A stretch of DNA of 64,000 bases from contig CM121343.1 of assembly GCA_051530055.1 (NCBI GenBank), positions 2,450,389-2,514,388 on the forward strand, given 5' to 3'. The notes under the pieces are model-generated. The model was given only the letters and a program-made list of their open reading frames with translations. It was not told where the DNA came from and ran no database searches. A program made the translations under genes and the position numbers. This DNA is from Neoechinorhynchus agilis. Taxonomy: Eukaryota > Animalia > Acanthocephala. The stretch's first letter is position 1; the number at the start of each line of letters is the position of its first letter. Positions 1 through 64,000 of the stretch are shown here, piece by piece.

Positions 1-439
1 TGAATCCTCACAGTCTTCATTTTCATCGTAGCATGGTAAATTGTTATCTATAGCTAAAAATTCTTGAGAGTTAATAACAGGAACTAATAACATTTCCTCA
101 TTTTCTTCATTGTTAAAAATTTCTGAAATATCCAAAGGTTTAAAGCCGCAATTAGCAAAACAGTTCTGTATAGTGGTGGCTTTTATAGCTCGCCAACTGT
201 CAGCGGCAAACTGTATTGCTTGCAAAAGGTTAATTTGGGAACTAATCTCTCTGGCTGTTGTGGATGAAATTAACCAATTTTCCACGATAGAAAGTCTTCA
301 AATTTTTGATTACACCCATGTCCATTGGTTGCACTAAGCATGTGATGTTAGGAGGAAGAAATTCCGGATGTATATTTCTTAAATTGTCTAAATGAGGGTG
401 TGTGGCACAATTATCAACAATCAGCAAAATTTTTCTTTG

Positions 440-892
440 TTTAAGTATCTTAGATATCTTTTTGGGAATAACTTTGGGCAAGCATGGCGATTGCAGAAAA
501 GGTGAGCATTAGCCAAAAATTGATCAAATAGGGGATTTTTGAACACAAAATGTTTGGTAGGAGTCGACAGTCAATCAGTTCACAATGGAGACATTGAACG
601 CTGAACGGCCATTGGTTCATGGAACCATTTTGACAAACAAATTAATGTGCTTCGTCCGAACTTTATTTTTAATTCACAAGGCTACAATTTGTTGTCTTCA
701 AATGTTATGTTTGTTCGGCAGCTTCCTTGATGACCGCGGCATTGCCGCGTTGGATCGCCCGCTGATTCGCTGCAACAGGAAGCTGCTGGATCGCATATCG
801 CCGGTGGCATGTTTTAGCATCCCTCCCAGTCGCGAGAGAAAATAATCGGCTCCTTTTCCGAGACATCCCAGTGTTTCCACCGCAATCGGGAG
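440..892 (-). mobile_element. 5'-truncated CRE-like non-LTR retrotransposon 3' end inserted into the Tigger ORF
   Basis: PIAVETLGCLG...TGDMRSSSFLLQRIS(G)RSNAAM matches the C-terminus of the CRE-like copy at 34683. The transposase reads WDKNLQ|insert|RKILLIVDN, with CAA on both sides (437-439 and 893-895). Confidence 0.8.
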
Positions 893-1218
893 TTGCAAAT
901 TTTTGTCCCAACTGGTCAGCCAATTTCGAAAAATATCAGAAGTCATCCAAGCATTTTTGTTTGCATAGTACTCCACTGGTAATCCCTCCACTCTTAACCC
1001 CTTAAAGCATCGAGGTCTGGCACTTTTTCCTATGACCAGTAGCTTTCGTTCGTCAGTACCTGACATATTTGCGCAGCATAACACAGTAATGCGGTCCATC
1101 GCCTTTTTATAACCAGACAGTGCAATATGTTTATAGCATAAGGAACCGTCTGGCGTAGCACGGTAATAGAGGCCGGTTTCATCAGCATTGTAAATGTCAT
1201 CAGCACAAAAATTCTCTA

Positions 1219-1943
1219 AAAAGGTAGGAATTTTTGTAATCTTCCACTGTTCCGAACTTTCTTTGTCGGCATTGGTCTTTTCACCGTGCGCTTTTTTAAA
1301 TTTAATATCGTGCCTTGCTTTCCATCGCGATAACCAACCATCAGTTGCTTTGAAATCGTTGCGGCCCAGTTTTTTAGCGAACTCCTCTGACTTCGCCTTA
1401 AAAGGTAGGAATTTTTGTAATCTTCCACTGTTCCGAACTTTCTTTGTCGGCATTGGTCTTTTCACCGTGCGCTTTTTTAAATTTAATATCGTGCCTTGCT
1501 TTCCATCGCGATAACCAACCATCAGTTGCTTTGAAATCGTTGCGGCCCAGTTTTTTAGCGAACTCCTCTGACTTCGCCTTAAAAGGTAGGAATTTTTGTA
1601 ATCTTCCACTGTTCCGAACTTTCTTTGTCGGCATTGGTCTTTTCACCGTGCGCTTTTTTAAATTTAATATCGTGCCTTGCTTTCCATCGCGATAACCAAC
1701 CATCAGTTGCTTTGAAATCGTTGCGGCCCAGTTTTTTAGCGAACTCCTCTGACTTCGCCTTAAAAGGTAGGAATTTTTGTAATCTTCCACTGTTCCGAAC
1801 TTTCTTTGTCGGCATTGGTCTTTTCACCGTGCGCTTTTTTAAATTTAATATCGTGCCTTGCTTTCCATCGCGATAACCAACCATCAGTTGCTTTGAAATC
1901 GTTGCGGCCCAGTTTTTTTAGCGAACTCCTCTGACTTCGCCTT
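1219..1943. repeat. Tandem array, 4 x 181 bp, inside the transposase
   Basis: AAGGTAGGAATTTTTGTAATC recurs at 1221, 1402, 1583 and 1764. The copies are near-identical; the last has one extra T. Confidence 0.97.
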
Positions 1944-2550
1944 CAATATTGGACCGTTGATATTTACGCCTCTGCCACTAACAATAGAAAACCATTGATC
2001 CAGTGCTTCTTCAACGTCTGGATCCTTCCCCTCACGTTTTCTTTTGGATGTCCCTGCCTGTCCTTCTTGTAATTCGAATTCCTTACGCAGTTGACTTTCT
2101 TGTCGTAAGACACGCGATATAGTAGATTTTGGTACACCAGTTATCTCAGCGAGCCGACGATAACTTGTATTAAACGGATGGCTTTTTATTTTATCAAGCA
2201 AGGCAATTTTATTGGTGACAAATCGTTCCTTGGCATTTTAAAAAGGGTAAATTTTTTTAAAAATACAATTGACAAAAAATAGCTTCACGCGTTGTTCACG
2301 CGGGAGGTGATTGGTAATCGAATGTCCGCTGCACCGGCTTGGATGTAAAGGATTGCAAATGTGGATATGAGGCCGCCACGGCTTTATAAAAGGCGGGAGT
2401 CGGGTTCAGAAAGAAGCCGTCTTTCTGGCTTTCCCGGGATTTAGGAGGGGGTTGTGTTTGTTTTTCCGCTGCAGCGGCTCGGTTAAACCAAAACTCAGTA
2501 AAAACAAAATCAGTTAATAGATATTCTACTGTACTAAAATCTTAAATTTA

Positions 2551-2677
2551 CTGTCTCAATTAAGCGGAATGTTGTCCCAATTAAATATACAAATTTACTA
2601 TTGGTTTCTTGGTTTGGTTTCACCCAAATAAGCGGCTGTCCCGATTAAGCGGTGTCCCAATTAAGCGGAATCTACTG
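2551..2677 (-). repeat. Tigger terminal inverted repeat plus subterminal TGTCCCAATTAAGCGG-type repeats
   Basis: Variants of TGTC(C/T)C(A/G)ATTAAGCGG occur at ~2552, 2574, 2637 and 2653, next to the CAGTAG terminus. Confidence 0.85.
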
Positions 2678-2826
2678 TATTTGTATCTGGTTCATTGATT
2701 TTTCCGGAATCGTTAGAAATGTCCATTTCTTCATTAGTACTCTGATTATATGGGTGTCAGGTCTTTGGTCGAAGCTACACCTTCCTTACCATTAATTTGG
2801 ATGGTGAAATAAAGAAAATTAAGAAT

Positions 2827-2868
2827 TTATCAGAATTTTCGACCAATGCGTTGGTCTTCTTCAGTGAT
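2827..2868 (-). ncRNA. Minimal type I hammerhead ribozyme (PLE-associated)
   Basis: Minus strand reads ATCA-CTGAAGA-A-GACCAA(CGCA)TTGGTC-GAAA-ATT-C-TGAT. It has an intact core, a 6-bp stem II, a palindromic AATT stem III and stem I ATCA/TGAT, and lies ~18 nt past the GIY-YIG stop. Confidence 0.85.
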
Positions 2869-2885
2869 CTGAAACACACATGCAA

Positions 2886-4290
2886 TTAGTCTGGATTGAG
2901 TTTCCACTCTTTCACCACAGCTTTAAAGGGTACACGTAAATTAAGTGTGTAGTCCGCTTTGTTATGCGTGGACGTGTTGCCGTGTTCAATCATGATGGCT
3001 TCCATTGTGATTCGATCACGTTTGTTGTCACATCTCGCCATTATTTCAGTGGCATCAAGATCAATTCCATGTTTGTTTTCTTTAACATGATGAACTAATG
3101 CTGAGTTGAGATCGGTCAACTTGCTGATGGCCCGTCTATGTTCGGTCAGCCTTCTTCGGATGTTATTGGTTTGTCAAATAAATGATTGGTCACAATCGTT
3201 ACAGGGTATCCTGTACACACACCCGGAGACCCCGTCAACCCTTCTGGATCGGAACATGCCATCTAAGGTTCCCCCTTTTTTGTTAGAAACCGTCACTTTT
3301 TTTCTGTGAGTCCTGCTGCTTAATGAGATTTTGCATCTTCGTGTTCCACTGATTGTCTACATAAGGGATCTCAATGAATCTTTTTTGGACTGCCTCGTTA
3401 TTCCGATTGTTCAATTTTATATATTGAGTACTTCTCATCGTTTTTTCACTGAGACCCCCCGGATAACCACCAACTTTCAGCAATCTCCAAATTGTGTCAA
3501 GTTCATTCTCAAGAACATCTTCATTCGAGCAATATCTGTATGCTCTCAAGAACATGGACCTCATTCTGGAGATTTTATATTTCGTCAATTGCACTGATCT
3601 CCAAGGGACGACGTTATGTGGAACTATCTCTTTTCGATACACTGCAGTTGTGAAACCACCATCCAAATTTCTATTGATCATCACGTCGAGGAAGGGTAAA
3701 CTCTTGTCGATCTCCTCTTCGCATGTCCATTTGATATGCTGGTTCATCCCGTTAAGCTCTCTGTTCAACTCCGATATAGTAGAAAGTTTGGTGTTGAGGA
3801 TAATGAACGTGTCGTCGACATATCTAACCCATAGCTCAACTCCCTTCAATTTCGACAGGTGTGTTTCCTCCCAGTACCTCATATAGAGTTCTGCTAATAA
3901 TGGGGAAAGGGGGCTACCCATCGCAAGTCCATCTATTTGATCGAAATTCGTGCCTTCGAATTCGAAGTTTGAGAACTTAGTGCAGAAAAGCAGTAATTGA
4001 CGCCACCCGTTGTTAGACAGCTTCCATTCTTTGCAATTCTTCAACAGTAAAATGGCTAGTTCAATCACCTCTTCAACTGGAACCTTCGTGAACAACGATA
4101 TGACATCCGCAGACACCATTTTGCAGGAGTCATTGATATTCACTTTTTTCAGTCGATTAATCAGAACAACCCCTGATGAAACAGCATGGATGGACGGGAG
4201 AAGGAATCGTTTCAGGAGACCGGATAGAAACTTGGACAGTTTGTAGTTGTACGAAGAGTGAGCAGCTATGATCGGCCGTGCTCTAATTTC
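2886..4290 (-). mobile_element. Penelope-like element: RT plus GIY-YIG endonuclease, 5'-truncated and frameshifted
   Basis: RT motifs MVSADVISLFTKVP, DGLAMGSPLSPLLA, WVRYVDDTF and SLPFLDV; GIY-YIG region VYRIPCNDCDQS...SALVHH...MEAIMI. Confidence 0.93.
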
Positions 4291-4325
4291 TAAATGAATA
4301 TCTACACAATAACCTTCCTTACCAT

Positions 4326-4467
4326 TGTTAGCGATGAAGTCAACAACGTCAGTATTGATTTGTGCGTTCGTGCGTAGGTTGTGTGTGTGTGGTGTGAGCT
4401 GTTGTTCCGATAAAAATAATAGAAAAGTGTCATGGAGTCACCCGCACCCGAAGACAAGAAGATAACA
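4326..4467 (+). repeat. 5' LTR of a Ty3/gypsy element (142 bp)
   Basis: TGTTA...TAACA termini, followed 2 nt later by a primer-binding site. Confidence 0.75.
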
Positions 4468-4469
4468 AT

Positions 4470-4480
4470 TGGCGATGAGG
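4470..4480 (+). promoter_or_regulatory. Primer-binding site TGGCGATGAGG
   Basis: Starts with TGG immediately 3' of the LTR. It resembles the TGGCGACGAGG PBS of Mag-clade Ty3/gypsy elements, usually assigned to tRNA-Ser. Confidence 0.7.
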
Positions 4481-4599
4481 GTTCAAGGGACAAGGATTTG
4501 ATCGAATTGGTCAAGATGGAGATGATCAATCGATTATTGGAAGACCGAAAGGTGAATGATAAATCGGAATTAGCGGTACCAGCATTCAAGGAATTCGTT

Positions 4600-6025
4600 C
4601 GGGAAAAAATCATGGGAACAGTACGTGGATCAACTAAACGAGCATTTCTCGGTAAATGGTGTCGAAAAGGTAGAGCGAAAGCGATCGTGCATATTGGCAT
4701 GGATGGGAGCGGCTTCGTTCACGTTGCTGAAGCAGGTCACTACAGCGCAACAATTTGAATCGATTAAGTATGAGAATATAGTCGAAGTAATGGGGGAACA
4801 ATACAAAGACAAGGCACATGAGACGACGGCGAGATATAGGTTCAATATGCTGAAGAAAGAGGGTAAATCGCACAGAGATTGGGCCACCGAATTGAGAGGT
4901 GCAGCTCGAGGTTGCAACTTTTCAAGGAGGAAATTAAGGACGAACGAACGGCATTAGACGACCGTATCAGGGACGTCATGGTTCTGAATACAACGATTAG
5001 CGCATTGAGAAAAGTTGCTTTGCAACAGGAAAATTCAACCCTGGATGAACAATGGAAGCAACCGAAGTAGCCTGCACGCTCCTTTAGTACGACAAGAAAC
5101 AAGATAGTGAAATGCATTATCTGAATCAAGTCAGATGGAAACCGCGGAAGGTGGGAAATCAGATGGCGAGATGTACGAAATGCATTGGTCAACACCACTT
5201 CCGAGATAAATGCTGGGCCGATGGGAAGACTTGTTTCAAGTGCGGAAGGCGAGGGCATTTTGCATTCGTTTGCCGTGACAATAAAGATTGAAGATATGTT
5301 GGGTTTCGGGGCCAAGTAATGGGCAATTTGAGCTTGCGTGGACCGGTGGGACGGACGAAGAGCATCGAAGTAATTTGGAAATGGTGTTGAAGAGATTGCG
5401 CGATGTGAATATGAAACTGGCGAAGTGTCAATTTTTTAAGAACAAGGTCCCGTTTCTGGGATACACGCTGAGGAGTGGATGTGTTGAAGCTAATGAGGAG
5501 AAAGTTAAGGATATCATGGATAGTCCGTCACCATCAAATAAAAAGGAATTGAGAAGTTTTCTGGGAATGATGAACTATTAAGAGCGTTTCATTCCCGGAC
5601 TTCAATCAAAAGCAGCACCACTCTACGATCTGTTGGGCAACAATGCGAAATGGATGTGGTCTAAGAGACCGCAAGAGGTGTTTCTCAGATTGAAGGAGAC
5701 GCTGCAGGATGTCAGTAGTTCACAACCTCATAGAAGAGAATGGCCTGCCGGACGGTCGAAAAAACCCGTCATGTACGCTTCTCGTAAATTGCAGAAAGCA
5801 GAGCAGAATTACGCTACCATTGACAAAGAAACGTTGGCAATTATTTTTAGGGTTAAAAGATTCAAGCTGTATTTATGCGGACGTCGGTTCACCATACAGA
5901 CGGATCATAAGCCGCTAGAATATATTCTGGGTGCTGATCGTGATCTAACCAAAATGTCGAACAGTCGAGTGGAAAGGTGGGCTCTGCTATTGGGAGAGTA
6001 CGATCACAGGGTAGACTTTTGGTAG
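4600..6025 (+). mobile_element. Degenerate Ty3/gypsy (Mag-like) gag-pol with internal deletions
   Basis: Gag (ARYRFNMLKK...ELRGAARGCNF), a CCHC knuckle (CFKCGRRGHFAFVC), RT C-terminus (CQFFKNKVPFLGY, ELRSFLGMMNY) and RNase H (YASRKL...EQNYATIDKETLAI...TDHKPL). Protease and most of RT are missing. Confidence 0.92.
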
Positions 6026-6099
6026 TTATCCCCACCCGGATTTAAATTCATAGATTTATCGCTGATATTTCGTCGGGTAATTCCGACATTATCAAGGTT

Positions 6100-7692
6100 T
6101 ATCATCTAAAATACTAACACACAAGTGTTATCCTACTGACTACTTATTATCATGAAATTAAGCATCTACTTCACAATTTTCATCAACAAACTGCCGATGT
6201 AGTGATCTTTATCACAGCTCCTTTACATAATCATTCTCAAGGCCTGTTTTCCTACATTCAAGGCAAATCTTCATCCGAAACTAATCTCGCAGTATATTTC
6301 GTCCGATTTGTCACACGCAATCTTCTCTGTACGTATCGGCAATCAAAAATTATTGGTGGGTAATATTTATATTTGTCCATGCGCAAAATTAGTTTAGGGA
6401 ATACCAAATTTATTTTGTAAAATTTCTTGCTTTCTCAAGTGTACTTACTTTTCGGGGATTTTAACAACCCGTCGCACAGGTGGACAAATGCCACCCTTCG
6501 TTCAACAGATTCCCACAAAATCATTCTGTCACCACATCCTACTTTTACGGCTAGTAACTCCAGTTCCTTTGTGGATTATTGCTTGATCAAGAACGCGTGC
6601 CCTATAAATCCTTATATTGTATCGCAAACCGTCCTCTTCAGATTAATAGGTCATGATTTAGTTTGGTGGGATTTTGAAAAGAACCTTCTAAATCGTAGAT
6701 TTAAATTATCAGCGTTCAATATTCGGCTTTTCAACATATCCACTCACTTCTTCTGCCACTTTTTCATCGTAATTGCTATTTAGCTGAAATCAACGACTTC
6801 TTGGCCGAAAACAGTATCTCCTTTCTCTTATCGACTAGGCACATCATTCCCTATAATAATAAACCGAAATTGTTTGCCATGTAGGGCCGTGAACTGCATG
6901 AGGCTCGTTCCCTGGGCAATCTCTCATTGTTAAAATTTTGGTCTTCCATACACTGGCCGTGCAGTGCGAGATTTCAGCTTAACCAGGGTAGGCTAAAAAT
7001 GGCATATCTCAAAAAGCCAATTCATCCCCGTGGTGACAAACAGTCAAACGAAAAAGTGTTCAAAGCCTTGAGAGTGGCGGCAGGGACTTAAATCAAGAAT
7101 ATGGGCATCACTACAGTTATTGACTCTCTCATTGAGCATCATTCAGAGGGGTGACCTACGTCGCCGACAACTGTGACTTATGCCGTTATTCCATATAAGA
7201 TTCGATGTAACGTTCTCCGACAATGCTGCCTCTTCACTATCTAAAAATCTGGAGTCTAGCAATGGATCTACAATACCTTTTAAAGCCGCGAACGTACTTT
7301 TGATCGCTGAAATGTTCGCCAATTCTCCATGATTACGGCACCTGCCGCAGATTGGACACAAATCAACACGGCTAAAAGAACCCTACTAGTAAATAATAGG
7401 GGCAAGGCCGTCAGTATTGCCGAACAATTGAAACCCATCTCTACTCAGAATTCCCTGGTGTCGATTTATGGAAGAGCCCCTACAAATATCAGTCAACAAA
7501 GCTATCCGGGATATAATTAAGGACTTCTCATGCGATACAAAATCTATGAACATTTTAGTTTCTTTTGACATTTCAAAAGCGTTCGATAATATCGACTTAG
7601 ACTTTATCGAAAACATTTTGAGATATTTTAGTTACCCACAGGAGTTAATAATATATTGGGATCGAAACATTTTTACTATTAAGATGACCCTG
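6100..7692 (+). mobile_element. Decayed LINE (APE endonuclease and RT fragments)
   Basis: LFGDFNNPSHRW...PTFTASNSSSFVDYCL (APE-like) and ILVSFDISKAFDNID (RT). Confidence 0.7.
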
Positions 7693-8029
7693 CTCCTGAT
7701 TCTCTTGTAGAGACTGCCAGCAATCTAGCCCGGTCGACCTCGCCGCGAGAGCCTGAGATCAGAGAACTATGAGCTCGGGCGACTAAAGGTTAATCCCAGA
7801 TGGGCTGCTTTAGGCCATTCACGGGAACTTGGTTGTAACCCGTATTCTCCCGCGATTCCTGGACCGCCACTAGAAATTCGTCCGCTAAACAGAACTTGGG
7901 TCCCAATATACGTTTTACCAGATCCCGAGTCCCTTCGAATGATCCTAAAAACGCGGGCAACGACACTATCTTCGGCCAACCAATAATCCCAAATCTCATT
8001 CTTCTTCAGCCTTTGTTCCGTTTGGATGC

Positions 8030-8451
8030 GGGGTCGGCTCAAGTACACCTTTAGTTCCTTCGGATTTTTTGGAGGCGAAGCGCATGTTAGTGCTCAGGTT
8101 TTTTCGTCCAAAGGAATAATCTGGTCTTCAGAAATCATATGCCCCAAATACCGGATCTTCCGGCTCATGAAGACGCATTTATCTCCATGTACCTTCAATC
8201 CTGCGACAGAAACGATGGAAAACGCTCCTCAAGCATTTTAAATGTTCGTCTGCCGTTTCGGTTGCAACCAAAATATCATCCAAATATGCAGCCGCGTTTG
8301 TGATATCTTGCAATGAGTCATTTATGTATTTCTGGAAGATTGCAGGCGCAGCGGAGATACCCAGAGGCAATCGAGTATATCTAAAGTGCCACATCGGGGT
8401 TGCGACCGTGAGCATCTTACTAGTTTCACTGTCCGTCGGTAGTTGGAGCAT
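8030..8451 (-). mobile_element. Ty3/gypsy RT fragment
   Basis: FRYTRLPLGISAAPAIFQ, AAYLDDILV, DKCVFMSRKIRYLGH. Confidence 0.9.
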
Positions 8452-8539
8452 TCGTTGAAATGGAGAAGATGATATCTAAGGCTAATTTTGCTGGAATCGC
8501 AATTCCATTACATAAAGGAAACACACGGAAACGGACTAA

Positions 8540-9070
8540 TCTACCCCAACGACTGATTCTAGCTATGAATGAACTTAAGGCATCATGAAGTTGGACAGGG
8601 GCAAAGTATTCTGCATAATAGATGAAGACCACTGCCATAGGATGGCTGCGGATATCCTATCAGGTCCAAAGTTCCGATCTAATGATGAATGCCCCCTATG
8701 AAGCGAGAATAGATGTTCAATCAATTCTTACTAACGCTGAAGAAACGAGGAAGTATTGATCATGAAATATATTAAAGACATTGATCCAGAAAAGGGAAGA
8801 CACCGAATATGTACTTATCGGACAAAATACATAAGTCGCCATTAAAAGCACGACCAGTTATTGCCTCACGTTCTGGATACCACACCAAAACATTGGCTAA
8901 CATGTTGCGAAATTTAATGCCGGCGGATAAGCACATCGTATCATCGGGTCCAGAGTTCCTGGAATGACTGAAGGCGCACGGCAATAAAGAATATAGAATG
9001 GTTTCTGCTGATGCCAAGTCTCTATTCGCAAAAGTGCCATTGGACTCAGCGATCAACCTTGCGGGAAACG
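8540..9070 (+). mobile_element. Penelope-like RT N-terminal fragment
   Basis: KLDRGKVFCIIDE (ADKG-like motif), ARPVIAS, MVSADAKSLFAKVPLD. Confidence 0.75.
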
Positions 9071-11793
9071 AAATAATGATTTCGATCCAAGTCCCTTGGC
9101 TGTTACAGCCCACAAGGCGCAAACGCGTAGCTTATACATCCATAAAAAAGACTGCATTTGGAGTTCATTTAAACACAAAACAGACTGGGTTCCACTATAT
9201 CATAAAACTGGATGCTTTATATCAGCTTTGTGAAATGGAACACAACAATGTGACTGAAGAAAAATCGAAGTCTCCTAACTCTGTCAAAACGCACAAGAGA
9301 TTCATTAAGTACGCGGTGGATAAAAGACCGAGTCTAAACTAACATTTCTTCGCTCACTCATGCAATAGAATGGCATACGACTAACTTATGAATTGCTGGT
9401 CTCTTGATGAAATGTAATTAAAAACCTTATCTTCTGAAAAACAAAATCTATATTGGCTTCACGACGCACATGATATTAATCTTTGATATCGATTTCATTG
9501 CACTGAAAAACTATGCAGTATGGTCATGTTTACAGGTAAATCTTAGAATTTAACAAACCTTTTGGTGTCTTAATAGTATATTGCGATCTCAAGATAATAG
9601 TCGCCTGAGTTGTTACATTGACTTAACGACAATCTTTAATTGTCAAAAAGCTAAAGGCTACAAATTTCCCGATTCCAGTCAACTCGAACTTTTAGAACCC
9701 CCTCGCGATTTCAAAAATCAACTTATCGTTGTAAATTGCACTCTAAAATTTTATACATTTTTTCGAATATTACAAAAATGAACAACAACTTTGGAACAAT
9801 CTTTCAAACACTTCATCTATTGGTTCCTCTTAATAATTTTACAGACCATGGTATAATTTATAGTTTAATTAACAACGGTTTAAAAAATCAAATAATATTA
9901 AAGCATAGCAGTGTTCGATCATATTTCAACTATTCGTGGAACTTAAATGACTAATTGAAGTGTTCACGGAGCGAATTTGTGGAGATAAATTCCGATAACC
10001 ACTTGCGAGTCAATGATATGACCGACGGTATTTTGATTCTCAAACTCCATTCACCTTATCTATCAAGAGTAGCATTTGTAACCGTTCCAGCATTTAAAGG
10101 TGTGCTGCATATACCATTTGACCGTTTATCCAATCAAATAATCTCGGAACACGCCAACTAGATAATATCTCCTTTGGACGTTTGAATGGGCATTGGTCTC
10201 ATAGGTTTCTCTGCTCAGGATTATTATTTTGCAATGGCCATTAAACCAGGGAATTTACTAAACTTGTATTTATCGAATAATTCAATAGTTTGTAAATCCC
10301 TACGCTCTGTATTTACATTTGAAGCAACGGCGAAAGGATAAAATATAGATTATGCATTTGTACATATTTGGTGAACCTTTTAGTTGACGGACGTGTTTAA
10401 TATTTCTAGATGCACACGTATTCAAATCGATGATTATATCGCATTTAGAAAGCAGTAACAATTACGAACATGATCAGGAACTTCGATTTTCCAAGTGACC
10501 GAATATATCCGGTAGTTAAACTCCGCCTACTCAACAGCACCCAAAAATTCGCATTAAATTCCATTGGTAAATCCCGCAAATCCAGAAATTGCAATTCGTT
10601 CTATTCTAATCGGATGACGTTGGCTCATGACTTGTATAATAATAAAATCGACCGTTTTGATTAGCATGTTAAATCCGAGGAATGAGTGAAAATAATTAAA
10701 AATACAATGGTACAACTTTTGAATTGCTATTACAATATGCGAAAATTTTAAACGTAATATCAACAGCATTTACTAAATCGAATATTTGGCTAATTTTACA
10801 AATCTAGTTTTAGAACTTGCTAACATTAGCAATGACGCTTTCTTATTGCTATCTTTTCAGTAGATTTCGACAAAGTTTCATGACCAAATGGAAGTTTAAG
10901 AATATTTCCGAAACGGGAAAGTGCTTTGACAAAGTTCTAGATCCTCATGTAACTTGGGATTCTCTGAATAAATAATTCAATTTTCAATAGATAAAATTCG
11001 TATTTTAAAGGAATTTAAAAAAAGGGTTAAACTTTGTGATACGGCTTAGACGATCATTTGGACGTAAATACATATCCAAAGGTTGTTTTAATACGACGCT
11101 AAAGTTCCATAACCTTACAAAGTTATCGATTGTCGACAATACCAAATCTAACCCCAGGAATACTAATAACTAAACCGAATATCGTCCAACCGCTTTCAAC
11201 TACGAGACTTAATGTATCTATAAACTATTCAAGTTATACGAATCGCATTTTGCACAGCTTAGCCATAAAATTTCTCACGGAGACTGCTTTTATCGAACAA
11301 ATACAGAGCGGCTCGATTGTTGATCTAAAAATGTCCCATTATTTTTTAATCTTTTTTAGCGAAATTTAAATGCTGTGGGAACGTATCACCCCAAAAAAAT
11401 TCTGGAGCACCGTGGATTTTAATTGAGCGGCCGCAAAGTAACTATAATTCAATTAAAACCACTCTTGACTTCGGTTTCTTAAAAGCGTTTTTTCGTACCG
11501 TGAGGATTAATGATTTAGTAGGATAATGTGATGCAAGTCTTCAGCTGATTGACTCTTTTTATTTCACACAAGTGGCCAGCGACGCATTCGCCATTCGAAG
11601 TATTAGCGGTGCTATTCCATCAGAACAATGCTCATTTGAAAATTATTAACTTAACTTATTAGATGTATTTAATAATTCTATTTTTTTCACATAGAATTAT
11701 TTCGTGAGTTGCGTGTTGTGACGATGCTGAAAATAAGGATTTCGGAATACTTAAACAAAATATGTCAGAAAAATATATTTTTAAAATTTATAG

Positions 11794-12447
11794 TTAATCT
11801 TTGTTTTCTACAGAGACTTTCCGTCGGCTCTGATCTTTTTTGTAAATCTTCATTAATTCATCCATTAATTTATCGATTATTCCTAATCTTTTGTGAGCGT
11901 TCTCGTTCATTTCCATCAATTTCGATAAATTCTTTATTTCGTTGAGCTCGAGCAAACAGCTCTTCAGCGAATCGGAGGGCATTTGGAAACTAAAGTGATT
12001 ACTTGTTCGTTTCATTAATCGCTTAACTCGTTTTTCCGCCTGTATAACATCACTAAAGAATTTCTTATGTAACATAAAGCTCTGATAAATTGCGTATTCG
12101 CGAGATGCAATCTTATAAACTTTACAGGCGATCGGCGTGTTCTTCGAATCTACTGCCACTTTACGTAACTCTCTCAAATTGTCGTCGATTCGAACTTCCA
12201 ATTCTTGGGTCTGTACAGAATCACCGTTGTAAAGAGATAGATCGTCTTTTATTGCAACGATCTCCTTCTTTATCAGGGCAAGTTTTTTTCGGGTTCGTCT
12301 TACAAGACGTCGGGTCTTTGCAATCTCATAGTACGGTGACTGCTCCCGCCTAGCTATTTCCGAAACCAAACTCATGGACGAACTTTCGTTTTGTTGATTA
12401 CATGGGTTCAGAAGTCGAATCGTACTGGATACCTTAATTACCATCAA
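11794..12447 (-). CDS. Hypothetical basic coiled-coil protein (217 aa), no family recognised
   Basis: Uninterrupted 651-nt ORF in very AT-rich DNA with heptad-like L/I/K/E composition. Confidence 0.4.
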   Translation of the reverse strand: MMVIKVSSTIRLLNPCNQQNESSSMSLVSEIARREQSPYYEIAKTRRLVRRTRKKLALIKKEIVAIKDDLSLYNGDSVQTQELEVRIDDNLRELRKVAVDSKNTPIACKVYKIASREYAIYQSFMLHKKFFSDVIQAEKRVKRLMKRTSNHFSFQMPSDSLKSCLLELNEIKNLSKLMEMNENAHKRLGIIDKLMDELMKIYKKDQSRRKVSVENKD

Positions 12448-12789
12448 GATTACTCTTAAACCAATGCTTAAGTATCATTGTCTCTTTGGATCGTCATGGT
12501 AACCAAATAAATACAGCTCTATTCATGTTTTGAATTCTCGACAAAAGATTTCGTTTGGTTGGTTACAAAAACCCTAAAGCAAATAAATTCAGAAATGCAG
12601 TGATTTCGACTGTTAAAACAAAATCAATACTAATAAATCTTCTGCATAGACAAGGGAAATTCCTCTAGCCTCTTGATTAACGTTGTATTATTATCGTTTT
12701 GAGCTTTAATTTGAAAAACATTTGAAGAAAATTCAAATTAAAATATCCATTTACCATTCCGTTTTTTTGGAACCGTGCGTACAATTTCG

Positions 12790-13300
12790 GCATAGATTTT
12801 AACGTAAACATTTTGAGATTTTTTAGTTACCCACAGGAGTTAATAATATATTGGGATCGAAACATTTTTACTATTAAGATGACCCTGAAAAAAAATACTT
12901 TTATCCGAATAAACGAGTCCCTCAACGTTCTCCTATTTCACCAATTCTATTTTGCTTAGCATCGCAATTCGCTGCCATATCAACTTTATCGTTCTTTTCG
13001 ACTATCCGCGGCGAACAATTTCTCAAATGGGGCTCTCTCTAAATCAGAAAAACAAAATTTATTTTGAAATCAAAGTCCTTGGTAGGCAAGCGTAAAAATC
13101 GCGAGTTTTTCGCCGAGATCCTAGATCTCTCGTGCCCACCACTCCATAAAAGCTTAATCTTTTGGGTTACACTTTTTGTGGCGAACCTTACAATCAATAA
13201 CGACTTAAATAAGATGAAAAATTGCTCAAAGCCGCCAAAATAGGCGCCCAACGGGCACTTTAGCTTGGCTTAGACGACAAGGCGATCGAGAGCTTTTAGA
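12790..13300 (+). mobile_element. LINE RT remnant (same family as 7470-7692)
   Basis: About 75 bp nearly identical to 7612-7692, then RVPQRSPISPILF (a QGSP-like motif). Confidence 0.7.
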
Positions 13301-14494
13301 ACTTCTGGGCTATATCCGGCCTAATCTTTTATTCAAGAGGTCGACTGCCCGATGTACGAGTGAATTTTCGCTGTGTATTTCTCAACGCCCAACAGACGTT
13401 ACCCTTAATTCTAGATCAAGATCCTCTGCGAGCCCCTTCTAAGATGCAAAAATCGTTGGACCTGTGCCTATCTCCTCATGTTTCCTTTTCAGAATAAATC
13501 TTCTTCCTCCAACAACGGAAAATATTAAAGGGGCATTCTCTTTCAAACATGTATTTGAATCGCACTGAATAATAAATAACTTGCCTTAAGAAGCATTGAA
13601 ATAAATGTATTCCCGATTTTGAACAATTTGAACAAACGTGCGAAGGCAGTTTAAAACAAAAAATAAAAAGCAGTCAAGCCACGTTCAATTAAACAAATCA
13701 GGTCAATTATCTGCGTTTTTTTACAAAACTATAAACATTTTCACGTTCTAATTAACATGAATATCTCTTCCAAAATAAATTCAACTCGATGATATTAACA
13801 ATGATAAGCTTTAATAATTTTTATTATTTACCTCGTCTTTAAAGGTTGAAAGCATTGTCGCATCAGAACATTTCTCACTAAACTCGAGTTTGCAGTTACG
13901 GTAAGCGACGGATATTATTGATGTTGCGACTTTACTCGCCTATTGAGATCGGAGTACATCAAAATTAGTCAATTCATCCACTTTTATTCGTAAAAATAAT
14001 GAAATTAAGCTAATATTAAAGAATTTTTTACTCCGAATTCTTTAAAATGAGTAAAACTGCTTGAATTAATTATCGACAAAACATAATTCCAATGCAATCG
14101 AAGTGAGCTTGAAAATTCAGTTCAGGGTGTAACTTTTTTTATTATAACACTAAAAATGCTTTGACAATTATAATTGGGTTTTTAGCCCGCTAAATGCTCA
14201 CAATTATCAATGTCCGTTTAGTTTGGATTTAAACAATTCTTAGTTGCAATAAATCAAGATCGCGCCCTAAATCAATCTCGGATACAGGATCTTTTAGTTT
14301 AGCGAATGATTCCTGGATCCAAGGAGTTTTTAAAACACGCTGTTTAACTTCGTCCAGAGCAAAAATTTAGTTTAAGGTCTTTAGAAAGGAATTCACTGTT
14401 GGTGATTGGTTGTGGTTCCATTTGATGAAACTATAAATTATGTATGCTTGCTTAACAATTCAAACAATCTGATTGAAGCACACTCACCACCTTC

Positions 14495-14570
14495 CGCCAA
14501 ATTCCAGCTTTTGTCCTTCCTCGACCGTCGCCATCACGCTGGCAGCATTGCCTCGTGAACCAAAGAGAAT
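14495..14570 (-). mobile_element. CRE-like element 3'-terminal scrap
   Basis: RGNAASVMATVEE matches QRGNAASILASADE at 34683-34730. Confidence 0.55.
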
Positions 14571-15749
14571 TGCGAATTTATTGTTTGTGGAATCGCAAAA
14601 AATTAAACGTTAGACGATGTGAGGTCCTAAATTAAATGGATTACAATTGGGCGGCTTAAATTTGTAGGATTTGTTCAGTGTGGATTATCGTCCACAGGAA
14701 TGATACGAGTGTTTCTCTAATTCGGAAGCGAGTTCTGTAGAACTGAACAAGGCATGGAAAAAATGTTTGTTTTAAAGTAGCTTTGTAAATATTCGATGAT
14801 TTGTTCATCGAATGCATCATCCCTTGGCGTCTTTTTTAATTTTTTATTATATTTAACACTTTTAGCCATTTCTTTGTTTATTATTCTTCAAAACCGTTAC
14901 TAAAGAAATCAACACTTTGATTATGGACGTAACTCGGTCGTCGTTTAAAAATTAAAAGTGAATTTCTTTCGTTTTTTCACCTTTTCACTCTCAACGTCGA
15001 ATCGAATGCGCACCGTAATTCGTGATTTGGAAATGGTTGCCGTTGTGCTCTTTTTATGAATGATTTCGAGAAAATCGAGCATTTCGGTTTTCTGAACTTG
15101 AGATGTAAGTCAATGTTTTTAATGCAAATTTGGATTTTAATATCTCACTGCAATTGAACAGATTTCAACTCCTAATTAAGGATGAAGTCAATACTTTAAT
15201 TTGAGCATTTTAAAGATTTGCTGTAATAATTTAAATAGCAAAGTTTTCCGAGTTTCGAACTAAAATTCCTGACCGATTTTGGAAGGATTAATCGTTATGT
15301 TTTCAATGATCCGCGTTCACTCTTCACTGCTATGCGTTTTATCTCTTTTTCGAATCTTCCTTTTCCTTGTTTCAAGAACGCATTTACTTCACAGGCAAAA
15401 TTGTTATATTGTTCGATTAAATATTTCATCAATCTTTTCGCTTGCTGAACACTTTGGATGTCACTATTGAACATAATACTATTGCGTAGCTCCATTATTA
15501 ATTCCTTTGATGGGTTTCTCTCGCTGTTGCTTTATTATGACCTTTAGAAGATTTTCAATCCCGTTTACCTTGACAAAATGTTCTCCATCTCTCATTGATA
15601 AAATATAATTAGAATCCAAGGGATTATTTTCTAACCTTTCAAGAAAAATGGACAGCGACAACAAACTTTTTGCCGTTTGAAGAGTGGGTTTGAACGAAGA
15701 AGAGAAGGATTTTGTTCATCCGCGATGTCGTTATATCTGAAGTTAAGTC

Positions 15750-18700
15750 CTAGATTGCTGACTTGACTCGAACATTGTCTTGGAGTATTTTAGTAATGAA
15801 ACGTATCAGAGTCCAGGACGCGTCCGACATGATAACCAGATATAATTGACTTCCGTTAGTGCTTGATAAATGGTCCTTGAGTGTTCGACCCGTAATCAGC
15901 ACATCATCCAAATAAATCGCGACTCCGGGGATTCCCTCAAGTAGTTCGTCCATGTAACGTTGGAAGATGGCTGGTGCTGAATTGATTCCAAAAGTTCATG
16001 TTGACAGGCAGTTGCAAATATGCGTCTTTTAAATCGAGCCTGGAGTATTGCTCTCCTCCCGCAATTTGGTTCACGTCCTCTTCCCACGTAGGAATAGCAT
16101 AGCTATCGATTGATAGATATGGATAATTTGTGACTCTAAAATCACCGCATATTCTAATATCACCGTTCGGTTTCCTCGCAAGCACTACGCAGCGTTTAGA
16201 TTAATTCGAAAAAAGTATTATTAAAAAACACTAGAACTCTTGGAAAAAGTTTAATATTGGAAACAAACTACAAATCATTTGTAGTGTCCGACATAACTAT
16301 GCTGTTTATTCGACCTCCAACCACGAACACACAGTCCCTTATATACTAATGGCGCCGATCGATATTTGAGAATCATACCGCTGAAACGGCCTACGCTCCT
16401 TTGAACCCCGTCTTGGTAGCGTGATTGGTGGAGTCGCTCTTCCGATATTCTCATCTTCCATTCTTCTCGTCAAGTCACGAGTCTCGGCGTCTAGGTTGGA
16501 TTCCTGTCCGTCCCGCCCTATACTTGACGGTATATCGTTTTGCTTTACAGTAGATTCTTCGCCGACTGACCGATTCCTTAGGTCCGTTGCGTGTCTGCTT
16601 GTTGTTACGCCCTGACTCTCTACATTGTAAGAAGTCCAGACAGTTCGACCTGCAACGGTCCTTCTCTCCATGTATTTAAGCGTGGATCGCCTACCCACAC
16701 CTTGTCCGAAGGAGTTAATACTCTATCTTTGGATCAATCATCGTGTGCCATTTTCTGCTTATTTCTCCTCCTCCTTACAGTCAATCGTAAGTCAGGACGT
16801 ATCCGATCGAAAACTGTTTTCAGACGTCGTCCAAGTAATACCTCTGCTGGTGTTTTCTGGCTTGTATTGTGAGGGGTGTTCCGGTAGCTCAAGAGAAATT
16901 GTTGAATCGATAACGAATTCTTGTAACGGTCACTACTGATCTCCACTCGCCGTTTGAAAGTCCCGATGAACCTCTCTACCAATCCGTTCGTTTGTGGATG
17001 GTATGGAGATGCGCAAATGTGCTTGATCCCATTCGCTGTACAGAATTGTCCGAATTGAGCCAATTGAAAAGGTGGTCCGTTATCGGATGTGATTTCGGCT
17101 GGAACTCGAAATCGTGCAAAAACTGTTCTTAATTTGCTGATCGTTTCGAACGCTGATATTGAACTTATCGGAATGATCTCTGGCCAATGACTGTAGGCAT
17201 CTATAAGCACTAAATAAGGTGTCCACCGATTGGTCCTGCGAAATCTAAGTGAATTCGATTCCACATTTCCTCTGGTACGTCCCATTGGTACACTGGAGCC
17301 TCCGGGGGTACAGATCTCCTGCTTTGACAACTTTTGCACGTTCCAAGCTTATGTTCTATGTCCTCACGGATGTTGGGCCACTAACAGTAGTATCTCGCCA
17401 GATCAGTCATTGCTGAGATTCCTGGGTGTCCCGAATGTAAGACATCTAGTGCTTTGCTTTTTAATGAATGAGGTATTACTAGACGCTGCAACCATAGGAT
17501 TACTCCGTCCTCTAACAATAATTCGTGTCTCCGAGAGGAATATTGGCTTAACTTTCGAGGTACGGTCGACGGCCATCCAATCACTAAGTAACGTTCCTTT
17601 TCTTTTTCTCCCAATGCTCGACCTCTGACTTGATCCAGGTGTATCCGCATCTTGCGTTTACCATCGTCCACTAGATACATTCTCCCCCTATTCGTTCGAG
17701 GATAACATCTGCTCTCCATCCTTTTGCCAGCTCATTCTGGGTCCAAACAGCTTCTCCGGCGTTAAATTCTCTGTTTCGTGATGCCCGATCATGTACCGCA
17801 CTCCTTTCCTCTATTTTAGCTCGTTCCTTGTTTCTTTCCTCCAGCTTCAATCTATCCAACACCGTTTCTAATCTTCTTTTTAGGAATAACTCTGACGGTG
17901 TTTTCCCTGTTGAACCGTGCTCCGTGTTACGGTAGCTCAACAAGAAATTTGCTAGACGTTTATTGAGATTTCCTTCGTTCCGCGATAAGGCTCTGTCTTT
18001 TAACGTCCTAATAAAACGTTCGGCGAGGCCGTTCGCTTCTGGATGATATGAACTTCCCATTTTCTGCACCACCCCATTTGCTTTACAGAAATCACCAAAT
18101 TCATTCGACGTGAATTGTGCACCATTGTCTGAAATGATTACTCTGGGCACTCAATTTCTCACGAATACTTCTCGCAGCCTGTTAATCACAGCAAGAGATG
18201 TTATCTTGTCCATACTGAGAACCTCTGGCCACTTCGAGTAGGCATCTACCACCACTAACCACATTTTGCTTTGACTTTGACCCGCTAGATCAATGTATAT
18301 CCTATCCCACGGTCTGCTAGAAAGTGGCCATGTACCTGGTACCGCTTTTGTTATGGCAGGTCTACATTCCTGGCATTGCTGGCATAATCCCACGATTTTT
18401 TTAAGATCTGCGTCGATTCCAGGCCACCATACGTGATACTTCATTCCTGATATCCCAGAGTGACCGGTGTAATCCGGAAATCTCCATAAAATCGGATTTT
18501 ACCATCTGATTTCGCAATCGCTACAATCGGCGTCGCCCATTCAATACTTTCTTTCATCGGATCTACCCCCTTCAGAATTCCTTCGCTCAGCAACTTATCG
18601 ATTTCCTCTTGGCGATATCTCTAATACCGTAAAGTATTCTGCGACTTCCGTATATTTTAGGTATAGCTTCTTCTTTTAGGATCAGAGAAGCTGTAAATCC

Positions 18701-19080
18701 CCGTACTGTCCCTGATTTGCCTGATGAATTTCCTGCTATACACTTCTTGCACCTCTCTCCCAAACTCCCAACATACGACACATCTTTTATGGGAGCCACA
18801 TCGTCGGGAAAATTCAGGTTCATCGCTTGAATCCACGGTAGCCCACATAGCCGTTTATCTCTTTTTGCGACCACTGTTGCTTCAAGACACTTCTGCAAAC
18901 CAGCATTCTCCTTTGACACTTAACTCCTTACCCCCGTACACCTTGATCATTTTCGCCGGGTGAAGTTTTGGTCTTCCAATCGTATTCCAGATATTTTCTC
19001 TTCCAAACAAATAACTGGACAAACGATCCGCATCACCGATCGGGCACTTTCAATCACCCTGTCCTCCGAAAACTCAACTA
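15750..19080 (-). mobile_element. Stack of Ty3/gypsy pol fragments (RT, two integrases, protease region) in scrambled order
   Basis: RICGDFRVT/LDLKDAYLQ (RT). Two integrases: HSGHPG/DAYSHWPE/SDNGPPF/YHPQTNGLVERF and WPLSSRPWDRIYID/SDNGAQF/YHPEANGLAERF. A possible partial LTR (TATATAAG, AATAAA, ...CTACA) ends at 16280. Confidence 0.93.
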
Positions 19081-19202
19081 TATTTGATCTTCTTCGACTG
19101 CGTCACACGACTCCGAAATATCCTTTTTTATGACGGCGGAAACATTCCCTATTTAAAGCCGGACACATTCATTCTTAGGTGCCAATTTCCACCACATCTT
19201 CT

Positions 19203-19696
19203 TATAGACAACAGGTTATCAGAAGCCGGTTTTCGATTTATCAATTTATACAGATCAAAAGATTTGTTTAAATTAGCAGGAATGCCCACACGAACCTCTT
19301 CATCATCGACTTTAGCTTTGGATTTCTTCCTCAAATTTATTTTGTGCCTTTGGAATCCTCGACCAGTTCTAATAAACGCTAACACTCTAACAATAAACTT
19401 TAATGAGCAACAATAAGCATTTGCCTTGCTTACAAAATGAAGAGAATGGATCGGTCGTTGACTCAGTTCGTTCCTATTGCATAGAAGATGCTGATAGTCA
19501 GAACCGATGCGTTCGTTCAGCGTTTATTGGAACTGGTCGAGGATTCCAAAGGCACAAGATAAACTCAATGAACCATTCTAAAGCTAAAGCCGATGATGAA
19601 GAGGTTCGTGTGAGCACTCCGGCTAATTTAAACAAATCTTCTGATCTGTATGAATTGATAAATCGAAAACCAGCTTCTGATAACCTGTTGTCTATA
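19203..19696. repeat. Inverted repeat: 178-bp arms (19203-19380 and 19519-19696), 138-bp spacer, about 90% identical by hand count
   Basis: The ORFs at 19149-19385(-) and 19403-19942(+) share AFIxTGRGFQRHKIN...DLYxLINRKPASDNLLSI. Confidence 0.95.
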
Positions 19697-20062
19697 AAAA
19701 ATGACAAAATGTTTGTCATTTCTTCGATGGAAATAGATGCGTTTGGAGAATATCTTCATAATGAGACTGGATCACGGGTTGCCTTGGAATTCTATCTTGC
19801 CTGTCAGGCGATAAAAACTATACCGGAAGATGACGAGTCTATACGAAAATCTGTGAAATCGACGTACCGATTATTCGCTAGGAAATATGTGAAGACCGAT
19901 GCAACCGTTGACGCCGACAATTACGTTAGTATGGAAACTTAGAAAAATATTAACTAGGATATAGCCGTAAAGAAGATTGGTTATCGTGAAATGTTAGAGC
20001 CTGCCGCTCAAGAACTTTCCTATGTGATTGATAAGCATTTTAAGAACTATTTGGCTTCCAAA
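19403..20062 (+). pseudogene. Axin-like RGS-domain gene fragment, with an in-frame TAG at 19940 and truncation by an integrase fragment
   Basis: TPANLNKSSDLYELIN...DAFGEYL...LEFYLACQAIK...ARKYV...MET*KNI...LEPAAQELSYVIDKHFKNYLAS follows the RGS fold pattern and most resembles Axin RGS (by-eye comparison). Confidence 0.7.
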
Positions 20063-20069
20063 GGACGAC

Positions 20070-20425
20070 TATCAGATTCACTTTCATGCGCCCGTGCCTT
20101 AATCAGCAACTGGATCTCTCGTTTTGGGGTCCCGAGTGATATAACCTCCGATCGAAGATCTCAATTCACTTCGCGAATATGGGCCGATATGTCTCAATTA
20201 TTCGGCACAAAGCTGCACCACACTGCAGCTTATCATTCACACGCAAACGGTATCGTCGAGAGGATGCATAGACACTTGAAGGCATCCCTGAAAGCCCGTT
20301 GGAAAAGCCCGAACTGGATGGACGAACTCCCGTGGGTAATGTTGGATTTGAGGACCTGTCCGAAAGTCGATCTGGGAACATTTTCTGCGGAACAAATTTA
20401 TGGCAGTCCACTCAAAGTGCCACAC
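20070..20425 (+). mobile_element. Ty3/gypsy integrase core fragment (different family from the flanking ones)
   Basis: WISRFGVPSDITSDRRSQFTS...AYHSHANGIVERMHRHLK. Confidence 0.9.
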
Positions 20426-20429
20426 ACGT

Positions 20430-22021
20430 AGTATCTTGCCAAGCTTTTCATCGCATTACACCCCGGATGACCTTCATGTAGAGCAGTCAGCGTTGATTGT
20501 CTTAATTCGGCAGGAATTACGACGCGACTGGACATCATGACGACACCGCCTTCTACTGATAGTTCGCTTCTACGGCTCAAATAGATTTGCAGCGCCTTCG
20601 GGACTTGGTTGGGTTAATCATTTTCAACGTACCTTCGAACCTGCATCAATTCTGCATCCTTGATCGTCGCTTTCTCCAACGAAGAAACGGAAAGCCCGGT
20701 GTTGTTTCGTATTCCGTCTTGAATAAGATGGATCGTGTCGACCGCTTCATCTTCAACCTCCATCCTTGTGGTAAAGCGCGATAGAATATCTGCCAATGTA
20801 TTCTCCTTGCCTTTGATGTGCTTTATTCGATAATTATATTGGGAAAGCAAAATCGCCCGACGCACGAGACGATGATTGGAGATTATCTGTAAGTTTCGTT
20901 GCTCCCCAAATATATGTATCAGCGGTTTGTGATCGCTCAGTAGGGTGAACTTGCGCCCTGCCAAGTAATAACCGAACTTGGTTACACCGAACACCAGTGT
21001 AAAGGCCTCCCGATCAATCTGGGCGTATCGTTGTTCAGCTGAACGTAGTGTTCTCGATCAGTTAGCCACCGGTTTAAACGGTCCTTCCTTAGTCTGTTTG
21101 AGTAGTACAGCTCCCAACCCTGTCTCGCATGCATCACACATCAACTGGAGGGCACTTTTACCATCGTATGAGACTAGATCCTGGGCGTTGACTAGAGCGT
21201 CCTTGATTGTATTGAACGCGGTGTCGTGCTGCGAACTCCAGTGCCATTCTGTCCCCTTCTTCAATAGGCCATAGAGGGATACACATTTGGACTGCATGTG
21301 CGGTACGAACCGTTCGATGTAATTCATCGCTCCAAGAAATGTGCGTAGTTGAGATACTTTGGCAGGAGTTTGAATTGAACGTATTGATTCTATTCTGGCA
21401 GCATCGGGCTTGATCTGATTCGCTTCCAACACGTGACCCGGAAAATTCATTCTTTGTTGCAGGAATGCACATTTCTCCCGTTTCGTTTCGCTTTGATTCC
21501 TGCTTTCATCAATCTGGCCAACACTTCCTTAAGATTTTCAAGGTGCTCTTCATCGTTCCATCCCGAAACGATTACATCATCTAGATAAACGGATACGCCA
21601 GATATTCCCTCCAATAGCTCGTTCATATATCGCTGATATATCAGCGGGGCGACTGAAACTACAGAGGGCAATGTACGATATCGGAAATATCCGATAGGAG
21701 TCGACACGGTCAATAGGGCCCTCGAGTCCGGATGAATCGGCATTTGCAGATAAGCATCCTTTAGATCAATAATGGAGTATTTTCCCCTCCAGCGATTTTA
21801 TGCACCACCTCTTCGAAAGTTGGCATAATGTACGAATCGGTTCGAAGGTAAGGATTGATCGTCGCTCGGAAATCGCCACATATACGCAGGCCTCCTCTCT
21901 TTTTTCTTACGATGACCAAGGGAGTGGCCCAATCTATTGCTTCACTCGTAGCATTCACCGGATCTAATACATCAGACGCGACCATTCGATTTATCTCGTC
22001 TCTCACTTGGTCATGGAGCAT
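20430..22021 (-). mobile_element. Ty3/gypsy (Mag-like) pol: RT, RNase H and integrase zinc finger, frameshifted
   Basis: WATPLVIVRKK/RICGDFRATIN, VYLDDVIV, LMCDACETGLGAVL, SDHKPL, LHEGHPGCNAMKSLARYYV. Confidence 0.95.
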
Positions 22022-22119
22022 TATCGGTATTCTTCGCGAGGGCAGGCATCGAGAAACCGCCTTTTACACAGAAATATCTTTGCTTGAATCTCCCTCAAAT
22101 ACACTGGCTTTAACCACAT

Positions 22120-22515
22120 AAGTGACAACGCGACCGAAAAACTGAGGCGCCTCAACTACCTCGCTCCAAATCTTTTGCTCTACAACAAACGAGGCGCATC
22201 CATTGCGGGCATTCTCAAAAGGAAAACCAAGCAAGATACCAAATCAGGGATATACAAAATCCCATGTGCAGAATGCCCAAAGGTCCACATTGGACAAACC
22301 ATGCAAGGGATCAGGAAACGAATTTCGCAGCATAAACAAGCTTGCAGGACATTCGACAAATCCTCAGCAATCTCGAACCACCAGCAAACAATCCAGCACA
22401 AGGTGGATTTTGAAAAGGCGAGATTCATAACCAGCGAATCGGATCTTAGAAGAAGACTGATTCTTGAGGCCATTCACATCCGAGGAAATCCGACGATGGA
22501 AGGCAATAAATCATT
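22120..22515 (+). mobile_element. Penelope-like element 3' part (GIY-YIG endonuclease)
   Basis: SGIYKIPCAECPKVHIGQT...SAISNH...RLILEAIHI. Confidence 0.92.
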
Positions 22516-22660
22516 GCATGACGGGCAAATTAGTCGGCAACAAACCGCAAGAGGTGTGTGCGGATGGAACTCCCCACACTTCGGGTATTATCAAACCCGT
22601 GGATCTGAGCTACATCCAGACGTGACCGGCTGTGCATGCTGTCTATGTCCTCCATTTTAG

Positions 22661-22702
22661 ATAGACTGAAGAGGCAAGGAAAACCTTGCGAAATATTTCT
22701 AT
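22661..22702 (+). ncRNA. Minimal type I hammerhead ribozyme (PLE 3' region)
   Basis: ATAGA-CTGAAGA-G-GCAAGG(AAAA)CCTTGC-GAAA-TAT-T-TCTAT. Confidence 0.85.
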
Positions 22703-22841
22703 AATAAATGAGTAACGAAAACACCGGGGGCAGGATTCGACACCGCACAATTTATGAATAAGTTCAAGGAAGCCACTCCATGGTCCCCGGGATCTCCGCT
22801 GTATTGGGTCGTGTTCTCCACCACAATTAACCGAACCTTTC

Positions 22842-23485
22842 GTGCCTGAGACCCCTCAGATCACCACTGGTTCTATTTCGATACCTGATATCGCGCGGCT
22901 TCTGCCCAGGAACGTGCTGAAACGGATCCCTAAAGGCGCGCGATATCTGGCCGCCAAAGCATTTACGGGATTGCTCAGAGATTGCCTTCAAAAGAACTGT
23001 GCGCCATCATGGGCATTGCTTTTCGCTTTCCCGTGCATAGTCCTCTGCACCAGCGGTGATTCTGGGGTGTCTTTGACATCAACAATCAAGGAAGGGCTAG
23101 CCTCCTTTGAACAAATATTTAACGATTTTGAAAGGAATCTCCACGGAAGAGTTTCGCTGCCGCTTTTCAAAGCGATCACTGACTGAACGTGTCTCTTCGA
23201 AGCTTGCGGACGGAGATGTTCGGGGGGCTTTTCGGTTATTGTCATCCTCCGACAGTTTCGCAAAGGGAGACAGCGAGACGCTACAAATACTTCGGTCGAA
23301 GCACCCATGCAGTAGTGGCAGTTTTTAAATTCCATCTCCTCCAATACAAGACAGGACGCCCACTCAAATTTCAGAGTTACAAAAGGCCATCTCATCTTTT
23401 CCAAATGGTTCGGGTCACGGGCTTGACGGACTAAGGCCTAAACACCTAAAGGACATGATATCCTTTTCAACTGGTGAAGCAGCCC
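22842..23485 (+). mobile_element. CRE-like non-LTR retrotransposon, N-terminal/pre-RT fragment
   Basis: VLKRIPKGAR...VSSKLADGDVRGAFRLLSS...LRSKHP...AISSFPNGSGHGLDGLRPKHLKDM. Confidence 0.85.
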
Positions 23486-23585
23486 TCTAATTCTGTATTT
23501 GAATTTTTTGTGAATGTGATTTCCATACACTGGAATATCCATTTGCGGGAGCAAAAAGTTTCCATTTGATACATGTCGGTTTCAA

Positions 23586-24149
23586 CTATTCCCACTGGAA
23601 TTGCCTTTCCCGTCTTCCTGGATTTGAAGAAAAATTTAATCTCAAAGTCTTGAATCTTATCAGGCGAAGATAAATTCCCAATGTTGTGAGCAATGAAAGT
23701 TGCTTTGTTGCGGAAGGATTGAATGTTGGAATTTTTTCGTCGTGCCGACCGTTCACAAAGGATTCGAAGTCGTCCATTTCAGTTTTGTTGACGAAGACAA
23801 TTTTTAAAGTACCATTCCAGAATGAAGTTGATCTGATTCTTAGTATACTATCCTTCTTTGTGTTCAGCCATGGTTTGAGGAAACATCCCCATGTGGCTTC
23901 CTTTGATGCGATTGGAATCACAGATATTTTGGTTACGTAATCGTCCTTTTTAACGGGCCGATCGAAGTATATAATTTTGTGTGTATCACCTATTGAAGAT
24001 GAAGTTTGAAGCTTTGTGGGTGGCCGTATGTCACCCTCTGAACGATCACTGAGAAGGTGCCTCCGTATGTCCGGAGGTACCTTAATTTTCAGTGAGTTGG
24101 ATTGCCTTATGCCATCCTCCGTCGCAACACTAGGTGGTTGCGAAAACAT
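23586..24149 (-). CDS. Hypothetical protein (187 aa); could be an orphan gene or a LINE ORF1 relic
   Basis: Long open frame starting with ATG; no motif recognised with confidence. Confidence 0.3.
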   Translation of the reverse strand: MFSQPPSVATEDGIRQSNSLKIKVPPDIRRHLLSDRSEGDIRPPTKLQTSSSIGDTHKIIYFDRPVKKDDYVTKISVIPIASKEATWGCFLKPWLNTKKDSILRIRSTSFWNGTLKIVFVNKTEMDDFESFVNGRHDEKIPTFNPSATKQLSLLTTLGIYLRLIRFKTLRLNFSSNPGRRERQFQWE

Positions 24150-24391
24150 TGTTTATTTTTGAATCGCAAATAACGATTGAACAACTAAACTACGTAGATG
24201 AGGGGTTGAAAATCGATTTCTCATGAACGCTTGGGACGAATCAATTACATTATTCGTGCATCAAATAATACTATGCAATGCACAACCGAAAACATTTCTT
24301 TAAAAATATAGCTGTGCCAATTCTAATCTCTTCGTACAATCCGTCACAAAATGCCTTTTTACTTCTTTAAATTAATTCCTGGACACTCACA

Positions 24392-25891
24392 TTAATCTTC
24401 ATTTGTTATATCCTGAAGCTCCGATATTTGCTCGTCTTTTGGCTTCCTCCGGATCCTACTAAACGTTTCTCTCGCACATTGTCCAAGCCCCTTCATATCA
24501 GAAAGTTCAGAACTCGTATGGTATTTTGTCTCAGGTAAAAAAATTATCAGTATAGCAACAAAAAGTGCAAATCCTCCAATCGAGAGCATAGTTACTAGTC
24601 TTTGAGAAGTTAGTTGATCTTTCAAGAAAGGACTTAAAGCTGTTATGATTTCAGCGAAAAAAAGGCAAATCCAAACCCGAATTGTCTATACTTCGTTGGA
24701 AATAGTTCTGATACGAACATCCAAACGATGTCAGAATTAGCTGCAGCAGACAACTTTGCGATGTGATTGAAGACATTCAAAGCTGCTTTATTGCCTGAAG
24801 GAAGGACAGCAAATATTATAGATATAAGCACAAGCAAAAGATTGGTGAAAATACTTCGTTTCCCGTCCGAAGAATTTCATTGCGATGCCACATGAAACAA
24901 ACTGTGGAATTTCGACAACAGCTGTTATAAAGAAATGGAGATAGACGTTGGACGAAAATGCGGACGCTGATAGAGTAAATCCGAAATAACCAAAAGTAGC
25001 CAATGACATTATGAGACATCCACAAAACAACGAGTATGGAAACACAATTGACGAAAACATTGCTCTTAAGTTTTTCTTTATCCGATTTAGCAGCGTTACA
25101 CGAGTTTGGGCCTCTGAATCATCGACGATTAGTCCGATATCGTCTTCAAGTGAAAAAAACTTTTGATCTTGTGGTTTCGTTGAGTTCATTTTATATGCTT
25201 CGGTTAATATTTTATTTACATCAGCTCGTCGTTTATGAACAGCTAGCCAAAATAAACTTTCTCTCATAATCCAATAATAGAGTACAGTGACTGCGACTGG
25301 AACATAAACTGTCAAATAAAGATTCCACCATCCTCTAACAAAATAAGCGACTAAATCCAAGATCAACATTCCTATACCCCAAATGAAATTGGCCATTATA
25401 CACGGGGTGCCTCGGTATTCCGCTGCAAAGACTTCAACAGTGAGAATATAAGAAGAGAGACCACACATCTGCCAGCAAATTCCAGATAAAAAACGGAATA
25501 CTATAAATAAATATCAAGATGATTCCGATCAATAAAAAATATATAATGATTTTATCTGATCGGATGCATCCGATTTAGATGGTATTTGAAATTGCACAGC
25601 CGATTCCGCACATGATTTATATCCAAGCCCCGAGAAGAGCAATTGGATTCTACCAAAGTTGTCGCCAAACATTGACAAAACGGCTGCCCCAATTACTGAT
25701 CCTATGAAAAAGGCTGGCTGTGGAATATCCTTTAAGAATTCCCGATCGCAGCATAGATCAAAAGTGAATAATAGCGATCTGTCGTCGGGAAGCGGGTGGA
25801 TGTAGCCGTTAGGACAGGGTATTGTTTTGTTTGACAGTGAATTAAAGTTCTCAAACTTTCCATCTACATTAAGTGAAATCGCGTCGCTCAT
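24392..25891 (-). pseudogene. SLC22/organic cation transporter-like MFS protein, frameshifted (pseudogene or assembly indels)
   Basis: CPNGY...FDLCCDREFL...FFIGSVIGA...GDNFGR; FRFLSG; EVFAAEYRG; RESLFWL; FGRKRS; SELFPTKYRQFG; LPETK. Frames switch at homopolymers near 24862 and 24660 and near 25500-25600. No TM1 is seen. Confidence 0.88.
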
Positions 25892-27515
25892 CGGCCATCA
25901 AATTAATCTAAAAATGTCTATTTTACTTATATTTTTGAAAATAGTAACGTTAAAGTTTTCAATATTTTTTGAATCTCTATCATTCAAAACCTTGTGATCA
26001 TTTTCCTCAATTTTTTACTTTTCGCCTCAATTCTCGTTCTTATACAACTCAAATCCTCCATTAGTAAGGGACATTTATGTTCCGGCATTTGATATAAACC
26101 CTAACCAATGAATTTCCTTTCGCTGTTTCATGATTACATTGAGTGCCATTTAAACATTTATGGCATCATAGACGTATCTTCTTATATTCTTATAATCTGC
26201 CAGCTATTCTCAAATCCACACCGTGGAAATCCCTGATTTTCTGGATCGCAGTAGATTCCAACAAGTTCATCGGCGACTTCACTGTATGTTGTATTGCGTG
26301 GTGCTGAACATGCGTAGTCCGAATGTTTTTTCCCGATATTTTCCAAAATTCATCGCTGGATTCAGTGTGTTCAGCGAACAAAGTACCCCATTGTTCACGA
26401 GTGGAAATGAATGCTGATTCGGTTGAAGATGAAATGATTGAACGTTGCACTGAACGTGGCTTTTGATCGAGGCTGAGCCTTCGAGTAATGACCGACCATC
26501 GATGAGTACGAGTCCATTTTAGGATTGTGGTTCATTTGGCCACTGAACGATGGTGAATAGTTCATGTTGGGTATGGCGGTACGTTTTCCATTGTGCTTAA
26601 ATACTTGGATTTGAAGATTCGAATCAGTAAGAGGAAATGTTGAGATCGTGAAAATAAAGATGGCTGAGTTAGGTGAGGATGCCTCTCAATAGTAAAAGAA
26701 TGAAAACTTACATTGAAATCATTAAAGCATTTCTGCTTCGCAGGATAAAAGCTGCTTTGTATTAATGCTGATTTTTTGACATTTTTAACTTTTTATCGTT
26801 TTTTGCTTAACGAAAAAATGTTAAAATTTGTCCATTGACAACATTTAATTGTTAATTGAGAAGCTATTTCCGTATCGATAACATTTTGTTAAACATACTC
26901 AATCTTTTGAGACATCAAATCATTCACACAATCGCTCTGGATCCCTGAGATGCCGTTTTCGTGTAACGGTCGAAAGGACGGATGAAGCATTCCTTCTCGT
27001 TTTCAGAGCAGATTTTTGTAAAATAAATGCTCCTGATCCCGGATCGCCAGTGATTCGTCTCAATCTCTTAGACAATTCTTTGACCAGGTCCTGCGCCGAA
27101 GTGAGCTCACACTTTCCAGCATTAAGCTCAACGCCCAGTCTCGCAGTCTCCCTAATCTTTCCAGATCTCTCGGTGCGGATATCAGCCTTATGGACGTCAA
27201 GAATGAAGTAAAATGATAAACAGACTCAAGGTATAAACAAATAACTACCATACAAATGAAGATTCTTACTACGAACAATAAATCATTTTAGTAGGCTGCT
27301 ATTATTTTTGTCAGCTCTTCTTCAGTACTAATTTTGATTACCAATTCAACAAAACAATGAAAATAATGCTTCCATTTCAAGTTTGACAATATCTCAGATG
27401 TTTGTACATTTGAAAGACGCCAATTGAGGTCGAATTGACATCGTTCAATTTCGGTGCAGTAAAACTAAAACCATACTTTGGAATTGTCTTTAAAGTGCAA
27501 GGGAACGAATCAAAA

Positions 27516-29444
27516 ATGGCGATCAAGCGAACATCAAATGCTAAGGAGAAATCACTCGCTCAAATTTGTGATGAATTGAGAGATAATCTCGACGGTGATT
27601 CTTGTACAATCAACCAATCTTTGGCCAAACGCAACCTGCGAGAATTGTTAACGCGATCGATTACAGCCGAGGAAATCTTAAACTTTGGGATGCTTGAGAT
27701 AGTAGACGAAATGACCCTAGACAAAGATTGCAAAAGTACAAGTTGGTTCCTAAGTAAATTAAAGAACAAATTCAAAAAGATAGTCGGTGAAAAATATTGT
27801 CCAAGGATGAAAACGACAAAGACATTGGTCAGTACGACCTCAACTCGAAAACGAACAAACAAAGATGAAATAATGGCGAAAAAGAAGACAGATTCAAGCG
27901 ATAAAGGACGAACGATTTATGAAAAGTCAACGTCCCAATCATTAAATATGCTAATTAAAAAGGTTAAAATTGGATTGGACCCACAGTTTAAAGTTACAAA
28001 CAAGAGCTTAGTAACAAGTGTCTTTTCTGAGATTCTCAAACAAGAAATGACCATCTCTCAGATTAATAAGTCCGGCCTAATAAAGATTCTCCACCAAATG
28101 AATCAAAACAGAGAAAACGGAGAACTTGACCATTTGATTAAAGAAGTGGCAGCAAAAATTAAAGTAGTGCTTGGCATGGAAAAAGGTAAAAATGCCAATG
28201 ATAAATCTCATAGGATGTCCGGTATCCACTCAAAGTTCGATGCTGAGATTGAAGAGCAGTGTCCGATAGAAACGAAATCCAAATCCAGTTTTGAAGACAC
28301 GAGCTGTAAAGAAATTTCAAGGAAGAGGCTGTCATCAACCATTCAAGGTGAAGAGAAAACAAAAATTCAGCGGACAGATTCAACACATCTCCGTCAAAGA
28401 ATCTTGATGACTATGAACTCTGAACACGAAATTGTTAATTCTGATTTATTAAGGAGCATCTTTGATGAAATTCTGAAGGGCGAAGTTAGCCTGAGTGAAA
28501 TTCGTCAATCCGGATTGATAGATGTTCTTGGAGAGATGCTCGACAACAAGGATAATGCTCCACTCAAGAAACTCTTAATCCAAGTTGCTATGAAGGTCAA
28601 GGAGGCTTTCAATCAAACACGATCTAAAGAACGACGAGCCACGAAACCCAAATTGAATAAACCAATAGAAGTAGAAGCCGAATTATCAGATACTGATACT
28701 AGTTATCGGGATTCTAACGCAATTTCGGAAAAGAGAACAGAATCGCCGAGGAGAATCAATAGCGATGGAGAAATAGAAACGGGACATAACAACGTTGAAA
28801 ACGTTCACAGTCAACAGATTTCAGAATCCAAACAATTGATGCCGTCTTCTCGTTTAACCAAGAAGATTAAATTACTAAAGTTTTTATTGGATTCACAATA
28901 CGCAACCAAAAGCCTAGAACTGGTGGACGATGTCCTTTCCGAGATTTCAGAATTAGAGATGACTGTGGATGAAATCAAAGATTCCGATCTTATAACTATT
29001 CTCCATAAGATGGCCAGCAACGAGGAAAACGAACCGTTAATCGACATCATTGAAAAAATCGGAAAAAAGATCGCGGGAATCTTTAATCGGCAACCTACGG
29101 AAATGTCCAATATTTCGATCGAAAATAAATCAGGGTCACAATTGAAGGACAAATCACTGAATGAATCGATTTCAAAAAGAAAATCAAAGCCTTCAATTGA
29201 AATGAACTTGAGCATCAAGGAACTCTGCGATCGTTTAAAAAGCATCTTGGACGAGAAGTTCACTGTTCGGAACCACGCGATGCTAAAGCGGATACTCAGC
29301 GCGATGATTAAACGTGAAATAGCGCTAAGTGAAATTCGGAATAACAATTTGGTGAACATCCTAAGTCAAGTTCGTTCGAATCACTTAAATATTCGGCACA
29401 AAGGACAGCTTGAAAAATTGCTGAAAAAAATAAATGGCGGCTGA
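27516..29444 (+). CDS. Intronless protein (642 aa from ATG 27516) with five ~75-aa helical repeats resembling the TFIIS N-terminal (TND/LW) domain
   Basis: The ORF is certain from the track. Internal repeats such as SEILKQEMTISQINKSGLIKILHQM, DEILKGEVSLSEIRQSGLIDVLGEM and SEISELEMTVDEIKDSDLITILHKM are visible. The domain call is by resemblance only. Confidence 0.75.
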   Translation: MAIKRTSNAKEKSLAQICDELRDNLDGDSCTINQSLAKRNLRELLTRSITAEEILNFGMLEIVDEMTLDKDCKSTSWFLSKLKNKFKKIVGEKYCPRMKTTKTLVSTTSTRKRTNKDEIMAKKKTDSSDKGRTIYEKSTSQSLNMLIKKVKIGLDPQFKVTNKSLVTSVFSEILKQEMTISQINKSGLIKILHQMNQNRENGELDHLIKEVAAKIKVVLGMEKGKNANDKSHRMSGIHSKFDAEIEEQCPIETKSKSSFEDTSCKEISRKRLSSTIQGEEKTKIQRTDSTHLRQRILMTMNSEHEIVNSDLLRSIFDEILKGEVSLSEIRQSGLIDVLGEMLDNKDNAPLKKLLIQVAMKVKEAFNQTRSKERRATKPKLNKPIEVEAELSDTDTSYRDSNAISEKRTESPRRINSDGEIETGHNNVENVHSQQISESKQLMPSSRLTKKIKLLKFLLDSQYATKSLELVDDVLSEISELEMTVDEIKDSDLITILHKMASNEENEPLIDIIEKIGKKIAGIFNRQPTEMSNISIENKSGSQLKDKSLNESISKRKSKPSIEMNLSIKELCDRLKSILDEKFTVRNHAMLKRILSAMIKREIALSEIRNNNLVNILSQVRSNHLNIRHKGQLEKLLKKINGG

Positions 29445-30226
29445 TATTATCAATCATCACTGATTTTACCCATGTTTAAGAGACGATTGACCTAGGATAA
29501 AATATTGTTCATGATATTCAAGGAGCTTTTGGTCGTAGTCGCAACTATCTACGCATTCTCATGATGAATAAGAATAAATTATTATGATAGATCAAAGAAT
29601 GAAAAAATTTGTGTTTCAGAAAGCCTTTCATTTCCAAAATTCTTGATGAATTCTAAACGATAAATGGAATTTAAGAATATAATTTTTCACATCCAATATG
29701 TTTGCAAGTTTCATTGGGGAATTGATTTAGAGCTTGAAAATATCGAAGATATTTGTGGCTAAAAACAATATCACATGGAAATAAAAGCTATCAAAATTCT
29801 CAGGATTCACAGTTATCAACCGGCTACTTTTAATGAGTCTGAAATCAAATTACAAAGTAACAAATAATTCTATGACTAAAAATGTTTTTTAGATATTCTA
29901 AATGAAAAAATGCCTGAGTGAATTTCAATAAGCCGAATTTCTTAACGCCTTTGCTGAAAATTTCATTTGCGATAATATCGCTTTCGGTCTTGGAATAAAA
30001 AATCGAGTTGAAATCGAAATCAAACAGAAGTTCCGCAGTTTTATTACAGAAGATTGCACTTAAATAAGCAATATGAAATGTCAAAGAAGAATGAATTTCA
30101 AAAGAAATTGCTGAGAAAAAGATTTATTAAAACTTAAAAGGCAAAGAACACGTCATTTGCAAAATGTTGATAATTGAGGTACCGGGGACAATGATTGGAA
30201 TTATTGTTTAATTCTTCACCCATTAA

Positions 30227-30603
30227 AAGACCGTCGTGGTAGATCTCGAGTTTTTCTTCGTCCAAGACTCAATGCTTTCCATTTTATACGTTTTTCTCTA
30301 AAAAGATGAGTTTGCTGGAAAAAGCTTATATTTTATTGAAGTCGTCGCCCAGTAAAGAATTTCTCATTAAAGACTTTATCGGGTAAGACCGTAGTGGTCG
30401 ACCTCCAGTTTTTCTTCGTCCAGGACTCAATGTTCGCTATTTTATACGTTTTTCTCTAAAAAGATGAGTTTGCTGGAAAACGCATATATTTTATTGAAGT
30501 CCTCATCCGGTAAAGAATTTCTTATTAAAGACGCTATCGGGTAAGACCGTTGTGGTAGATCTCGAGTTTTTCTTCGTCCAGGACTCAATGTTCGCTATTT
30601 TAT
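30227..30603. repeat. Tandem repeat, ~2.4 x 158 bp
   Basis: AAGACCGT recurs at 30227, 30385 and 30543. Confidence 0.93.
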
Positions 30604-30625
30604 AAATTCTCTTAACATTTGAAAA

Positions 30626-32389
30626 AAATTATCAATCTCTCTTCAAAGCTACGAATCCAAAAAACATGAAAAAGATTTAATAATGTAACGAAAATGTAAT
30701 TCAGACCTTTAAGAAAGTACGAGGAGATAATGGTAATTTATGCGTTAGAGATCAGCCAATCAATCAGCTGTGAAAAAATTGCGTGTCGGATATTTTATTA
30801 CCGATCGATTAATAATATAAAACTTTTGATAATACTAAAACACTGCTCACAAATGCACTTTTTGTACCGAGTGAAAAAAATTAAATTTCGCAAAATGATC
30901 CGGTCCAAAAAAACTGAAGCAATCCGAGAAAACGCCGATGAATGCGACAATCCTCCACTTTGAAACGGATTATCCTTATTTTTTACCAATTGCCCTCTGA
31001 GATGCAATCGCATCCTTCGTCGTCATCGGGCTTTGGCCTTTCGCCAATACTCACTGTTTGCAAGTTTTTTCAACTGCGAATGGGGATTAACCCTCAACGA
31101 CACTCTTGTTTTGTCCTTGTTCTTTTATACCAGAACGAAACTTCCTGGGTAAGTACGTAACGGAAATACGTTTATGATTGTCTAAAACAATTTTTAAGTT
31201 TTATTTTTCAACCTTTTCGGCTTTCCTGGACTTCAAAATCATTCATCGCACTGATGAAAGCATTTAGAATTTCTCGACGAAATCGATTGGTCATTTACAA
31301 ATCGAAGTAGAAATGAGAAAACACCGCTTAGTAGAGACTTCGCTCCGTCCTTAAACTCAATGATTTAACTAATTCATCTTTCAGACTTCTTCAGAGTGGA
31401 AAACCAAGATATTGAGATGTTTCTTTGAAGGATCTTCATTGGAGGAAGTTTGAGTAAAGATTTCAACTATACAGCATTTTCGTCTCGCTTTAGCCTATTA
31501 ATCAATCTTCATTCAAACGAAAAAAATTTAAATTCAAAGTTGGCTTGGTTTGCCGGCATTTAACGTAGTTTATTTTAGAAGTATTTAGGAAATTAATCCT
31601 CAGAGCCCTGAACATAGAAGAAATCCGGTGGGCCGTCGGATGCATTGTGCGCCCAAGTACCTCATCGTTGGCAAATTATTAGGCTGAAATCAATTAATGA
31701 GGATTTCATTTGGGGAAATGTTGCCCAGTGGGATTTCTGCACACAACAAAGTTTTTCGGCCACGCCCAAGTGAGATGAACAGTCGAATTGGGCCTTTGAA
31801 GATATTCAATGGGTAATGCGCCAATTTCCTCATAACTTTTTCTGAAATAATCCGCATTGAGTTCAAGAAATGGATAAAACACCAAAAATGTTACCCTCTT
31901 CTACTGATCAATGCATTTTATTTTCAAATCTCTAAACATTCAGACGAAAAAGTCTTTTTTCTGAACATCGAAAAAGGTGAGACCATTTTGTGAGACTAAC
32001 TCTTTATTCTGTGTTGAAATGAGGCCTTTTCCAGGGCCGATAATTTGGATTGGACACACAGATCACCGATGTGGTCCAAGGAAGTACATAATTCCATTTA
32101 ATATCTTGGACCATACGGTTTTGAGTATTTAACATTCCTTCGGAATCTCAGATATGTCCAAGAGGCGGGACCATCGGTGGGTTTCCTTCCTTCAGCGGTA
32201 TTTCGTCCCCTTTGGTTCTACGTCATCGGTGCTCCGAAACAGAGATTCGGAGTTCAATTCCATTAGACCGTATGGGCACAATTATGGAATGTACAAACTC
32301 TGCCAGTTTTAATTTTGGACCGATTATTGAATAAATTTATGCTTATTTCTGACTTGCCGATTAAATTTATTCTGTGTTGAAGTAAGGCC
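30626..32389 (+). repeat. Segmental duplication arm A (~1.77 kb), inverted relative to arm B at 56382-58163
   Basis: The reverse complement matches along its length, e.g. the near-identical ORFs at 30730(+) and 57818-58057(-). Confidence 0.95.
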
Positions 32390-32469
32390 AGTGGTTAACA
32401 GATTATGCCTTATAGCTGAAATTATAGCTCGGCAAATATATTTAAGTTCATTTTCATGTTAAAATCGGA

Positions 32470-33050
32470 TACCGGGGCCTCGTACGTAATAACTCCTCAT
32501 CAGCAACAAGCGATGGAGCGTATACAGAAGTTATCCTATCATCTACGTGGATTGGTTGTGGATTGTACTTCGAGACTAGTGAGATCTTGATAGCTAATCC
32601 CACACCATGAAGTTTTGGCTCCGTTGCAACCTTTTTCCTATTCCGAAAGTTGTCCTTCATTGGCCGCCGACAGCCACCACATCAATACCATTCCTTCGGA
32701 GCTCCTTTGGAATCAATGCCGTGTGCCGTTCAGATCGATCACATTTGTCTCTGTCGATTCATGTTCTGATGTTTCAAACAAGAGTCCATAAACTTTGAGA
32801 AAAACTTGTTCTTTTCTTTTACGGCCGCAGAGGGATATCACCAAGCTTTTTTAGCCCACATTTTCTAGGGCCTTCTCCAACTTGCAGAGAGCACTGCGAC
32901 GGCTTAAAAAAAATTTGCTCCACATATCCGTAACCACCGAAGTTTTGGCGCCAAGTCATCAAAACAGCGATCATCTCGTGTATATCGCTGATGTCAAGCT
33001 CCGGACTAAAGGCTTCCAGGGATTTGGCACCCCGTGCCTTCGTTATCATT
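32470..33050 (-). mobile_element. RTE-clade LINE fragments (APE and RT), scrambled
   Basis: HGVGLAIKISL...VDDRITSVYAP is typical of RTE APE; degenerate KARGA...GDIPL RT start. Confidence 0.65.
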
Positions 33051-33179
33051 CTCTTATCTCCACTAGACTGAAGAAATGAAGTGAAGTAAAAGAAGACGAT
33101 GGAATAGGATCGATGAAGTCTTTGGCGTGATGAGATTCAAGTGAAATTCTGGCGTCACACCGTCTTCCACTTGTTTTGC

Positions 33180-33690
33180 TAGTAAGTTTTCTACCAAGTG
33201 TTCCGCCACAGATTGACGCAAAGGCCGTTCAGTTTTGCCTATGTAAATGGACTAGCGATTGTCATCGGCCAAATATCATTCGCATGTCATTTGGTAGACC
33301 ACGTTGCTTCGAGTGCAAATCAAATCTTGTCGGCTATTTGCGTCCCCGGACTTCCATTGTGCGTACACATCAAAGACGATGCTGGATATGTTTCCGGTGT
33401 TTCATGATGTCCAGGTCGCGTCAGGATTCGCCCAAGTGTAGTTGCCGTTCTGTGGACAATCCGAATATCCATTCCCGATCCATTCAACCGTTTCTCGAGT
33501 GCACTTATCGTTCTCTCATTGTCGACGTTTGTAGAGAGCGAAACAAAATCAAAAGGCATTACCTGGCTACCATTTAAGTCATTGCATCGCGCATTCAGAG
33601 AATTAAGTGAACCCTCAACATTCTGCAAAAATGAACCTGTCCTGTGAAGCAATGGGCAAATTTTCGTCGCCAAGAAGGGAGATAATCGGT
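33180..33690 (-). mobile_element. Penelope-like fragment with a large internal deletion
   Basis: FDFVSLSTNV (RT) is joined directly to IRIVHRTATTLGRIL (linker before GIY-YIG). Confidence 0.7.
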
Positions 33691-34278
33691 ACGCAGATCC
33701 ATGGACTGCCGAAAAACTCGGTCTGCATTTAAGAAAAACGCTGTTGTCAATGTTACTGGACTAACCGGCATCTTGTATTCATTTTGACCGTTGGGTACAT
33801 TCCGAACACTCGCAACGGTTCCTTCTTTTCAAATATCTTGCGGCTATCACTTTACGAAACATGCTTTTCAACTTTTTGCGCTTCAATTCTCAATCATCCT
33901 TCGATTCCATCATATATATAAGCCGATCTCGCAGTATTTTCTGCATTTTGATCTCTTATCCACCTTTGTCAATCGAAATTAAATCACCGCCATTATCACT
34001 CAATGAACGTAATATTGTGATGTTTTATAAAGCTTGTTATAGTGAAGAGAGATTTGCGGAGTACAAGAAAATGCCGTCAAAAGCTGCTATGCACCATCTT
34101 TAATGATGAAATTTGTACTACGGGCGATCCCAAAGGAAAAGATAAGCGACTCTAAGGTTAAAAATCACTATTCTATAGGCTTCATGATTGTTTCTACAAT
34201 TCTATTGCTTAACGAAAAATTTAAAAGGGGCAGCTAAAAATGAACTATGTAATATCGCGATTAATAAAACGGGATATT

Positions 34279-34518
34279 TATAATTTTAATGAACATACTC
34301 CCGGTCATAACCTATTCGATTTTGATTTATTGGAAATATTTCGAAGGAGGTAATCCCGCCTCATCAGTCATTGTTTGCAAGCTTTTTTCAGAAAAAAACA
34401 AAAAAAACGAAAATACTTGCAAACAATGACTGATGAGGCGAGGTTACCTCCTTCGAAATATTTCGATTAAATCAAAATCAAATAGATTATGACCGGGAGT
34501 ATGTTCATTAAAATTATA
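34279..34518. repeat. Fold-back inverted repeat (103-bp arms, 34-nt loop); each arm carries a degenerate hammerhead
   Basis: 34279-34381 is complementary to 34416-34518. The right arm reads CTGATGAG-GCGAGGTTACCTCCTTC-GAAATATT. Confidence 0.92.
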
Positions 34519-34682
34519 CTTTGACTTACCCGAAGGATTTTCTATCAATGAAAACGGGATATAGCGGATCAAAGATTTTAAAATCATTTTTTCTATAAAA
34601 AATATGTTCATTTTTGTGTTCTTTTTTTAAAGCAAAAGTTTTTTTAAGCAAGCATACATAATTTATAGTTTCTTCAACGCTC

Positions 34683-35490
34683 CTATTCATCGGCGCTGGC
34701 CAAAATGCTAGCCGCATTACCCCGTTGCACCGCAATGCTTATCTTTTGCGTCAAGAACAACGTCGATCTTGGCTCTCCAGTCGCCGCGTAGATTCGTTTC
34801 TCCAAGTCCTTCAGGAGGGCTACTGCCGACCCTCCCAAGGCCCCATACGTTTCCACACCGAAGGGGACGAAATGGTAATTTCTTGTTAGCTCCCTGTATT
34901 TTGAGCATTTCCGATCCTCTGCAGCCGTCGCCGCTCCTCCTGGACCTATTTTCGAGTGGCTGATGTTGGAGTTTGCCAACGTGTCCACATACGTTGCATC
35001 CCACAACAAACATTTTCCCTCCCGCCAAGGAAATACGGTATCTAATCCACAAAGATTAGTGGGTTCTAGAATGTTTGGAAGGGAAAGCGTTTTTAGAGTC
35101 CTACTCAGAATGGCATTGATTTCAGCATGCCTTGGAAATCGTCCCGATGACGTCTTGCATATGAGATCGTGTTTCCCCGAAGAGTCCACTGTAGTGCCGC
35201 AGCGGCAGCGATGCGGGATGCAAATCGGTAGACCTAATCTCAAGGATACTGCGATCTTGACGACTGAGTCAGCAAGGAGATTTCCAAGTTTACCTACAGG
35301 GAGAGCATTCAGCCACGCTCCCGACTCCTTCGTGGAACAGGCTACCAGCCGGACCTGAGACACCTCATCCAGAAGATCTTTGAAAGAGTTGTGAATCTTC
35401 TGAACAAGAGGAATGTCCCAAGACGACTGTTTGCACTCATTTGCGGGGAGCTGGTTGATGCCTGTCAATTGATGCCATTGAGATAACCCC
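34683..35490 (-). mobile_element. CRE-like retrotransposon C-terminus (CCHC zinc finger and restriction-like endonuclease)
   Basis: SGAWLNALP, CRCGTTVDSSGKHDLIC, RHAEINAI, PWREGKCLLWDATYVDT, FVPFGVETYG, AVQRGNAAS. Confidence 0.92.
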
Positions 35491-36537
35491 GTGGCAAAGA
35501 TCAAATCCTTCACTGATGTGCCTGTGATGAGAAGAATAGATATTGATTTATTGTTCTCAATTTTTCGTGCGTTTCGTCGGACCACAGGCCTAAAACGTAG
35601 AGGTAGGTCATATCCTGAGTTTGTCTGTAATCAAACGCGTTTCTTTCGTTTATACAAGTTTTCAACTGCATAAAATCGACTGCGCACTTTGATTCGTAGT
35701 TTCGAAACCGTTGTCGATTTGCTCTTTTCTGGGTGTTTTCACAAGAGTTCGAGCATTTCGGCTTATTAACCTAAGCATGTAAATTTATAAATGGATATTT
35801 GGCTTTTAATTGTACTTTCAATAATTCGATGTAATCGAACAGATCTTTATTCTCCTGGTCCCGACTTTCACGGGCATGAAATAACATTTCATTTCCACTT
35901 CATGAGTTACAAATCCCACTGTGAACTTCTTTTCCAGCATAGAACACCGTCGCTTTTCCATTGCGTACAATTCGGATATAAAGTCCCCTCCTATCTTATC
36001 CGGGATACTTCGAGGTAGCCTCCTCCTTTCATAGCACCAAGAAACTCGAATTGATCAGACTCCGGACCACTCGTTGATTGTTGTTATTAGAAATCGATAT
36101 TTTTATTAGACCATTTTAAGGAATTACGATCACATTCGGTTGCAAGAGGGCGATTGAAAATGAAAATCAGGTTCAGTGATTCTTACCGAGATTTATTGAC
36201 TTCTTTCGAGAAATATATCTCATTGTATTTGACATGAATTGTAGGTCTATCGTGCTTTGATATCAGTGTTTCAGCCTCGTTATTGCCCACTATCACCTAT
36301 TCGTTGTGTCCTCCGTGCAATCTACTTTAGCCGTAATCGTAATCTTTTTCAGTTTACTTCGAGCATAACCACAAGTCACAAATCTCTGATTAAAAAGCTC
36401 TTTAAAACCAAAATGTCGATAAGTGAGCAGACTGGGTAAAGACATAAATTACATTTCTTTAATAATCGATAAAAAAATCCTTCGGATTAGTCAAAGTGTT
36501 ATTTTGGTGATAATAGTCCCGGTACTAGCACATTTGA

Positions 36538-36587
36538 TTTTTAGAAATATTTCGCGAGGTGGCCTCGCCTCATCAGTCATCTAAAAA
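36538..36587 (-). ncRNA. Minimal type I hammerhead ribozyme (PLE 3' region)
   Basis: Minus strand reads TTTTTAGATGA-CTGATGA-G-GCGAGG(CCA)CCTCGC-GAAA-TAT-T-TCTAAAAA. Confidence 0.8.
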
Positions 36588-36686
36588 ATAATATGTTTTT
36601 CTTATTCAGGTTTTGAGCTCGAGTGCGCGGGATCGCCAAACCCGAAGTTCGGGGACCAATTATCCGCTCGAACCCCCTGCGATATA

Positions 36687-37100
36687 CTACGTTTTTTCCA
36701 TGATTTTGGTATTGATTTTTAACACGTCGCTGGTTGGAAGTTTCAAGCTAAAATTAGCTTTATTTCCTTCCATTGTGTTAGACACAGCGATGTGTAAGGC
36801 CTCCAAAACAAGACGTCTTTTTAGGTTTTTCTCTATTTCAATGAAGTTGGTGCCACCAAAATCTGCTCGATGCTTGCATGTCTCTTGATGATTCGAAATT
36901 GCGGACGAATGCTCAAATCGACCGCAACCTTTCTTACATTGAGCGACCCTCTTCTTGGTGCCTTGCATCGTTTGTCCGATATATACTTTCTCACACTGTT
37001 CACAATGAATTCTGTATATCCCATGAGTCGGCTCAATTCTACCCTTTCTCTTGAATGTGCTTCTGAGCGCGATTCCTTTAGTATTGTATAGACGAATTCC
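36687..37100 (-). mobile_element. Penelope-like GIY-YIG endonuclease fragment (related to 22120-22515)
   Basis: HGIYRIHCEQCEKVYIGQTMQG...SSAISNH...RRLVLEALHI...MEGNK. Confidence 0.92.
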
Positions 37101-39386
37101 ATCCTTCTTACTCATAATGAAGTAAATCATTTGATTCGTGTTATCATCAATGAAGTGCACTCTTTCGGAGCATACAGGCTCTGCAGGCGATTTTTTGTTG
37201 TTATGCGGATGGTAGTTACACTCTCGGATTCCCCGGTCCATAATACCAGCATTAATATTCTCGTAGACGTTATTCCTTAATACGTATTTTACAGCTGATA
37301 TCTCAAATCTGTGGAAATCACTGCGTTCATCTTTAAAATCCTTTAAAAGTAACCGCTCAATCGATCAAAGGTTAAAATAATATTCGAACGGTGATGTTGT
37401 CTTTGTTCAAAGTATAATCGTCCCCTGCAACCAGAGTCAATTGTCGATTTTGGTGTAATTAATCGCTATTTGTATTTCTTGAGTAAGATTCTCTTTAACA
37501 CAGCAAATCATCGGTAGTGGTGATACTTTGACCTCATTCCTCTAAAATCTTCTCTCAGTTGGAATCTGAAATAATCTCAAGAGTTGACAAGCAAAAGTTG
37601 TATCGTATCGCAATTTTGGAAATGTTTATTTCCTTTGGCCGCATTTTTTGTGATGGAAGTGTTCTTTGTGAATCCATAAATAATTTATTTCTAATATAGG
37701 AAGTAAAAAATCTATATTTCGAATGCATCCGTTTAATCCCAAGATTAACTCTGATGCTCGACAAGGAAATTTGTACATTGGGACTACTTCAACCGCTTGC
37801 TTTATAATAAAAAATATATTTGTTCCACTAACAAAGTGTTGTTATAGGGTTGAATTAATCAAATCTCTGAGTCTTACGAAATATTGATACGCTTTTGATA
37901 AAAAGGGTTCAAATGTCCAAATAAAAATATGCGGCGAATTTTACAAGTGAAAACTTAAATTCTGCATTTTCTCCAATATAAAAATTCGAGTTTGTGAGCA
38001 TTGATATTTTTCTGAATTTAGGGCCGTACATGAACATCTTTTTAAAAGACGAAGTATTTCCGTATTAAAGTTTTCCGCCATCATCCGCTTACTGAAATTG
38101 GTTTGAAATACATTATTTAAAGAGAAAAGATTATGTTCATAGTTTTGATCTATTACTTTTCTTATAAAAAACATTCTAAACGCTGAGTCCATTCCATTTA
38201 AATTAAAAATGTTATTAATCATTGTTCGTATGACCCATCCGAATTCATGTTGTACTTCGAGCACCGCCTAAATTATCGTCGTATTCACAGTTACGTTTTG
38301 CAAAGAATTCCTGATATTTTCTTTTGTTTGCAGCAGAAATTGAGTAGTGAGTTATCTAGAGATCATCTTACAAAATTTAGCCAAATCGTCTTCCTTTCCA
38401 ACAATTGTAAACGGAAGCGAAATTTTTCGAATTGAAAAATCGATCGAATTTTGTGTAGTCATCGTCCTCTTGAAATGCCTTTAGTTCCAAAGTATTCAAG
38501 ATCTTTTAAAAAATTCAGGGATCGAAATGAAATTCAATCATTCGCTCCTATAGAAAGTCACAACGTTTGTGATTGTCAACTATCACACAGAAGCAAACAA
38601 TACTAATCACATCGACTAATTCAATTAGAATAACTTCGAATTTTCTTTAACAAAGTTTCTCATGAACATAAACTGCATATTTTAAATCGTGTTTCTCTTG
38701 GTTCGGTTTACTACTCGTCGATAATCCGAATGCACACAGAAAACTTTTCGAACATTTAATAATCCGTCGTAATCTTCAATCGAAGTATAAATTGTCGATA
38801 CAACTAATTGGAGCATTTGCATCAGTCCATCAGTGTCAAGTTCATGGATCTAAATCTGATGTCGAAGCTCCGACATGATTTATCAAGTACTGTTTTCTAA
38901 CAAATTTTCTTATAAAATGCTCTCCATATTCAAGACTTTAGAACTCCACGCGCTACTGAATTCTCAAAAGACCAAAATCCACTTTCATCCGAAATTGTTT
39001 CAGTGTATCCTTCGACAAGGATGAATTTCCGTTATGCATTGTCCATAATCAATTCATTGTAACTTGCCATACTCAAATGTCAACAACAAGGAATGTTTCC
39101 TAATTTTTAGAGTGATTGAAGGCAGCTCCATAACAAACATCCTCAAAGTCATCTCGCGATACGATCATTGTCCGTTTTTATATCTATCTCAAGTCGACAA
39201 TTTTATTATATAAGAAGAATTTTGAAAATGCTAATAGAAAACATTAGGGATCACTGATGAAAAGATTTATACACAACAATCTTAAAAGTGGCTGCTACTA
39301 ATTAAAATATCGCTAAATTTTTATAAAAACAATCCATATTGATCCATTTTAAAGGAAACACGGATTAAAATTTCCTAAGATATTCT

Positions 39387-39488
39387 TTTATAAGGTCGAC
39401 TTCAATAAAAACCAGTTCTATAATCAATTTAGTGTTCTGCAGGTATCGCTAATATCGCCATCGTTATTTATTTTATGGTCGATATTTT
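39387..39488. repeat. ~100-bp dispersed repeat, inverted copy at 63293-63394
   Basis: The reverse complement matches through TTCAATAAAAACCAGTTCTATAATCAATTTAGTGTTCTGCAGGTATCG. Confidence 0.9.
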
Positions 39489-39795
39489 TACTTCCAATAG
39501 ACAACAGATATGAATTATTTTTTATTTTTTTAGAATAAGACCTACAAAAACTTTTCTAAGTTTCTTAGACTGCAAATTTGTTGATAAACATGTCCGGAGG
39601 TCACATTTTACCTCTTAAAAGAAGGACAGCAATTTTATTGATAGATATCTGTTAGATAATCGATTTGAAGCTATAAAATCATCAATAATTAAACGGCGAA
39701 AGTTTCCAGTTTCTGCAGTATTGTTTAAGAGCACTTTATTGGGTTTTTTACAATCGTAGGTTTTATTTTGAAGATATAAACATAATTATTCGCTG

Positions 39796-39860
39796 TCCTC
39801 ATCCTCAATTGTCGCCCGAATACTTGCAGTGCTGGCTAAATCGAGGTATTTCGCCGTTTT
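39796..39860 (-). mobile_element. Internally deleted 3' end of the CRE-like family seen at 45690-46050
   Basis: AAAACGGCGAAATACCTCGATTTAGC is joined directly to GCAAGTATTCGGGCGACAATTGAG. Both segments occur about 170 nt apart in the 45.8-46.0 kb copy. Confidence 0.75.
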
Positions 39861-41134
39861 CGAATAGACTTGAAGGTATTTTGAAGAGAATGTCGAAAAT
39901 GAAACTTTCGCCGAAATTGGAGATTGGTCTAAATATTTCGCGAGGAAGCCTCATCTTATGAGCCATTGCATCTAAGGTTTCTACAATCACATCGAAATCC
40001 GGGATTATGATTTTTCTCTCTATGATTTTCATCAAAATGGATTTTAATGATTATCAAGACATATTTGTCAAGCAATGTTTGGGTTTTAGGTAGATGTCGT
40101 TTTAGAATTAAAAATCCGCTGGACATAAATATAGATTTTCACTTGCTTCTTTTATAGCGAATTTTTTATCATTTAGTGCGATCACGGAGGAACGGAGAAA
40201 ATTGGTACTGAAAACAGCAATAAATTCAATTTTTCAGCGGTCACTTAAATTGAAATCAATTTTTACGAAAATTAAAAAAGAAGTCATATAGAATTGTCGT
40301 CGGGATGAATTTGATTCCCGTTCGGCGGAAAAACATCGCCAAACTCGAATAAAAAAGAAGTGTTAACATTTTCGATACAAAATAAAAAGCTTAGATGCAA
40401 TCAAAGGCTAGATCAGTTCAAATAGAGGCATTCGAGGATCTTTAAAATCGAATAATTTTCGAAAGAAGATTGAAAAGCTAAGTGAATGGATGTCCGGTTA
40501 AATTAATAAAAAGTTATGAACGATTCGTTGAACCTGTCACACATTTGAAAAACCCGAAGTCACGGAAAACAAAACAAATTATTAATGGCGAAAATATTAC
40601 GATGGTTATTAAGATCACGGATAAATTTGGTATTCGATTCGCCCTTCAAACTTCTTAGTAAAATTTTGACTGAGAATATCCTGAAATTTTCTAGCGTTCA
40701 ATCGAGTATCAAAGTTCAGGTTTTGTACTTTTTGATTTGTTAATGGCGGAAAAATTGAAGGGATTTAATAAAATTCCTTAGAAGTGCTTGTCTATTTCAA
40801 AAACACAGCTTAAAGACCGTGAAAATCTCGACACGATCCGAACCTTGAAACACGATAATGACCTTGAAACGTGGTAGACGGCTGTGTGAGTATTCTCCTT
40901 GTTGAGCGCAGGTCTTTCTCCGTGTTGATGGTTGATTGAACGAAGCCAATTTCGAAAGTAGGTTTTCAATATAGGAATCGTGTGATCGCAACCGGAAAAT
41001 TGATTTTCTTAATTTATGACGCGCAAAAGACATTCTTCCAGATATGGCAAAAAGTATGCGGCAAAATAGTTTTCTGCAGGTATCCCCAGGGAGCTGGGAT
41101 TGTGCATCTGTGTAATGTTTTGCTCAGCATAATG

Positions 41135-41236
41135 CTTGAACCTACGTTTGAGCGAGGTACCTGTTAAGCCTTCCACGAAAGGCAATCGATTCCATATTTT
41201 TTGGCTATCACCTTGATACCAAGGAGGTGGTACCTA
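41135..41236 (+). ncRNA. Candidate small structured RNA with spliced-leader/Sm-class architecture (tentative)
   Basis: A hairpin holding AG|GT, then hairpin GCCTT/AAGGC, an Sm-like ATTTTTTGG, and a 3' hairpin CCTTG/CAAGG. Confidence 0.25.
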
Positions 41237-41299
41237 CTCTTTGGGTGGATATAACACTGGATTGTGGATCAATGAGACGTTTCTTTTTACAACTTATAA

Positions 41300-41307
41300 T
41301 GACGTCA
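41300..41307. promoter_or_regulatory. TGACGTCA palindrome (CRE/ATF-type site) upstream of ataxin-2
   Basis: Perfect 8-mer about 230 nt before the ATG; function untested. Confidence 0.3.
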
Positions 41308-41538
41308 TACCAACCCACGTACGTAAATATTTACGTGATTTGAAACTGTCATTTGGCACGACAATATTCTTCTTGATTCTTCCGTTTGTTACGTAGAGCT
41401 CTGTCTGCCCTTTAAACCGCGTCAACGTCCTCCGTCGCCATCACCTCCTGGATTGGGGGATTTCAAGTGTGTTGCTTCCTGTCTGCGAGCTTCTGTGATT
41501 GCTATTTCAGATAATATCAGACCATCACACGGGTCCCG

Positions 41539-43929
41539 ATGACCGATGACGATGGCTGGATCGAGGTTGGACCTAAAGGAAAGCCAATATATCCCAAAAA
41601 ATTGAGCGATCCGGAGAAAAAGGTGCTTCGATTCGCTCCCTTACTCGCAAAGCCTGTCTTGGTTACACTAAGAGACGGCGCCGTTGCGATTGGTCGCCTA
41701 TACACGGTTTCGCCAAATCTGGACTTCGCTTTAAGGGACGGAAAGATTACACGGAATGGAATAACGACGGGGTGTCCTGCGTCCAAAACAATGGTAATAC
41801 GGCATGAGAAGTGGGTCAGTATCCGTGCAAAGGAGGAGACAGCAGTAGAAGGGTTCAAAACGGATGCCGTGATTTCTTCTAAGACGTCGAAAGTGGACGA
41901 AGGTGTGGACGATGAGAAGAAGAGTGAATTGGTACCGTTCTTTGACCAAGACGATAATGGAGAAGGCGAAGAGTTGGGCGCTGACGGACCGGAAACCGGG
42001 TGGGATTCGGCGTCCATGATCCGAGCTTTCGACCAGCGCAATCCTGGAAAGACGAGTTACCGTGGTATAGACAATGTCTACACGAACGTAGAAGTTCCGG
42101 TTCTTGATCCAGCTTTGGCTCGACGTGTGGATGAAATGGCTCGACGTACTAGGCCAACTGATGATGAATACGTTGAAGGAAGGGATGAGGAGGCTGCGTT
42201 TGCTAGCGTCGCACGGGTGGACGTTTCCCAATCCACCAGATATGGCAGTGAAAGGAACAGAAGATCTCATCCGTATGGTCAACGAGTTTTCACTCGTCAG
42301 AAGAACCCACAACAAAATCAACAGCAGCAGCAACAACAACAAAATCAGCAGCACCAGCAAAACCAAGTTCCTAATCGAATCAATAGTGGCCGCCAATTTT
42401 CAAGTGGAGGAAAGCAACAGCAGCATTCCATGGTTAGGTACAGTCCTCAAGAACAGTATAACAGAAATCGTGCAGAGAATCCGAGAAATGTATGGATAGG
42501 TAGAGGTCGCGGCAAATATCATGGAAATCAACAAAGGTTTCCGAGACTTCCAATACCTGATAAAAGACCGTCTTCCTCTGATCATGGTACGAGCGAAGTT
42601 AGAAACCGCCTAAGGCCGGTCGTTAATGAGTGGGAATTACGAAAACAAAGATTGGCAGCACAACAGGCGGCCACTGCGCAACTGAATAGACAGGAACCAA
42701 TCGCAGCAACCACCTCTAGTAACTTGAACGATCCAGCTTCTAGCTCAACCCTTGAGACTTCCTCTCAAGTTTCGCCAGTACAACAAGTTTCAGCCGGCGT
42801 TATGACCTCACCAACGAACAAACTTTCAATATCGGAAACAATGATTGTATCTCCCCCAAAGCACTTCATTGCTCGGCCAGCGGATTCAGTGTTTACCAGT
42901 AACAATAATAAGGCCCCTTCGAGCTTGGTCGCATCGACTGAACAGCTCTCGTCCACGGGTGAACAAATCACCAATCACGCTACATCGTCTATTCCCTATG
43001 CTGATGACGTTTCAGTCACACAATCAAACCGATCCGCATCCAGTGATAAGGAAGAAGAGCTGTGGAACGTACTAAACACGGTTGAGGAGTACATTCCAAG
43101 TACAGTTCCTCAAACGTCGTGTGCGAAGGAAATCCCTTTAATGGAATCGGGTTTAGTGGCAACAACAACAACAACAGGAACCGATACAGCACTCAATGCT
43201 ATGAGTCGAGCTTCAGATGCTCCAAATGAAGAGGAAGTATACTATGCCCAACCGGAAGTATCTGAACCCGTTTCTGTGTCTTCGTCGTCTGCAGTACCAG
43301 ATCCAATCTTACAGAATCCATATCTTGTATTTCAACAGCAAGGATTCGGAAACCAAATGCCTTTCGATAGCGTACAACATCAAATGATTGCAACCGCATA
43401 CTTAAACTTTGCCTCAAACGTGCTAACGCAGCATCCATCTATTGCGGCGGCAGCTGCAGCAGCCGCGCCCAATATTGCCTATTTTCAACCTCATGCGGCA
43501 CCAAACTTCAATGCGATCGCCATAGACCCAACTGCTCAATTGTTGACTTTCCTGAATCCACCATTTCAGGTGGCAGCGGCACCGCAACAAGTCCAAGGAC
43601 CACCTCAGCCATTTTACACCCAACCTGGTGGTGCAACGTCATCCGTTGCGCCATTTTCGGCCCAAGACATGCCGTATATTTCACTGTATCCGTTTCCGGC
43701 CGCCAATCAGCACGTGACTGCTCAACCGATCTTTCCATTGCCACCTCCAGCCAGCACCTACGTCCAACGCGTCACCATTCCTCCTCATAATGACCACCGT
43801 GGCGGACGTCCTAACAACTACCGAGGACGTGGCTTTGGTCGAGGAAGGCGTAGTAGCATGAGGGGTAGCTCGCGACGACCAAGCCACACCGCAGAGACAA
43901 ATGCAGGAGGGGACGGACCGCGTGAGTGA
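41539..43929 (+). CDS. ATXN2: Ataxin-2/Pbp1 family RNA-binding protein (796 aa, single exon)
   Basis: Lsm domain (VLVTLRDGAVAIGRLYTVSPNLDFAL), FKTDAVISS, LELVPF-like segment, LsmAD (GWDSASMI...SYRGIDNVYT...RDEEAAFASVAR), polyQ tract, and Pro/Gln/Ala-rich and RGG-like tail. Confidence 0.9.
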   Translation: MTDDDGWIEVGPKGKPIYPKKLSDPEKKVLRFAPLLAKPVLVTLRDGAVAIGRLYTVSPNLDFALRDGKITRNGITTGCPASKTMVIRHEKWVSIRAKEETAVEGFKTDAVISSKTSKVDEGVDDEKKSELVPFFDQDDNGEGEELGADGPETGWDSASMIRAFDQRNPGKTSYRGIDNVYTNVEVPVLDPALARRVDEMARRTRPTDDEYVEGRDEEAAFASVARVDVSQSTRYGSERNRRSHPYGQRVFTRQKNPQQNQQQQQQQQNQQHQQNQVPNRINSGRQFSSGGKQQQHSMVRYSPQEQYNRNRAENPRNVWIGRGRGKYHGNQQRFPRLPIPDKRPSSSDHGTSEVRNRLRPVVNEWELRKQRLAAQQAATAQLNRQEPIAATTSSNLNDPASSSTLETSSQVSPVQQVSAGVMTSPTNKLSISETMIVSPPKHFIARPADSVFTSNNNKAPSSLVASTEQLSSTGEQITNHATSSIPYADDVSVTQSNRSASSDKEEELWNVLNTVEEYIPSTVPQTSCAKEIPLMESGLVATTTTTGTDTALNAMSRASDAPNEEEVYYAQPEVSEPVSVSSSSAVPDPILQNPYLVFQQQGFGNQMPFDSVQHQMIATAYLNFASNVLTQHPSIAAAAAAAAPNIAYFQPHAAPNFNAIAIDPTAQLLTFLNPPFQVAAAPQQVQGPPQPFYTQPGGATSSVAPFSAQDMPYISLYPFPAANQHVTAQPIFPLPPPASTYVQRVTIPPHNDHRGGRPNNYRGRGFGRGRRSSMRGSSRRPSHTAETNAGGDGPRE

Positions 43930-44842
43930 GTGCCACCCACACTGTAAGTTGTCCAGTCTCGAATGAGTATTCGCAACTACTCAAAAACTCGTTTTTATCG
44001 GGATCACGAAGGCAATGAACGCAATAAGTTCACAACACTTAAAGAAACATCCACTAGTGTGCCAGAGCCGCGAAAGAATCTCCTTGGCCCATTCTGGGTC
44101 GTTGGCGACTATTAAATTTGTTGTTTTGGTCTTCGCAAAGACGTGAATCTCCCAGTAAAACGTAAAACAACAAATCTAATCGATAGCCAACTTTTCCCCA
44201 TCATATCAATAGGTGAAGAAACTATTCCTTTTTTGTGTTCTCAATGGCTCTAGGAATGAAAACTTTTTGTTCAATGCGTTCTCCGTTTACGCTAATCGCA
44301 TTTATCTTTTTACACTCTAAAAATGTACTCACTGAATCACGAAACATTCAACGGAATAACACCCACAGACGAAAAGGCAAATCAAATGCAAAAGTTTTAA
44401 CTTCGAAGGTACGAGCTGGTTCTCTCAAAACGCTACGGTTTGTAAAGTTTGAGTTCTAAATTTTCATTTTACGTTTATATAATTAATAGCCATTAAGAAG
44501 AGATTGATGCTAGTGTTTTCTACAGATTTAAAAGTGTACGATTTCAATGTCCATTTCGTTAATTTTTTAAATATTTACCTCGTTGTACTGGTGAAGTGTA
44601 GAGTATTTTTGAAATTCCCGACCATCATCGATTATTGAGACTGTCTTGTTTTATACGGTACATAGTCCATAAATTTATATTCTTTGTGCATTAACAAACA
44701 AAACGTGATATTTTTAGATGTTTGTATCTTATTGGGCATTGCGTTGATCGGAGTTCAATTTCACTTATAGTGGCCTTTTTTTGCATCTACGAATTTTTCA
44801 CTTGTCGTGAACCTAATAAGTGCAACTGAATTATAAAGGCAA

Positions 44843-45620
44843 TCATTGGTTTTTATTAGGTAAGAACTGAAAACCCGCTTCTTTCAAAAAGTCAGGCGAG
44901 CTCTCCAAGAAGTCGAAATCTAAGGGTATGTTTAACTCGTCTAATGGTAATATGATATCTTCTAAACCCATTGAATCACTTAACGACCATCTATCAACAT
45001 TGACCATTTTCCATGGACTACCGTCATCGTCGGGTACATCACGTGCCTTCATTTTCTTCTTCTTTTTCCCCTCTTGCTTTTTAATATATTCTAAGGCCCA
45101 ATTCATACTTTCTAAAGGCTGATTATCAATACTTTCTTTTTCCACCCTCTCCTTTTCCTCCTCCTCCTCCTCCTCGTCATCATCACTGGATGATTCCTCC
45201 GTTTCCCTCGGTGAAAGTACCGGCTTTTTGAAGCGAAACCTACCGGGTACATAGTGACCAATGTCCACTACTTCGCTAAACTCGTCCTTCAATGTATCTA
45301 CAAATGTTCGCCCATAGATTATAAGTTCGTCTTCTTCCAAGTCGAATTTTTCGGTTTTTTTCAAGAGCTGCTCTCCATTTTTAGTCTCTGAAAATCCTTG
45401 TAGGATCCTCTTTGAAAATCTAAGGGTAAGTCAGAGGCTTAACATTTTAGCGACCTACAGCAAGTTTGTTAAAATACGTTTCCTTGACTATTAACTCCAT
45501 GTCCCAATCGAATGCTTGATCATAACCTTTAATTTCAAGAGATCTTGCGTGCTCTTCCCTGTTTAGATCGAGCCACATCATTGTGATGTCGATTTGAGAT
45601 ATTCTTTTCTCAATCAACAT
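44843..45620 (-). CDS. Orphan acidic protein, 2-exon model (45620-45478, 45419-44843; 239 aa)
   Basis: A 58-nt GT-AG intron (45420-45477) with a CTGAC branch-like motif joins two open frames in phase. Contains a poly-E/D tract. Further upstream exons are possible. Confidence 0.6.
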
Positions 45621-45689
45621 TACCTATTGTAAATTTCTAATTATGGCATGATGCACACGTTTAAGATTTTGCTGTCATTCGTTTTGGTT

Positions 45690-46050
45690 AACCTCTTTAG
45701 GGACGACGGGCGTAGACCTGATGGGGTGACCGCATTTCCGTGGCGGGAGGGACGCCATTTGTGTCGATACACTCGCAGCCAGCAATCTCAAGTTCTCGGT
45801 GGTTCAAGCTGGAGGTGCAACGAGCGTTGCGGAAGGACGGAAAACGGCAAAATACCTCGATTTAGCTAAAGTGTTTGTGCCTTTTGGGGTTGAGACCTAC
45901 GGATCTCTTGGTAGCGAGGCTCTTCAACTTCTGAAGGATCTGAAGCGACGCCTTCAGGTTAAAACCGGGGATGGCTCAAAATATCAGCATCGCCGTGTTG
46001 AGAGGCAACATTGCAAGCATTCGGGCGACAATTGAGGGCGAGGACGACTA
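45690..46050 (+). mobile_element. CRE-like retrotransposon 3' end (restriction-like endonuclease region)
   Basis: RDDGRRPDGVTAFPWREG...FVPFGVETYGSLGSEALQLLKDL. Confidence 0.88.
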
Positions 46051-46160
46051 GGCATATAACCGTTTGTGAGCGATTAGCGACTAAACATTTTATATTTTTC
46101 TTTTTCAAAAAACCAAAATCCAGTTACAAAATGACTTTTATGAATTTCGTGTGCCGGAGA

Positions 46161-47750
46161 TCATCCTTTGGGATGATAGAGTTGAATTTGTGGTGATCGT
46201 AATGCCCCTATCGGAGAATTATGATCATCACAGTTCTATTATTAAATTTAGAAGATTTTCTAGGATTAATACGACGGTCAAACCAAAATGTTTACCTCTT
46301 TGTCGCATTTTTGCTCAGCTTTTGTTATTAGTCTCATTGTACGTGCGAGCTGGATTAGGCGTAATCGTATAAGTTTAGATATTAGATAGAATTTAACGTA
46401 GAATATTCGTTGAAATGCGGTAAACAACAGACCTCCAGGAGGGGACGCGAGAGTAATAACTCTGATCAATTCATCTATAATATTAAATCATTCTAGCAAA
46501 AATGCAAGGATTTTGTATCGTTACTTACCAAATATTGCAATCTCCTTATAAGGCGATTGAAAAAAACGACTGATGGATTTAGGACTGTTTTCAAAATCGT
46601 ACATGTCTTGCATTATGCCAGCTATATCAATATTTTCTTCGCGACTAACCGATTGTAATATGTCAATGCCTCGTTTGTACCATATTCTATTTAAAACTTT
46701 AAGTTTTTATGGGACATAGTTTCTTTACCTCGGCTTGAATAATTCGTCGATAAAGCTCGGTTTGAACCTGTTGTTCTCTGGGCATTTCATAAGTTCATCA
46801 ATCGTTCTAGACTTCGTTAAGGAGAACATTGACTCCTTAGGCTTGTTTCTCGGAGGGGGTTTCATTTTTCCAACAGCAGAATTGTATTCGCTTGTCCTGA
46901 GTGCCAAATGAATCTTATATTTTCTTGCTTTTATATCAAAGAAACTCTGCATCGTTTTAGTTAAACTTTTTAAAAATTCGTCATTGATGTTTTCAATTTT
47001 CTTTCTAGACAATTTCAGCACATACGGCGACCGCAATCGTCGTAATTTTCTCTTTAATACTCTGTGAAATGCTCGTCCTTTGTTGTATTTAAGCAGAAAT
47101 TGTTGCTTTTTTGAAGACCAGTAAAGAATTTCGTCCATTTCAGCATTATCCTTTTTAGATAATATTACATTTGAACAATTTATCGGATACGTACCGCATC
47201 ATTATCGAGGGAACGATACTTTGCAATATGACCGCAAATTCGCTTCCCAGGTAACTTTTAGTGCAAAACAACGATTAAGCTTCATTTACAAAAAAAGTGA
47301 TACTTACGTTATCAGCATCCAAAATTTCAATTTCATCGCCATACTTTAAGTATATCTTCGGATCTAAGAATATGTGATTGCAATGATTATCCAATTCAGT
47401 TCCATTCGGCTCCACTGGTGGATCCTTTGAGCGCAATATCTCCGTATAGTAAAGAAGCCACTTGTCTCTCTAAAGCTTACCTCAAAACTGTCCTCAAACT
47501 GATCTTCTGACGGGTTACACATGTCGTGATAACATAGTGAGTCCTCACTCACGTCCGAATCTGTTGAAGCGAAATCCATTATGGTATCAATCTTGACTTT
47601 TTCGTTGTTCAAAGAAGTTCCCATGGAAACGGTTATGAATTTTCTTGTCACTGCTAAAATTAATCCAACGAATATTCGCTAACTCAACCTTCGTCATTTC
47701 TTCGTAGCCTAGAAGAGCGCACAGACTCCCGGATTGATGTGTAAATATTT
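46161..47750 (-). CDS. Orphan multi-exon gene (at least 8 exons); 5' end unresolved within the 132-bp array
   Basis: Seven GT-AG introns of 35, 56, 53, 44, 42, 54 and 60 nt (47654-47688, 47425-47480, 47255-47307, 47151-47194, 46687-46728, 46475-46528, 46236-46295) link open exons with consistent phases. Stop TGA at 46161-46163; the last acceptor has an alternative. Confidence 0.75.
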
Positions 47751-48496
47751 ACGAAAGTGGTAAAGCCTCCAGATTATTAATTCTATTAAATTCTATTCTT
47801 GTGTCGAATATTCGTTAGCTGAACCTTCGTCATTTCATAAACCGTTATTGCAGCAAACTCTTGGATTGATGTGTAAATATTTACGAAAGTGGTAAAGCCT
47901 CCAGATTATTAATTCTATTAAATTCTATTCTTGTGTCGAATATTCGTTAGCTGAACCTTCGTCATTTCTTAAACCGTTATTGCAGCAAACTCCAGGATTG
48001 ATGTGTAAATATTTACGAAAGTGGTAAAGCCTCCAGATTATTAATTCTATTAAATTCTATTCTTGTGTCGAATATTCGTTAGCTGAACCTTCGTCATTTC
48101 ATAAACCGTTATTGCAGCAAACTCTTGGATTGATGTGTAAATATTTACGAAAGTGGTAAAGCCTCCAGATTATTAATTCTATTAAATTCTATTCTTGTGT
48201 CGAATATTCGTTAGCTGAACCTTCGTCATTTCTTAAACCGTTATTGCAGCAAACTCGGATTGATGTGTAAATATTTACGAAAGTGGTAAAGCCTGTTTTT
48301 TTTTTTTTTGGGTGTTGTGTTTTTTGGGGTGGGAATTCTATTAAATCTATTCTTGTGTCGAATATTCGTTAGCTGAACCTTCGTCATTTCTTAAACCGTT
48401 ATTGCAGCAAACTCTTGGATTGATGTGTAAATATTTACGAAAGTGGTAAAGCCTCCAGATTATTAATTATCTATAATTCCATTCTTGTGGCGAATA
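47669..48496. repeat. Tandem array, ~6 x 132 bp
   Basis: GGATTGATGTGTAAAT occurs at 47731, 47863, 47995, 48127, 48257 and 48417. Confidence 0.96.
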
Positions 48497-49536
48497 ATAA
48501 GAATGCTTTAACCAAAGTTGTTTTTTAGTCCATGGTCCACCCAAACTGCATTATGCTTTCTCTCAAGCAGTAGCATTTTATCTAAGGTTATTGAATCCAA
48601 TTTAAACCCAGAGATCCGTATTTACGTTTACTCCATAAAAACGCGGCCAATTTGACAGTCGGGGACTTCTCAATCCCAATTTTAGAACCTCGAGGAAGCC
48701 ATTTGGCACTTCAAGGCGTAATTCCTTGCTCACCAGCGGAAATGCGGGTTTCTTGTCATGCAAAGGCTACATTGTGGGGATCGATGATATTTTTGCATTT
48801 ATTGAAAACAACAATCTGAATACGATTGGACTTTATGTCTAAGAACCATTTCAGGGATCACAATCGAATGGTTTTCAGACTTTTAATAGCGACGGCAACG
48901 GGTTTTTATAAATAGAACTTATCAACAACAAAATAGGGCATATAATACCAAGCAGTATTTTTCAAATGAAAAGGTTTTTAAAAATAGCCATACTTTCTAA
49001 TAAAATCTAAAAATAAGTTATATTTTATCTTTTCACTTGAGAGTCTTCATCAAATTGATTGTTTCGAATAAATATGAGAAATGTCACGCAATGGTACGAC
49101 TTTTTAGAAGATTAATTCCATTATTCAAAATGGCAATAGACTATGTAAAAACTGAATTTCTTATAGTTTTTAAACACGGATAAAAGCGATTTATTAATGC
49201 ACGGTGAGGACAACATGAAGCACCTAAGGGAAGCTACCGCTGCCTCAGATCCTAAGCGAAAAAACTTACAGGCGTAAAAGACACCAGCGGTGTATTTGGC
49301 GGAATGAGACACGCTCTTGGAGCACGACACAGAAAGCGGATGAAGACGTCCATGTTCGTCTCCAACTGCAAATCCAAATGGATTAAGACGAGATTGAAGC
49401 TTCAGCCAGTCTTCTGTCTAAGAGGAGCACCAAAATAGGAGAGTAATTTAGAAGGAATGTCTATAGCAGGCAGTATTTATTGGTTTTTTTCGCCTTCTGA
49501 ACAGCTTCCTAATTTAAGAGGAAATACATAGGGAAG

Positions 49537-50024
49537 ATGAAAAGAATTTCGCACCACTCGGCACATTTGGAATTTGCCAAATTTCATCATTATCGCAAAG
49601 ATGAGCACATCTCAAACGTTGCAGCTCTGTTCAAATACAAAACTCATAACGACTTCATAATTCTAAGGAACGGGAAGTCCGAAAACGCAATAAATTCGTG
49701 TGGATTGATCAGTTGCCTGACAACCGTAGTTCAAGCAAAGATTGCGACATTTTTGTTTCAATCAAAGCTCGTATGTCTCATTCCTTCAACATAGACTGCA
49801 ACGAATGTAACGAACATTGGGAATTCAGAAAACGCGATATATTTCGCTATATCAGCATCTTGTTACCATTATTGATTGTGATGTTAACAGTTTTGATTAG
49901 AGGTTGCAAGAGTTACAAACGCGAAAAAGAACGTGAATTATATGAACGGAAGTTACAATTGGCTACAGAAGTGATCGCTAGCAGAGGATTCATCGGAGAC
50001 GTTGTTTTCAATTGTTCGCATTGA
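49537..50024 (+). CDS. Possible frameshifted single-pass membrane protein
   Basis: Two overlapping frames; the second has Cys pairs, a hydrophobic ISILLPLLIVMLTVLI segment and a basic stop-transfer region. Confidence 0.3.
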
Positions 50025-50119
50025 AGCTGATATGAAATTCTCTTATTTCGTGTGAATGTGTGGAAGCACTGATTTTAGATCTATGAATCTATCTCAGGAG
50101 ATGTGGTGATCATAATCCC

Positions 50120-50158
50120 GAAACTATTTCGCGAGGAAGCCTCGCTTCAACAGTCGTT
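50120..50158 (-). ncRNA. Decayed hammerhead relic
   Basis: CTGTTGA-A-GCGAGG(CTT)CCTCGC-GAAA. Stem II arms are the same as at 36538-36587, but the core A6 is changed to U. Confidence 0.5.
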
Positions 50159-50631
50159 GCTTGAAGGAAGAGATTATAAAATGGCTTCCTAGTAAAATAT
50201 TTCCATAAAAAATTTTTCGGGGGAAAATGATCTCAACATCTTCAACTCTATCATTCCGAAATGATTTAAAATGATTCCATCAGAAGAATAACCGTATAAA
50301 AATGGACTCAATTTTGAGAAGCGTAAGACCTCGGTTGCCGGAAGGATTACTAGATCCGGGATAGCCTTTTTATTAGTGGATAGGAATTAAATGTATGCAA
50401 AATCGTTAAAAATAATCAGACACTTCGGCATCGGAATTTAAAACGAGATTGCCTTTAAAAAAGAGTGAACTTGTGTTTCACAATCAATCGTTTTTGAAAC
50501 GTTAGAGAAAAAGTGGTGTAGATTTCGACCGAATTTAAAACGCAAATCATGCGTCGCTGGATTTAAAAATTATACTTCTTAAGCGAAGTTAGAACTAAAA
50601 AATTTAAATTTGAGAACATCGAGTAAAAATA

Positions 50632-51872
50632 AACGCGTTTTTAAATAAAACAGGACCATAACTTTGATTTCCGGACACAGAGCTAATCAACCCTACGAAC
50701 TTAAGAATAGATTTGAATTTTTTTAATTCTCCGCAATGAGTGACTCAATTCAACTGCTATAGAAATGTTATACTCGTTTTTACAAAGACGGTCTTATTTT
50801 AGTCCTAAAAAGCTTACAAGGAAATGATTTAGAATAAGTGAAATCACATTCGCAATCGGGATTGATGGACCTTTTCCCGATTGGAATTCATTGGCGTCGC
50901 GAAAACTTTTCTTGAGAAAATCTTTGATGGTAGTCACTAAAATTTTAAACATGATGAACGCGTTTTTAAATAAAACAGGACCATAACTTTGATTTCCGGA
51001 CACAGAGCTAATCAATCCTACGAACTTAAGAATAGATTTGAATTTTTTTAATTCTCCGCAATGAGTGACTCAATTCAACTGCTATAGAAATGTTATACTC
51101 GTTTTTACAAAGACGGTCTTATTTTAGTCCTAAAAAGCTTACAAGGAAATGATTTAGAATAAGTGAAATCACATTCGCAATCGGGATTGATGGACCTTTT
51201 CCCGATTGGAATTCATTGGCGTCGCGAAAACTTTCCTTGAGAAAATCTTTGATTGTAGTCACTAAAATTTTAAACAAGATGAACGCGTTTTTAAATAAAA
51301 CAGGACCATAACTTTGATTTCCGGACACAGAGCTAATCAACCCTACGAACTTAAGAATAGATTTGAATTTTTTTACTTGTCCGCAATGAGTGACTCAATT
51401 CAACTGCTATAGAAATGTTATACTCGTTTTTATAGAGACGGTCTTATTTTAGTCCTAAAAAGCTTACAAGGAAATGATTTAGAATAAGTGAAATCACATT
51501 CGCAATCGGGATTGATGGGCCATTTCCCGATTGGAATTCATTGGCGTCGCGAAAACTTTTCTTGAGAAAATCTTTGATTGTAGTCACTAAAATTTTAAAC
51601 ATGATGAACGCGTTTTTAAATAAAACAGGACCATAACTTTGATTTCCGGACACAGAGCTAATCAACCCTACGAACTTAAGAATAGATTTGAATTTTTTAA
51701 TTCTCCGCAATGAGTGACTCAATTCAACTGCTATAGAAATGTTATACTCGTTTTTATAAAGACGGTCTTATTTTAGTCCTAAAAAGCTTACAAGGAAATG
51801 ATTTAGAATAAGTGAAATCACATTCGCAATCGGGATTGATGGACCTTTTCCCGATTGGAATTCATTGGCGTC
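50632..51872. repeat. Tandem array, ~3.8 x 325 bp, directly upstream of dlg
   Basis: AACGCGTTTTTAAATAAAACAGGACC recurs at 50632 and 50957 and at the same spacing after that; repeated ORFs end at 50794, 51119, 51444 and 51768. Confidence 0.97.
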
Positions 51873-52008
51873 TCTAAAACTGAGAAAATCTCCAAACTTT
51901 TTCATGATGGCAATCATCACACCGTTCGATTGTGTGATCGGAAAGAATCGTAAGACGCTATAGGGATCTCGCACGTGTGACTTTCGTTTTAGACAGAGAG
52001 ATTGGCTA

Positions 52009-55000
52009 ATGAGTTCGTTTGTCGGTAACGTCAGTGGGGGTGGTGGATTGGATGACAATGAGGAGTTCTCTGAACCCAGAAAGGCGATGGCAGCTCTTGA
52101 ACTCCTAGAGGAGCACTACCAGAGTTTAATAGGTCCTGATAACGATGATCTTCGGTCTGCTATCGATCGTTTGACGTCAGTTTTTAAACGGCGGTTGTTT
52201 AAGGCCCTTCTTGACATTCGGATTTATTGTGAGACGATATTGCAGGATCCTGGATGTGATCGGAGCAGTAAGACTGCAAGAGCGCACGAGTTAGCTGATA
52301 AATGGGAGCGGTTATGTCCAATGCAAGCTACAGCTCATAGCACCGTACCGGTTTCTTCTATGAAGTCAGCGGAATGTCTAGTTAGAAATCAGAACACTGA
52401 TCTTTACAGTGGACTCGAGGAATGCGAGTTTATAGGCGATGATCCCAGTACGGTCTCAGCTAAGGACTATGCGGATCATTGGATGATCGAAGATGTAATT
52501 CTAAACCGAGAAGCAATGCAAAGATCAATATCTTCTTCTTCTACCTTGAGTTCTTCAGGGCTTGGGTTTAGCATAGCAGGTGGAGTCGATGCTCCTTGTA
52601 TACCAACGGATAATTCCATATTTATAACGCGCATCACACCGCAAGGCTTGGCTCACCACGATGGACGCCTTAGAATGCACGATATTATTTTGAGGGTAAA
52701 CAATGTGAGTTTTATCAATATAACCCACTCGAATGCGGTTGAGACACTGAAAAGATCGGGAGGTGCCGTGAGTTTGCAAGTTAAGCGTCTTGCGCCTCCA
52801 AATGTGGAACAAATCACTTTGAGTAAAGATGCGTGCCGCCAAGTAATGGCCTTCGAGCACATCCATCGCCACTATCATCACGTCGAATCTCTTAGCATGG
52901 AAATGATGGGTTTCTGGATTCATGGTGGCATAAACAGCGAAGTATTTCCTGGTGATCATGGAGTTTTCGTCCAAAAAATTAAAAAAAAGAGCAGTGTAGA
53001 TATGGACGGAAGGTTGAAGCTCGGAGATAGGCTGCTAATGGTCCAAACCGACAAAAACGACTACGACCTCACCTTTGTTGATTTTAATCAAGCTGTTGAA
53101 TTCGTCAATCAGGCTTTGAACGAGATCAGTGACACTGTGACTCTGGTGGTGGGACATATTACGAACGCTAAACGAATTGCTCATGACGATACCAGTGGAG
53201 GTGGGAAATTTATTTCTTCTGTTAGCCATGGTGTGCGAGCTGCGCCTGTGCCGCCTGGAGGTGTAAGACGAATTCAACTAGAGAGAAGTCGTGGCGGTGG
53301 GTTCGGTTTCAATATTGTCGGCGGAGATGGCGGTGAGGGGATATTTGTGAGCTTGGTTCTACCTGGTGGAGCTGCTGATCTTAATGGTAAACTGCGCCGT
53401 GGTGACCAAATCCTGTCTGTTAACAATATCGACCTACGATTCGCTACACACGAGGATGCAGCTCTCACGCTCCGTAATGCCGGTCCCAGTGCGCTAATTA
53501 CGGTAAAGTATTGCCCCAATCAACTTTACTCGTTTGACGATAGAACCAGTGTTTGCGATGAAGATGATTTCATCAGATCGAATGACCAGTGGCAAAGGCA
53601 CAATGGTAGTTTGACCGGTGGATTGATGGGTCATCACAAAGCACCCGCGCCCTCTTCTCATCATTCGACGCTGGTCGGAACCAATAGGCGTCGCCGTCAG
53701 TTCTACATTCGCACTCATTTTGACTATGATGCTTTCAAAGACAGTGGCTTGCCTGGCCGCGGCCTTAATTTTCGAAGAGGAAATATCCTCCATGTCACTA
53801 ACGCTGCTGATGATGATTGGTGGCAAGCCCGGCATGTCGATGCGCTAACCGGAGTCGAGGACGATCATGTGGGGATAATTCCCAGTAGAAAAAGGGTTGA
53901 GCGAAAAGAACGAGCTAGCCTTAAAAAGGTAAATTTTTCCAAGTCCACTGGGGGGAAAAAAGTATGGAAAGGAAAATGTCTTCTTCGATGGGACGAGTTG
54001 GACTAAGACATTTGCCTTTTCAAAGGACCAATAAATCTTCGCAGTATGTCACCCAGTGGAATAGGCGCTTTGGAACGAAGGAAAAAGAAAAGGTTTGGAA
54101 TCTTCGGAAAGGATAAAAAAGAGATCCATTCTGGCGATGAAAGTGAATCTAACGACGCTCAAGATGGATGCTCCAGTAACACCACACTTACAGTACCCGA
54201 TGAACATCCAGTCATTTACGAGTACGTGAGTCGTGTTGATCTACAGTATACACGCCCAGTGGTGGTCCAAGGTTCGATGAAGGAAGAGATCAATGAGTAT
54301 TTGATTCAAGAGATGCCTGATTTGTTCGAAGTTTGTGTTCCGCACACGTCGAGGCCGAAAAACGATAATGAGGTGGACGGTAAGGATTACATTTTTGTTA
54401 GCCAAGAGGAAATGGAATGCTTTGCTAAAAACAATCAATTTATTGAATGTGGCGCCTATGATGGAAATATGTATGGCACAAGCATCGAATCCATTAAGGC
54501 CGTCGCTAACGAGGTACAATACCTAAATTGTATGCACAAATGTCCACTTTATCGCTATTTCAATCCATTTGGCGTTTCAGCTGCGTTCAAATGTATCCCG
54601 TATACTTGACGCACAAGTAGATAATTTAACATCGGCACTTTTTGGTTGCAAATCCGAATCCATTCGTTTTGTTCTAATCATCACTTCATCATTTGACCAT
54701 TATTTTTACATTCACTTTGAATGTTATTTGCAAATACACGGCTGCCAAGCCAAAATACATAAAAAAATTGAGTGATAGGTTTTCGGATTTGAAATTCGCC
54801 ATTTCGTCGACAACTAAATGCGATATGCATTTCTCTTTATTTTATCTCAGATTGAATATTTGATTGAAACGCTTTCGTCAAAATTCATTTTGTTAGAAGT
54901 GGACATTGTAGGCGACAATTCTAATATCTATAACGGAATCAATTTTCCTCGACGACTTATAATTTGAAGGGAAAGCACTGCGTACTGGACGTCAGTGCGG

Positions 55001-55398
55001 TCGCAATCGTAAGGTTGCAGGAATCGAACCTGCATCCAATCGCCGTGCTAATCCGGGCCAAATCTCCTATGAACATACAGTTAGTAGCGAAGCAATGGTT
55101 TAGTGGGCGTATTTGAAATTGTTCATCTTTTAGAGCTTGGAGTGCTGGAGCGAAAGCAAAAGTGTCAATGGAAAGATGTCAGCTTCTGTTTGAGCAAAAC
55201 CTCAAATTAGAACGCGAATTTGGTTCATATTTCACAGGTTTGGCTATTGCTTGTGACTGTTATCTGTATCGTTTTTAAGACATTGCCGAGGCTGACACAT
55301 TTAATGAACTTCTTGACAGAGTGAAAGCAATTATTGTACAAAATTCAGGACGTAAAATATGGCTACCCGTACCAAATCCTGTTGACGAATGGTTTTAA
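52009..55398 (+). CDS. dlg1: Discs large MAGUK (L27-PDZ1-PDZ2-PDZ3-SH3-HOOK-GK), 5-exon model, about 929 aa
   Basis: L27 (ALELLEEH...LFKALLDI), GLGFSIAGG, GFGFNIVGG, SH3 (YIRTHFDYD...DDDWWQAR), GK (CVPHTSRP...YGTSIES; GKHCVLDVS; IWLP). Introns at 53997-54044 (best guess), 54514-54969, 55080-55133 and 55238-55279; stop TAA at 55396. Confidence 0.95.
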
Positions 55399-55759
55399 GT
55401 AATCGTCGCAAGGGACGTTGTGAAGAGTATGAAATCAACAATCTTTAAATCGTTTCACCTTATATGAGCATTATTTCGATCTCCCATGAATAAGAAGGCC
55501 ATTCCGCGTGTGTAGTAAATGAAATTTTACAAGGTGTTTCCAGTTACTTTTTTCAGTTATTTTTTCACTGGAGGTAAATTGTATTTTAAAAATACGTTTA
55601 CTGGTGTGGGGGGGAGTGTATATTCGCACAGTCATACTTTCGCTTAAACGTTTTTATTTCTGATACAAGCATAGTATTGTAACAATCTCGGTAAAGCTAA
55701 GTCTAAACGCGCGGCACATCCACTCTCTGGCTTCTTATCTTCACAATCGCCAACAATAC

Positions 55760-56560
55760 ATTCATTGCAGGGCAACCTCCTCGACACCAAAGGCTTTCCT
55801 CAAGGTGCCTTCCTGACACCACTTCTTTCTAATATTTTCTTAGACAAACTTAAACCTCACTCACGTCTCACCCTAAAAATTTTTATGTCGACGATCTCAC
55901 TCTCACTTCTTAATCACCCACCCATTTCTCCCTCTCCTTAACATCTTACGATATCATCCACATCAAAGATTTCTGCACCAATCACAAAATCTATCTGAAC
56001 TTCTCAAAATGCTTCGAAATGATCCCCACAATCTCCCGTAACCCCAAATCCTACTCCGATCTTTCAAAAAGATCCAACAATACGCCTCGCAGAATTCTGG
56101 GTCTCCAATTTCAATCAAATCTTAAATAGGACCTCCCATGCGGTTATCCCGCCTTTTACAACCTGTCCAAGTCACAAATCCGTCGCCCTGAAACGTTTCA
56201 TAGAAGCCCTCTGTCACCTAATAACTTTATGAGATTTTCAACAAACAATCAAAACACTCAAAACTACCACCGCAATTTTTACCACATTTTATTCCCACTT
56301 TCACGAGAGCACAACATTCGCAATCACAATTCCTTTCATCATTTTACAGTGCGCCCAATTAAAATTATCGGCCGTAGAAAAGGCCTCACTTCAACACAGA
56401 ATAAATTTAATCGGCAAGTCAGAAATAAGCATAAATTTATCCAATAATCGGTCCAAAATTAAAACTGGCAGAGTTTGTACATTCCATAATTGTGCCCATA
56501 CGGTCTAATGGAATTGAACTCCGAATCTCTGTTTCGGAGCACCGATGACGTAGAACCAAA
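55760..56560 (+). mobile_element. Decayed LINE RT (C-terminal half)
   Basis: GFPQGAFLTPLL, FYVDDLTL and thumb-like remnants. Confidence 0.7.
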
Positions 56561-58163
56561 GGGGACGAAATACCGCTGAAGGAAGGAAACCCACCGATGG
56601 TCCCGCCTCTTGGACATATCTGAGATTCCGAAGGAATGTTAAATACTCAAAACCGTATGGTCCAAGATATTAAATGGAATTATGTACTTCCTTGGACCAC
56701 ATCGGTGATCTGTGTGTCCAATCCAAATTATCGGCCCTGGAAAAGGCCTCATTTCAACACAGAATTAAGAGTTACAGTCTCACAAAATGGTCTCACCTTT
56801 TTCGATGTTCAGAAAAAAGACCTTTTCGTCTGAATGTTTAGAGATTTGAAAATAAAATGCATTGATCAGTAGAGGAGGGTAACATTTTTGGTGTTTTATC
56901 CATTTCTTGAACTCAATTTGGATTATTTCAGAAAAAGTTATGAGGAAATTGGCGCATTACCCATTGAATATCTTCAAAGGCCCAATTCGACTGTTCATCT
57001 CACTTGGACGTGGCCGAAAAACTTTGTTGTGTGCAGAAATCCCACTGGGCAACATTTCCCCAAATGAAATCCTCATTAATTGATTTCAGCCTAATAATTT
57101 GCCAACGATGAGGTACTTGGGCGCACAATGCATCCGACGGCCCACCGGATTTCTTCTATGTTCAGGGCTCTGAGGATTAATTTCCTAAATACTTCTAAAA
57201 TAAACTACGTTAAATGCCGGCAAACCAAGCCAACTTTGAATTTAAATTTTTTTCGTTTGAATGAAGATTGATTAATAGGCTAAAGCGAGACGAAAATGCT
57301 GTATAGTTGAAATCTTTACTCAAACTTCCTCCAATGAAGGTCCTTCAAAGAAGCATCTCAATATCTTGGTTTTTTACTCTGAAGAAGTCTGAAAGATGAA
57401 TTAGTTAAATCTTTGAGTTTAAGGACGGAGCGTAGTCTTTACTAAGCGGTGTTTTCTCATTTCTACTTCGATTTGTAAATAAGCAATCGATTTCGTCGAA
57501 AAATTCTAAATGCTTTCATCAGTGCGATGAATGATTTTGAAGTCCAGGAAAGCCGAAAAGGTTGAAAAATAAAACCTAAAAATTGTTTTGGACACGAATA
57601 AACATATTTCCGTTACGTACTTACCTAGGAGGTTTCGTTCTCGTATAAAAGAACAAGGACAAAACAAGAGTGTCTTCCAAGGTTAATACGCACTCACAGG
57701 CGAAAAAACTTGAAAACAGTGAGTATTGGCGAAAGGCCAAAGCCCGATGACGACGAAGAATGCGATTGCATCTCAGAGGGCAATTAATAAAAAATAAAGA
57801 TAATCCGTTTGATGGTTTTAAAGTGGACGAGGGTTGTCGCATTCATCGGCGTTGTTTTCTCGGATTGCTTTAGTTTTTTTGGACCGGATCATTTTGCGAA
57901 ATTTAATTTTTTTCACTCGGTACAAAAAGTGCATTTGTGAGCAGTGTTTTAGTATTATCAAAAGTTTTATATTATTAATCGATCGGTAATTAAAAATCAG
58001 ACACGCGATTTTTTCCCAGCTGATTGATTGGCTGATCTCTAACGCATAAATTACCATTATCTCCTCGTACTTTCTTAAAGGTCTGAATTACATTTTCGTT
58101 ACATTATTAAATCTTTTTCATGTTTTTTTTGGATTCGTAGCTCTCAAGAGAGATTGATAATTG
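56382..58163 (-). repeat. Segmental duplication arm B (inverted copy of 30626-32389)
   Basis: Reverse-complement match with scattered substitutions and small indels. Confidence 0.95.
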
Positions 58164-58299
58164 ATTTCTTCATAAAATCATTAGCTTTTCTCGTATTATT
58201 TTGAATGTTTCTGGAGCTGAAATATTTTATTTGGCGGAGAAGGAAGGATGAAATGATTTCGAATTAAAATTTATTTAACAAAATGGGGTTTTGGTGTAT

Positions 58300-60721
58300 A
58301 TGAACTTTTGAAAGTTAAATGCGATGGATCGCTGATATGAGCATCTCGTTACTAAAAAGCGATTTAGATAGAGAGAAATCCTCCGTCGATCGGATGGATC
58401 CATTAATGGGGACTTTGTTGACGCCGCTGCTACGCGATATGCACAATATCTTCGGTGTGGTCGTAGTGTTGAAGTGCGGGAAGTTTCCAGGGCGCGAAAG
58501 TTTGGTTTTAAAATCAAGTTGAGGAAAAGTCCTAGACAATCTCTCTGTGCAAGTGCTGGGCAATCCTTCATTGTGGGAAAAGGTAGTGACGGAATGTTGA
58601 AATGGGGATTCAAGACTCCGTTTTAATTCGGGTCTTGCACCGCATTATTCCGCAGCGGCTTCGTAGAATGCTTTCTGGACAAAGGACAAACGGCGTTTGA
58701 CCAATCGGCCTGTTTGGGTAATATTCTCACTCTTCGTAGTGTAATAAGAGAAAAGCGGGCAGACAAGCAACCTCCCGCAGTAGCTGTGCTTGATATCAAG
58801 AGTGCTTTTGACACTGTTTCGCACAATGCTGTAGAGGAAACACTTCGTAGAAATTGATTCCCTGCGTATCTGCAAAGATACGTGATAAGCAAATACCATG
58901 GAAGTACTGCAAGGATCCGTTTGTCTAACGCCAAACCTTCAGAACCCATTAATTTCCTGAGAGGAGTAAAGCAAAGGGACCCCTCTCTCCTTTGCTGTTC
59001 GCGCTGTGTGTAAACGATCCACTGCATGAGATCCGGAAACTTGATACGGGGTTCCAGCTAAAGAAAGACACTCGCTTGTCCGGACCTCCAAACAATGATA
59101 GACACTCTTCACACTAAGCTCAAAGAATGCAAGCTTTTCTTGAGCCCTAATAAGTGTCAAACATACCATCATAGTTATAAAAGCTCTAAGCTCATGGTGG
59201 ACCGCGAATCTAAAATAAGGGTAAACGGCATAAGGCTAAAGGCCACCGTGGACGGGGACCCAGTAATATCCCTCGGGGCACTCCATGGAAGGAAACTACA
59301 GTGTAGGAAGGTTTTGATATTCTGGCGTCGCTTTTTGCTGCTACGGAGCGTGCCCAACTTACGCCAACTCAGGCCGCTCACTTGCTAAATGACTATGGGA
59401 TGCCATCCCTCATTGCCAAGCTTAAAGCATCCTGGGACGTATCGTCTACTTACTTGAGGCGTATCGACGATCAATTGAGATCAAAACTAAAGAAACTCCT
59501 TCAACTGTGGAGGAGTGTTAGCGATGGCGCCTTTTATCTGCCGCTCTCAAAAGGTGGGTTGGGATTTAGGTCCCTTCGCCATCAAGTACAAAGTACGAGG
59601 CTTCGAGCCGTGAGAGCAGTTCTTGATAAATTCGGAGACGTGATTGATCTCCGCAAGGAGATCGGCACAATTCGGGAGTATTTCGACATGTTTGGTGACA
59701 AGTGCGAACTGGATCAAATCTCTTCAAATACCTCATTTCAACAGCAATATTTGAAAAAGTGGATGGAGGAGACGACGCAATCGCATGGAATCGACTGCTT
59801 TACGAACGGAATGGTTGATCGAAGTCTCATAACTTTTCGCTATCGACAAGAGCGTCATCGTTCTTATATAGAGCACGTAAAGCTAAGATTCCAAATCTTG
59901 GAAGCAGGCTCCGTTTGAGCCGAATGGATGACCAGCGTGGTGGAGCATGTTTTTGCATTGTACCGCACCAGTTGAATCCTGTGCTCATGTACTAGACGGA
60001 TGCGATTACACTTCTACTGCAATGATCCGATGCCAAGATAAGGTGCGATCGCGTGTTGTGTGGACGTTGGCGAAGAGACCTGGAGCCAGATTTCATTGTA
60101 AGGTGCAAAACCGTTTTCATGAAGAAAGCAGCAATTTGCTTAAACCTGACCTCATATTGAGTGATAGGAATTCACGAAGGGTGTTCATTGCGGATATTGC
60201 AATTTACTATGAGACAGGTCGAGATCGTGCAGAAGTCGTAATGAAGGATAAAGAGGATAAGTACGCGTCCATTGTACCAGTAGTTACAAGAGAACTAAAC
60301 GTGCAGGAGAATGAATTCTCGACTATCAGTCCAGCAGTGGGATTCCGGGGAGACATTTAGCAACTCTATACTCCCCCGCCTGAAGCTCCTCTCCATTGGA
60401 CAGCGAACTGCACGGAATGTTGCAAATACCGCAGCCGAGCAGTCCTTGTTGGTATTCGCTGTTTTTTCGGGCAGACGGTGGTGCCAGAGGCAACAACGCT
60501 GAAATCGTGGAAACTACATGGGTCGTAGCTCCTGCAGGAATAGCAACAATGAAGAATTCTCAAAAAAGGGGGCAACAGCAAACGAATAAAAACCCAAACA
60601 ATAAAGGGCACTTCGAAATGGTGTACAACGGTATAAAAATAGAAAAGACTCAACTCTAAAAGACTGATCTTTTAATAACAACATTGTAAAGTGTTTGATA
60701 ACTGGGTAATAAATGCATGCC
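58300..60721 (+). mobile_element. R2 non-LTR retrotransposon, 5'-truncated and degenerate
   Basis: RT (VLDIKSAFDTVSH, RGVKQ(R)DP, FYLPLSKGGLGF), a CCHC finger (CTAPVESCAHVLDGC) and RLE (KPDLILSD...IADIAIYYE...KEDKY). The 3' end abuts TAGCCAAATG, the canonical R2 target junction in 28S rRNA. Confidence 0.9.
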
Positions 60722-60824
60722 TAGCCAAATGGATCGTCATCTAAATAGTGACGTTCATGAATGGATTATTGAGTTTCCTACTGTATCTGCCTGCAGCCCA
60801 GCGAAACCCTAGCCAAGGGAACGG
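60722..60824 (+). rRNA. 28S: 28S rRNA fragment (~103 nt, immediately 3' of the R2 site); not a full rRNA gene
   Basis: TAGCCAAATG..TCGTCATCTAA.TAGTGACG..CATGAATGGATTA..GAG.TTCC.ACTGT...AGCGAAACC..AGCCAAGGGAACGG is about 80% identical (hand count) to the recalled eukaryotic consensus. Confidence 0.92.
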
Positions 60825-61592
60825 ACGGCAATTCCTAAATACGAAACGAAATGCAAAATATTTAAAGTTTACTTGTCGAAATCATGATCATCATCGATTT
60901 CGCTATTATAGAAAAACAAGTCACTTAAAATGGTTTTTTTGGTATGCAGAAAAAATATCATTGATCAAAACCAAAATGAGCCTAATAGAAGAAAGACAAA
61001 ATTGCAAAACAGCGCTCGAAGTAGTTTTGTAATATCGAATAAAAAAATATCGTGCTCAGAGTTTTTGTATTTGACTCAAAAAGTTCACCTCTCGCTAAAA
61101 TCATTGACAGAAGCAAACATTAAAAGATCAAAATGCTACATCGCTATATATTCATGACCTAGACTTAATTTTTCAGAGATCCAACCTTTTTAAAAGGCTT
61201 TGACCTCTAATTCTTGGTAGAAACACAAAACGGATATATTCCATTTCTAAAGATCAGCGAACGTAACCTGACGACCGTAAACATAAAATTAGTTCGAATG
61301 AATTTTGGTATTGAGTTTCAAACTAAAAAGATCGAAGAAATATTGAACTATCCTAGGCCTTCGATAATCGCTTTAAGTTTAAGCTTGAAACAATCAAGTT
61401 CTCTTCTTCCCAATGCGCAAGATTAATAAGATTAAAATCTGTCCAATCAGAATTCAAGAAAAAAATTTGCATCACTATGGAAACTTTTCATCCTTAAACG
61501 TTTCACTTCTGTAATATTGCGGCTTTAATACTAGTAAAATGAAAAGTTAGTATAAAATTTATATTTTTTTCTTAACATCTTTTCGTTTAGTG

Positions 61593-62147
61593 ATGAGAGA
61601 ATGCTTTTGTTTTAAGCAGAGCAGTGATGCAAAACTAAGTGAAATTAGCAATGGTGGGAGCACTAAGGAGACCAAAAAATTAAAAGGATCTCGTGGAATA
61701 TTGCGAGCATTAGTAAAATGCTTTTGCGGGGCTACGGAGTTAAAAGAGAAAGTTGATATCAGCAACAACTATAAAGATAGTGATTTGAAACTATCCTCCC
61801 ATCATGAAAACAAGAAAACGTGGCAAGACTATCGCGAAGGCTGGAAAAAAATCGCAGATGAAGTCATCAATCAGGACAACAATAAAATTATGATTATTGG
61901 GGGTTTGAAGCAAAAAGAAGAAGTCAATCCAACATCAAACATCGAAAATAAATGTACGGCTACATCCAAAGTTAATAAAAAATTGAAAAACCCAAATTCT
62001 GGAAAAATGAGAAAATCTTAGACTTCAACAACACAAGAAGATGGTTCAGATGGTGACCGTTGCATTTTGTACATAATGTGGACGGCAATATTTATTATGC
62101 TGCTGTGTGCAATTGTTGTTGGGAGCACATTTTTTAAATGTTATTAA
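61593..62147 (+). CDS. Orphan tail-anchored membrane protein, 2-exon model
   Basis: The in-frame TAG at 62019-62021 is also the acceptor of a 51-nt intron (61971-62021). The frame then continues to a C-terminal hydrophobic helix ILYIMWTAIFIMLLCAIVVGSTFF and TAA at 62145. Confidence 0.55.
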
Positions 62148-63691
62148 TATTAAAGTAGTTTCTAAATTGGTTTCCGCGTTACTTTCAATCGTTTGCGTGT
62201 TTCGCCTTTGTTCGAAATTAATGACAAAGTTTCCCGGCGTTTTTGCGCTTAACGTTACACATTAGATATTGAGCAAAAGCTGAACTTGGAGACGTGCTCT
62301 TAAATTTATTTAATGAAATGATCTCAATTAAGTGAATGCAAATCTGTTCACCGATTGGTCAAAAAGTTTTTCTAGTTGTTAGCATTTTAGGATATATTTA
62401 TTTCGCAACTTTTGAAAAAACGCAATGTTCTAATAACGATTTTAGCATTTTAAAAGCTTTTTTATTTAGGTAGAAAATCGGATAAACGGGTTGCACGAAG
62501 AATGAAATCTTATGTTATTCAATCCGAATCCAATGTTCGATCTCTCAAATTCGAGGAAATCTTTTGATTTCGTTGTTTTGGAACATGTTCAACGTGTTCG
62601 CTTCAGCTACGTTTTTTGTATTTATTAGAAATCACAACTTTTGGTATTAAAAAACATTTAATCGTCGAACGCATTTTTTGAAGGCTTTTTAACATATTTT
62701 TCAAATTTGCACCAATTTAAAAATGAACATAAAATGCGGATAAATAAAATTGTAAATGACTTTTGCAATTTCAAAAGAACACAAAACGATAAAATTAAAG
62801 ACAGGAGATCAAAACGACTTTATGGACAAAACTTCCGCGTAAAACAATTAATAAAAACCTGCTTATCGACCATGAATTGAATAAGATGATTAATTCCGTT
62901 AGAAAAGCTTAGTAATTCAAAATTATAACGATATTGAAAACCTGAAACTTTTCTGCGATGCATGCACCCTATCTTTTTTGAAAATCTTAAATCCAGACTT
63001 TTAGAACGCTCCTCACTACCATCAAAATCCATCGACACAAAGACAAAGGGTAAAATCATTTTGAAAAAATTATTTAGACATTTGATCATTCTATGCGGAT
63101 TCTTTAAAATAATGTTCTCTTATTGTAAGAGCAATGAATTATTAAAAATTTCTTTAAATTCTTTTGATAGGTGAAATTGGTCTTGAGATCGCTCGAGAAT
63201 ATATTTTCAATAACGTTGCGGAAAAAACGTGGAAATTATTTCTAAAAAAGGAGATCCTTCTAAAGATTTAAAATTTCTTCGTGTGATGTTTTAAATATCG
63301 AGCATAAAACAAATAACGATGGCAATATTGGCGATACCTGCAGAACACTAAATTGATTATAGAACTGGTTTTTATTGAAGTCAACCTTATAAAAATATAC
63401 AACTTTCTTCATCCTCAAACGTCGGTCCTCAGCAACACAATCCTTCCATGGTTTTTTCGGCCACTTTTTGGCCCCATTTGATCCTCCGTTTCGCGATAGC
63501 TTTCTTCACGTCCTCCACCTTCGCTGACCCCCGGGCGGCATTATTTGGGATCACGTCTTGCCTGGTCACCCACACATCCAGCTAATCATTTCGACCTCCA
63601 CTGCATTCGCTTGATGTGATTGGCAGAGGTGTTCCATGTCTCCGCCCATAAAACATGGCTGGCATTATTGCCGTCCTTTCAAGACCAGAGG

Positions 63692-64000
63692 AACTTTGAA
63701 TTTAAATTTTTTGCTTTCATTTGAATGGAGATTGATTAATAGGATAAAGCGCAACGAAAATGCTGTATAATTCAAATCTTTACTCAAACTTCCTCCAATG
63801 AAGATCCTTCAAAGAAGCATTTCAATATTTTGGTTTTTTACTCTGAAGAAGTCTGAAAGATGAATTAGTTAAATCTTTGAGTTTAAGGACGGAGCGTAGT
63901 CTTTACTAAGCGGTGTTTTCTCATTTCTACTTCGATTTGTAAATGAGCAATCGATTTCGTCGAAAAATTCTAAATGCTTTCATCAGTGCGATGAATGATT
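63692..64000 (-). repeat. Third partial copy of the 1.77-kb duplication (same orientation as arm B; runs off the window)
   Basis: Matches about 57232-57540. Confidence 0.93.

Follow-up and report, generated by a model that had tools for sequence, protein, structure and literature searches.

A putative RNA structure overlapping the C-terminal coding tail of Penelope-like elements, upstream of their hammerhead, in Neoechinorhynchus agilis

Results

Two fragments of Penelope-like elements carry a shared block upstream of a hammerhead

The stretch of DNA analyzed here, called the window, comprises 64,000 nucleotides from the genome of the acanthocephalan Neoechinorhynchus agilis (assembly GCA_051530055.1). 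It harbors two 5'-truncated, frame-damaged fragments of Penelope-like elements (PLEs), copy A and copy B (Table 1). Copy A, in which Pfam detects a GIY-YIG domain and which is matched in tblastn by a 745-aa A-family ORF used as the query, shares 87-93% identity with a single unit of the tandem A-family array at locus L037. Copy B represents a second lineage, and the nuclease remnants of the two copies share 48-52% amino-acid identity. A strict search pattern (GCGGA..TCCCC...CTTCGGG..CCCG) has two matches in the 64-kb window, against an expectation of 0 in shuffled sequences; both fall in the block studied here, which in each copy is preceded by the remnant of a GIY-YIG nuclease ORF. The initial annotation had described this block as a conserved, covarying two-hairpin RNA motif in the 3' UTR of the two elements, and the sequences it quoted at 22547-22611 (+) and 36616-36680 (-) were verified letter for letter. 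Its placement of the block 40-55 nt upstream of the hammerhead core agrees with our measurements of 54 nt (A) and 39 nt (B) from the end of the block to the CUGANGAG core.

Table 1. Features of the PLE fragments in the window and of the proposed fold
Feature	Position	Strand	Content or basis
Copy A, A-family PLE fragment, 5'-truncated	22082..22751	+	blastn/tblastn, Pfam; end of the RT linker, GIY-YIG nuclease, C-terminal tail, hammerhead and first ~45 nt of the next unit
Ancestral tail frame, copy A, 53-aa ORF open to TGA 22623-22625	22464..22625	+	ORF list, comparison with the L037 ORF
Block, copy A	22545..22611	+	codons ...PQEVCADGTPHTSGIIKPVDLS in the ancestral ORF frame; covariance model 94 bits
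P1 of the proposed fold, copy A	22545-48/22599-602	+	closing helix CCGC/GCGG
Hairpin 1, outer stem, copy A	22551-58/22575-82	+	
Hairpin 1, inner stem, copy A	22560, 22562-64/22571-74	+	loop 22565-70
Hairpin 2, copy A	22583-86/22595-98	+	loop 22587-94
Type I minimal hammerhead, copy A	22652..22708	+	core pattern, sequence, ORF start right after the hammerhead in L002/L037
Parts of the copy A hammerhead (predicted)	22652-22710	+	helix I 5' strand 22652-65; core CUGAAGAG 22666-73; helix II 22674-89; GAAA 22690-93; predicted cut after 22697; helix I 3' strand 22698-708; ATG of the next unit 22708-10
Copy B, GIY-YIG nuclease ORF remnant, second PLE lineage	36687..37241	-	
A6 run in which one extra A would explain why the nuclease frame reaches TAG	36692..36697	-	frame comparison with B2, B3
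Block, copy B	36616..36682	-	...SQGVRADNWSPNFGFGDPAHSS in the frame that runs uninterrupted from 36718 to TAA 36604-36602; covariance model 69.7 bits
Hammerhead, copy B	36535..36590	-	core CUGAUGAG 36576-36569; helix II 36568-54; GAAA 36553-50

[quoted passage not shown] RVT_1 and GIY-YIG were both found in the 745-aa ORF, and its homologs carry PF00078, PF28514 and PF26215. The array at L037 has a unit of 2565 bp, with matches to the block at 10274, 15451 and 18016, plus one in inverted orientation at 12824; inverted PLE pairs occur at 34278-34550 of the window and at 9567-9975 of L033. Both window copies carry a type I hammerhead, with CUGANGA and GAAA on either side of helix II at 22666-22695 (+) and 36576-36548 (-) and with complementary flanks that form helix I; the helix assignment and cut site given for copy A in Table 1 are predictions that follow standard hammerhead numbering. 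With the Rfam model Hammerhead_3, copy B scored 15.8 bits, below the gathering score of 48.5; the likely reason is that helix III is very short in minimal hammerheads. In the A family, the ATG lies ~10 nt past the predicted hammerhead cut of the preceding unit, and the distance from the stop codon to the next ATG is ~85 nt. In both copies the block is no part of helices I-III or of the core, as it lies upstream of the helix I 5' strand and lacks the core boxes.

Inserted copies end at one of two sites, either in an AC-rich loop that follows the hammerhead by ~50 nt, as in copy A, L034A and L002b, or ~30-45 nt further, as in L001, L002a, L002c and L003. Copy A, which ends in ...CGCACAAT inside this loop (22727-22751), is thus of the short-tail form. 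The block is situated 130-170 nt upstream of the 3' ends of the copies.

The block is the end of the ORF

The block had been assigned to the 3' UTR, between the GIY-YIG stop codon and the hammerhead. Comparison with intact relatives contradicts this placement. An intact 826-aa A-family ORF (L037:15616-18096) reads through the block in frame (...TMEGNKSNHTLVLPMLRSMTGKLVGNKPQEVCADGTPHTSGISKPADLSYTQT and stop), its TGA lying 12 nt past GAGCT, with 42 nt left to the core of the hammerhead, and the annotated proteins P0001, P0002 and P0007 have the same C-terminal tail. In copy A no stop codon precedes the block, and a 31-nt deletion near 22515, evident as a blastn alignment that is 31 nt shorter in the window, cuts the tail frame off from the nuclease frame. 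In copy B the nuclease frame does end ahead of the block, at TAG 36689-36687, while a second frame runs uninterrupted from 36718, through the block, to TAA 36604-36602 (...SISQGVRADNWSPNFGFGDPAHSSSKPE and stop). As judged from the frames of its relatives, this shift would be due to one extra A in the A6 run listed in Table 1. A programmed +1 frameshift at ACG UAG U in copy B was considered and rejected, since a 1-nt insertion in a dead copy is the simpler explanation and the A family needs no frameshift. The block therefore seemed noncoding because both window copies are dead, frame-damaged fragments. In the lineage group of canonical EN+ PLEs formed by A, B and their relatives, it makes up the final ~22 codons of the sole ORF and encodes a C-terminal tail behind GIY-YIG, and the unalignable spacer that follows the block is the true, short 3' UTR.

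Two further lineages related to B, named B2 (L036:6600-6700 (-) and its partner L005a) and B3 (L038:4590-4745 (-)), extend this comparison. The nuclease frame of B3 continues through the tail (...TTPGVRADMRPAYPSHTIPNNI and stop), and that of B2 reads ...HCRVFRAGAHGPRTVD...; the tail peptides are PGVRAD..PAYPS in B3, RVFRAG..GPRT in B2 and QGVRAD..PAHSS in frame f0 of copy B. A tail peptide of the form (Q/P)(E/G)V(C/R)AD ... PA(D/H/Y)xS is common to the related lineages A, B and B3, in which its length changes in frame. The tail shows about 50% amino-acid identity, equal to that of the nuclease domain, and the nucleotide identity of the block between A and B is 44/68 (65%), compared to 58% in the nuclease coding sequence. 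Because the tail peptide is conserved like the nuclease domain, much of the nucleotide identity of the block is, on these sequence comparisons, accounted for by coding. These observations favor the possibility that the block is conserved for its peptide only, in which case the hairpins and their base-pair changes would be incidental or would stem from hairpin-templated (template-switch) mutation in a GC-rich stretch.

Complementary arms are retained between copies A and B

RNAalifold analysis of the two copies predicted a Y-shaped fold of 20 pairs, made of a closing helix, a bipartite hairpin of 8 bp plus 4 bp and a second hairpin of 3-4 bp. Eighteen of the 20 A-derived pairs are kept in B, including two double compensatory changes and one change of A-U to G-U, and G-U pairs occur in the fold of the sense strand only. 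The two pair swaps are as previously described: the arms GTGTG/CACAC of copy A correspond to GTTCG/CGAAC in copy B, i.e., G-C is replaced by U-A and U-A by C-G. Likewise confirmed was the description of the loops as unrelated while the stems are kept, as the loops between complementary arms have different sequences and vary by ±1 nt in length. Paired columns are identical at 31/40 positions and unpaired columns at 13/28; such retention of the arms while the loops are randomized speaks against an explanation by coding alone.

Other properties of the fold point in the opposite direction. When copy B was folded alone, a different structure was predicted to be ~8 kcal/mol more stable, and the proposed pairs had approximately zero probability in its ensemble, as might be expected were the fold incidental to coding. 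In addition, the folding z-scores against dinucleotide shuffles were weak, at -0.94 for copy A and -0.14 for copy B.

Pair retention and codon choice point to constraint beyond coding

As a control for pair retention, 67-nt windows of the adjacent nuclease coding alignment were folded in one copy, and the pairs kept in the other copy were counted (n = 179). Pair retention in these controls was 0.54 ± 0.11 and did not exceed 0.77 in any window, thus staying below 0.90 throughout, compared to the 18/20 in the block. On the other hand, at least two compensatory double changes were found in 56 of the 179 control windows (31%), so the two swaps alone are no evidence of structure; they are moreover adjacent and possibly arose in a single event. 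The covariation score observed was reached by 13-16 of 500 shuffles, with two covarying pairs that both come from the single contrast of A versus B. Of the features first noted, the kept stems thus exceed chance, with a pair retention above all coding controls, whereas two compensatory changes do not. Null models that treat positions as independent gave P = 0.001-0.008 for the pair retention, and P rose to 0.2-0.3 when bases were randomized at the varying columns only, a result that coding alone would accommodate.

We then considered silent positions. Among codons specifying the same amino acid in A and B, the third base is identical in 9/11 in the block versus 25/58 in the nuclease domain (Fisher p = 0.02), where silent sites of A and B are near saturation (37% identity at third positions; 6/17 at 4-fold sites). 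The middle segment of the block in copy B, TCCCCGAACTTCGGGT, lies in a different reading phase from that of A, owing to one additional nucleotide in loop 1 and one fewer in loop 2, and yet is identical at 14/16 positions. Should these loop indels represent damage after insertion, the argument from reading phase lapses, and it is the silent-site argument that then carries weight. When synonymous codons were drawn at random for the B peptide, a mean of 12.0 of 20 pairs was kept, compared to the observed 18 (P(>=18) = 6e-5), with the shared ancestry of A and B as a caveat.

The A tail by itself has a lower minimum free energy than its synonymous recodings, with z-scores of -2.77 under the codon usage of the ORF and -1.83 under GC-matched recoding (p = 0.04). 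This z-score is the lowest of 68 windows of its own ORF, the controls averaging +0.38 ± 0.81 with a minimum of -1.42, which makes the tail the most structure-biased window of the ORF; these tests on A alone are partly circular, as the structure was chosen after the sequences had been seen. The end of the ORF has a G+C content of 60%, compared to 42-50% elsewhere in the A ORF. Altogether, the results moderately support that the nucleotides of the block are constrained beyond coding needs. Pair retention, silent-site identity, codon choice in B and the structural bias of the A tail all weigh against the coding-only explanation, which we consider possible but doubtful.

The full fold occurs in two lineages of N. 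agilis

To place the block among its relatives, we compared the window with a further ~142 kb of N. agilis sequence, taken from the surroundings of seven annotated proteins derived from PLEs. Nine further copies of the block were found (L001-L003, L034 and L037), all of the A family and with nearly identical arms; because every other copy with the full fold is a near-identical A member, the data amount to one contrast, the A family versus a single B copy. Within the window and these loci, the full fold is present in two independent lineages only, A and B. The block is deleted or scrambled in decayed A copies (L002b and L034:12934-12973). B2, also a decayed copy, has GCAGGG, TTCGAGC, GGTCCCCGAAC and CGCACTC in common with B and carries unrelated AU-rich sequence in the place of hairpin 2. 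B3, decayed as well, has a version 24 nt shorter, in frame, in which half of both hairpins is missing. The failure of both lineages to keep the fold, with a recognizable peptide in B3, is in line with a block conserved for coding only.

The initial annotation had proposed a covariance model and a search of Rfam as checks. A model built from 7 copies and run with filters off over the window and the ~142 kb of loci recovered only the A-family copies and copy B, and left B2 and B3 undetected. In the distant PLE families of the same genome (window ~2600-4290 (-), L005b and L004b) the block is absent, and the hammerhead lies ~25-60 nt from the stop codon. It is also absent from the closest outgroup elements, which come from other samples (L035 and L039). 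Protein homolog searches returned 7 N. agilis relatives, and every other PLE match was <=33% identical. The block fits no existing Rfam family. Rfam 15 gave 0 matches at the gathering score over the whole window; at E<=10 it gave nothing over block A and, over block B, only chance-level matches to Afu_298, mir-345 and c4-a1b1, at 11-19 bits versus 40-65. ARAGORN found no tRNA-like gene. Pattern scans of metagenome and viral contigs yielded 25 + 2 matches, none with a hammerhead downstream or a stem 1 arm upstream; these matches, on contigs of 45-73% G+C (most above 55%), are probably due to chance and the contigs prokaryotic.

Two other candidates were set aside. A likeness to a Pol III B box (GGTTCGA in B) is absent from A. 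The idea that the block engages in conserved long-range pairing with the hammerhead or tail was likewise not borne out, as RNAduplex was uninformative and a UGUGCG/CGCACA match in A is missing from B.

Discussion

A possible signal for splicing or transcription of the next tandem unit

The end of the ORF might serve at the DNA level or in splicing, as an internal promoter of the next tandem unit and/or as the 5' part of a Penelope-type 5'-UTR intron. In Drosophila virilis, Penelope is described as having a pLTR that harbors the transcription start site along with a 75-bp intron in the 5' UTR; this intron overlaps the promoter, and its 3' end coincides with helix I of the hammerhead (PMC8557442, PMC4209133). 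The block of N. agilis resembles this intron, as it is described there, in its place within the tandem unit, directly upstream of hammerhead helix I, and in that a GT...AG pair could be placed around most of it. With exon boundaries marked by a slash, an intron can be drawn in copy A from GAG/GTGTGT (22554) to TTTTAG/ (22660), so that stem 1 begins with the donor GU, and in copy B from GGG/GTTCGA (36673) to TTTTTTAG/ (36581); in both cases this is a matter of sequence compatibility. A, B and B3 share a GT...pyrimidine tract-AG arrangement, and even outgroup L039 has YTTTAG ahead of its hammerhead. The gene model of P0003 at NCBI appears, when read against L003, to end an exon at KQKE, which corresponds to GAG/GTGTGT; that exon was not recovered by tblastn. 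Finally, only ~85 nt separate the stop codon from the next ATG in the A family, which requires that the promoter of the following unit be located in or near the end of the ORF.

Several features weigh against such a signal, which we regard as unlikely. The peptide is conserved in frame beyond the putative donor, from which it follows that the unspliced form is translated; the intron of Penelope, by contrast, is described as lying in the 5' UTR, and in the N. agilis block it is pairing rather than sequence that appears to be conserved. The donor of copy B (GUUCGA) is poor, and TTTTAG is already accounted for by pairing in hammerhead helix I. A promoter would be expected to keep sequence and not pairing, and would not favor G-U pairs of the sense strand.

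Proposed recognition by the reverse transcriptase

RTs of many non-LTR retrotransposons recognize 3'-terminal stem-loops at the start site of reverse transcription, e.g., in the R2 3' UTR and in stringent-type LINEs such as UnaL2. Like these, the block would be a small conserved RNA structure located close to the 3' terminus of the transcript of a retroelement. The initial annotation suggested an RT/endonuclease recognition signal, taken here as one for target-primed reverse transcription. Unlike the R2 and UnaL2 stem-loops, it lies well upstream of the 3' ends and is missing from many copies that were successfully inserted, as many of them are 5'-truncated downstream of the block and were nonetheless reverse transcribed (window 34278-34550 and L033). 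Distant PLE families of the same genome do without it altogether.

Comparison with the Poseidon element PAc of Anolis, the only PLE studied in vitro, argues further against this role. The minimal active RNA of PAc extends from +20 to +172 of the ORF, and reverse transcription starts in an AC-rich stem-loop downstream of the hammerhead, with two internal start sites and an optional tail (PMC11167929, Frangieh et al. 2024). All of the RNA that is required, and the RT start itself, thus lie downstream of the hammerhead in PAc. The N. agilis elements have an AC-rich stem-loop of their own downstream of the hammerhead, as does PAc, and both of the alternative ends of their copies are located there, one of them in the AC-rich loop. 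Since the 3' ends match the PAc mechanism, the part recognized by the RT is most probably downstream of the hammerhead and not in the block. By this analogy, supported by the dimorphism of the tail, we consider an RT recognition signal in the block very improbable. What the two would have in common is a cis-acting PLE RNA structure inside coding sequence near the hammerhead; that of PAc is found downstream, where it falls within the first ~170 nt of the ORF and serves as the start site of reverse transcription, whereas the N. agilis block is found upstream, in the last ~22 codons.

A probable RNA structure at the end of the ORF, next to a minimal hammerhead

We favor dual use of the block, in which a C-terminal coding tail and an RNA structure overlap, a reading that we hold to be probable but unproven. 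According to this model, the sense-strand RNA would fold into a compact Y consisting of a short closing helix, a long bipartite hairpin and a short hairpin, and ~12-15 nt would separate the end of this domain from the stop codon, and 40-55 nt from the hammerhead core. What the constraint maintains would be the pairing of the PLE transcript, in cis. In the version that we prefer, the structure would lock the GC-rich end of the ORF in local hairpins, such that it does not mispair with the weak minimal hammerhead or with the downstream stem-loop at which reverse transcription initiates; it might perhaps also offer a docking surface for the protein of the element. A role in cis, putatively as an insulator or a protein platform, is proposed because PLE minimal hammerheads are weak alone and the hammerhead of PAc needs protein. 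Minimal hammerheads of PLEs cleave poorly by themselves and are thought to require a partner or helper (PMC4209133, Cervera and de la Pena 2014), and cleavage by the PAc hammerhead is assisted by protein, occurring only with the protein present (PMC11167929).

A bolder and rather improbable form of this model takes the Y domain as an obligatory accessory of the minimal hammerhead. As a protein dock or a folding chaperone in cis, it would switch the ribozyme on. Termination of translation, which occurs 12-15 nt downstream, would thereby be coupled to the processing of the RNA and the assembly of the RNP. If so, the near inactivity of PLE minimal hammerheads on their own would be explained. The block adjoins a weak minimal hammerhead, and in this it resembles the periphery of stabilized type I hammerheads; it differs from the known stabilizing contacts, between loop II and a bulge of helix I, in being a separate domain 40-55 nt away.

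In agreement with the view that the motif is not a described PLE element, no structure upstream of the hammerhead was found in the PLE literature searched. Should the structure prove real, no conserved RNA element would have been described before it on the upstream side of a PLE hammerhead, and it would provide a handle on what this hammerhead is for and why its cleavage needs help. It would at the same time be of a familiar kind, a cis-acting RNA structure over the end of a retroelement ORF, present in these data in one lineage group of one acanthocephalan genome. If the structure is not real, the block is the ordinary C-terminal coding tail of a lineage-specific retrotransposon. In either case the two window copies illustrate a practical point, namely, that the true end of the ORF is easily taken for UTR in PLE pseudocopies.

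3' ends of PLE copies

Copies of the A family, the Penelope-like element (PLE) family of window copy A, finish at one of two alternative end points some 30-45 nt apart (window 22727-22751; tails at the other N. agilis loci L001, L002, L003 and L034), one lying within an AC-rich loop (...CGCACAAT) and the other after ...GACAATGATATATGACA. These paired end points have a counterpart in an Anolis PLE, for which two internal RT start sites are reported. A tandem array of the family on N. agilis CM121342.1 includes an 826-aa RT-GIY-YIG ORF that is apparently intact (L037:15616-18096), and the A family may still be active.

Within the window, two very short PLE tails are arranged head-to-head, and each arm starts approximately 25 nt 5' of its own hammerhead. 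An optional tail of approximately 35 nt is present on the (+) arm and absent from the (-) arm. [quoted passage not shown]

Across most of the PLE families seen, a distant outgroup among them, a pyrimidine-rich YTTTAG or TTTCAG motif abuts the 5' side of the hammerhead and forms part of its helix I. Judged by its sequence, the motif resembles a 3' splice site as well, similar to the one reported at the hammerhead of D. virilis Penelope.

Features located in the N. agilis window and at other loci (L039, outgroup PLE locus from another sample)
Feature	Location	Strand	Remark
Third PLE	window 2600-4290	-	different family, more complete
RT-like fragments	window 8692-9147	+	
Head-to-head pair of very short PLE tails	window 34266-34562	- arm and + arm	
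Hammerhead core, (-) arm	window 34337-34367	-	
Hammerhead core, (+) arm	window 34430-34460	+	
PLE tail fragment	window 40283-40316	-	34 nt
Two adjacent long ORFs	window 52009-54609	+	665 and 187 aa
YTTTAG/TTTCAG sites, window	22655-22660; 36586-36581; ~2870 (-)		
YTTTAG/TTTCAG sites, other loci	L038 ~4629; L039 ~2253-2258		
A-family tandem array	L037:12640-18230		CM121342.1, about 12.25 Mb; unit 2565 bp
P0003 chimeric gene model	L003:3001-5623		PTH2-like exon, PLE fragment, downstream exon

Other PLE remnants and gene models

The third PLE is 36% identical to the A family in its RT and 28% in its nuclease; its hammerhead core, near 2835-2865, follows the stop codon by about 27 nt, and the 65-base, probably hairpin-forming block at the ORF end of copies A and B is absent from it. 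A match to the pattern CUGANGAG...CGAAAUA at 11935-11967 (-), inside a 217-aa ORF and without PLE context, was taken as chance.

Among the gene models deposited for N. agilis are chimeric ones in which fragments of the PLE nuclease have been annotated as exons. In one of these, the annotated protein P0003, the PLE fragment stops at KQKE, which corresponds to the GAG|GTGTGT site in the opening part of the 65-base block.

Neighboring sequences

Copy A abuts, or sits inserted in, an LTR-retrotransposon-like element, whose broken minus-strand ORFs (20000-22100), recognised by eye in translations, resemble pol (RT-RNase H-integrase). Elsewhere in the window, the two adjacent long ORFs encode, almost uninterrupted, a Dlg/MAGUK-type protein (L27-PDZx3-SH3 plus guanylate-kinase), and this gene is intron-poor to a degree unusual for its kind.

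What the first reader, a model, noticed from the sequence alone, without database searches (positions are those of the whole stretch)
27516..29444. Orphan protein built from five tandem TFIIS-N-like helical domains
Five ~75-aa repeats share the pattern L..LD..F.V.N..L...I.SEI.K.E.T..EI..S.LI.IL..M..N.EN..L..LI..V..KI and are separated by S/K/E-rich linkers. The pattern recalls the TFIIS N-terminal domain (L..L..L.MT.D.L..T.IG..V..L). Known TND proteins (TFIIS, Elongin A, MED26, IWS1, LEDGF, PNUTS) carry a single copy that binds TND-interacting motifs. A pentameric array could be a multivalent scaffold or decoy for elongation-factor interactions. The ORF is intact and intronless amid decayed DNA.
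Basis: partly seen in the sequence, partly recalled or inferred. Interest (0 to 1): 0.7.

Follow-up and report, generated by a model that had tools for sequence, protein, structure and literature searches.

The report
Five-TND-domain protein, amplified worm family
The ORF is a real gene of the thorny-headed worm Neoechinorhynchus agilis, encoding five MED26-like TFIIS-N-terminal (TND) helical bundles strung on disordered linkers; this architecture is not described elsewhere, and the gene belongs to a species-restricted, recently amplified family.

Summary
Observation confirmed. Window 27516-29444 (+) is an intact 642-aa ORF with five ~80-aa repeats. Pairwise alignment z-scores are 3-19 against shuffles. 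The linkers are disordered, basic and Ser/Thr-rich.

The TND reading holds. A profile of the repeats and their divergent paralogues hits the human MED26 TND at E=7e-8. An AlphaFold model of repeat 2 (pLDDT 93.5) is a five-helix bundle. 29 of its 31 best PDB fold matches are TND-fold domains; MED26 scores TM 0.85 at 1.8 Å.

It is not a lone orphan. The window is from Neoechinorhynchus agilis (Acanthocephala, 46-Mb genome). About 14 near-identical gene models (89-98%) exist, plus fragments and roughly 10 divergent gene models with 1-4 TNDs. None was found outside this species among 1.84 billion representative proteins, although P. laevis and bdelloid rotifer proteins are in the underlying collection.

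The copies spread as ~5-6.5-kb segmental duplicons that carry pieces of a neighbouring SLC22 transporter gene. No transposon hallmarks were found. dN/dS is 0.18-0.44 in the domains and 0.42-0.80 in the linkers, so the protein is under constraint.

The proposed function, a multivalent nuclear reader of TIM-like disordered motifs, is inferred and untested. The MED26 docking residues R61/K62 are not conserved. Verdict: new variant of a known kind.

The parts
27516..29444 (+). Intact 642-aa ORF (stop included) encoding the penta-TND protein; equals P0004, CM121343.1:2477904-2479832
27549..27794 (+). TND repeat 1 (aa 12-93), the most divergent; net charge 0
   Evidence: helices 14-26, 34-46, 51-56, 59-68, 73-90
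27936..28181 (+). TND repeat 2 (aa 141-222); modelled alone at pLDDT 93.5; MED26-like loop motif GLDPQFKVTN
28380..28619 (+). TND repeat 3 (aa 289-368)
28851..29093 (+). TND repeat 4 (aa 446-526), acidic (net -4); carries the weak Pfam Med26 hit (aa 472-507)
29208..29441 (+). TND repeat 5 (aa 565-642), basic (net +9); ends the protein
27795..27935 (+). Linker 1 (aa 94-140), disordered, basic, 34% Ser/Thr, contains RKRTNK and KKK
28182..28379 (+). Linker 2 (aa 223-288), disordered; acidic/hydrophobic patch SKFDAEIEEQCPIE
28620..28850 (+). Linker 3 (aa 369-445), disordered; IEVEAELSDTDTSYRD with CK2-type sites
29094..29207 (+). Linker 4 (aa 527-564), disordered; KRKSK basic cluster
27398..27416 (+). 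Upstream ATG-TTT plus the 13-nt GT..AG segment that the 678-aa paralogue models treat as an intron; probable annotation artefact
25375..31900 (.). Approximate ~6.5-kb duplicon shared with the L001 and L005 copies: 5' end of the SLC22 gene, intergenic region, TND gene, 158-bp satellite and repX. The L002 and L003 copies start further left (25167, 24162) and end near 30230
24392..25891 (-). Divergently oriented SLC22/OCT-like transporter gene; different lengths of it are carried along with different copies of the TND gene
30227..30604 (.). 158-bp satellite (2.4 copies here, about 6 in the neighbouring copy L005) directly 3' of the gene unit
30621..32389 (.). Non-coding repeat 'repX'. It also occurs at 56382-58168 (-) and 63692-64000 (-), and upstream of the L001 and L005 copies; part of the duplicon

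Best explanation
The ORF is a functional gene of Neoechinorhynchus agilis. Its product is probably nuclear.

Shown:
- The protein consists of five TFIIS-N-terminal-domain (TND) five-helix bundles, closest to the MED26 TND.
- The bundles are joined as beads on a string by 38-77-aa disordered, Ser/Thr-rich, mostly basic linkers.
- It belongs to a species-restricted TND family that diversified into members with 1-5 TNDs.
- The five-TND subfamily was recently amplified to about 14 copies by segmental (local, inverted and dispersed) duplication.
- Purifying selection is concentrated on the bundles.

Inferred:
- Each bundle acts as TNDs do elsewhere, as a non-catalytic reader of short disordered TIM-like motifs (helix plus acidic stretch).
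- Five non-identical readers on flexible tethers would then form a multivalent hub. It could bridge several motif-bearing transcription or chromatin factors, or sequester them.
- Positional orthology is preserved across subfamilies, and the bundles differ in charge (-4 to +9). Both suggest that each position has its own ligand.
- The MED26 docking pair R61/K62 is not conserved, so the ligands are unlikely to be simply those of MED26.
For: Repeats are real.

TND homology:
- Profile against PDB sequences: MED26 TND (6zv3, 5odd) at E=1.2e-3 with the window-type repeats.
- This rises to E=7.2e-8 (35.6 bits, 70 gapless columns) once divergent paralogue domains are added. PNUTS and TFIIS TNDs appear among the weaker hits.
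- AF2 of repeat 2: pLDDT 93.5, pTM 0.81, five helices.
- Foldseek against PDB: 29 of the best 31 hits are TND-fold domains, and MED26 TND scores TMq 0.85 at rmsd 1.8 Å.
- No comparable match in the viral library, which serves as a specificity control.
- The full-length model shows five equivalent 5-helix bundles at pLDDT 70-88 and linkers below 50, with pTM 0.25.

Family:
- Only N. agilis proteins match among 1.84e9 representatives. P. laevis and bdelloid rotifer proteins are present in the protein collection from which those representatives are drawn.
- About 14 near-identical gene models on at least 5 contigs.
- Repeat order is conserved in the 36-50%-identical subfamilies.

Selection: dN/dS is 0.32-0.57 overall, 0.18-0.44 in domains and 0.42-0.80 in linkers, at dS 0.05-0.11.

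Duplication mode: copies carry variable pieces of the adjacent SLC22 gene, and L001 and L005 share a junction at window 25375 preceded by repX.

TND properties (five-helix bundle, reader of TIMs, single copy in the described proteins): PMC9987994.

Nuclear location is inferred only from basic clusters (RKRTNK, KRKSK) and the absence of an evident N-terminal signal sequence.
Against: - No binding, localisation or expression data were available.
- Single repeats fall below Pfam's PF08711 threshold.
- Foldseek E-values are weak (0.06-1) because the domain is short.
- The AF2 alignment consisted only of the repeats themselves.
- The MED26 residues needed for docking SEC (R61/K62, PMC13634412) align with TL, NQ, LD, AS and RS in R1-R5.
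- Three of the five bundles are neutral or acidic, unlike the basic TIM-binding face described for TNDs.
- No FxGF motif occurs in the protein.
- Some copies are decaying: L003 has two frameshifts, and there are fragment models P0020, P0021 and P0032.
- Copies are so recent (dS 0.05-0.11) that the dN/dS estimates rest on only 20-68 substitutions per class.
Confidence: 0.6

Rival explanations
1. The bundles have the TND fold, but the protein does something other than read TIM-type motifs of the Pol II elongation machinery. It might bind other peptides, nucleic acid or chromatin, or serve a germline or embryo-specific structural role. The TND ancestry would then say little about function.
For: - The MED26 docking residues are not conserved.
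- Bundle net charges run from -4 to +9.
- No partner information exists.
- The family is species-restricted and evolves fast: paralogue subfamilies are only 25-50% identical.
Against: - Every characterised TND acts as a reader of disordered motifs and none has another activity (PMC9987994).
- Lysines in helix 5 (the K-x-K of AAKIKVV, AMKVKEA, GKKIAG, LKKIN) are conserved where MED26 has KRAKKLLR.
- The hydrophobic core pattern is kept.
Confidence: 0.22
2. The gene is a passenger or product of a mobile element. The ~5-6.5-kb unit would be a transposon (or be moved by one), and the ORF's many copies would reflect transposition, not host function.
For: - About 14 copies at 89-98% identity on at least 5 contigs.
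- The unit is flanked by other repeats. repX lies in direct orientation on both sides of the L005 copy, and a 158-bp satellite follows the gene.
- Transposon debris lies elsewhere in the window.
Against: - The unit contains no transposase, reverse transcriptase or integrase.
- No terminal inverted or long terminal repeats bound it in the window.
- The left edges differ between copies (24162, 25167, 25375), and they cut through a host SLC22 gene that is more complete in the window copy.
- Copies cluster locally, including an inverted neighbour 36 kb away, as segmental duplication would produce.
- Divergent subfamilies with conserved repeat order sit in unrelated gene neighbourhoods.
- dN/dS is below 1.
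Confidence: 0.08
3. The copies are young, functionless duplicates (or mis-annotated ORFs) that are intact only because too little time has passed for them to decay.
For: - dS between copies is only 0.05-0.11.
- One of four sequenced copies already has two frameshifts.
- Several truncated or chimeric gene models exist (P0003, P0010, P0012, P0020, P0021).
- The 678-aa models contain a 13-nt 'intron'.
- No expression evidence was obtained.
Against: - Synonymous changes outnumber replacement changes per site 2-5 fold in the bundles but less so in the linkers, which is the pattern of a constrained folded protein.
- Much older paralogues (36-50% identity) still keep open frames, the same domain order and a confidently foldable domain.
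Confidence: 0.1

Closest known systems
MED26 N-terminal domain (TND; PDB 6zv3, 5odd; Pfam PF08711 Med26/TFIIS helical bundle-like)
   Same: - Best sequence match (profile E=7.2e-8 over 70 gapless columns).
- Best fold match by TM-score (0.85, rmsd 1.8 Å, 20% identity).
- Same five-helix order.
- Shared loop motif: MED26 AIDPQSNIRN against GLDPQFKVTN in repeat 2.
- Basic residues in helix 5.
   Different: - MED26 has one TND plus a C-terminal Mediator-binding domain. This protein has five TNDs and no such domain (no Med26_M/Med26_C Pfam hit).
- The docking residues R61/K62 are replaced.
- Repeats are 15-24% identical to MED26, and single repeats miss the Pfam threshold.
Other single-TND transcription factors: TFIIS/TCEA domain I (LW domain), IWS1/Spn1, LEDGF/HRP2 IBD, PNUTS/PPP1R10, Elongin A
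   Same: Same fold. All of these except Elongin A appear in the Foldseek list at TMq 0.53-0.74. They share the general logic of a non-catalytic reader of disordered TIMs (PMC9987994).
   Different: - The described proteins carry one TND each, combined with other functional domains (zinc ribbon, PWWP, PP1-binding and so on).
- Here the TND is the only folded module, and it is repeated five times.
- No FxGF-type ligand pocket evidence was obtained.
Proteins with several TIMs in series (IWS1, SPT6, LEO1, JPO2)
   Same: Multivalency within the TND:TIM network builds higher-order assemblies (PMC9987994).
   Different: In those proteins the ligand motif is multiplied. Here the reader domain is multiplied, which is the mirror-image arrangement and was not found in the literature searched.

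Membership tests
TND fold family (PROSITE PS51319 / Pfam PF08711) | [quoted passage not shown] | tested here: met
   - AF2 of repeat 2: pLDDT 93.5, helices 3-12, 23-35, 40-46, 48-57, 59-78.
- All five repeats show the same five-helix pattern in the full-length model.
- 29 of the best 31 Foldseek PDB hits are TND-fold domains.
TND fold family (PROSITE PS51319 / Pfam PF08711) | Statistically significant sequence similarity to a bona fide TND | tested here: met
   The family profile A3 hits the MED26 TND at E=7.2e-8 among 177,635 PDB sequences. With the window-type repeats only (A2), E=1.2e-3.
TND fold family (PROSITE PS51319 / Pfam PF08711) | Reaches the curated Pfam gathering score of PF08711 (20.6 bits) | tested here: not met
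   - Whole protein: 12.5 bits, E=0.14.
- Single repeats: no PF08711 hit listed.
- Best paralogue, P0017: 16.2 bits.
The domains are too divergent for the current Pfam model.
TND fold family (PROSITE PS51319 / Pfam PF08711) | TIM-binding surface: two shallow hydrophobic pockets with a patch of 3-5 basic residues between them | tested here: inconclusive
   - Helix-5 lysines are conserved (K74 is invariant among the repeats).
- The MED26 R61/K62 positions are TL, NQ, LD, AS and RS.
- Net charge of the bundles is 0, +4, -2, -4 and +9.
- No surface analysis of the model coordinates was possible with these tools.
TND fold family (PROSITE PS51319 / Pfam PF08711) | Binds disordered TND-interacting motifs of transcription regulators | not testable with these tools
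   Needs co-folding with N. agilis partner sequences or a binding assay.
MED26 orthologue (Mediator subunit 26) | Single N-terminal TND plus a C-terminal domain that docks on Mediator (MED4/7) | tested here: not met
   There are five TNDs and the protein ends with the fifth. No Med26_M or Med26_C hit in Pfam. phmmer against PDB does not find full-length MED26.
Transposable-element-encoded protein | Lies in a unit with fixed termini (TIR or LTR, target-site duplication) and/or next to transposase, RT or integrase genes | tested here: not met
   - No terminal repeats around the unit.
- No TE enzyme domains between 24.1 and 32.4 kb.
- Copy edges differ and cut a host SLC22 gene.

The most novel reading that the evidence does not exclude
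In an acanthocephalan with a drastically reduced 46-Mb genome, the TND reader module has been turned into a new class of multivalent hub: five position-specific TNDs on flexible tethers, amplified to about 14 copies. This hub would rewire or buffer the TND:TIM network controlling Pol II elongation. It might replace lost single-TND factors, nucleate condensates, or act as a decoy against retroelements that exploit TND proteins for integration, as lentiviral integrase exploits the LEDGF IBD.
Probability: 0.2. Interest if true: 0.75.

Novelty: new variant of a known kind. Interest (0 to 1): 0.55.

Why it matters
TNDs are described as the fold most enriched among transcription-elongation regulators. 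In the proteins described so far they occur singly, and multivalency comes from multiplied ligand motifs (PMC9987994).

A natural protein made only of five distinct TNDs would be a ready-made model for how reader multivalency organises disordered-motif networks. It would also supply five diverged TND surfaces for specificity studies. Its explosive, species-restricted amplification in a compact parasite genome points to strong dosage or conflict-driven selection.

Practically, the family is missed by Pfam and annotated as 'hypothetical protein'. The profile built here could seed a new family model.

Tried and rejected
- Pfam on the whole protein and on single repeats: nothing above threshold. 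The marginal hits (F-box-like_2, Symplekin_C, DUF3689 and others) are inconsistent between repeats and were rejected as noise.
- phmmer of the whole protein against PDB: only a marginal hit to the N-terminus of vaccinia Rpo30, the TFIIS-related polymerase subunit (E=0.097). Suggestive, not used as evidence.
- Foldseek with the full-length model: generic ARM/HEAT solenoids at TM 0.1-0.2 and rmsd about 20 Å. This is an artefact of a low-confidence global model (pTM 0.25) and was rejected.
- Foldseek of repeat 2 against viral structures: no credible match.
- Word-indexed search with the domain profile: only two N. agilis fragments, so not informative.
- P0025 and P0027 from the exhaustive search are low-complexity or repetitive false positives, with per-domain scores of 1-13 bits.
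- P0023 as a possible true MED26 orthologue: no support from PDB or Pfam.
- AGO/Piwi-TND fusion suggested by model P0017: rejected. The AGO reading frame runs on to its own stop (...LYFC*), and the TND gene starts about 350 bp downstream with its own Met.
- Retrogene origin (intronless copy of an intron-bearing parent): rejected. The divergent P0016 locus is also uninterrupted across the TND region.
- Supplementary tables of the N. agilis transcriptome paper: no usable entry for the family or for canonical TND genes.
Full report
**1. What is in the sequence**

The window holds an uninterrupted reading frame at 27435-29444 (+). Its first ATG is at 27516, giving a 642-aa product. That exact protein is on record in the public protein collection (P0004). 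It maps to Neoechinorhynchus agilis assembly GCA_051530055.1, contig CM121343.1:2477904-2479832. The window is therefore from an acanthocephalan, a thorny-headed worm that parasitises fish. Its genome is only 46.2 Mb with 13,655 predicted genes (PMC12690905).

The protein contains five ~80-aa repeats at aa 12-93, 141-222, 289-368, 446-526 and 565-642. They align without internal gaps at 18-38% identity. Pairwise local alignment scores exceed composition-matched shuffles, with z-scores from 3.2 (R1-R4) to 18.7 (R2-R4).

The four linkers are 38-77 aa long, 22-34% Ser/Thr and strongly hydrophilic. Three are basic and one (L3) is about neutral. They contain clusters such as RKRTNK and KRKSK.

**2. 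What the repeats are**

Single-sequence searches are nearly blind:
- Pfam gives only a sub-threshold Med26/TFIIS hit in repeat 4 (12.5 bits, E=0.14).
- PDB gives only a marginal hit to the TFIIS-related vaccinia Rpo30 N-terminus.

Profiles resolve the matter. An HMM of the window-type repeats finds the human MED26 TND (6zv3, 5odd) as the best PDB sequence at E=1.2e-3, with PNUTS TNDs further down. Adding the diverged domains of paralogues (alignment A3, 18 domains) raises the MED26 match to E=7.2e-8 (35.6 bits) over 70 gapless columns. PNUTS and TFIIS are again in the tail.

AlphaFold2 was run on repeat 2, using only the repeats as its alignment. It gives a five-helix bundle at pLDDT 93.5 and pTM 0.81. 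Foldseek against the PDB returns TND-fold domains for 29 of its first 31 matches:
- LEDGF IBD
- MED26 TND (TMq 0.85, rmsd 1.8 Å, 20% identity)
- IWS1/Spn1
- TFIIS and trypanosome LW domains

PNUTS follows at ranks 41 and 47. The probabilities for the leading matches are close to 1, although the E-values are weak (0.06-1), as expected for an 80-residue query. The same model finds nothing credible among viral structures, which serves as a specificity control.

In the full-length model all five repeats adopt the same five-helix pattern (pLDDT 70-88). The linkers (aa 93-140, 223-289, 368-443, 526-560) are below 50 and pTM is 0.25. This means beads on a string with no fixed inter-domain packing. 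Foldseek with that global model only returns solenoid noise.

The TND is defined as a five-helix, non-catalytic reader of disordered TND-interacting motifs (TIMs). In the proteins described it occurs once per protein (PMC9987994). I found no paper describing tandem TND arrays.

**3. Not an orphan: a species-restricted, amplified family**

The word-indexed search found only N. agilis paralogues at 85-96% identity. Their 90% clusters hold 15 members, the window's own product included, on at least five contigs. One member is an unrelated LRR fragment, P0014.

An exhaustive HMMER search of 1.84 billion representative proteins with the repeat profile found 13 hits at E≤1e-3. All the credible ones that were looked up are from N. 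agilis. Their domain counts come:
- P0016: 4 TNDs
- P0017: 3 TNDs
- P0018 and P0028: 2 TNDs each
- P0019: 2 TNDs
- P0023, P0024 and the P0026 group: 1 TND each

P0022 is a short fragment whose source was not looked up. P0025 and P0027 are repetitive false positives.

As a control, the Dlg gene in the window retrieves orthologues from Pomphorhynchus laevis (42% identity) and many bdelloid rotifers. Those proteomes are therefore in the protein collection from which the representatives are drawn, and the family's absence there is meaningful at HMMER sensitivity.

Repeat order is conserved between subfamilies. P0016 d1-d4 pair with R1-R4, P0017 with R1, R2 and R5, and P0019 with R4 and R5. The five-domain array therefore predates the subfamily splits, and each position has kept its identity.

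**4. How the copies spread, and the TE question**

DNA comparison of the window with four other copies shows a shared unit of about 5-6.5 kb, far wider than the ORF.

Upstream, on the opposite strand, lies an SLC22/OCT-type transporter gene at 24392-25891. Its best PDB match is SLC22A1 at E=2e-14. Different copies of the unit carry different lengths of it, with left edges at window 24162, 25167 or 25375.

Two copies (L001, L005) share the 25375 edge. Each is preceded by a non-coding repeat (repX) that in the window lies just downstream of the gene, at 30621-32389. This is what a junction of tandemly duplicated ~6.5-kb segments would look like.

The closest copy (P0006, 98.3%) lies inverted only about 36 kb away, just beyond the window's end. 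Locus tags of other copies are clustered.

The unit contains no transposase, RT or integrase, no TIRs or LTRs, and no coding capacity in repX. I therefore favour segmental duplication over transposition and give the TE rival 0.08.

**5. Is it maintained by selection?**

Among four copies, dS is 0.05-0.11. dN/dS is 0.32-0.57 overall, 0.18-0.44 in the bundles and 0.42-0.80 in the linkers. That is the signature of a constrained folded protein.

Decay does occur. The L003 copy has two 1-bp frameshifts, and several truncated or chimeric models exist.

The 678-aa models of paralogues rely on a 13-nt GT..AG 'intron' after an upstream ATG-TTT. The same sequence is in the window at 27398-27416. A 13-nt intron is implausible, so the 642-aa reading is preferred.

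**6. How it most likely works (inference)**

By analogy with every characterised TND, each bundle should read a short helical and acidic motif in a disordered partner. Five different readers on flexible tethers would make a multivalent hub or sponge. The tethers are possibly phospho-regulated: Ser/Thr-rich, with many S/T-x-x-D/E sites. Basic clusters and the absence of an evident N-terminal signal sequence suggest a nuclear protein.

There are cautions. A gapless HMM alignment places the MED26 docking pair R61/K62 opposite TL, NQ, LD, AS and RS in R1-R5. Mutation of that pair abolishes SEC binding (PMC13634412). The bundles range from net -4 to +9, and there is no FxGF motif.

The ligands are therefore probably not simply MED26's, and a non-TIM function cannot be excluded (rival at 0.22). 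Conserved features shared with MED26 include the loop motif (AIDPQSNIRN against GLDPQFKVTN) and the helix-5 lysines.

**7. Comparison, novelty and score**

It is a member of the TND fold family by fold and by profile statistics, though below the Pfam threshold. It is not a MED26 orthologue: there is no Mediator-binding C-terminal domain, and there are five TNDs.

The tandem five-TND architecture and the species-restricted amplification are new as far as the searched literature and databases show. The verdict is 'new variant of a known kind'.

Interest is 0.55. The structural finding is solid and unusual. It offers a natural multivalent reader for a network of current interest. The function is still conjecture, and the organism is not experimentally tractable.

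Noticed in passing
window 24392-25891 (-): SLC22/OCT-like transporter gene, split over four ORFs (introns or frameshifts), divergently oriented to the TND gene. The annotated model (331 aa) lacks the 25529-25891 part. Truncated pieces of this gene travel with the TND duplicons.
   Followed up: partly
window 26107-27268: A 1.16-kb segment in the SLC22-TND intergenic region is absent from the L001 copy (L001 9871/9872 are adjacent) but present in L002 and L005. L003 instead lacks 27022-27397. The nature of this segment (insertion or deletion, possible small TE) was not determined.
   Followed up: no
window 27398-27416: The gene models of paralogues (678 aa) start at an upstream ATG-TTT and skip a 13-nt GT..AG 'intron'. 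The window has the same sequence. A 13-nt intron is implausible, so this is probably an annotation artefact.
   Followed up: partly
window 30227-30604; L005 12147-13069: A 158-bp satellite lies directly 3' of the TND unit. It has 2.4 copies in the window and about 6 in the neighbouring inverted copy.
   Followed up: partly
window 30621-32389, 56382-58168 (-), 63692-64000 (-); L001 7797-8972: Non-coding dispersed repeat 'repX' (at least 1.8 kb, 91-96% identity) that accompanies the TND duplicons. It has no ORF over 80 aa and was not classified.
   Followed up: partly
L007 1-900 (contig JBMGUZ010000028.1): A three-TND paralogue (P0017) lies about 350 bp downstream of the 3' end of an Argonaute gene (SHAGIQGTSRPTRY ... 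PAPCYYAHHVAFRAR ... LYFC*). The gene model wrongly fuses the two. The AGO frame also shows an in-frame stop or intron.
   Followed up: partly
L002 13082-14172; L006 13427-16287; P0012, P0014: An LRR-containing gene lies downstream of several family members. In L006 the neighbour also has weak prenyltransferase alpha (PPTA) repeat hits, so my guess, not tested, is a Rab geranylgeranyltransferase alpha-like gene. One model (P0012) chimerically joins the TND gene to the LRR fragment.
   Followed up: no
P0024 (ACOME3_002643, 904 aa): A single-TND paralogue whose TND (aa 703-779) is preceded by about eight near-identical ~90-aa tandem repeats rich in K, E, S and P.
   Followed up: no
window 41539-43929 (+): The largest ORF in the window (796 aa) has no Pfam hit at E≤0.01. 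It has a poly-Q/N stretch, a long low-complexity middle and an RG-rich C-terminus. It sits in the GC-richest part of the window (0.49).
   Followed up: no
window 52009-54609 (+): Dlg-type MAGUK gene (L27, three PDZ domains, SH3; guanylate kinase in a second ORF at 54046-54609, so an intron or frameshift separates them). The best orthologue is from Pomphorhynchus laevis (42% identity), followed by bdelloid rotifers.
   Followed up: partly
window 698-1609 (-), 3283-4143 (-), 16734-17339 (-), 22842-23434 (+): Transposon debris: a pogo/Tc5-type DDE transposase fragment, a reverse-transcriptase fragment and an integrase core fragment. An ORF at 22842-23186 carries a ...RIPKGAR... motif also seen in the N-terminus of the chimeric model P0019.
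   Followed up: no
window 47731-48294 and 50632-51881: Two further tandem arrays: 132 bp x 4.3 copies and 325 bp x 3.8 copies, both at 97% matches.
   Followed up: no

What the first reader, a model, noticed from the sequence alone, without database searches (positions are those of the whole stretch)
58300..60824. R2 retrotransposon outside rDNA still carrying ~100 nt of its 28S target
The element ends exactly at TAGCCAAATG, the canonical R2 insertion junction. It is followed by 103 nt of 28S and then ordinary AT-rich DNA, with no 28S on the 5' side. R2 is normally confined to the rDNA array. This looks like ectopic integration of a read-through R2-28S RNA (3' transduction of its own target) or relocation of an rDNA fragment. 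It recreates part of an R2 site among protein-coding genes about 3 kb from dlg.
Basis: partly seen in the sequence, partly recalled or inferred. Interest (0 to 1): 0.7.

Follow-up and report, generated by a model that had tools for sequence, protein, structure and literature searches.

The report
Dead R2 copy with 28S tail
A broken, long-dead fragment of the ribosomal-gene parasite R2 lies outside the ribosomal genes of a thorny-headed worm and still carries about 100 bases of the ribosomal gene it came from; stray copies like this are already known, so it is a useful molecular fossil, not a new kind of element.

Summary
Window ~58372-60721 (+) is a 5'-truncated, inactivated R2-type non-LTR retrotransposon. 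It has RT, linker, a CCHC knuckle and a restriction-like endonuclease, at least 5 frameshifts, several stops, and the catalytic YADD box deleted. It ends exactly at TAGCCAAATG, the canonical R2 junction. Then come 103 nt of 28S (60722-60824) and unrelated AT-rich DNA. No upstream 28S, 18S or 5.8S occurs anywhere in the 64 kb.

The host is the acanthocephalan Neoechinorhynchus agilis, not an insect. The tail is 88% identical to this worm's own 28S and shares its lineage-specific bases, so it is an old, endogenous, decaying relic. It is not a chimera with live rDNA. dlg ends about 3 kb upstream, and the surroundings are rich in transposon debris.

Two other loci of the same assembly hold R2 fragments with exact junctions and 28S tails of 17, 33 and at least 237 nt, so the pattern recurs.

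The mechanism is unresolved. I favour off-target retrotransposition of an R2 RNA that kept downstream 28S (~0.5) over DNA-level relocation of an rDNA fragment (~0.33). Non-rDNA R2 copies, and R1 copies with short 28S tails, are already published. This is a new member of a known kind, of modest interest.

The parts
58372..58616 (+). Remnant of the R2 ORF upstream of the RT core (end of the N-terminal region and RT motif 0 area). The 5' truncation point lies at about 58350-58372.
   Evidence: tblastn with the N-terminal ORF of the same-genome R2 copy L009(-): aa 393-459 match 58372-58569, 54% identity, E 4e-14. GC content rises from about 0.30 to 0.39-0.52 at 58300-58400.
58617..59280 (+). Decayed reverse-transcriptase domain. 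It has frame changes near 58674, 58980, 59070 and 59259 and in-frame stops at 58855 and 59304. The catalytic YADD box is deleted between 59066 and 59080.
   Evidence: Pfam RVT_1 at E 5e-5. R2 profile positions 337-561 match collinearly, but positions 485-505 (AFADD) are missing. P0137 aa 1-22 (..HLVYADDVLLLADNY) has no counterpart, and the alignment resumes at PDLQ = 59080.
59259..59918 (+). Thumb/linker region of the R2 protein, the best preserved stretch (an open frame of about 200 codons ending in a stop at 59916-59918).
   Evidence: PDB R2Tg 9dou and 9nl3, E 3e-6. 54-64% aa identity to N. agilis proteins P0136 and P0138 and to P0137. Profile positions 593-719.
59932..60502 (+). CCHC zinc knuckle and restriction-like endonuclease (..CTAPVESCAHVLDGC.., KPDLIL, IADIAI) plus the C-terminal end. 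There is a premature stop at 60358 and a shift to another frame, and the ORF probably ends at about 60502.
   Evidence: PDB R2 9nl3 and 9dou, E 1e-7. Profile positions 801-927. The C-terminal piece aligns at the expected profile positions 924-951 but is not significant alone.
60503..60721 (+). R2 3' untranslated region, A-rich, ending ..AATAAATGCATGCC immediately before the 28S junction.
   Evidence: All five N. agilis R2 3' ends examined share AATAAAT(G/T) 8-15 nt before TAGCC. The last 14 nt are identical to copy L008e. The closest copy, L008a, is 65.6% identical over about 700 nt.
60722..60824 (+). 28S rRNA gene fragment beginning at the first base downstream of the canonical R2 insertion site. 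It may extend to 60828.
   Evidence: cmscan LSU_rRNA_eukarya positions 2280-2388. blastn E 1e-21 against snake and bird 28S. 91/103 identical to host 28S with host-specific bases shared. It does not continue: neither cmscan nor local alignment finds further collinear 28S.
61099..61147 (-). Possible second 28S-derived fragment in inverted orientation. It corresponds to 28S about 580-635 nt downstream of the R2 site. Support is marginal.
   Evidence: 36/49 identity. Local score is 21, against a best score of 17 in 162 other window segments and a maximum of 16 in 200 shuffles. E is 0.001 within a 7-kb neighbourhood. cmscan does not report it, and the score falls to 19 against host 28S.
56382..58168 (.). 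Young interspersed repeat copy flanking the relic. It is not part of the relic and ends 170-200 nt before the R2 5' limit.
   Evidence: 96% identical to 30621-32389 on the opposite strand. A partial third copy lies at 63692-64000.
52009..55383 (+). Discs-large (dlg) gene, the neighbouring host gene.
   Evidence: Pfam L27_1, three PDZ, SH3 and Guanylate_kin. tblastn of DLG homologues reaches about 55368-55383. The best foreign homologue is Pomphorhynchus laevis at 42%.

Best explanation
What it is (near certain, about 0.95). It is a dead, 5'-truncated copy of an endogenous R2 retrotransposon of Neoechinorhynchus agilis. It was copied from an R2-occupied 28S gene and now sits in transposon-rich intergenic DNA about 3 kb downstream of dlg. 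It keeps the natural R2/28S 3' junction and 103 nt of 28S. Since arrival both parts have decayed neutrally: the tail differs from the host 28S at about 12% of sites, and the ORF has frameshifts, stops and a lost YADD box. It has no function and is not a usable R2 target.

How it got there (inferred, about 0.5).
1. R2 has no promoter of its own and is co-transcribed with 28S.
2. Its 5' ribozyme removes the upstream 28S, but nothing defines the 3' end.
3. An R2 RNA that still carried about 103 nt of downstream 28S was reverse-transcribed from its 3' end at an off-target nick. This was target-primed reverse transcription by R2 protein, or by another LINE enzyme in trans.
4. Synthesis stopped early, which gave the 5' truncation.

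This amounts to 3' transduction of the element's own target.
For: Identity and origin:
- R2 domain order and R2 as the best hits.
- Homologues P0001 and P0008 sit inside complete 28S genes at the same TAGCCAAATGCC junction.
- Same-genome R2 copies are 54-64% identical in protein.
- The junction is exact.
- The tail carries host-specific 28S bases.

Death and age:
- Frameshifts, stops and the YADD deletion.
- 12/103 substitutions in a normally invariant rRNA segment.

For the RNA route:
- Only the downstream side of 28S is present. Nothing from upstream 28S, 18S, 5.8S or the spacer occurs in the 64 kb.
- The same holds for the 18-kb R2 cluster L008: six or more R2 fragments, and the only rDNA is +1..+17 and +1..+33. 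This matches a ribozyme-trimmed 5' end and an undefined 3' end.
- The 5' truncation is typical of abortive reverse transcription.
- It is a single isolated copy in a gene-bearing region that has collected many other retroelement insertions.
- Tail lengths differ between copies (17, 33, 103, at least 237 nt).
- There is a published precedent. Non-28S R1 insertions carry up to 14 nt of downstream 28S, and the authors infer that the template RNA often retains flanking 28S (PMC2718515).
Against: - No target-site duplication, terminal poly(A) or microhomology is recognisable at either end. The 5' limit is known only to about 25 nt, and 12% decay would blur short duplications.
- In the same genome, at least one short tail (L008a, 17 nt) ends at an inverted-duplication breakpoint. 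The L009(-) tail runs into another R2 fragment. DNA rearrangement therefore demonstrably produces R2 plus a truncated tail.
- If the inverted 28S-like piece at 61099-61147 is real, a simple 103-nt read-through does not explain it.
- Canonical R2 protein is highly site-specific, so off-target priming must be rare.
Confidence: 0.5

Rival explanations
1. DNA-level relocation. A double-stranded piece of an R2-occupied rDNA unit, broken inside R2 and about 103 nt (or more) into 28S, was moved to this site. The route could be capture at a double-strand break, ectopic recombination, or segmental duplication from an rDNA-edge or R2 'graveyard' region. It then decayed.
For: Rearranged R2/28S structures exist in this genome. 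L009 has head-to-head R2 copies at the edge of an rDNA unit, and a 28S tail that runs into another R2 fragment. L008 has inverted and segmental duplications at 90-99% identity, one of which cuts a tail to 17 nt. There is a possible inverted 28S fragment 270 nt beyond the tail. No retrotransposition hallmarks are visible.
Against: Random DNA fragments of rDNA units should sometimes include upstream 28S, 18S or spacer. None is seen in the window or in L008. The copy is isolated, far from any other R2 or rDNA sequence within 64 kb. It shares no flanking sequence with the L008 or L009 copies. The inverted fragment is marginal and cmscan does not see it.
Confidence: 0.33
2. Site-specific R2 insertion into a pre-existing stray 28S fragment (as in Bombyx non-rDNA R1/R2), followed by loss of the upstream 28S half.
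For: Sequence-specific R1Bm/R2Bm insertion outside 28S genes is reported (Xiong 1988, cited in PMC10257491; details are from my own recollection). It would explain the exact junction without invoking off-target priming.
Against: No upstream 28S remains. At about 88% preservation, 40-80 nt would be detectable. This route needs an extra deletion beyond the usual few bases. R2 target recognition also needs upstream DNA.
Confidence: 0.07
3. The 28S-like stretch is part of the element itself: a 3' UTR that captured 28S sequence, as in some fish R2 lineages, in a family that no longer targets rDNA.
For: [quoted passage not shown] The tail is only 88% identical to the host 28S.
Against: Other N. agilis copies carry tails of 17, 33 and at least 237 nt. 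The 237-nt tail is 98.7% identical to 28S, so the tail is flank rather than a fixed element terminus. The divergence is matched by the decay of the ORF. The published cases involve a different part of 28S.
Confidence: 0.04
4. Assembly chimera or relic of a lost rDNA array. Either a mis-join with rDNA-derived sequence, or the last trace of a former nucleolus organiser at this site.
For: The assembly is a MaSuRCA hybrid of Illumina and ONT reads with Hi-C scaffolding (PMC12690905). rDNA and R2 are repeats that are prone to mis-joins.
Against: There are no Ns in the window. The locus is internal to a 7.8-Mb scaffold. Both R2 and the tail are decayed, so they are not collapsed reads from live rDNA. 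No other rDNA debris occurs in 64 kb.
Confidence: 0.06

Closest known systems
Non-rDNA R2 copies in Drosophila (Stage & Eickbush 2009, PMC2718515)
   Same: They are R2 copies not inserted in a 28S gene, frequently incomplete, diverged from the rDNA-resident copies, and regarded as dead ends.
   Different: Those copies are only 1-2% diverged, and no 28S tail is described for them. This one is much older (about 12% in the tail), lies in an acanthocephalan, and retains 103 nt of target.
Non-28S R1 insertions carrying downstream 28S (same paper)
   Same: A site-specific rDNA element sits outside rDNA with an intact 3' junction plus co-inserted downstream 28S. The authors interpret this as a template RNA whose 3' end extends into 28S.
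   Different: R1 belongs to a different clade and uses an APE endonuclease. Its tails reach only 14 nt, whereas this one is 103 nt, with 17 to at least 237 nt in other copies.
LINE-1 3' transduction
   Same: Read-through past the element's own 3' end carries the flanking genomic sequence to a new locus, usually with 5' truncation (own knowledge of the L1 literature).
   Different: L1 events end in poly(A) and have target-site duplications. Neither is visible here. In this case the transduced flank is the element's own specific target.
R1Bm/R2Bm outside the 28S genes of Bombyx mori (Xiong et al. 1988)
   Same: A few R2 copies outside the rDNA are associated with 28S-like target sequence (cited in PMC10257491).
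   Different: That case is interpreted as sequence-specific insertion into stray target-like sites. Here no upstream half of the target exists. The paper itself could not be read.
R2 lineages with 28S-derived 3' UTR, and R2NS families (Kojima et al. 2016, PMC5035012)
   Same: In both, 28S-like sequence is physically attached to the 3' part of R2, and R2 relatives are found away from 28S.
   Different: There the 28S-like segment is an internal, lineage-wide part of the element, and R2NS families are active and multi-copy (>98% to consensus). Here tail length varies between copies and the copy is a decayed singleton.
Degenerate R2 in Bacillus rossius ('dead element replicating', Martoni et al. 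2015)
   Same: A non-functional R2 persists in a genome (reference seen).
   Different: That element stays inside the rDNA and spreads by rDNA turnover. This copy is outside the rDNA.

Membership tests
R2 (site-specific RLE-type non-LTR retrotransposon) | Single ORF with a central reverse transcriptase of R2 type | tested here: met
   RVT_1 match. Collinear match to an R2 profile at positions 337-719. 54-64% identity to same-genome R2 ORFs. In this copy the catalytic YADD box is deleted, so the domain is present but dead.
R2 (site-specific RLE-type non-LTR retrotransposon) | C-terminal CCHC zinc knuckle followed by a PD-(D/E)xK restriction-like endonuclease | tested here: met
   Window 59947-60360 matches R2 structures 9nl3 and 9dou over C..C..H..C and KPDLI...D.. 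(E 1e-7). Profile positions 801-927.
R2 (site-specific RLE-type non-LTR retrotransposon) | 3' junction at the canonical 28S site (..TAAGG | TAGCCAAATGCC..) | tested here: met
   The junction is exact at 60721|60722. It is the same junction as in bird and snake R2 inside 28S and in four other N. agilis copies.
R2 (site-specific RLE-type non-LTR retrotransposon) | N-terminal zinc-finger/Myb DNA-binding domain and 5' HDV-like ribozyme | tested here: inconclusive
   Both are absent from this copy because it is truncated at about aa 390. No ribozyme family was hit. The same-genome copy L009(-) has an N-terminal ORF with four CCHH/CCHC motifs, but it has no PDB match by sequence.
R2 (site-specific RLE-type non-LTR retrotransposon) | RT phylogeny inside the R2 clade and not in NeSL, R4, CRE or HERO | tested here: inconclusive
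   All PDB hits are R2. Database homologues include verified 28S-resident R2s and one 18S-inserting R2-clade element. No outgroup sequences were available, so no formal tree was built.
R2 (site-specific RLE-type non-LTR retrotransposon) | Residence inside a 28S gene of the rDNA array | tested here: not met
   Only 103 nt of 28S follow, and no other rDNA occurs in 64 kb. This is the anomaly itself. The copy is a displaced relic of an R2, not a resident one.
Retrotransposed copy with 3' transduction (TPRT product) | Target-site duplication or defined target deletion, and a 3' terminal A-rich or untemplated tract | tested here: inconclusive
   No convincing direct repeat brackets the insert. The best is a 13-nt T-rich pair 200 nt and 100 nt outside the ends. 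The 30 nt after the tail look only moderately A-rich by eye, and I ran no enrichment test on them. The 5' end is known only to about 25 nt, and 12% decay limits detection.
Retrotransposed copy with 3' transduction (TPRT product) | 5' truncation with an intact 3' end that includes the flank of the source locus | tested here: met
   Truncated at about aa 390 of the ORF. The 3' UTR, the junction and the 28S flank are all present.
Relic rDNA array / rDNA orphon | Other parts of the rDNA unit (18S, 5.8S, 28S 5' part, spacer) nearby at comparable decay | tested here: not met
   cmscan at E<=0.5 over the whole window finds only the tail. blastn with host rDNA (28S 3' part, spacer, 18S) finds only 60722-60824.
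R2 with 28S-derived 3' UTR / non-specific R2 (R2NS) | The 28S-like segment is a constant part of the element, shared by copies of the family | tested here: not met
   Tails of 17, 33, 103 and at least 237 nt in five copies, the last 98.7% identical to 28S. Only five copies could be examined.

The most novel reading that the evidence does not exclude
In this acanthocephalan, R2 has repeatedly retrotransposed off-target from RNAs that still carried variable lengths (17 to more than 237 nt) of downstream 28S. The stray copies would then be natural snapshots of the in vivo R2 template's 3' end. They would show that R2 can 3'-transduce its own target and scatter half-sites around a compact 46-Mb genome. 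They would also be the first record of a canonical-site R2 lineage in Acanthocephala/Syndermata, where only the derived R9 had been noted.
Probability: 0.4. Interest if true: 0.5.

Novelty: new member of a known kind. Interest (0 to 1): 0.3.

Why it matters
R2 is the model for site-specific target-primed reverse transcription and is now being engineered for transgene insertion. How often it lands off-target, and what the 3' end of its natural template looks like, are therefore practical questions. This relic and its siblings in the same genome are fossil junctions. They prove that a canonical-site R2 lived in the rDNA of the acanthocephalan lineage. If they arose through RNA, they also record template 3' ends extending 17 to more than 237 nt into 28S.

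For annotating this genome the message is simpler. It is a dead transposon fragment with a small rRNA pseudogene piece. It should be masked, and it should not be read as a gene, an rRNA gene or an assembly error.

Tried and rejected
- Rfam at gathering thresholds found nothing in the window. The tail is too short and too decayed, and only E-value mode showed it.
- The first protein search, with the whole pseudo-protein, was swamped by generic RTs and gave only 22-29% hits. Searching the C-terminal half alone found the same-genome relatives.
- An exact-protein look-up of a neighbouring 796-aa ORF failed. The dlg ORF worked and identified the record.
- My by-eye extension of the R2 ORF in another frame upstream of 58617 was wrong or insignificant. 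The correct frame was shown by the L009 N-terminal ORF.
- Contigs of homologues P0002 and P0003 had no rRNA flank, so they were uninformative about site specificity.
- The search for target-site duplications and inverted repeats gave only short AT-rich pairs of the kind chance would give.
- Possible further collinear inverted 28S pieces at 61471-61489 and 61672-61690 were rejected (E 3.4, wrong spacing).
- ORFs flanking the relic have no Pfam match, so there is no sign that the tail is followed by another rDNA-specific element.
- Xiong 1988, Luan & Eickbush 1996 and the Eickbush 2015 review are not held in the library.
- The N. agilis genome paper does not discuss transposons or rDNA.
Full report
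**1. What is in the sequence**

Reading 57800-61400 and translating the three forward frames shows a GC-richer block (0.39-0.55, against about 0.25-0.35 outside). It carries recognisable R2-type protein motifs spread over different frames. It is followed by ..AATAAATGCATGCC|TAGCCAAATGGATCGTCATCTAAATAGTGACG...

The 28S assignment of the part after the bar is solid:
- Rfam in E-value mode aligns 60722-60828 to eukaryotic LSU positions 2280-2388, starting exactly at UAGCCAAAUG.
- Against real 28S genes that contain an R2 (snake L006, bird L005), the match is 60722-60824, 80.6-81.6% identity, E about 1e-21.
- Nothing from the 28S upstream of the R2 site, and no 18S or 5.8S, is present anywhere in the 64 kb.
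- The 28S similarity stops at about +103 to +107.

**2. The element is an R2, and it is dead**

The evidence for R2 identity:
- The two best-preserved pieces hit only R2 proteins among solved structures (R2Tg 9dou, 9nl3, 9nl2).
- A profile built from 11 database homologues matches collinearly at profile positions 337-927 of 975 over 58617-60357.
- Two of those homologues were checked and sit inside complete 28S genes at the same TAGCCAAATGCC junction. One other sits in an 18S gene.

The evidence that it is dead:
- The path through the frames needs at least five frame changes and crosses several stops.
- Profile positions 485-505, which contain the AFADD/YADD catalytic box, are missing between 59066 and 59080. 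The closer relative P0137 confirms this: its ..HLVYADDVLLLADNY has no counterpart in the window.

The ends of the element:
- The ORF probably ends near 60502, and the 3' UTR is 60503-60721.
- At the 5' side, homology to the N-terminal ORF of a same-genome R2 copy begins at 58372, which corresponds to aa 393 of that ORF (54% identity, E 4e-14).
- The copy therefore lacks roughly the first 390 codons and the 5' UTR.

**3. Whose genome, and whose 28S**

- The dlg ORF identified the record as GCA_051530055.1, CM121343.1, a 7.8-Mb chromosome scaffold. The window lies at about 2.45-2.51 Mb.
- R2-like proteins on two other records of the same assembly are named Neoechinorhynchus agilis. The WGS prefix JBMGUZ is the N. 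agilis genome of PMC12690905.
- The host is therefore an acanthocephalan, not an insect.
- One of those records (L009, an unplaced 58-kb scaffold) carries real rDNA. Against this host 28S the tail is 91/103 identical, and it shares the host-specific bases that differ from the eukaryotic consensus.
- The tail was therefore copied from this lineage's own rDNA and has since acquired about 12 substitutions in a segment that is otherwise nearly invariant.
- This rules out a collapse or chimera with live rDNA. It dates the relic as old, but I cannot convert the divergence into years.

**4. Surroundings**

- dlg (L27, three PDZ, SH3, GuK) spans 52009-55383.
- A young 1.8-kb interspersed repeat lies between dlg and the relic (56382-58168). 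It is 96% identical to 30621-32389, with a third partial copy at 63692-64000.
- The window as a whole is full of transposon ORFs: pogo/Tc5 DDE, RVT, integrases and RNase H.
- The public annotation calls no gene over the relic.
- The flanks immediately next to the relic are unique within the window, so no empty site can be reconstructed.
- No target-site duplication or clean poly(A) is visible.

**5. The same pattern elsewhere in the genome**

L009 holds two R2 copies:
- An R2 fragment on the + strand abuts the 28S 3' part of an rDNA unit (8901-10080), which is followed by spacer and 18S.
- Head-to-head with it is a longer R2 on the - strand. Its 28S tail is intact for 237 nt (98.7%) and then runs, with deletions, into another R2 fragment.

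L008 lies on chromosome CM121342.1 at 205-223 kb:
- It holds six or more R2 fragments in both orientations, related by inverted and segmental duplications of 90-99% identity.
- The only rDNA in these 18 kb is two tails, of 17 nt and 33 nt, each starting exactly at TAGCC.

All five 3' ends share AATAAAT(G/T) 8-15 nt before the junction. Otherwise the UTRs are hardly alignable. The window copy is closest to L008a (65.6%). Stray R2 copies with exact junctions and tails of variable length are thus a recurrent feature of this 46-Mb genome.

**6. Mechanism**

Shown:
- The insert is a copy of an R2-occupied 28S gene.
- The copy reaches from inside R2 to +103 of 28S.

Inferred:
- I favour an RNA route. 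R2 is co-transcribed with 28S, and its 5' ribozyme removes the upstream 28S, while its 3' end is not defined (established knowledge; see PMC2718515 and PMC3774820).
- This explains why only downstream 28S accompanies the stray copies, here and in L008. It also explains the 5' truncation and the variable tails.
- The same inference was drawn for non-28S R1 insertions with up to 14 nt of downstream 28S.

Against the RNA route:
- There are no TPRT hallmarks.
- L008 and L009 show that DNA rearrangement also makes truncated tails. The 17-nt tail ends at an inverted-duplication breakpoint.
- A marginal inverted 28S-like piece at 61099-61147 would fit a rearranged DNA fragment better. It is the best-scoring of 163 window segments after the tail itself, but cmscan does not see it.

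I put the RNA route at about 0.5 and DNA relocation at about 0.33. The remainder is split among three options:
- insertion into a pre-existing stray 28S piece;
- a 28S-like 3' UTR, which the variable tails make unlikely;
- an assembly artefact or relic array.

**7. Comparison with what is known, and novelty**

Already published:
- Non-rDNA R2 copies, incomplete and diverged, in five Drosophila species.
- R1 copies outside 28S with co-inserted downstream 28S.
- Bombyx R1/R2 outside 28S genes.
- Non-specific R2 families, and R2 lineages with 28S-derived 3' UTRs.

What is new here is the host phylum:
- Kojima et al. list only R9 for Rotifera.
- The main text of a 2026 survey of R2 across animals contains neither 'rotifer' nor 'acanthocephala'.
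- The N. agilis genome paper does not treat transposons or rDNA.

The length of the retained tail is also new. I rate it a new member of a known kind, of modest interest (0.3). The claim that it 'recreates part of an R2 site' has no visible consequence. Only the downstream half is present, it is mutated, and nothing has inserted there.

**8. Limits**

- No reads were available, so the junctions are not independently confirmed.
- Only three loci of the genome could be reached, through protein look-ups.
- No outgroup RTs were available for a tree.
- Several primary papers were not held in the library.

Noticed in passing
window 61099-61147 (- strand): A 49-nt stretch resembles the conserved 28S core about 580-635 nt downstream of the R2 site, in inverted orientation (36/49). 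It is the best-scoring segment in the window after the tail itself, but cmscan does not report it.
   Followed up: partly
window 56382-58168, 30621-32389 (opposite strand), 63692-64000: A young interspersed repeat of at least 1.8 kb with no long ORF. Copies are 93-96% identical. One copy ends 170-200 nt upstream of the R2 relic. The family was not identified.
   Followed up: partly
window 34333-34464 (both strands): A palindromic hairpin matches the miRNA precursor families MIR5380, MIR7504 and mir-651 on both strands, below their gathering scores. It is probably a MITE-like inverted repeat and not a miRNA gene.
   Followed up: no
window 34683-35585 (- strand): A 300-aa ORF carries a Cys/His motif followed by RH..E..D motifs that look like a restriction-like endonuclease C-terminal domain of another non-LTR clade. 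It has no Pfam hit and no hit with R2 homologues.
   Followed up: partly
window 1-24000 and 33000-37500: Dense transposon debris: pogo/Tc5-type DDE transposase (698-1609), RVT_1 (3283-4143), integrase cores (16734-18150) and RT RNase H (20614-20994). A short RT-like motif (GFPQGAFLTPLLSNIFLD) at 55765-55941 lies between dlg and the relic.
   Followed up: partly
L008 (CM121342.1:204997-222905): A cluster of six or more R2 fragments in both orientations, with inverted and segmental duplications at 90-99% identity. The only rDNA is two short 28S tails (17 and 33 nt). It looks like an R2 'graveyard' about 0.2 Mb from a chromosome end.
   Followed up: partly
L009 (JBMGUZ010000014.1:37345-53989): This appears to be the edge of an rDNA array. 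Two R2 copies lie head-to-head, one abutting the 28S 3' part of an rDNA unit. The (-) copy has a 491-aa N-terminal ORF with four CCHH/CCHC motifs. Oddly, directly after the 18S (which ends at 16118), the LSU model aligns from position 675 (16082-16645). This suggests that ITS, 5.8S and the 28S 5' end are missing in this unit or misassembled.
   Followed up: no
L003 (JGI metagenome 3300007512, contig Ga0105016_1014378): An R2-clade element (P0004, 985 aa) is inserted in an 18S rRNA gene (SSU model around position 1100). An uninterrupted R2 site lies in the downstream 28S. This is an R8-like change of target in an unidentified marine eukaryote.
   Followed up: no
window 60707-60721, L006 7122-7136, L008 and L009 R2 3' ends: The last about 15 nt of the R2 3' UTR contain a shared AATAAAT(G/T) motif in all five N. 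agilis copies and in the snake R2. It may be a conserved 3'-terminal element recognised by the R2 protein, or simply an A/T-rich coincidence.
   Followed up: partly
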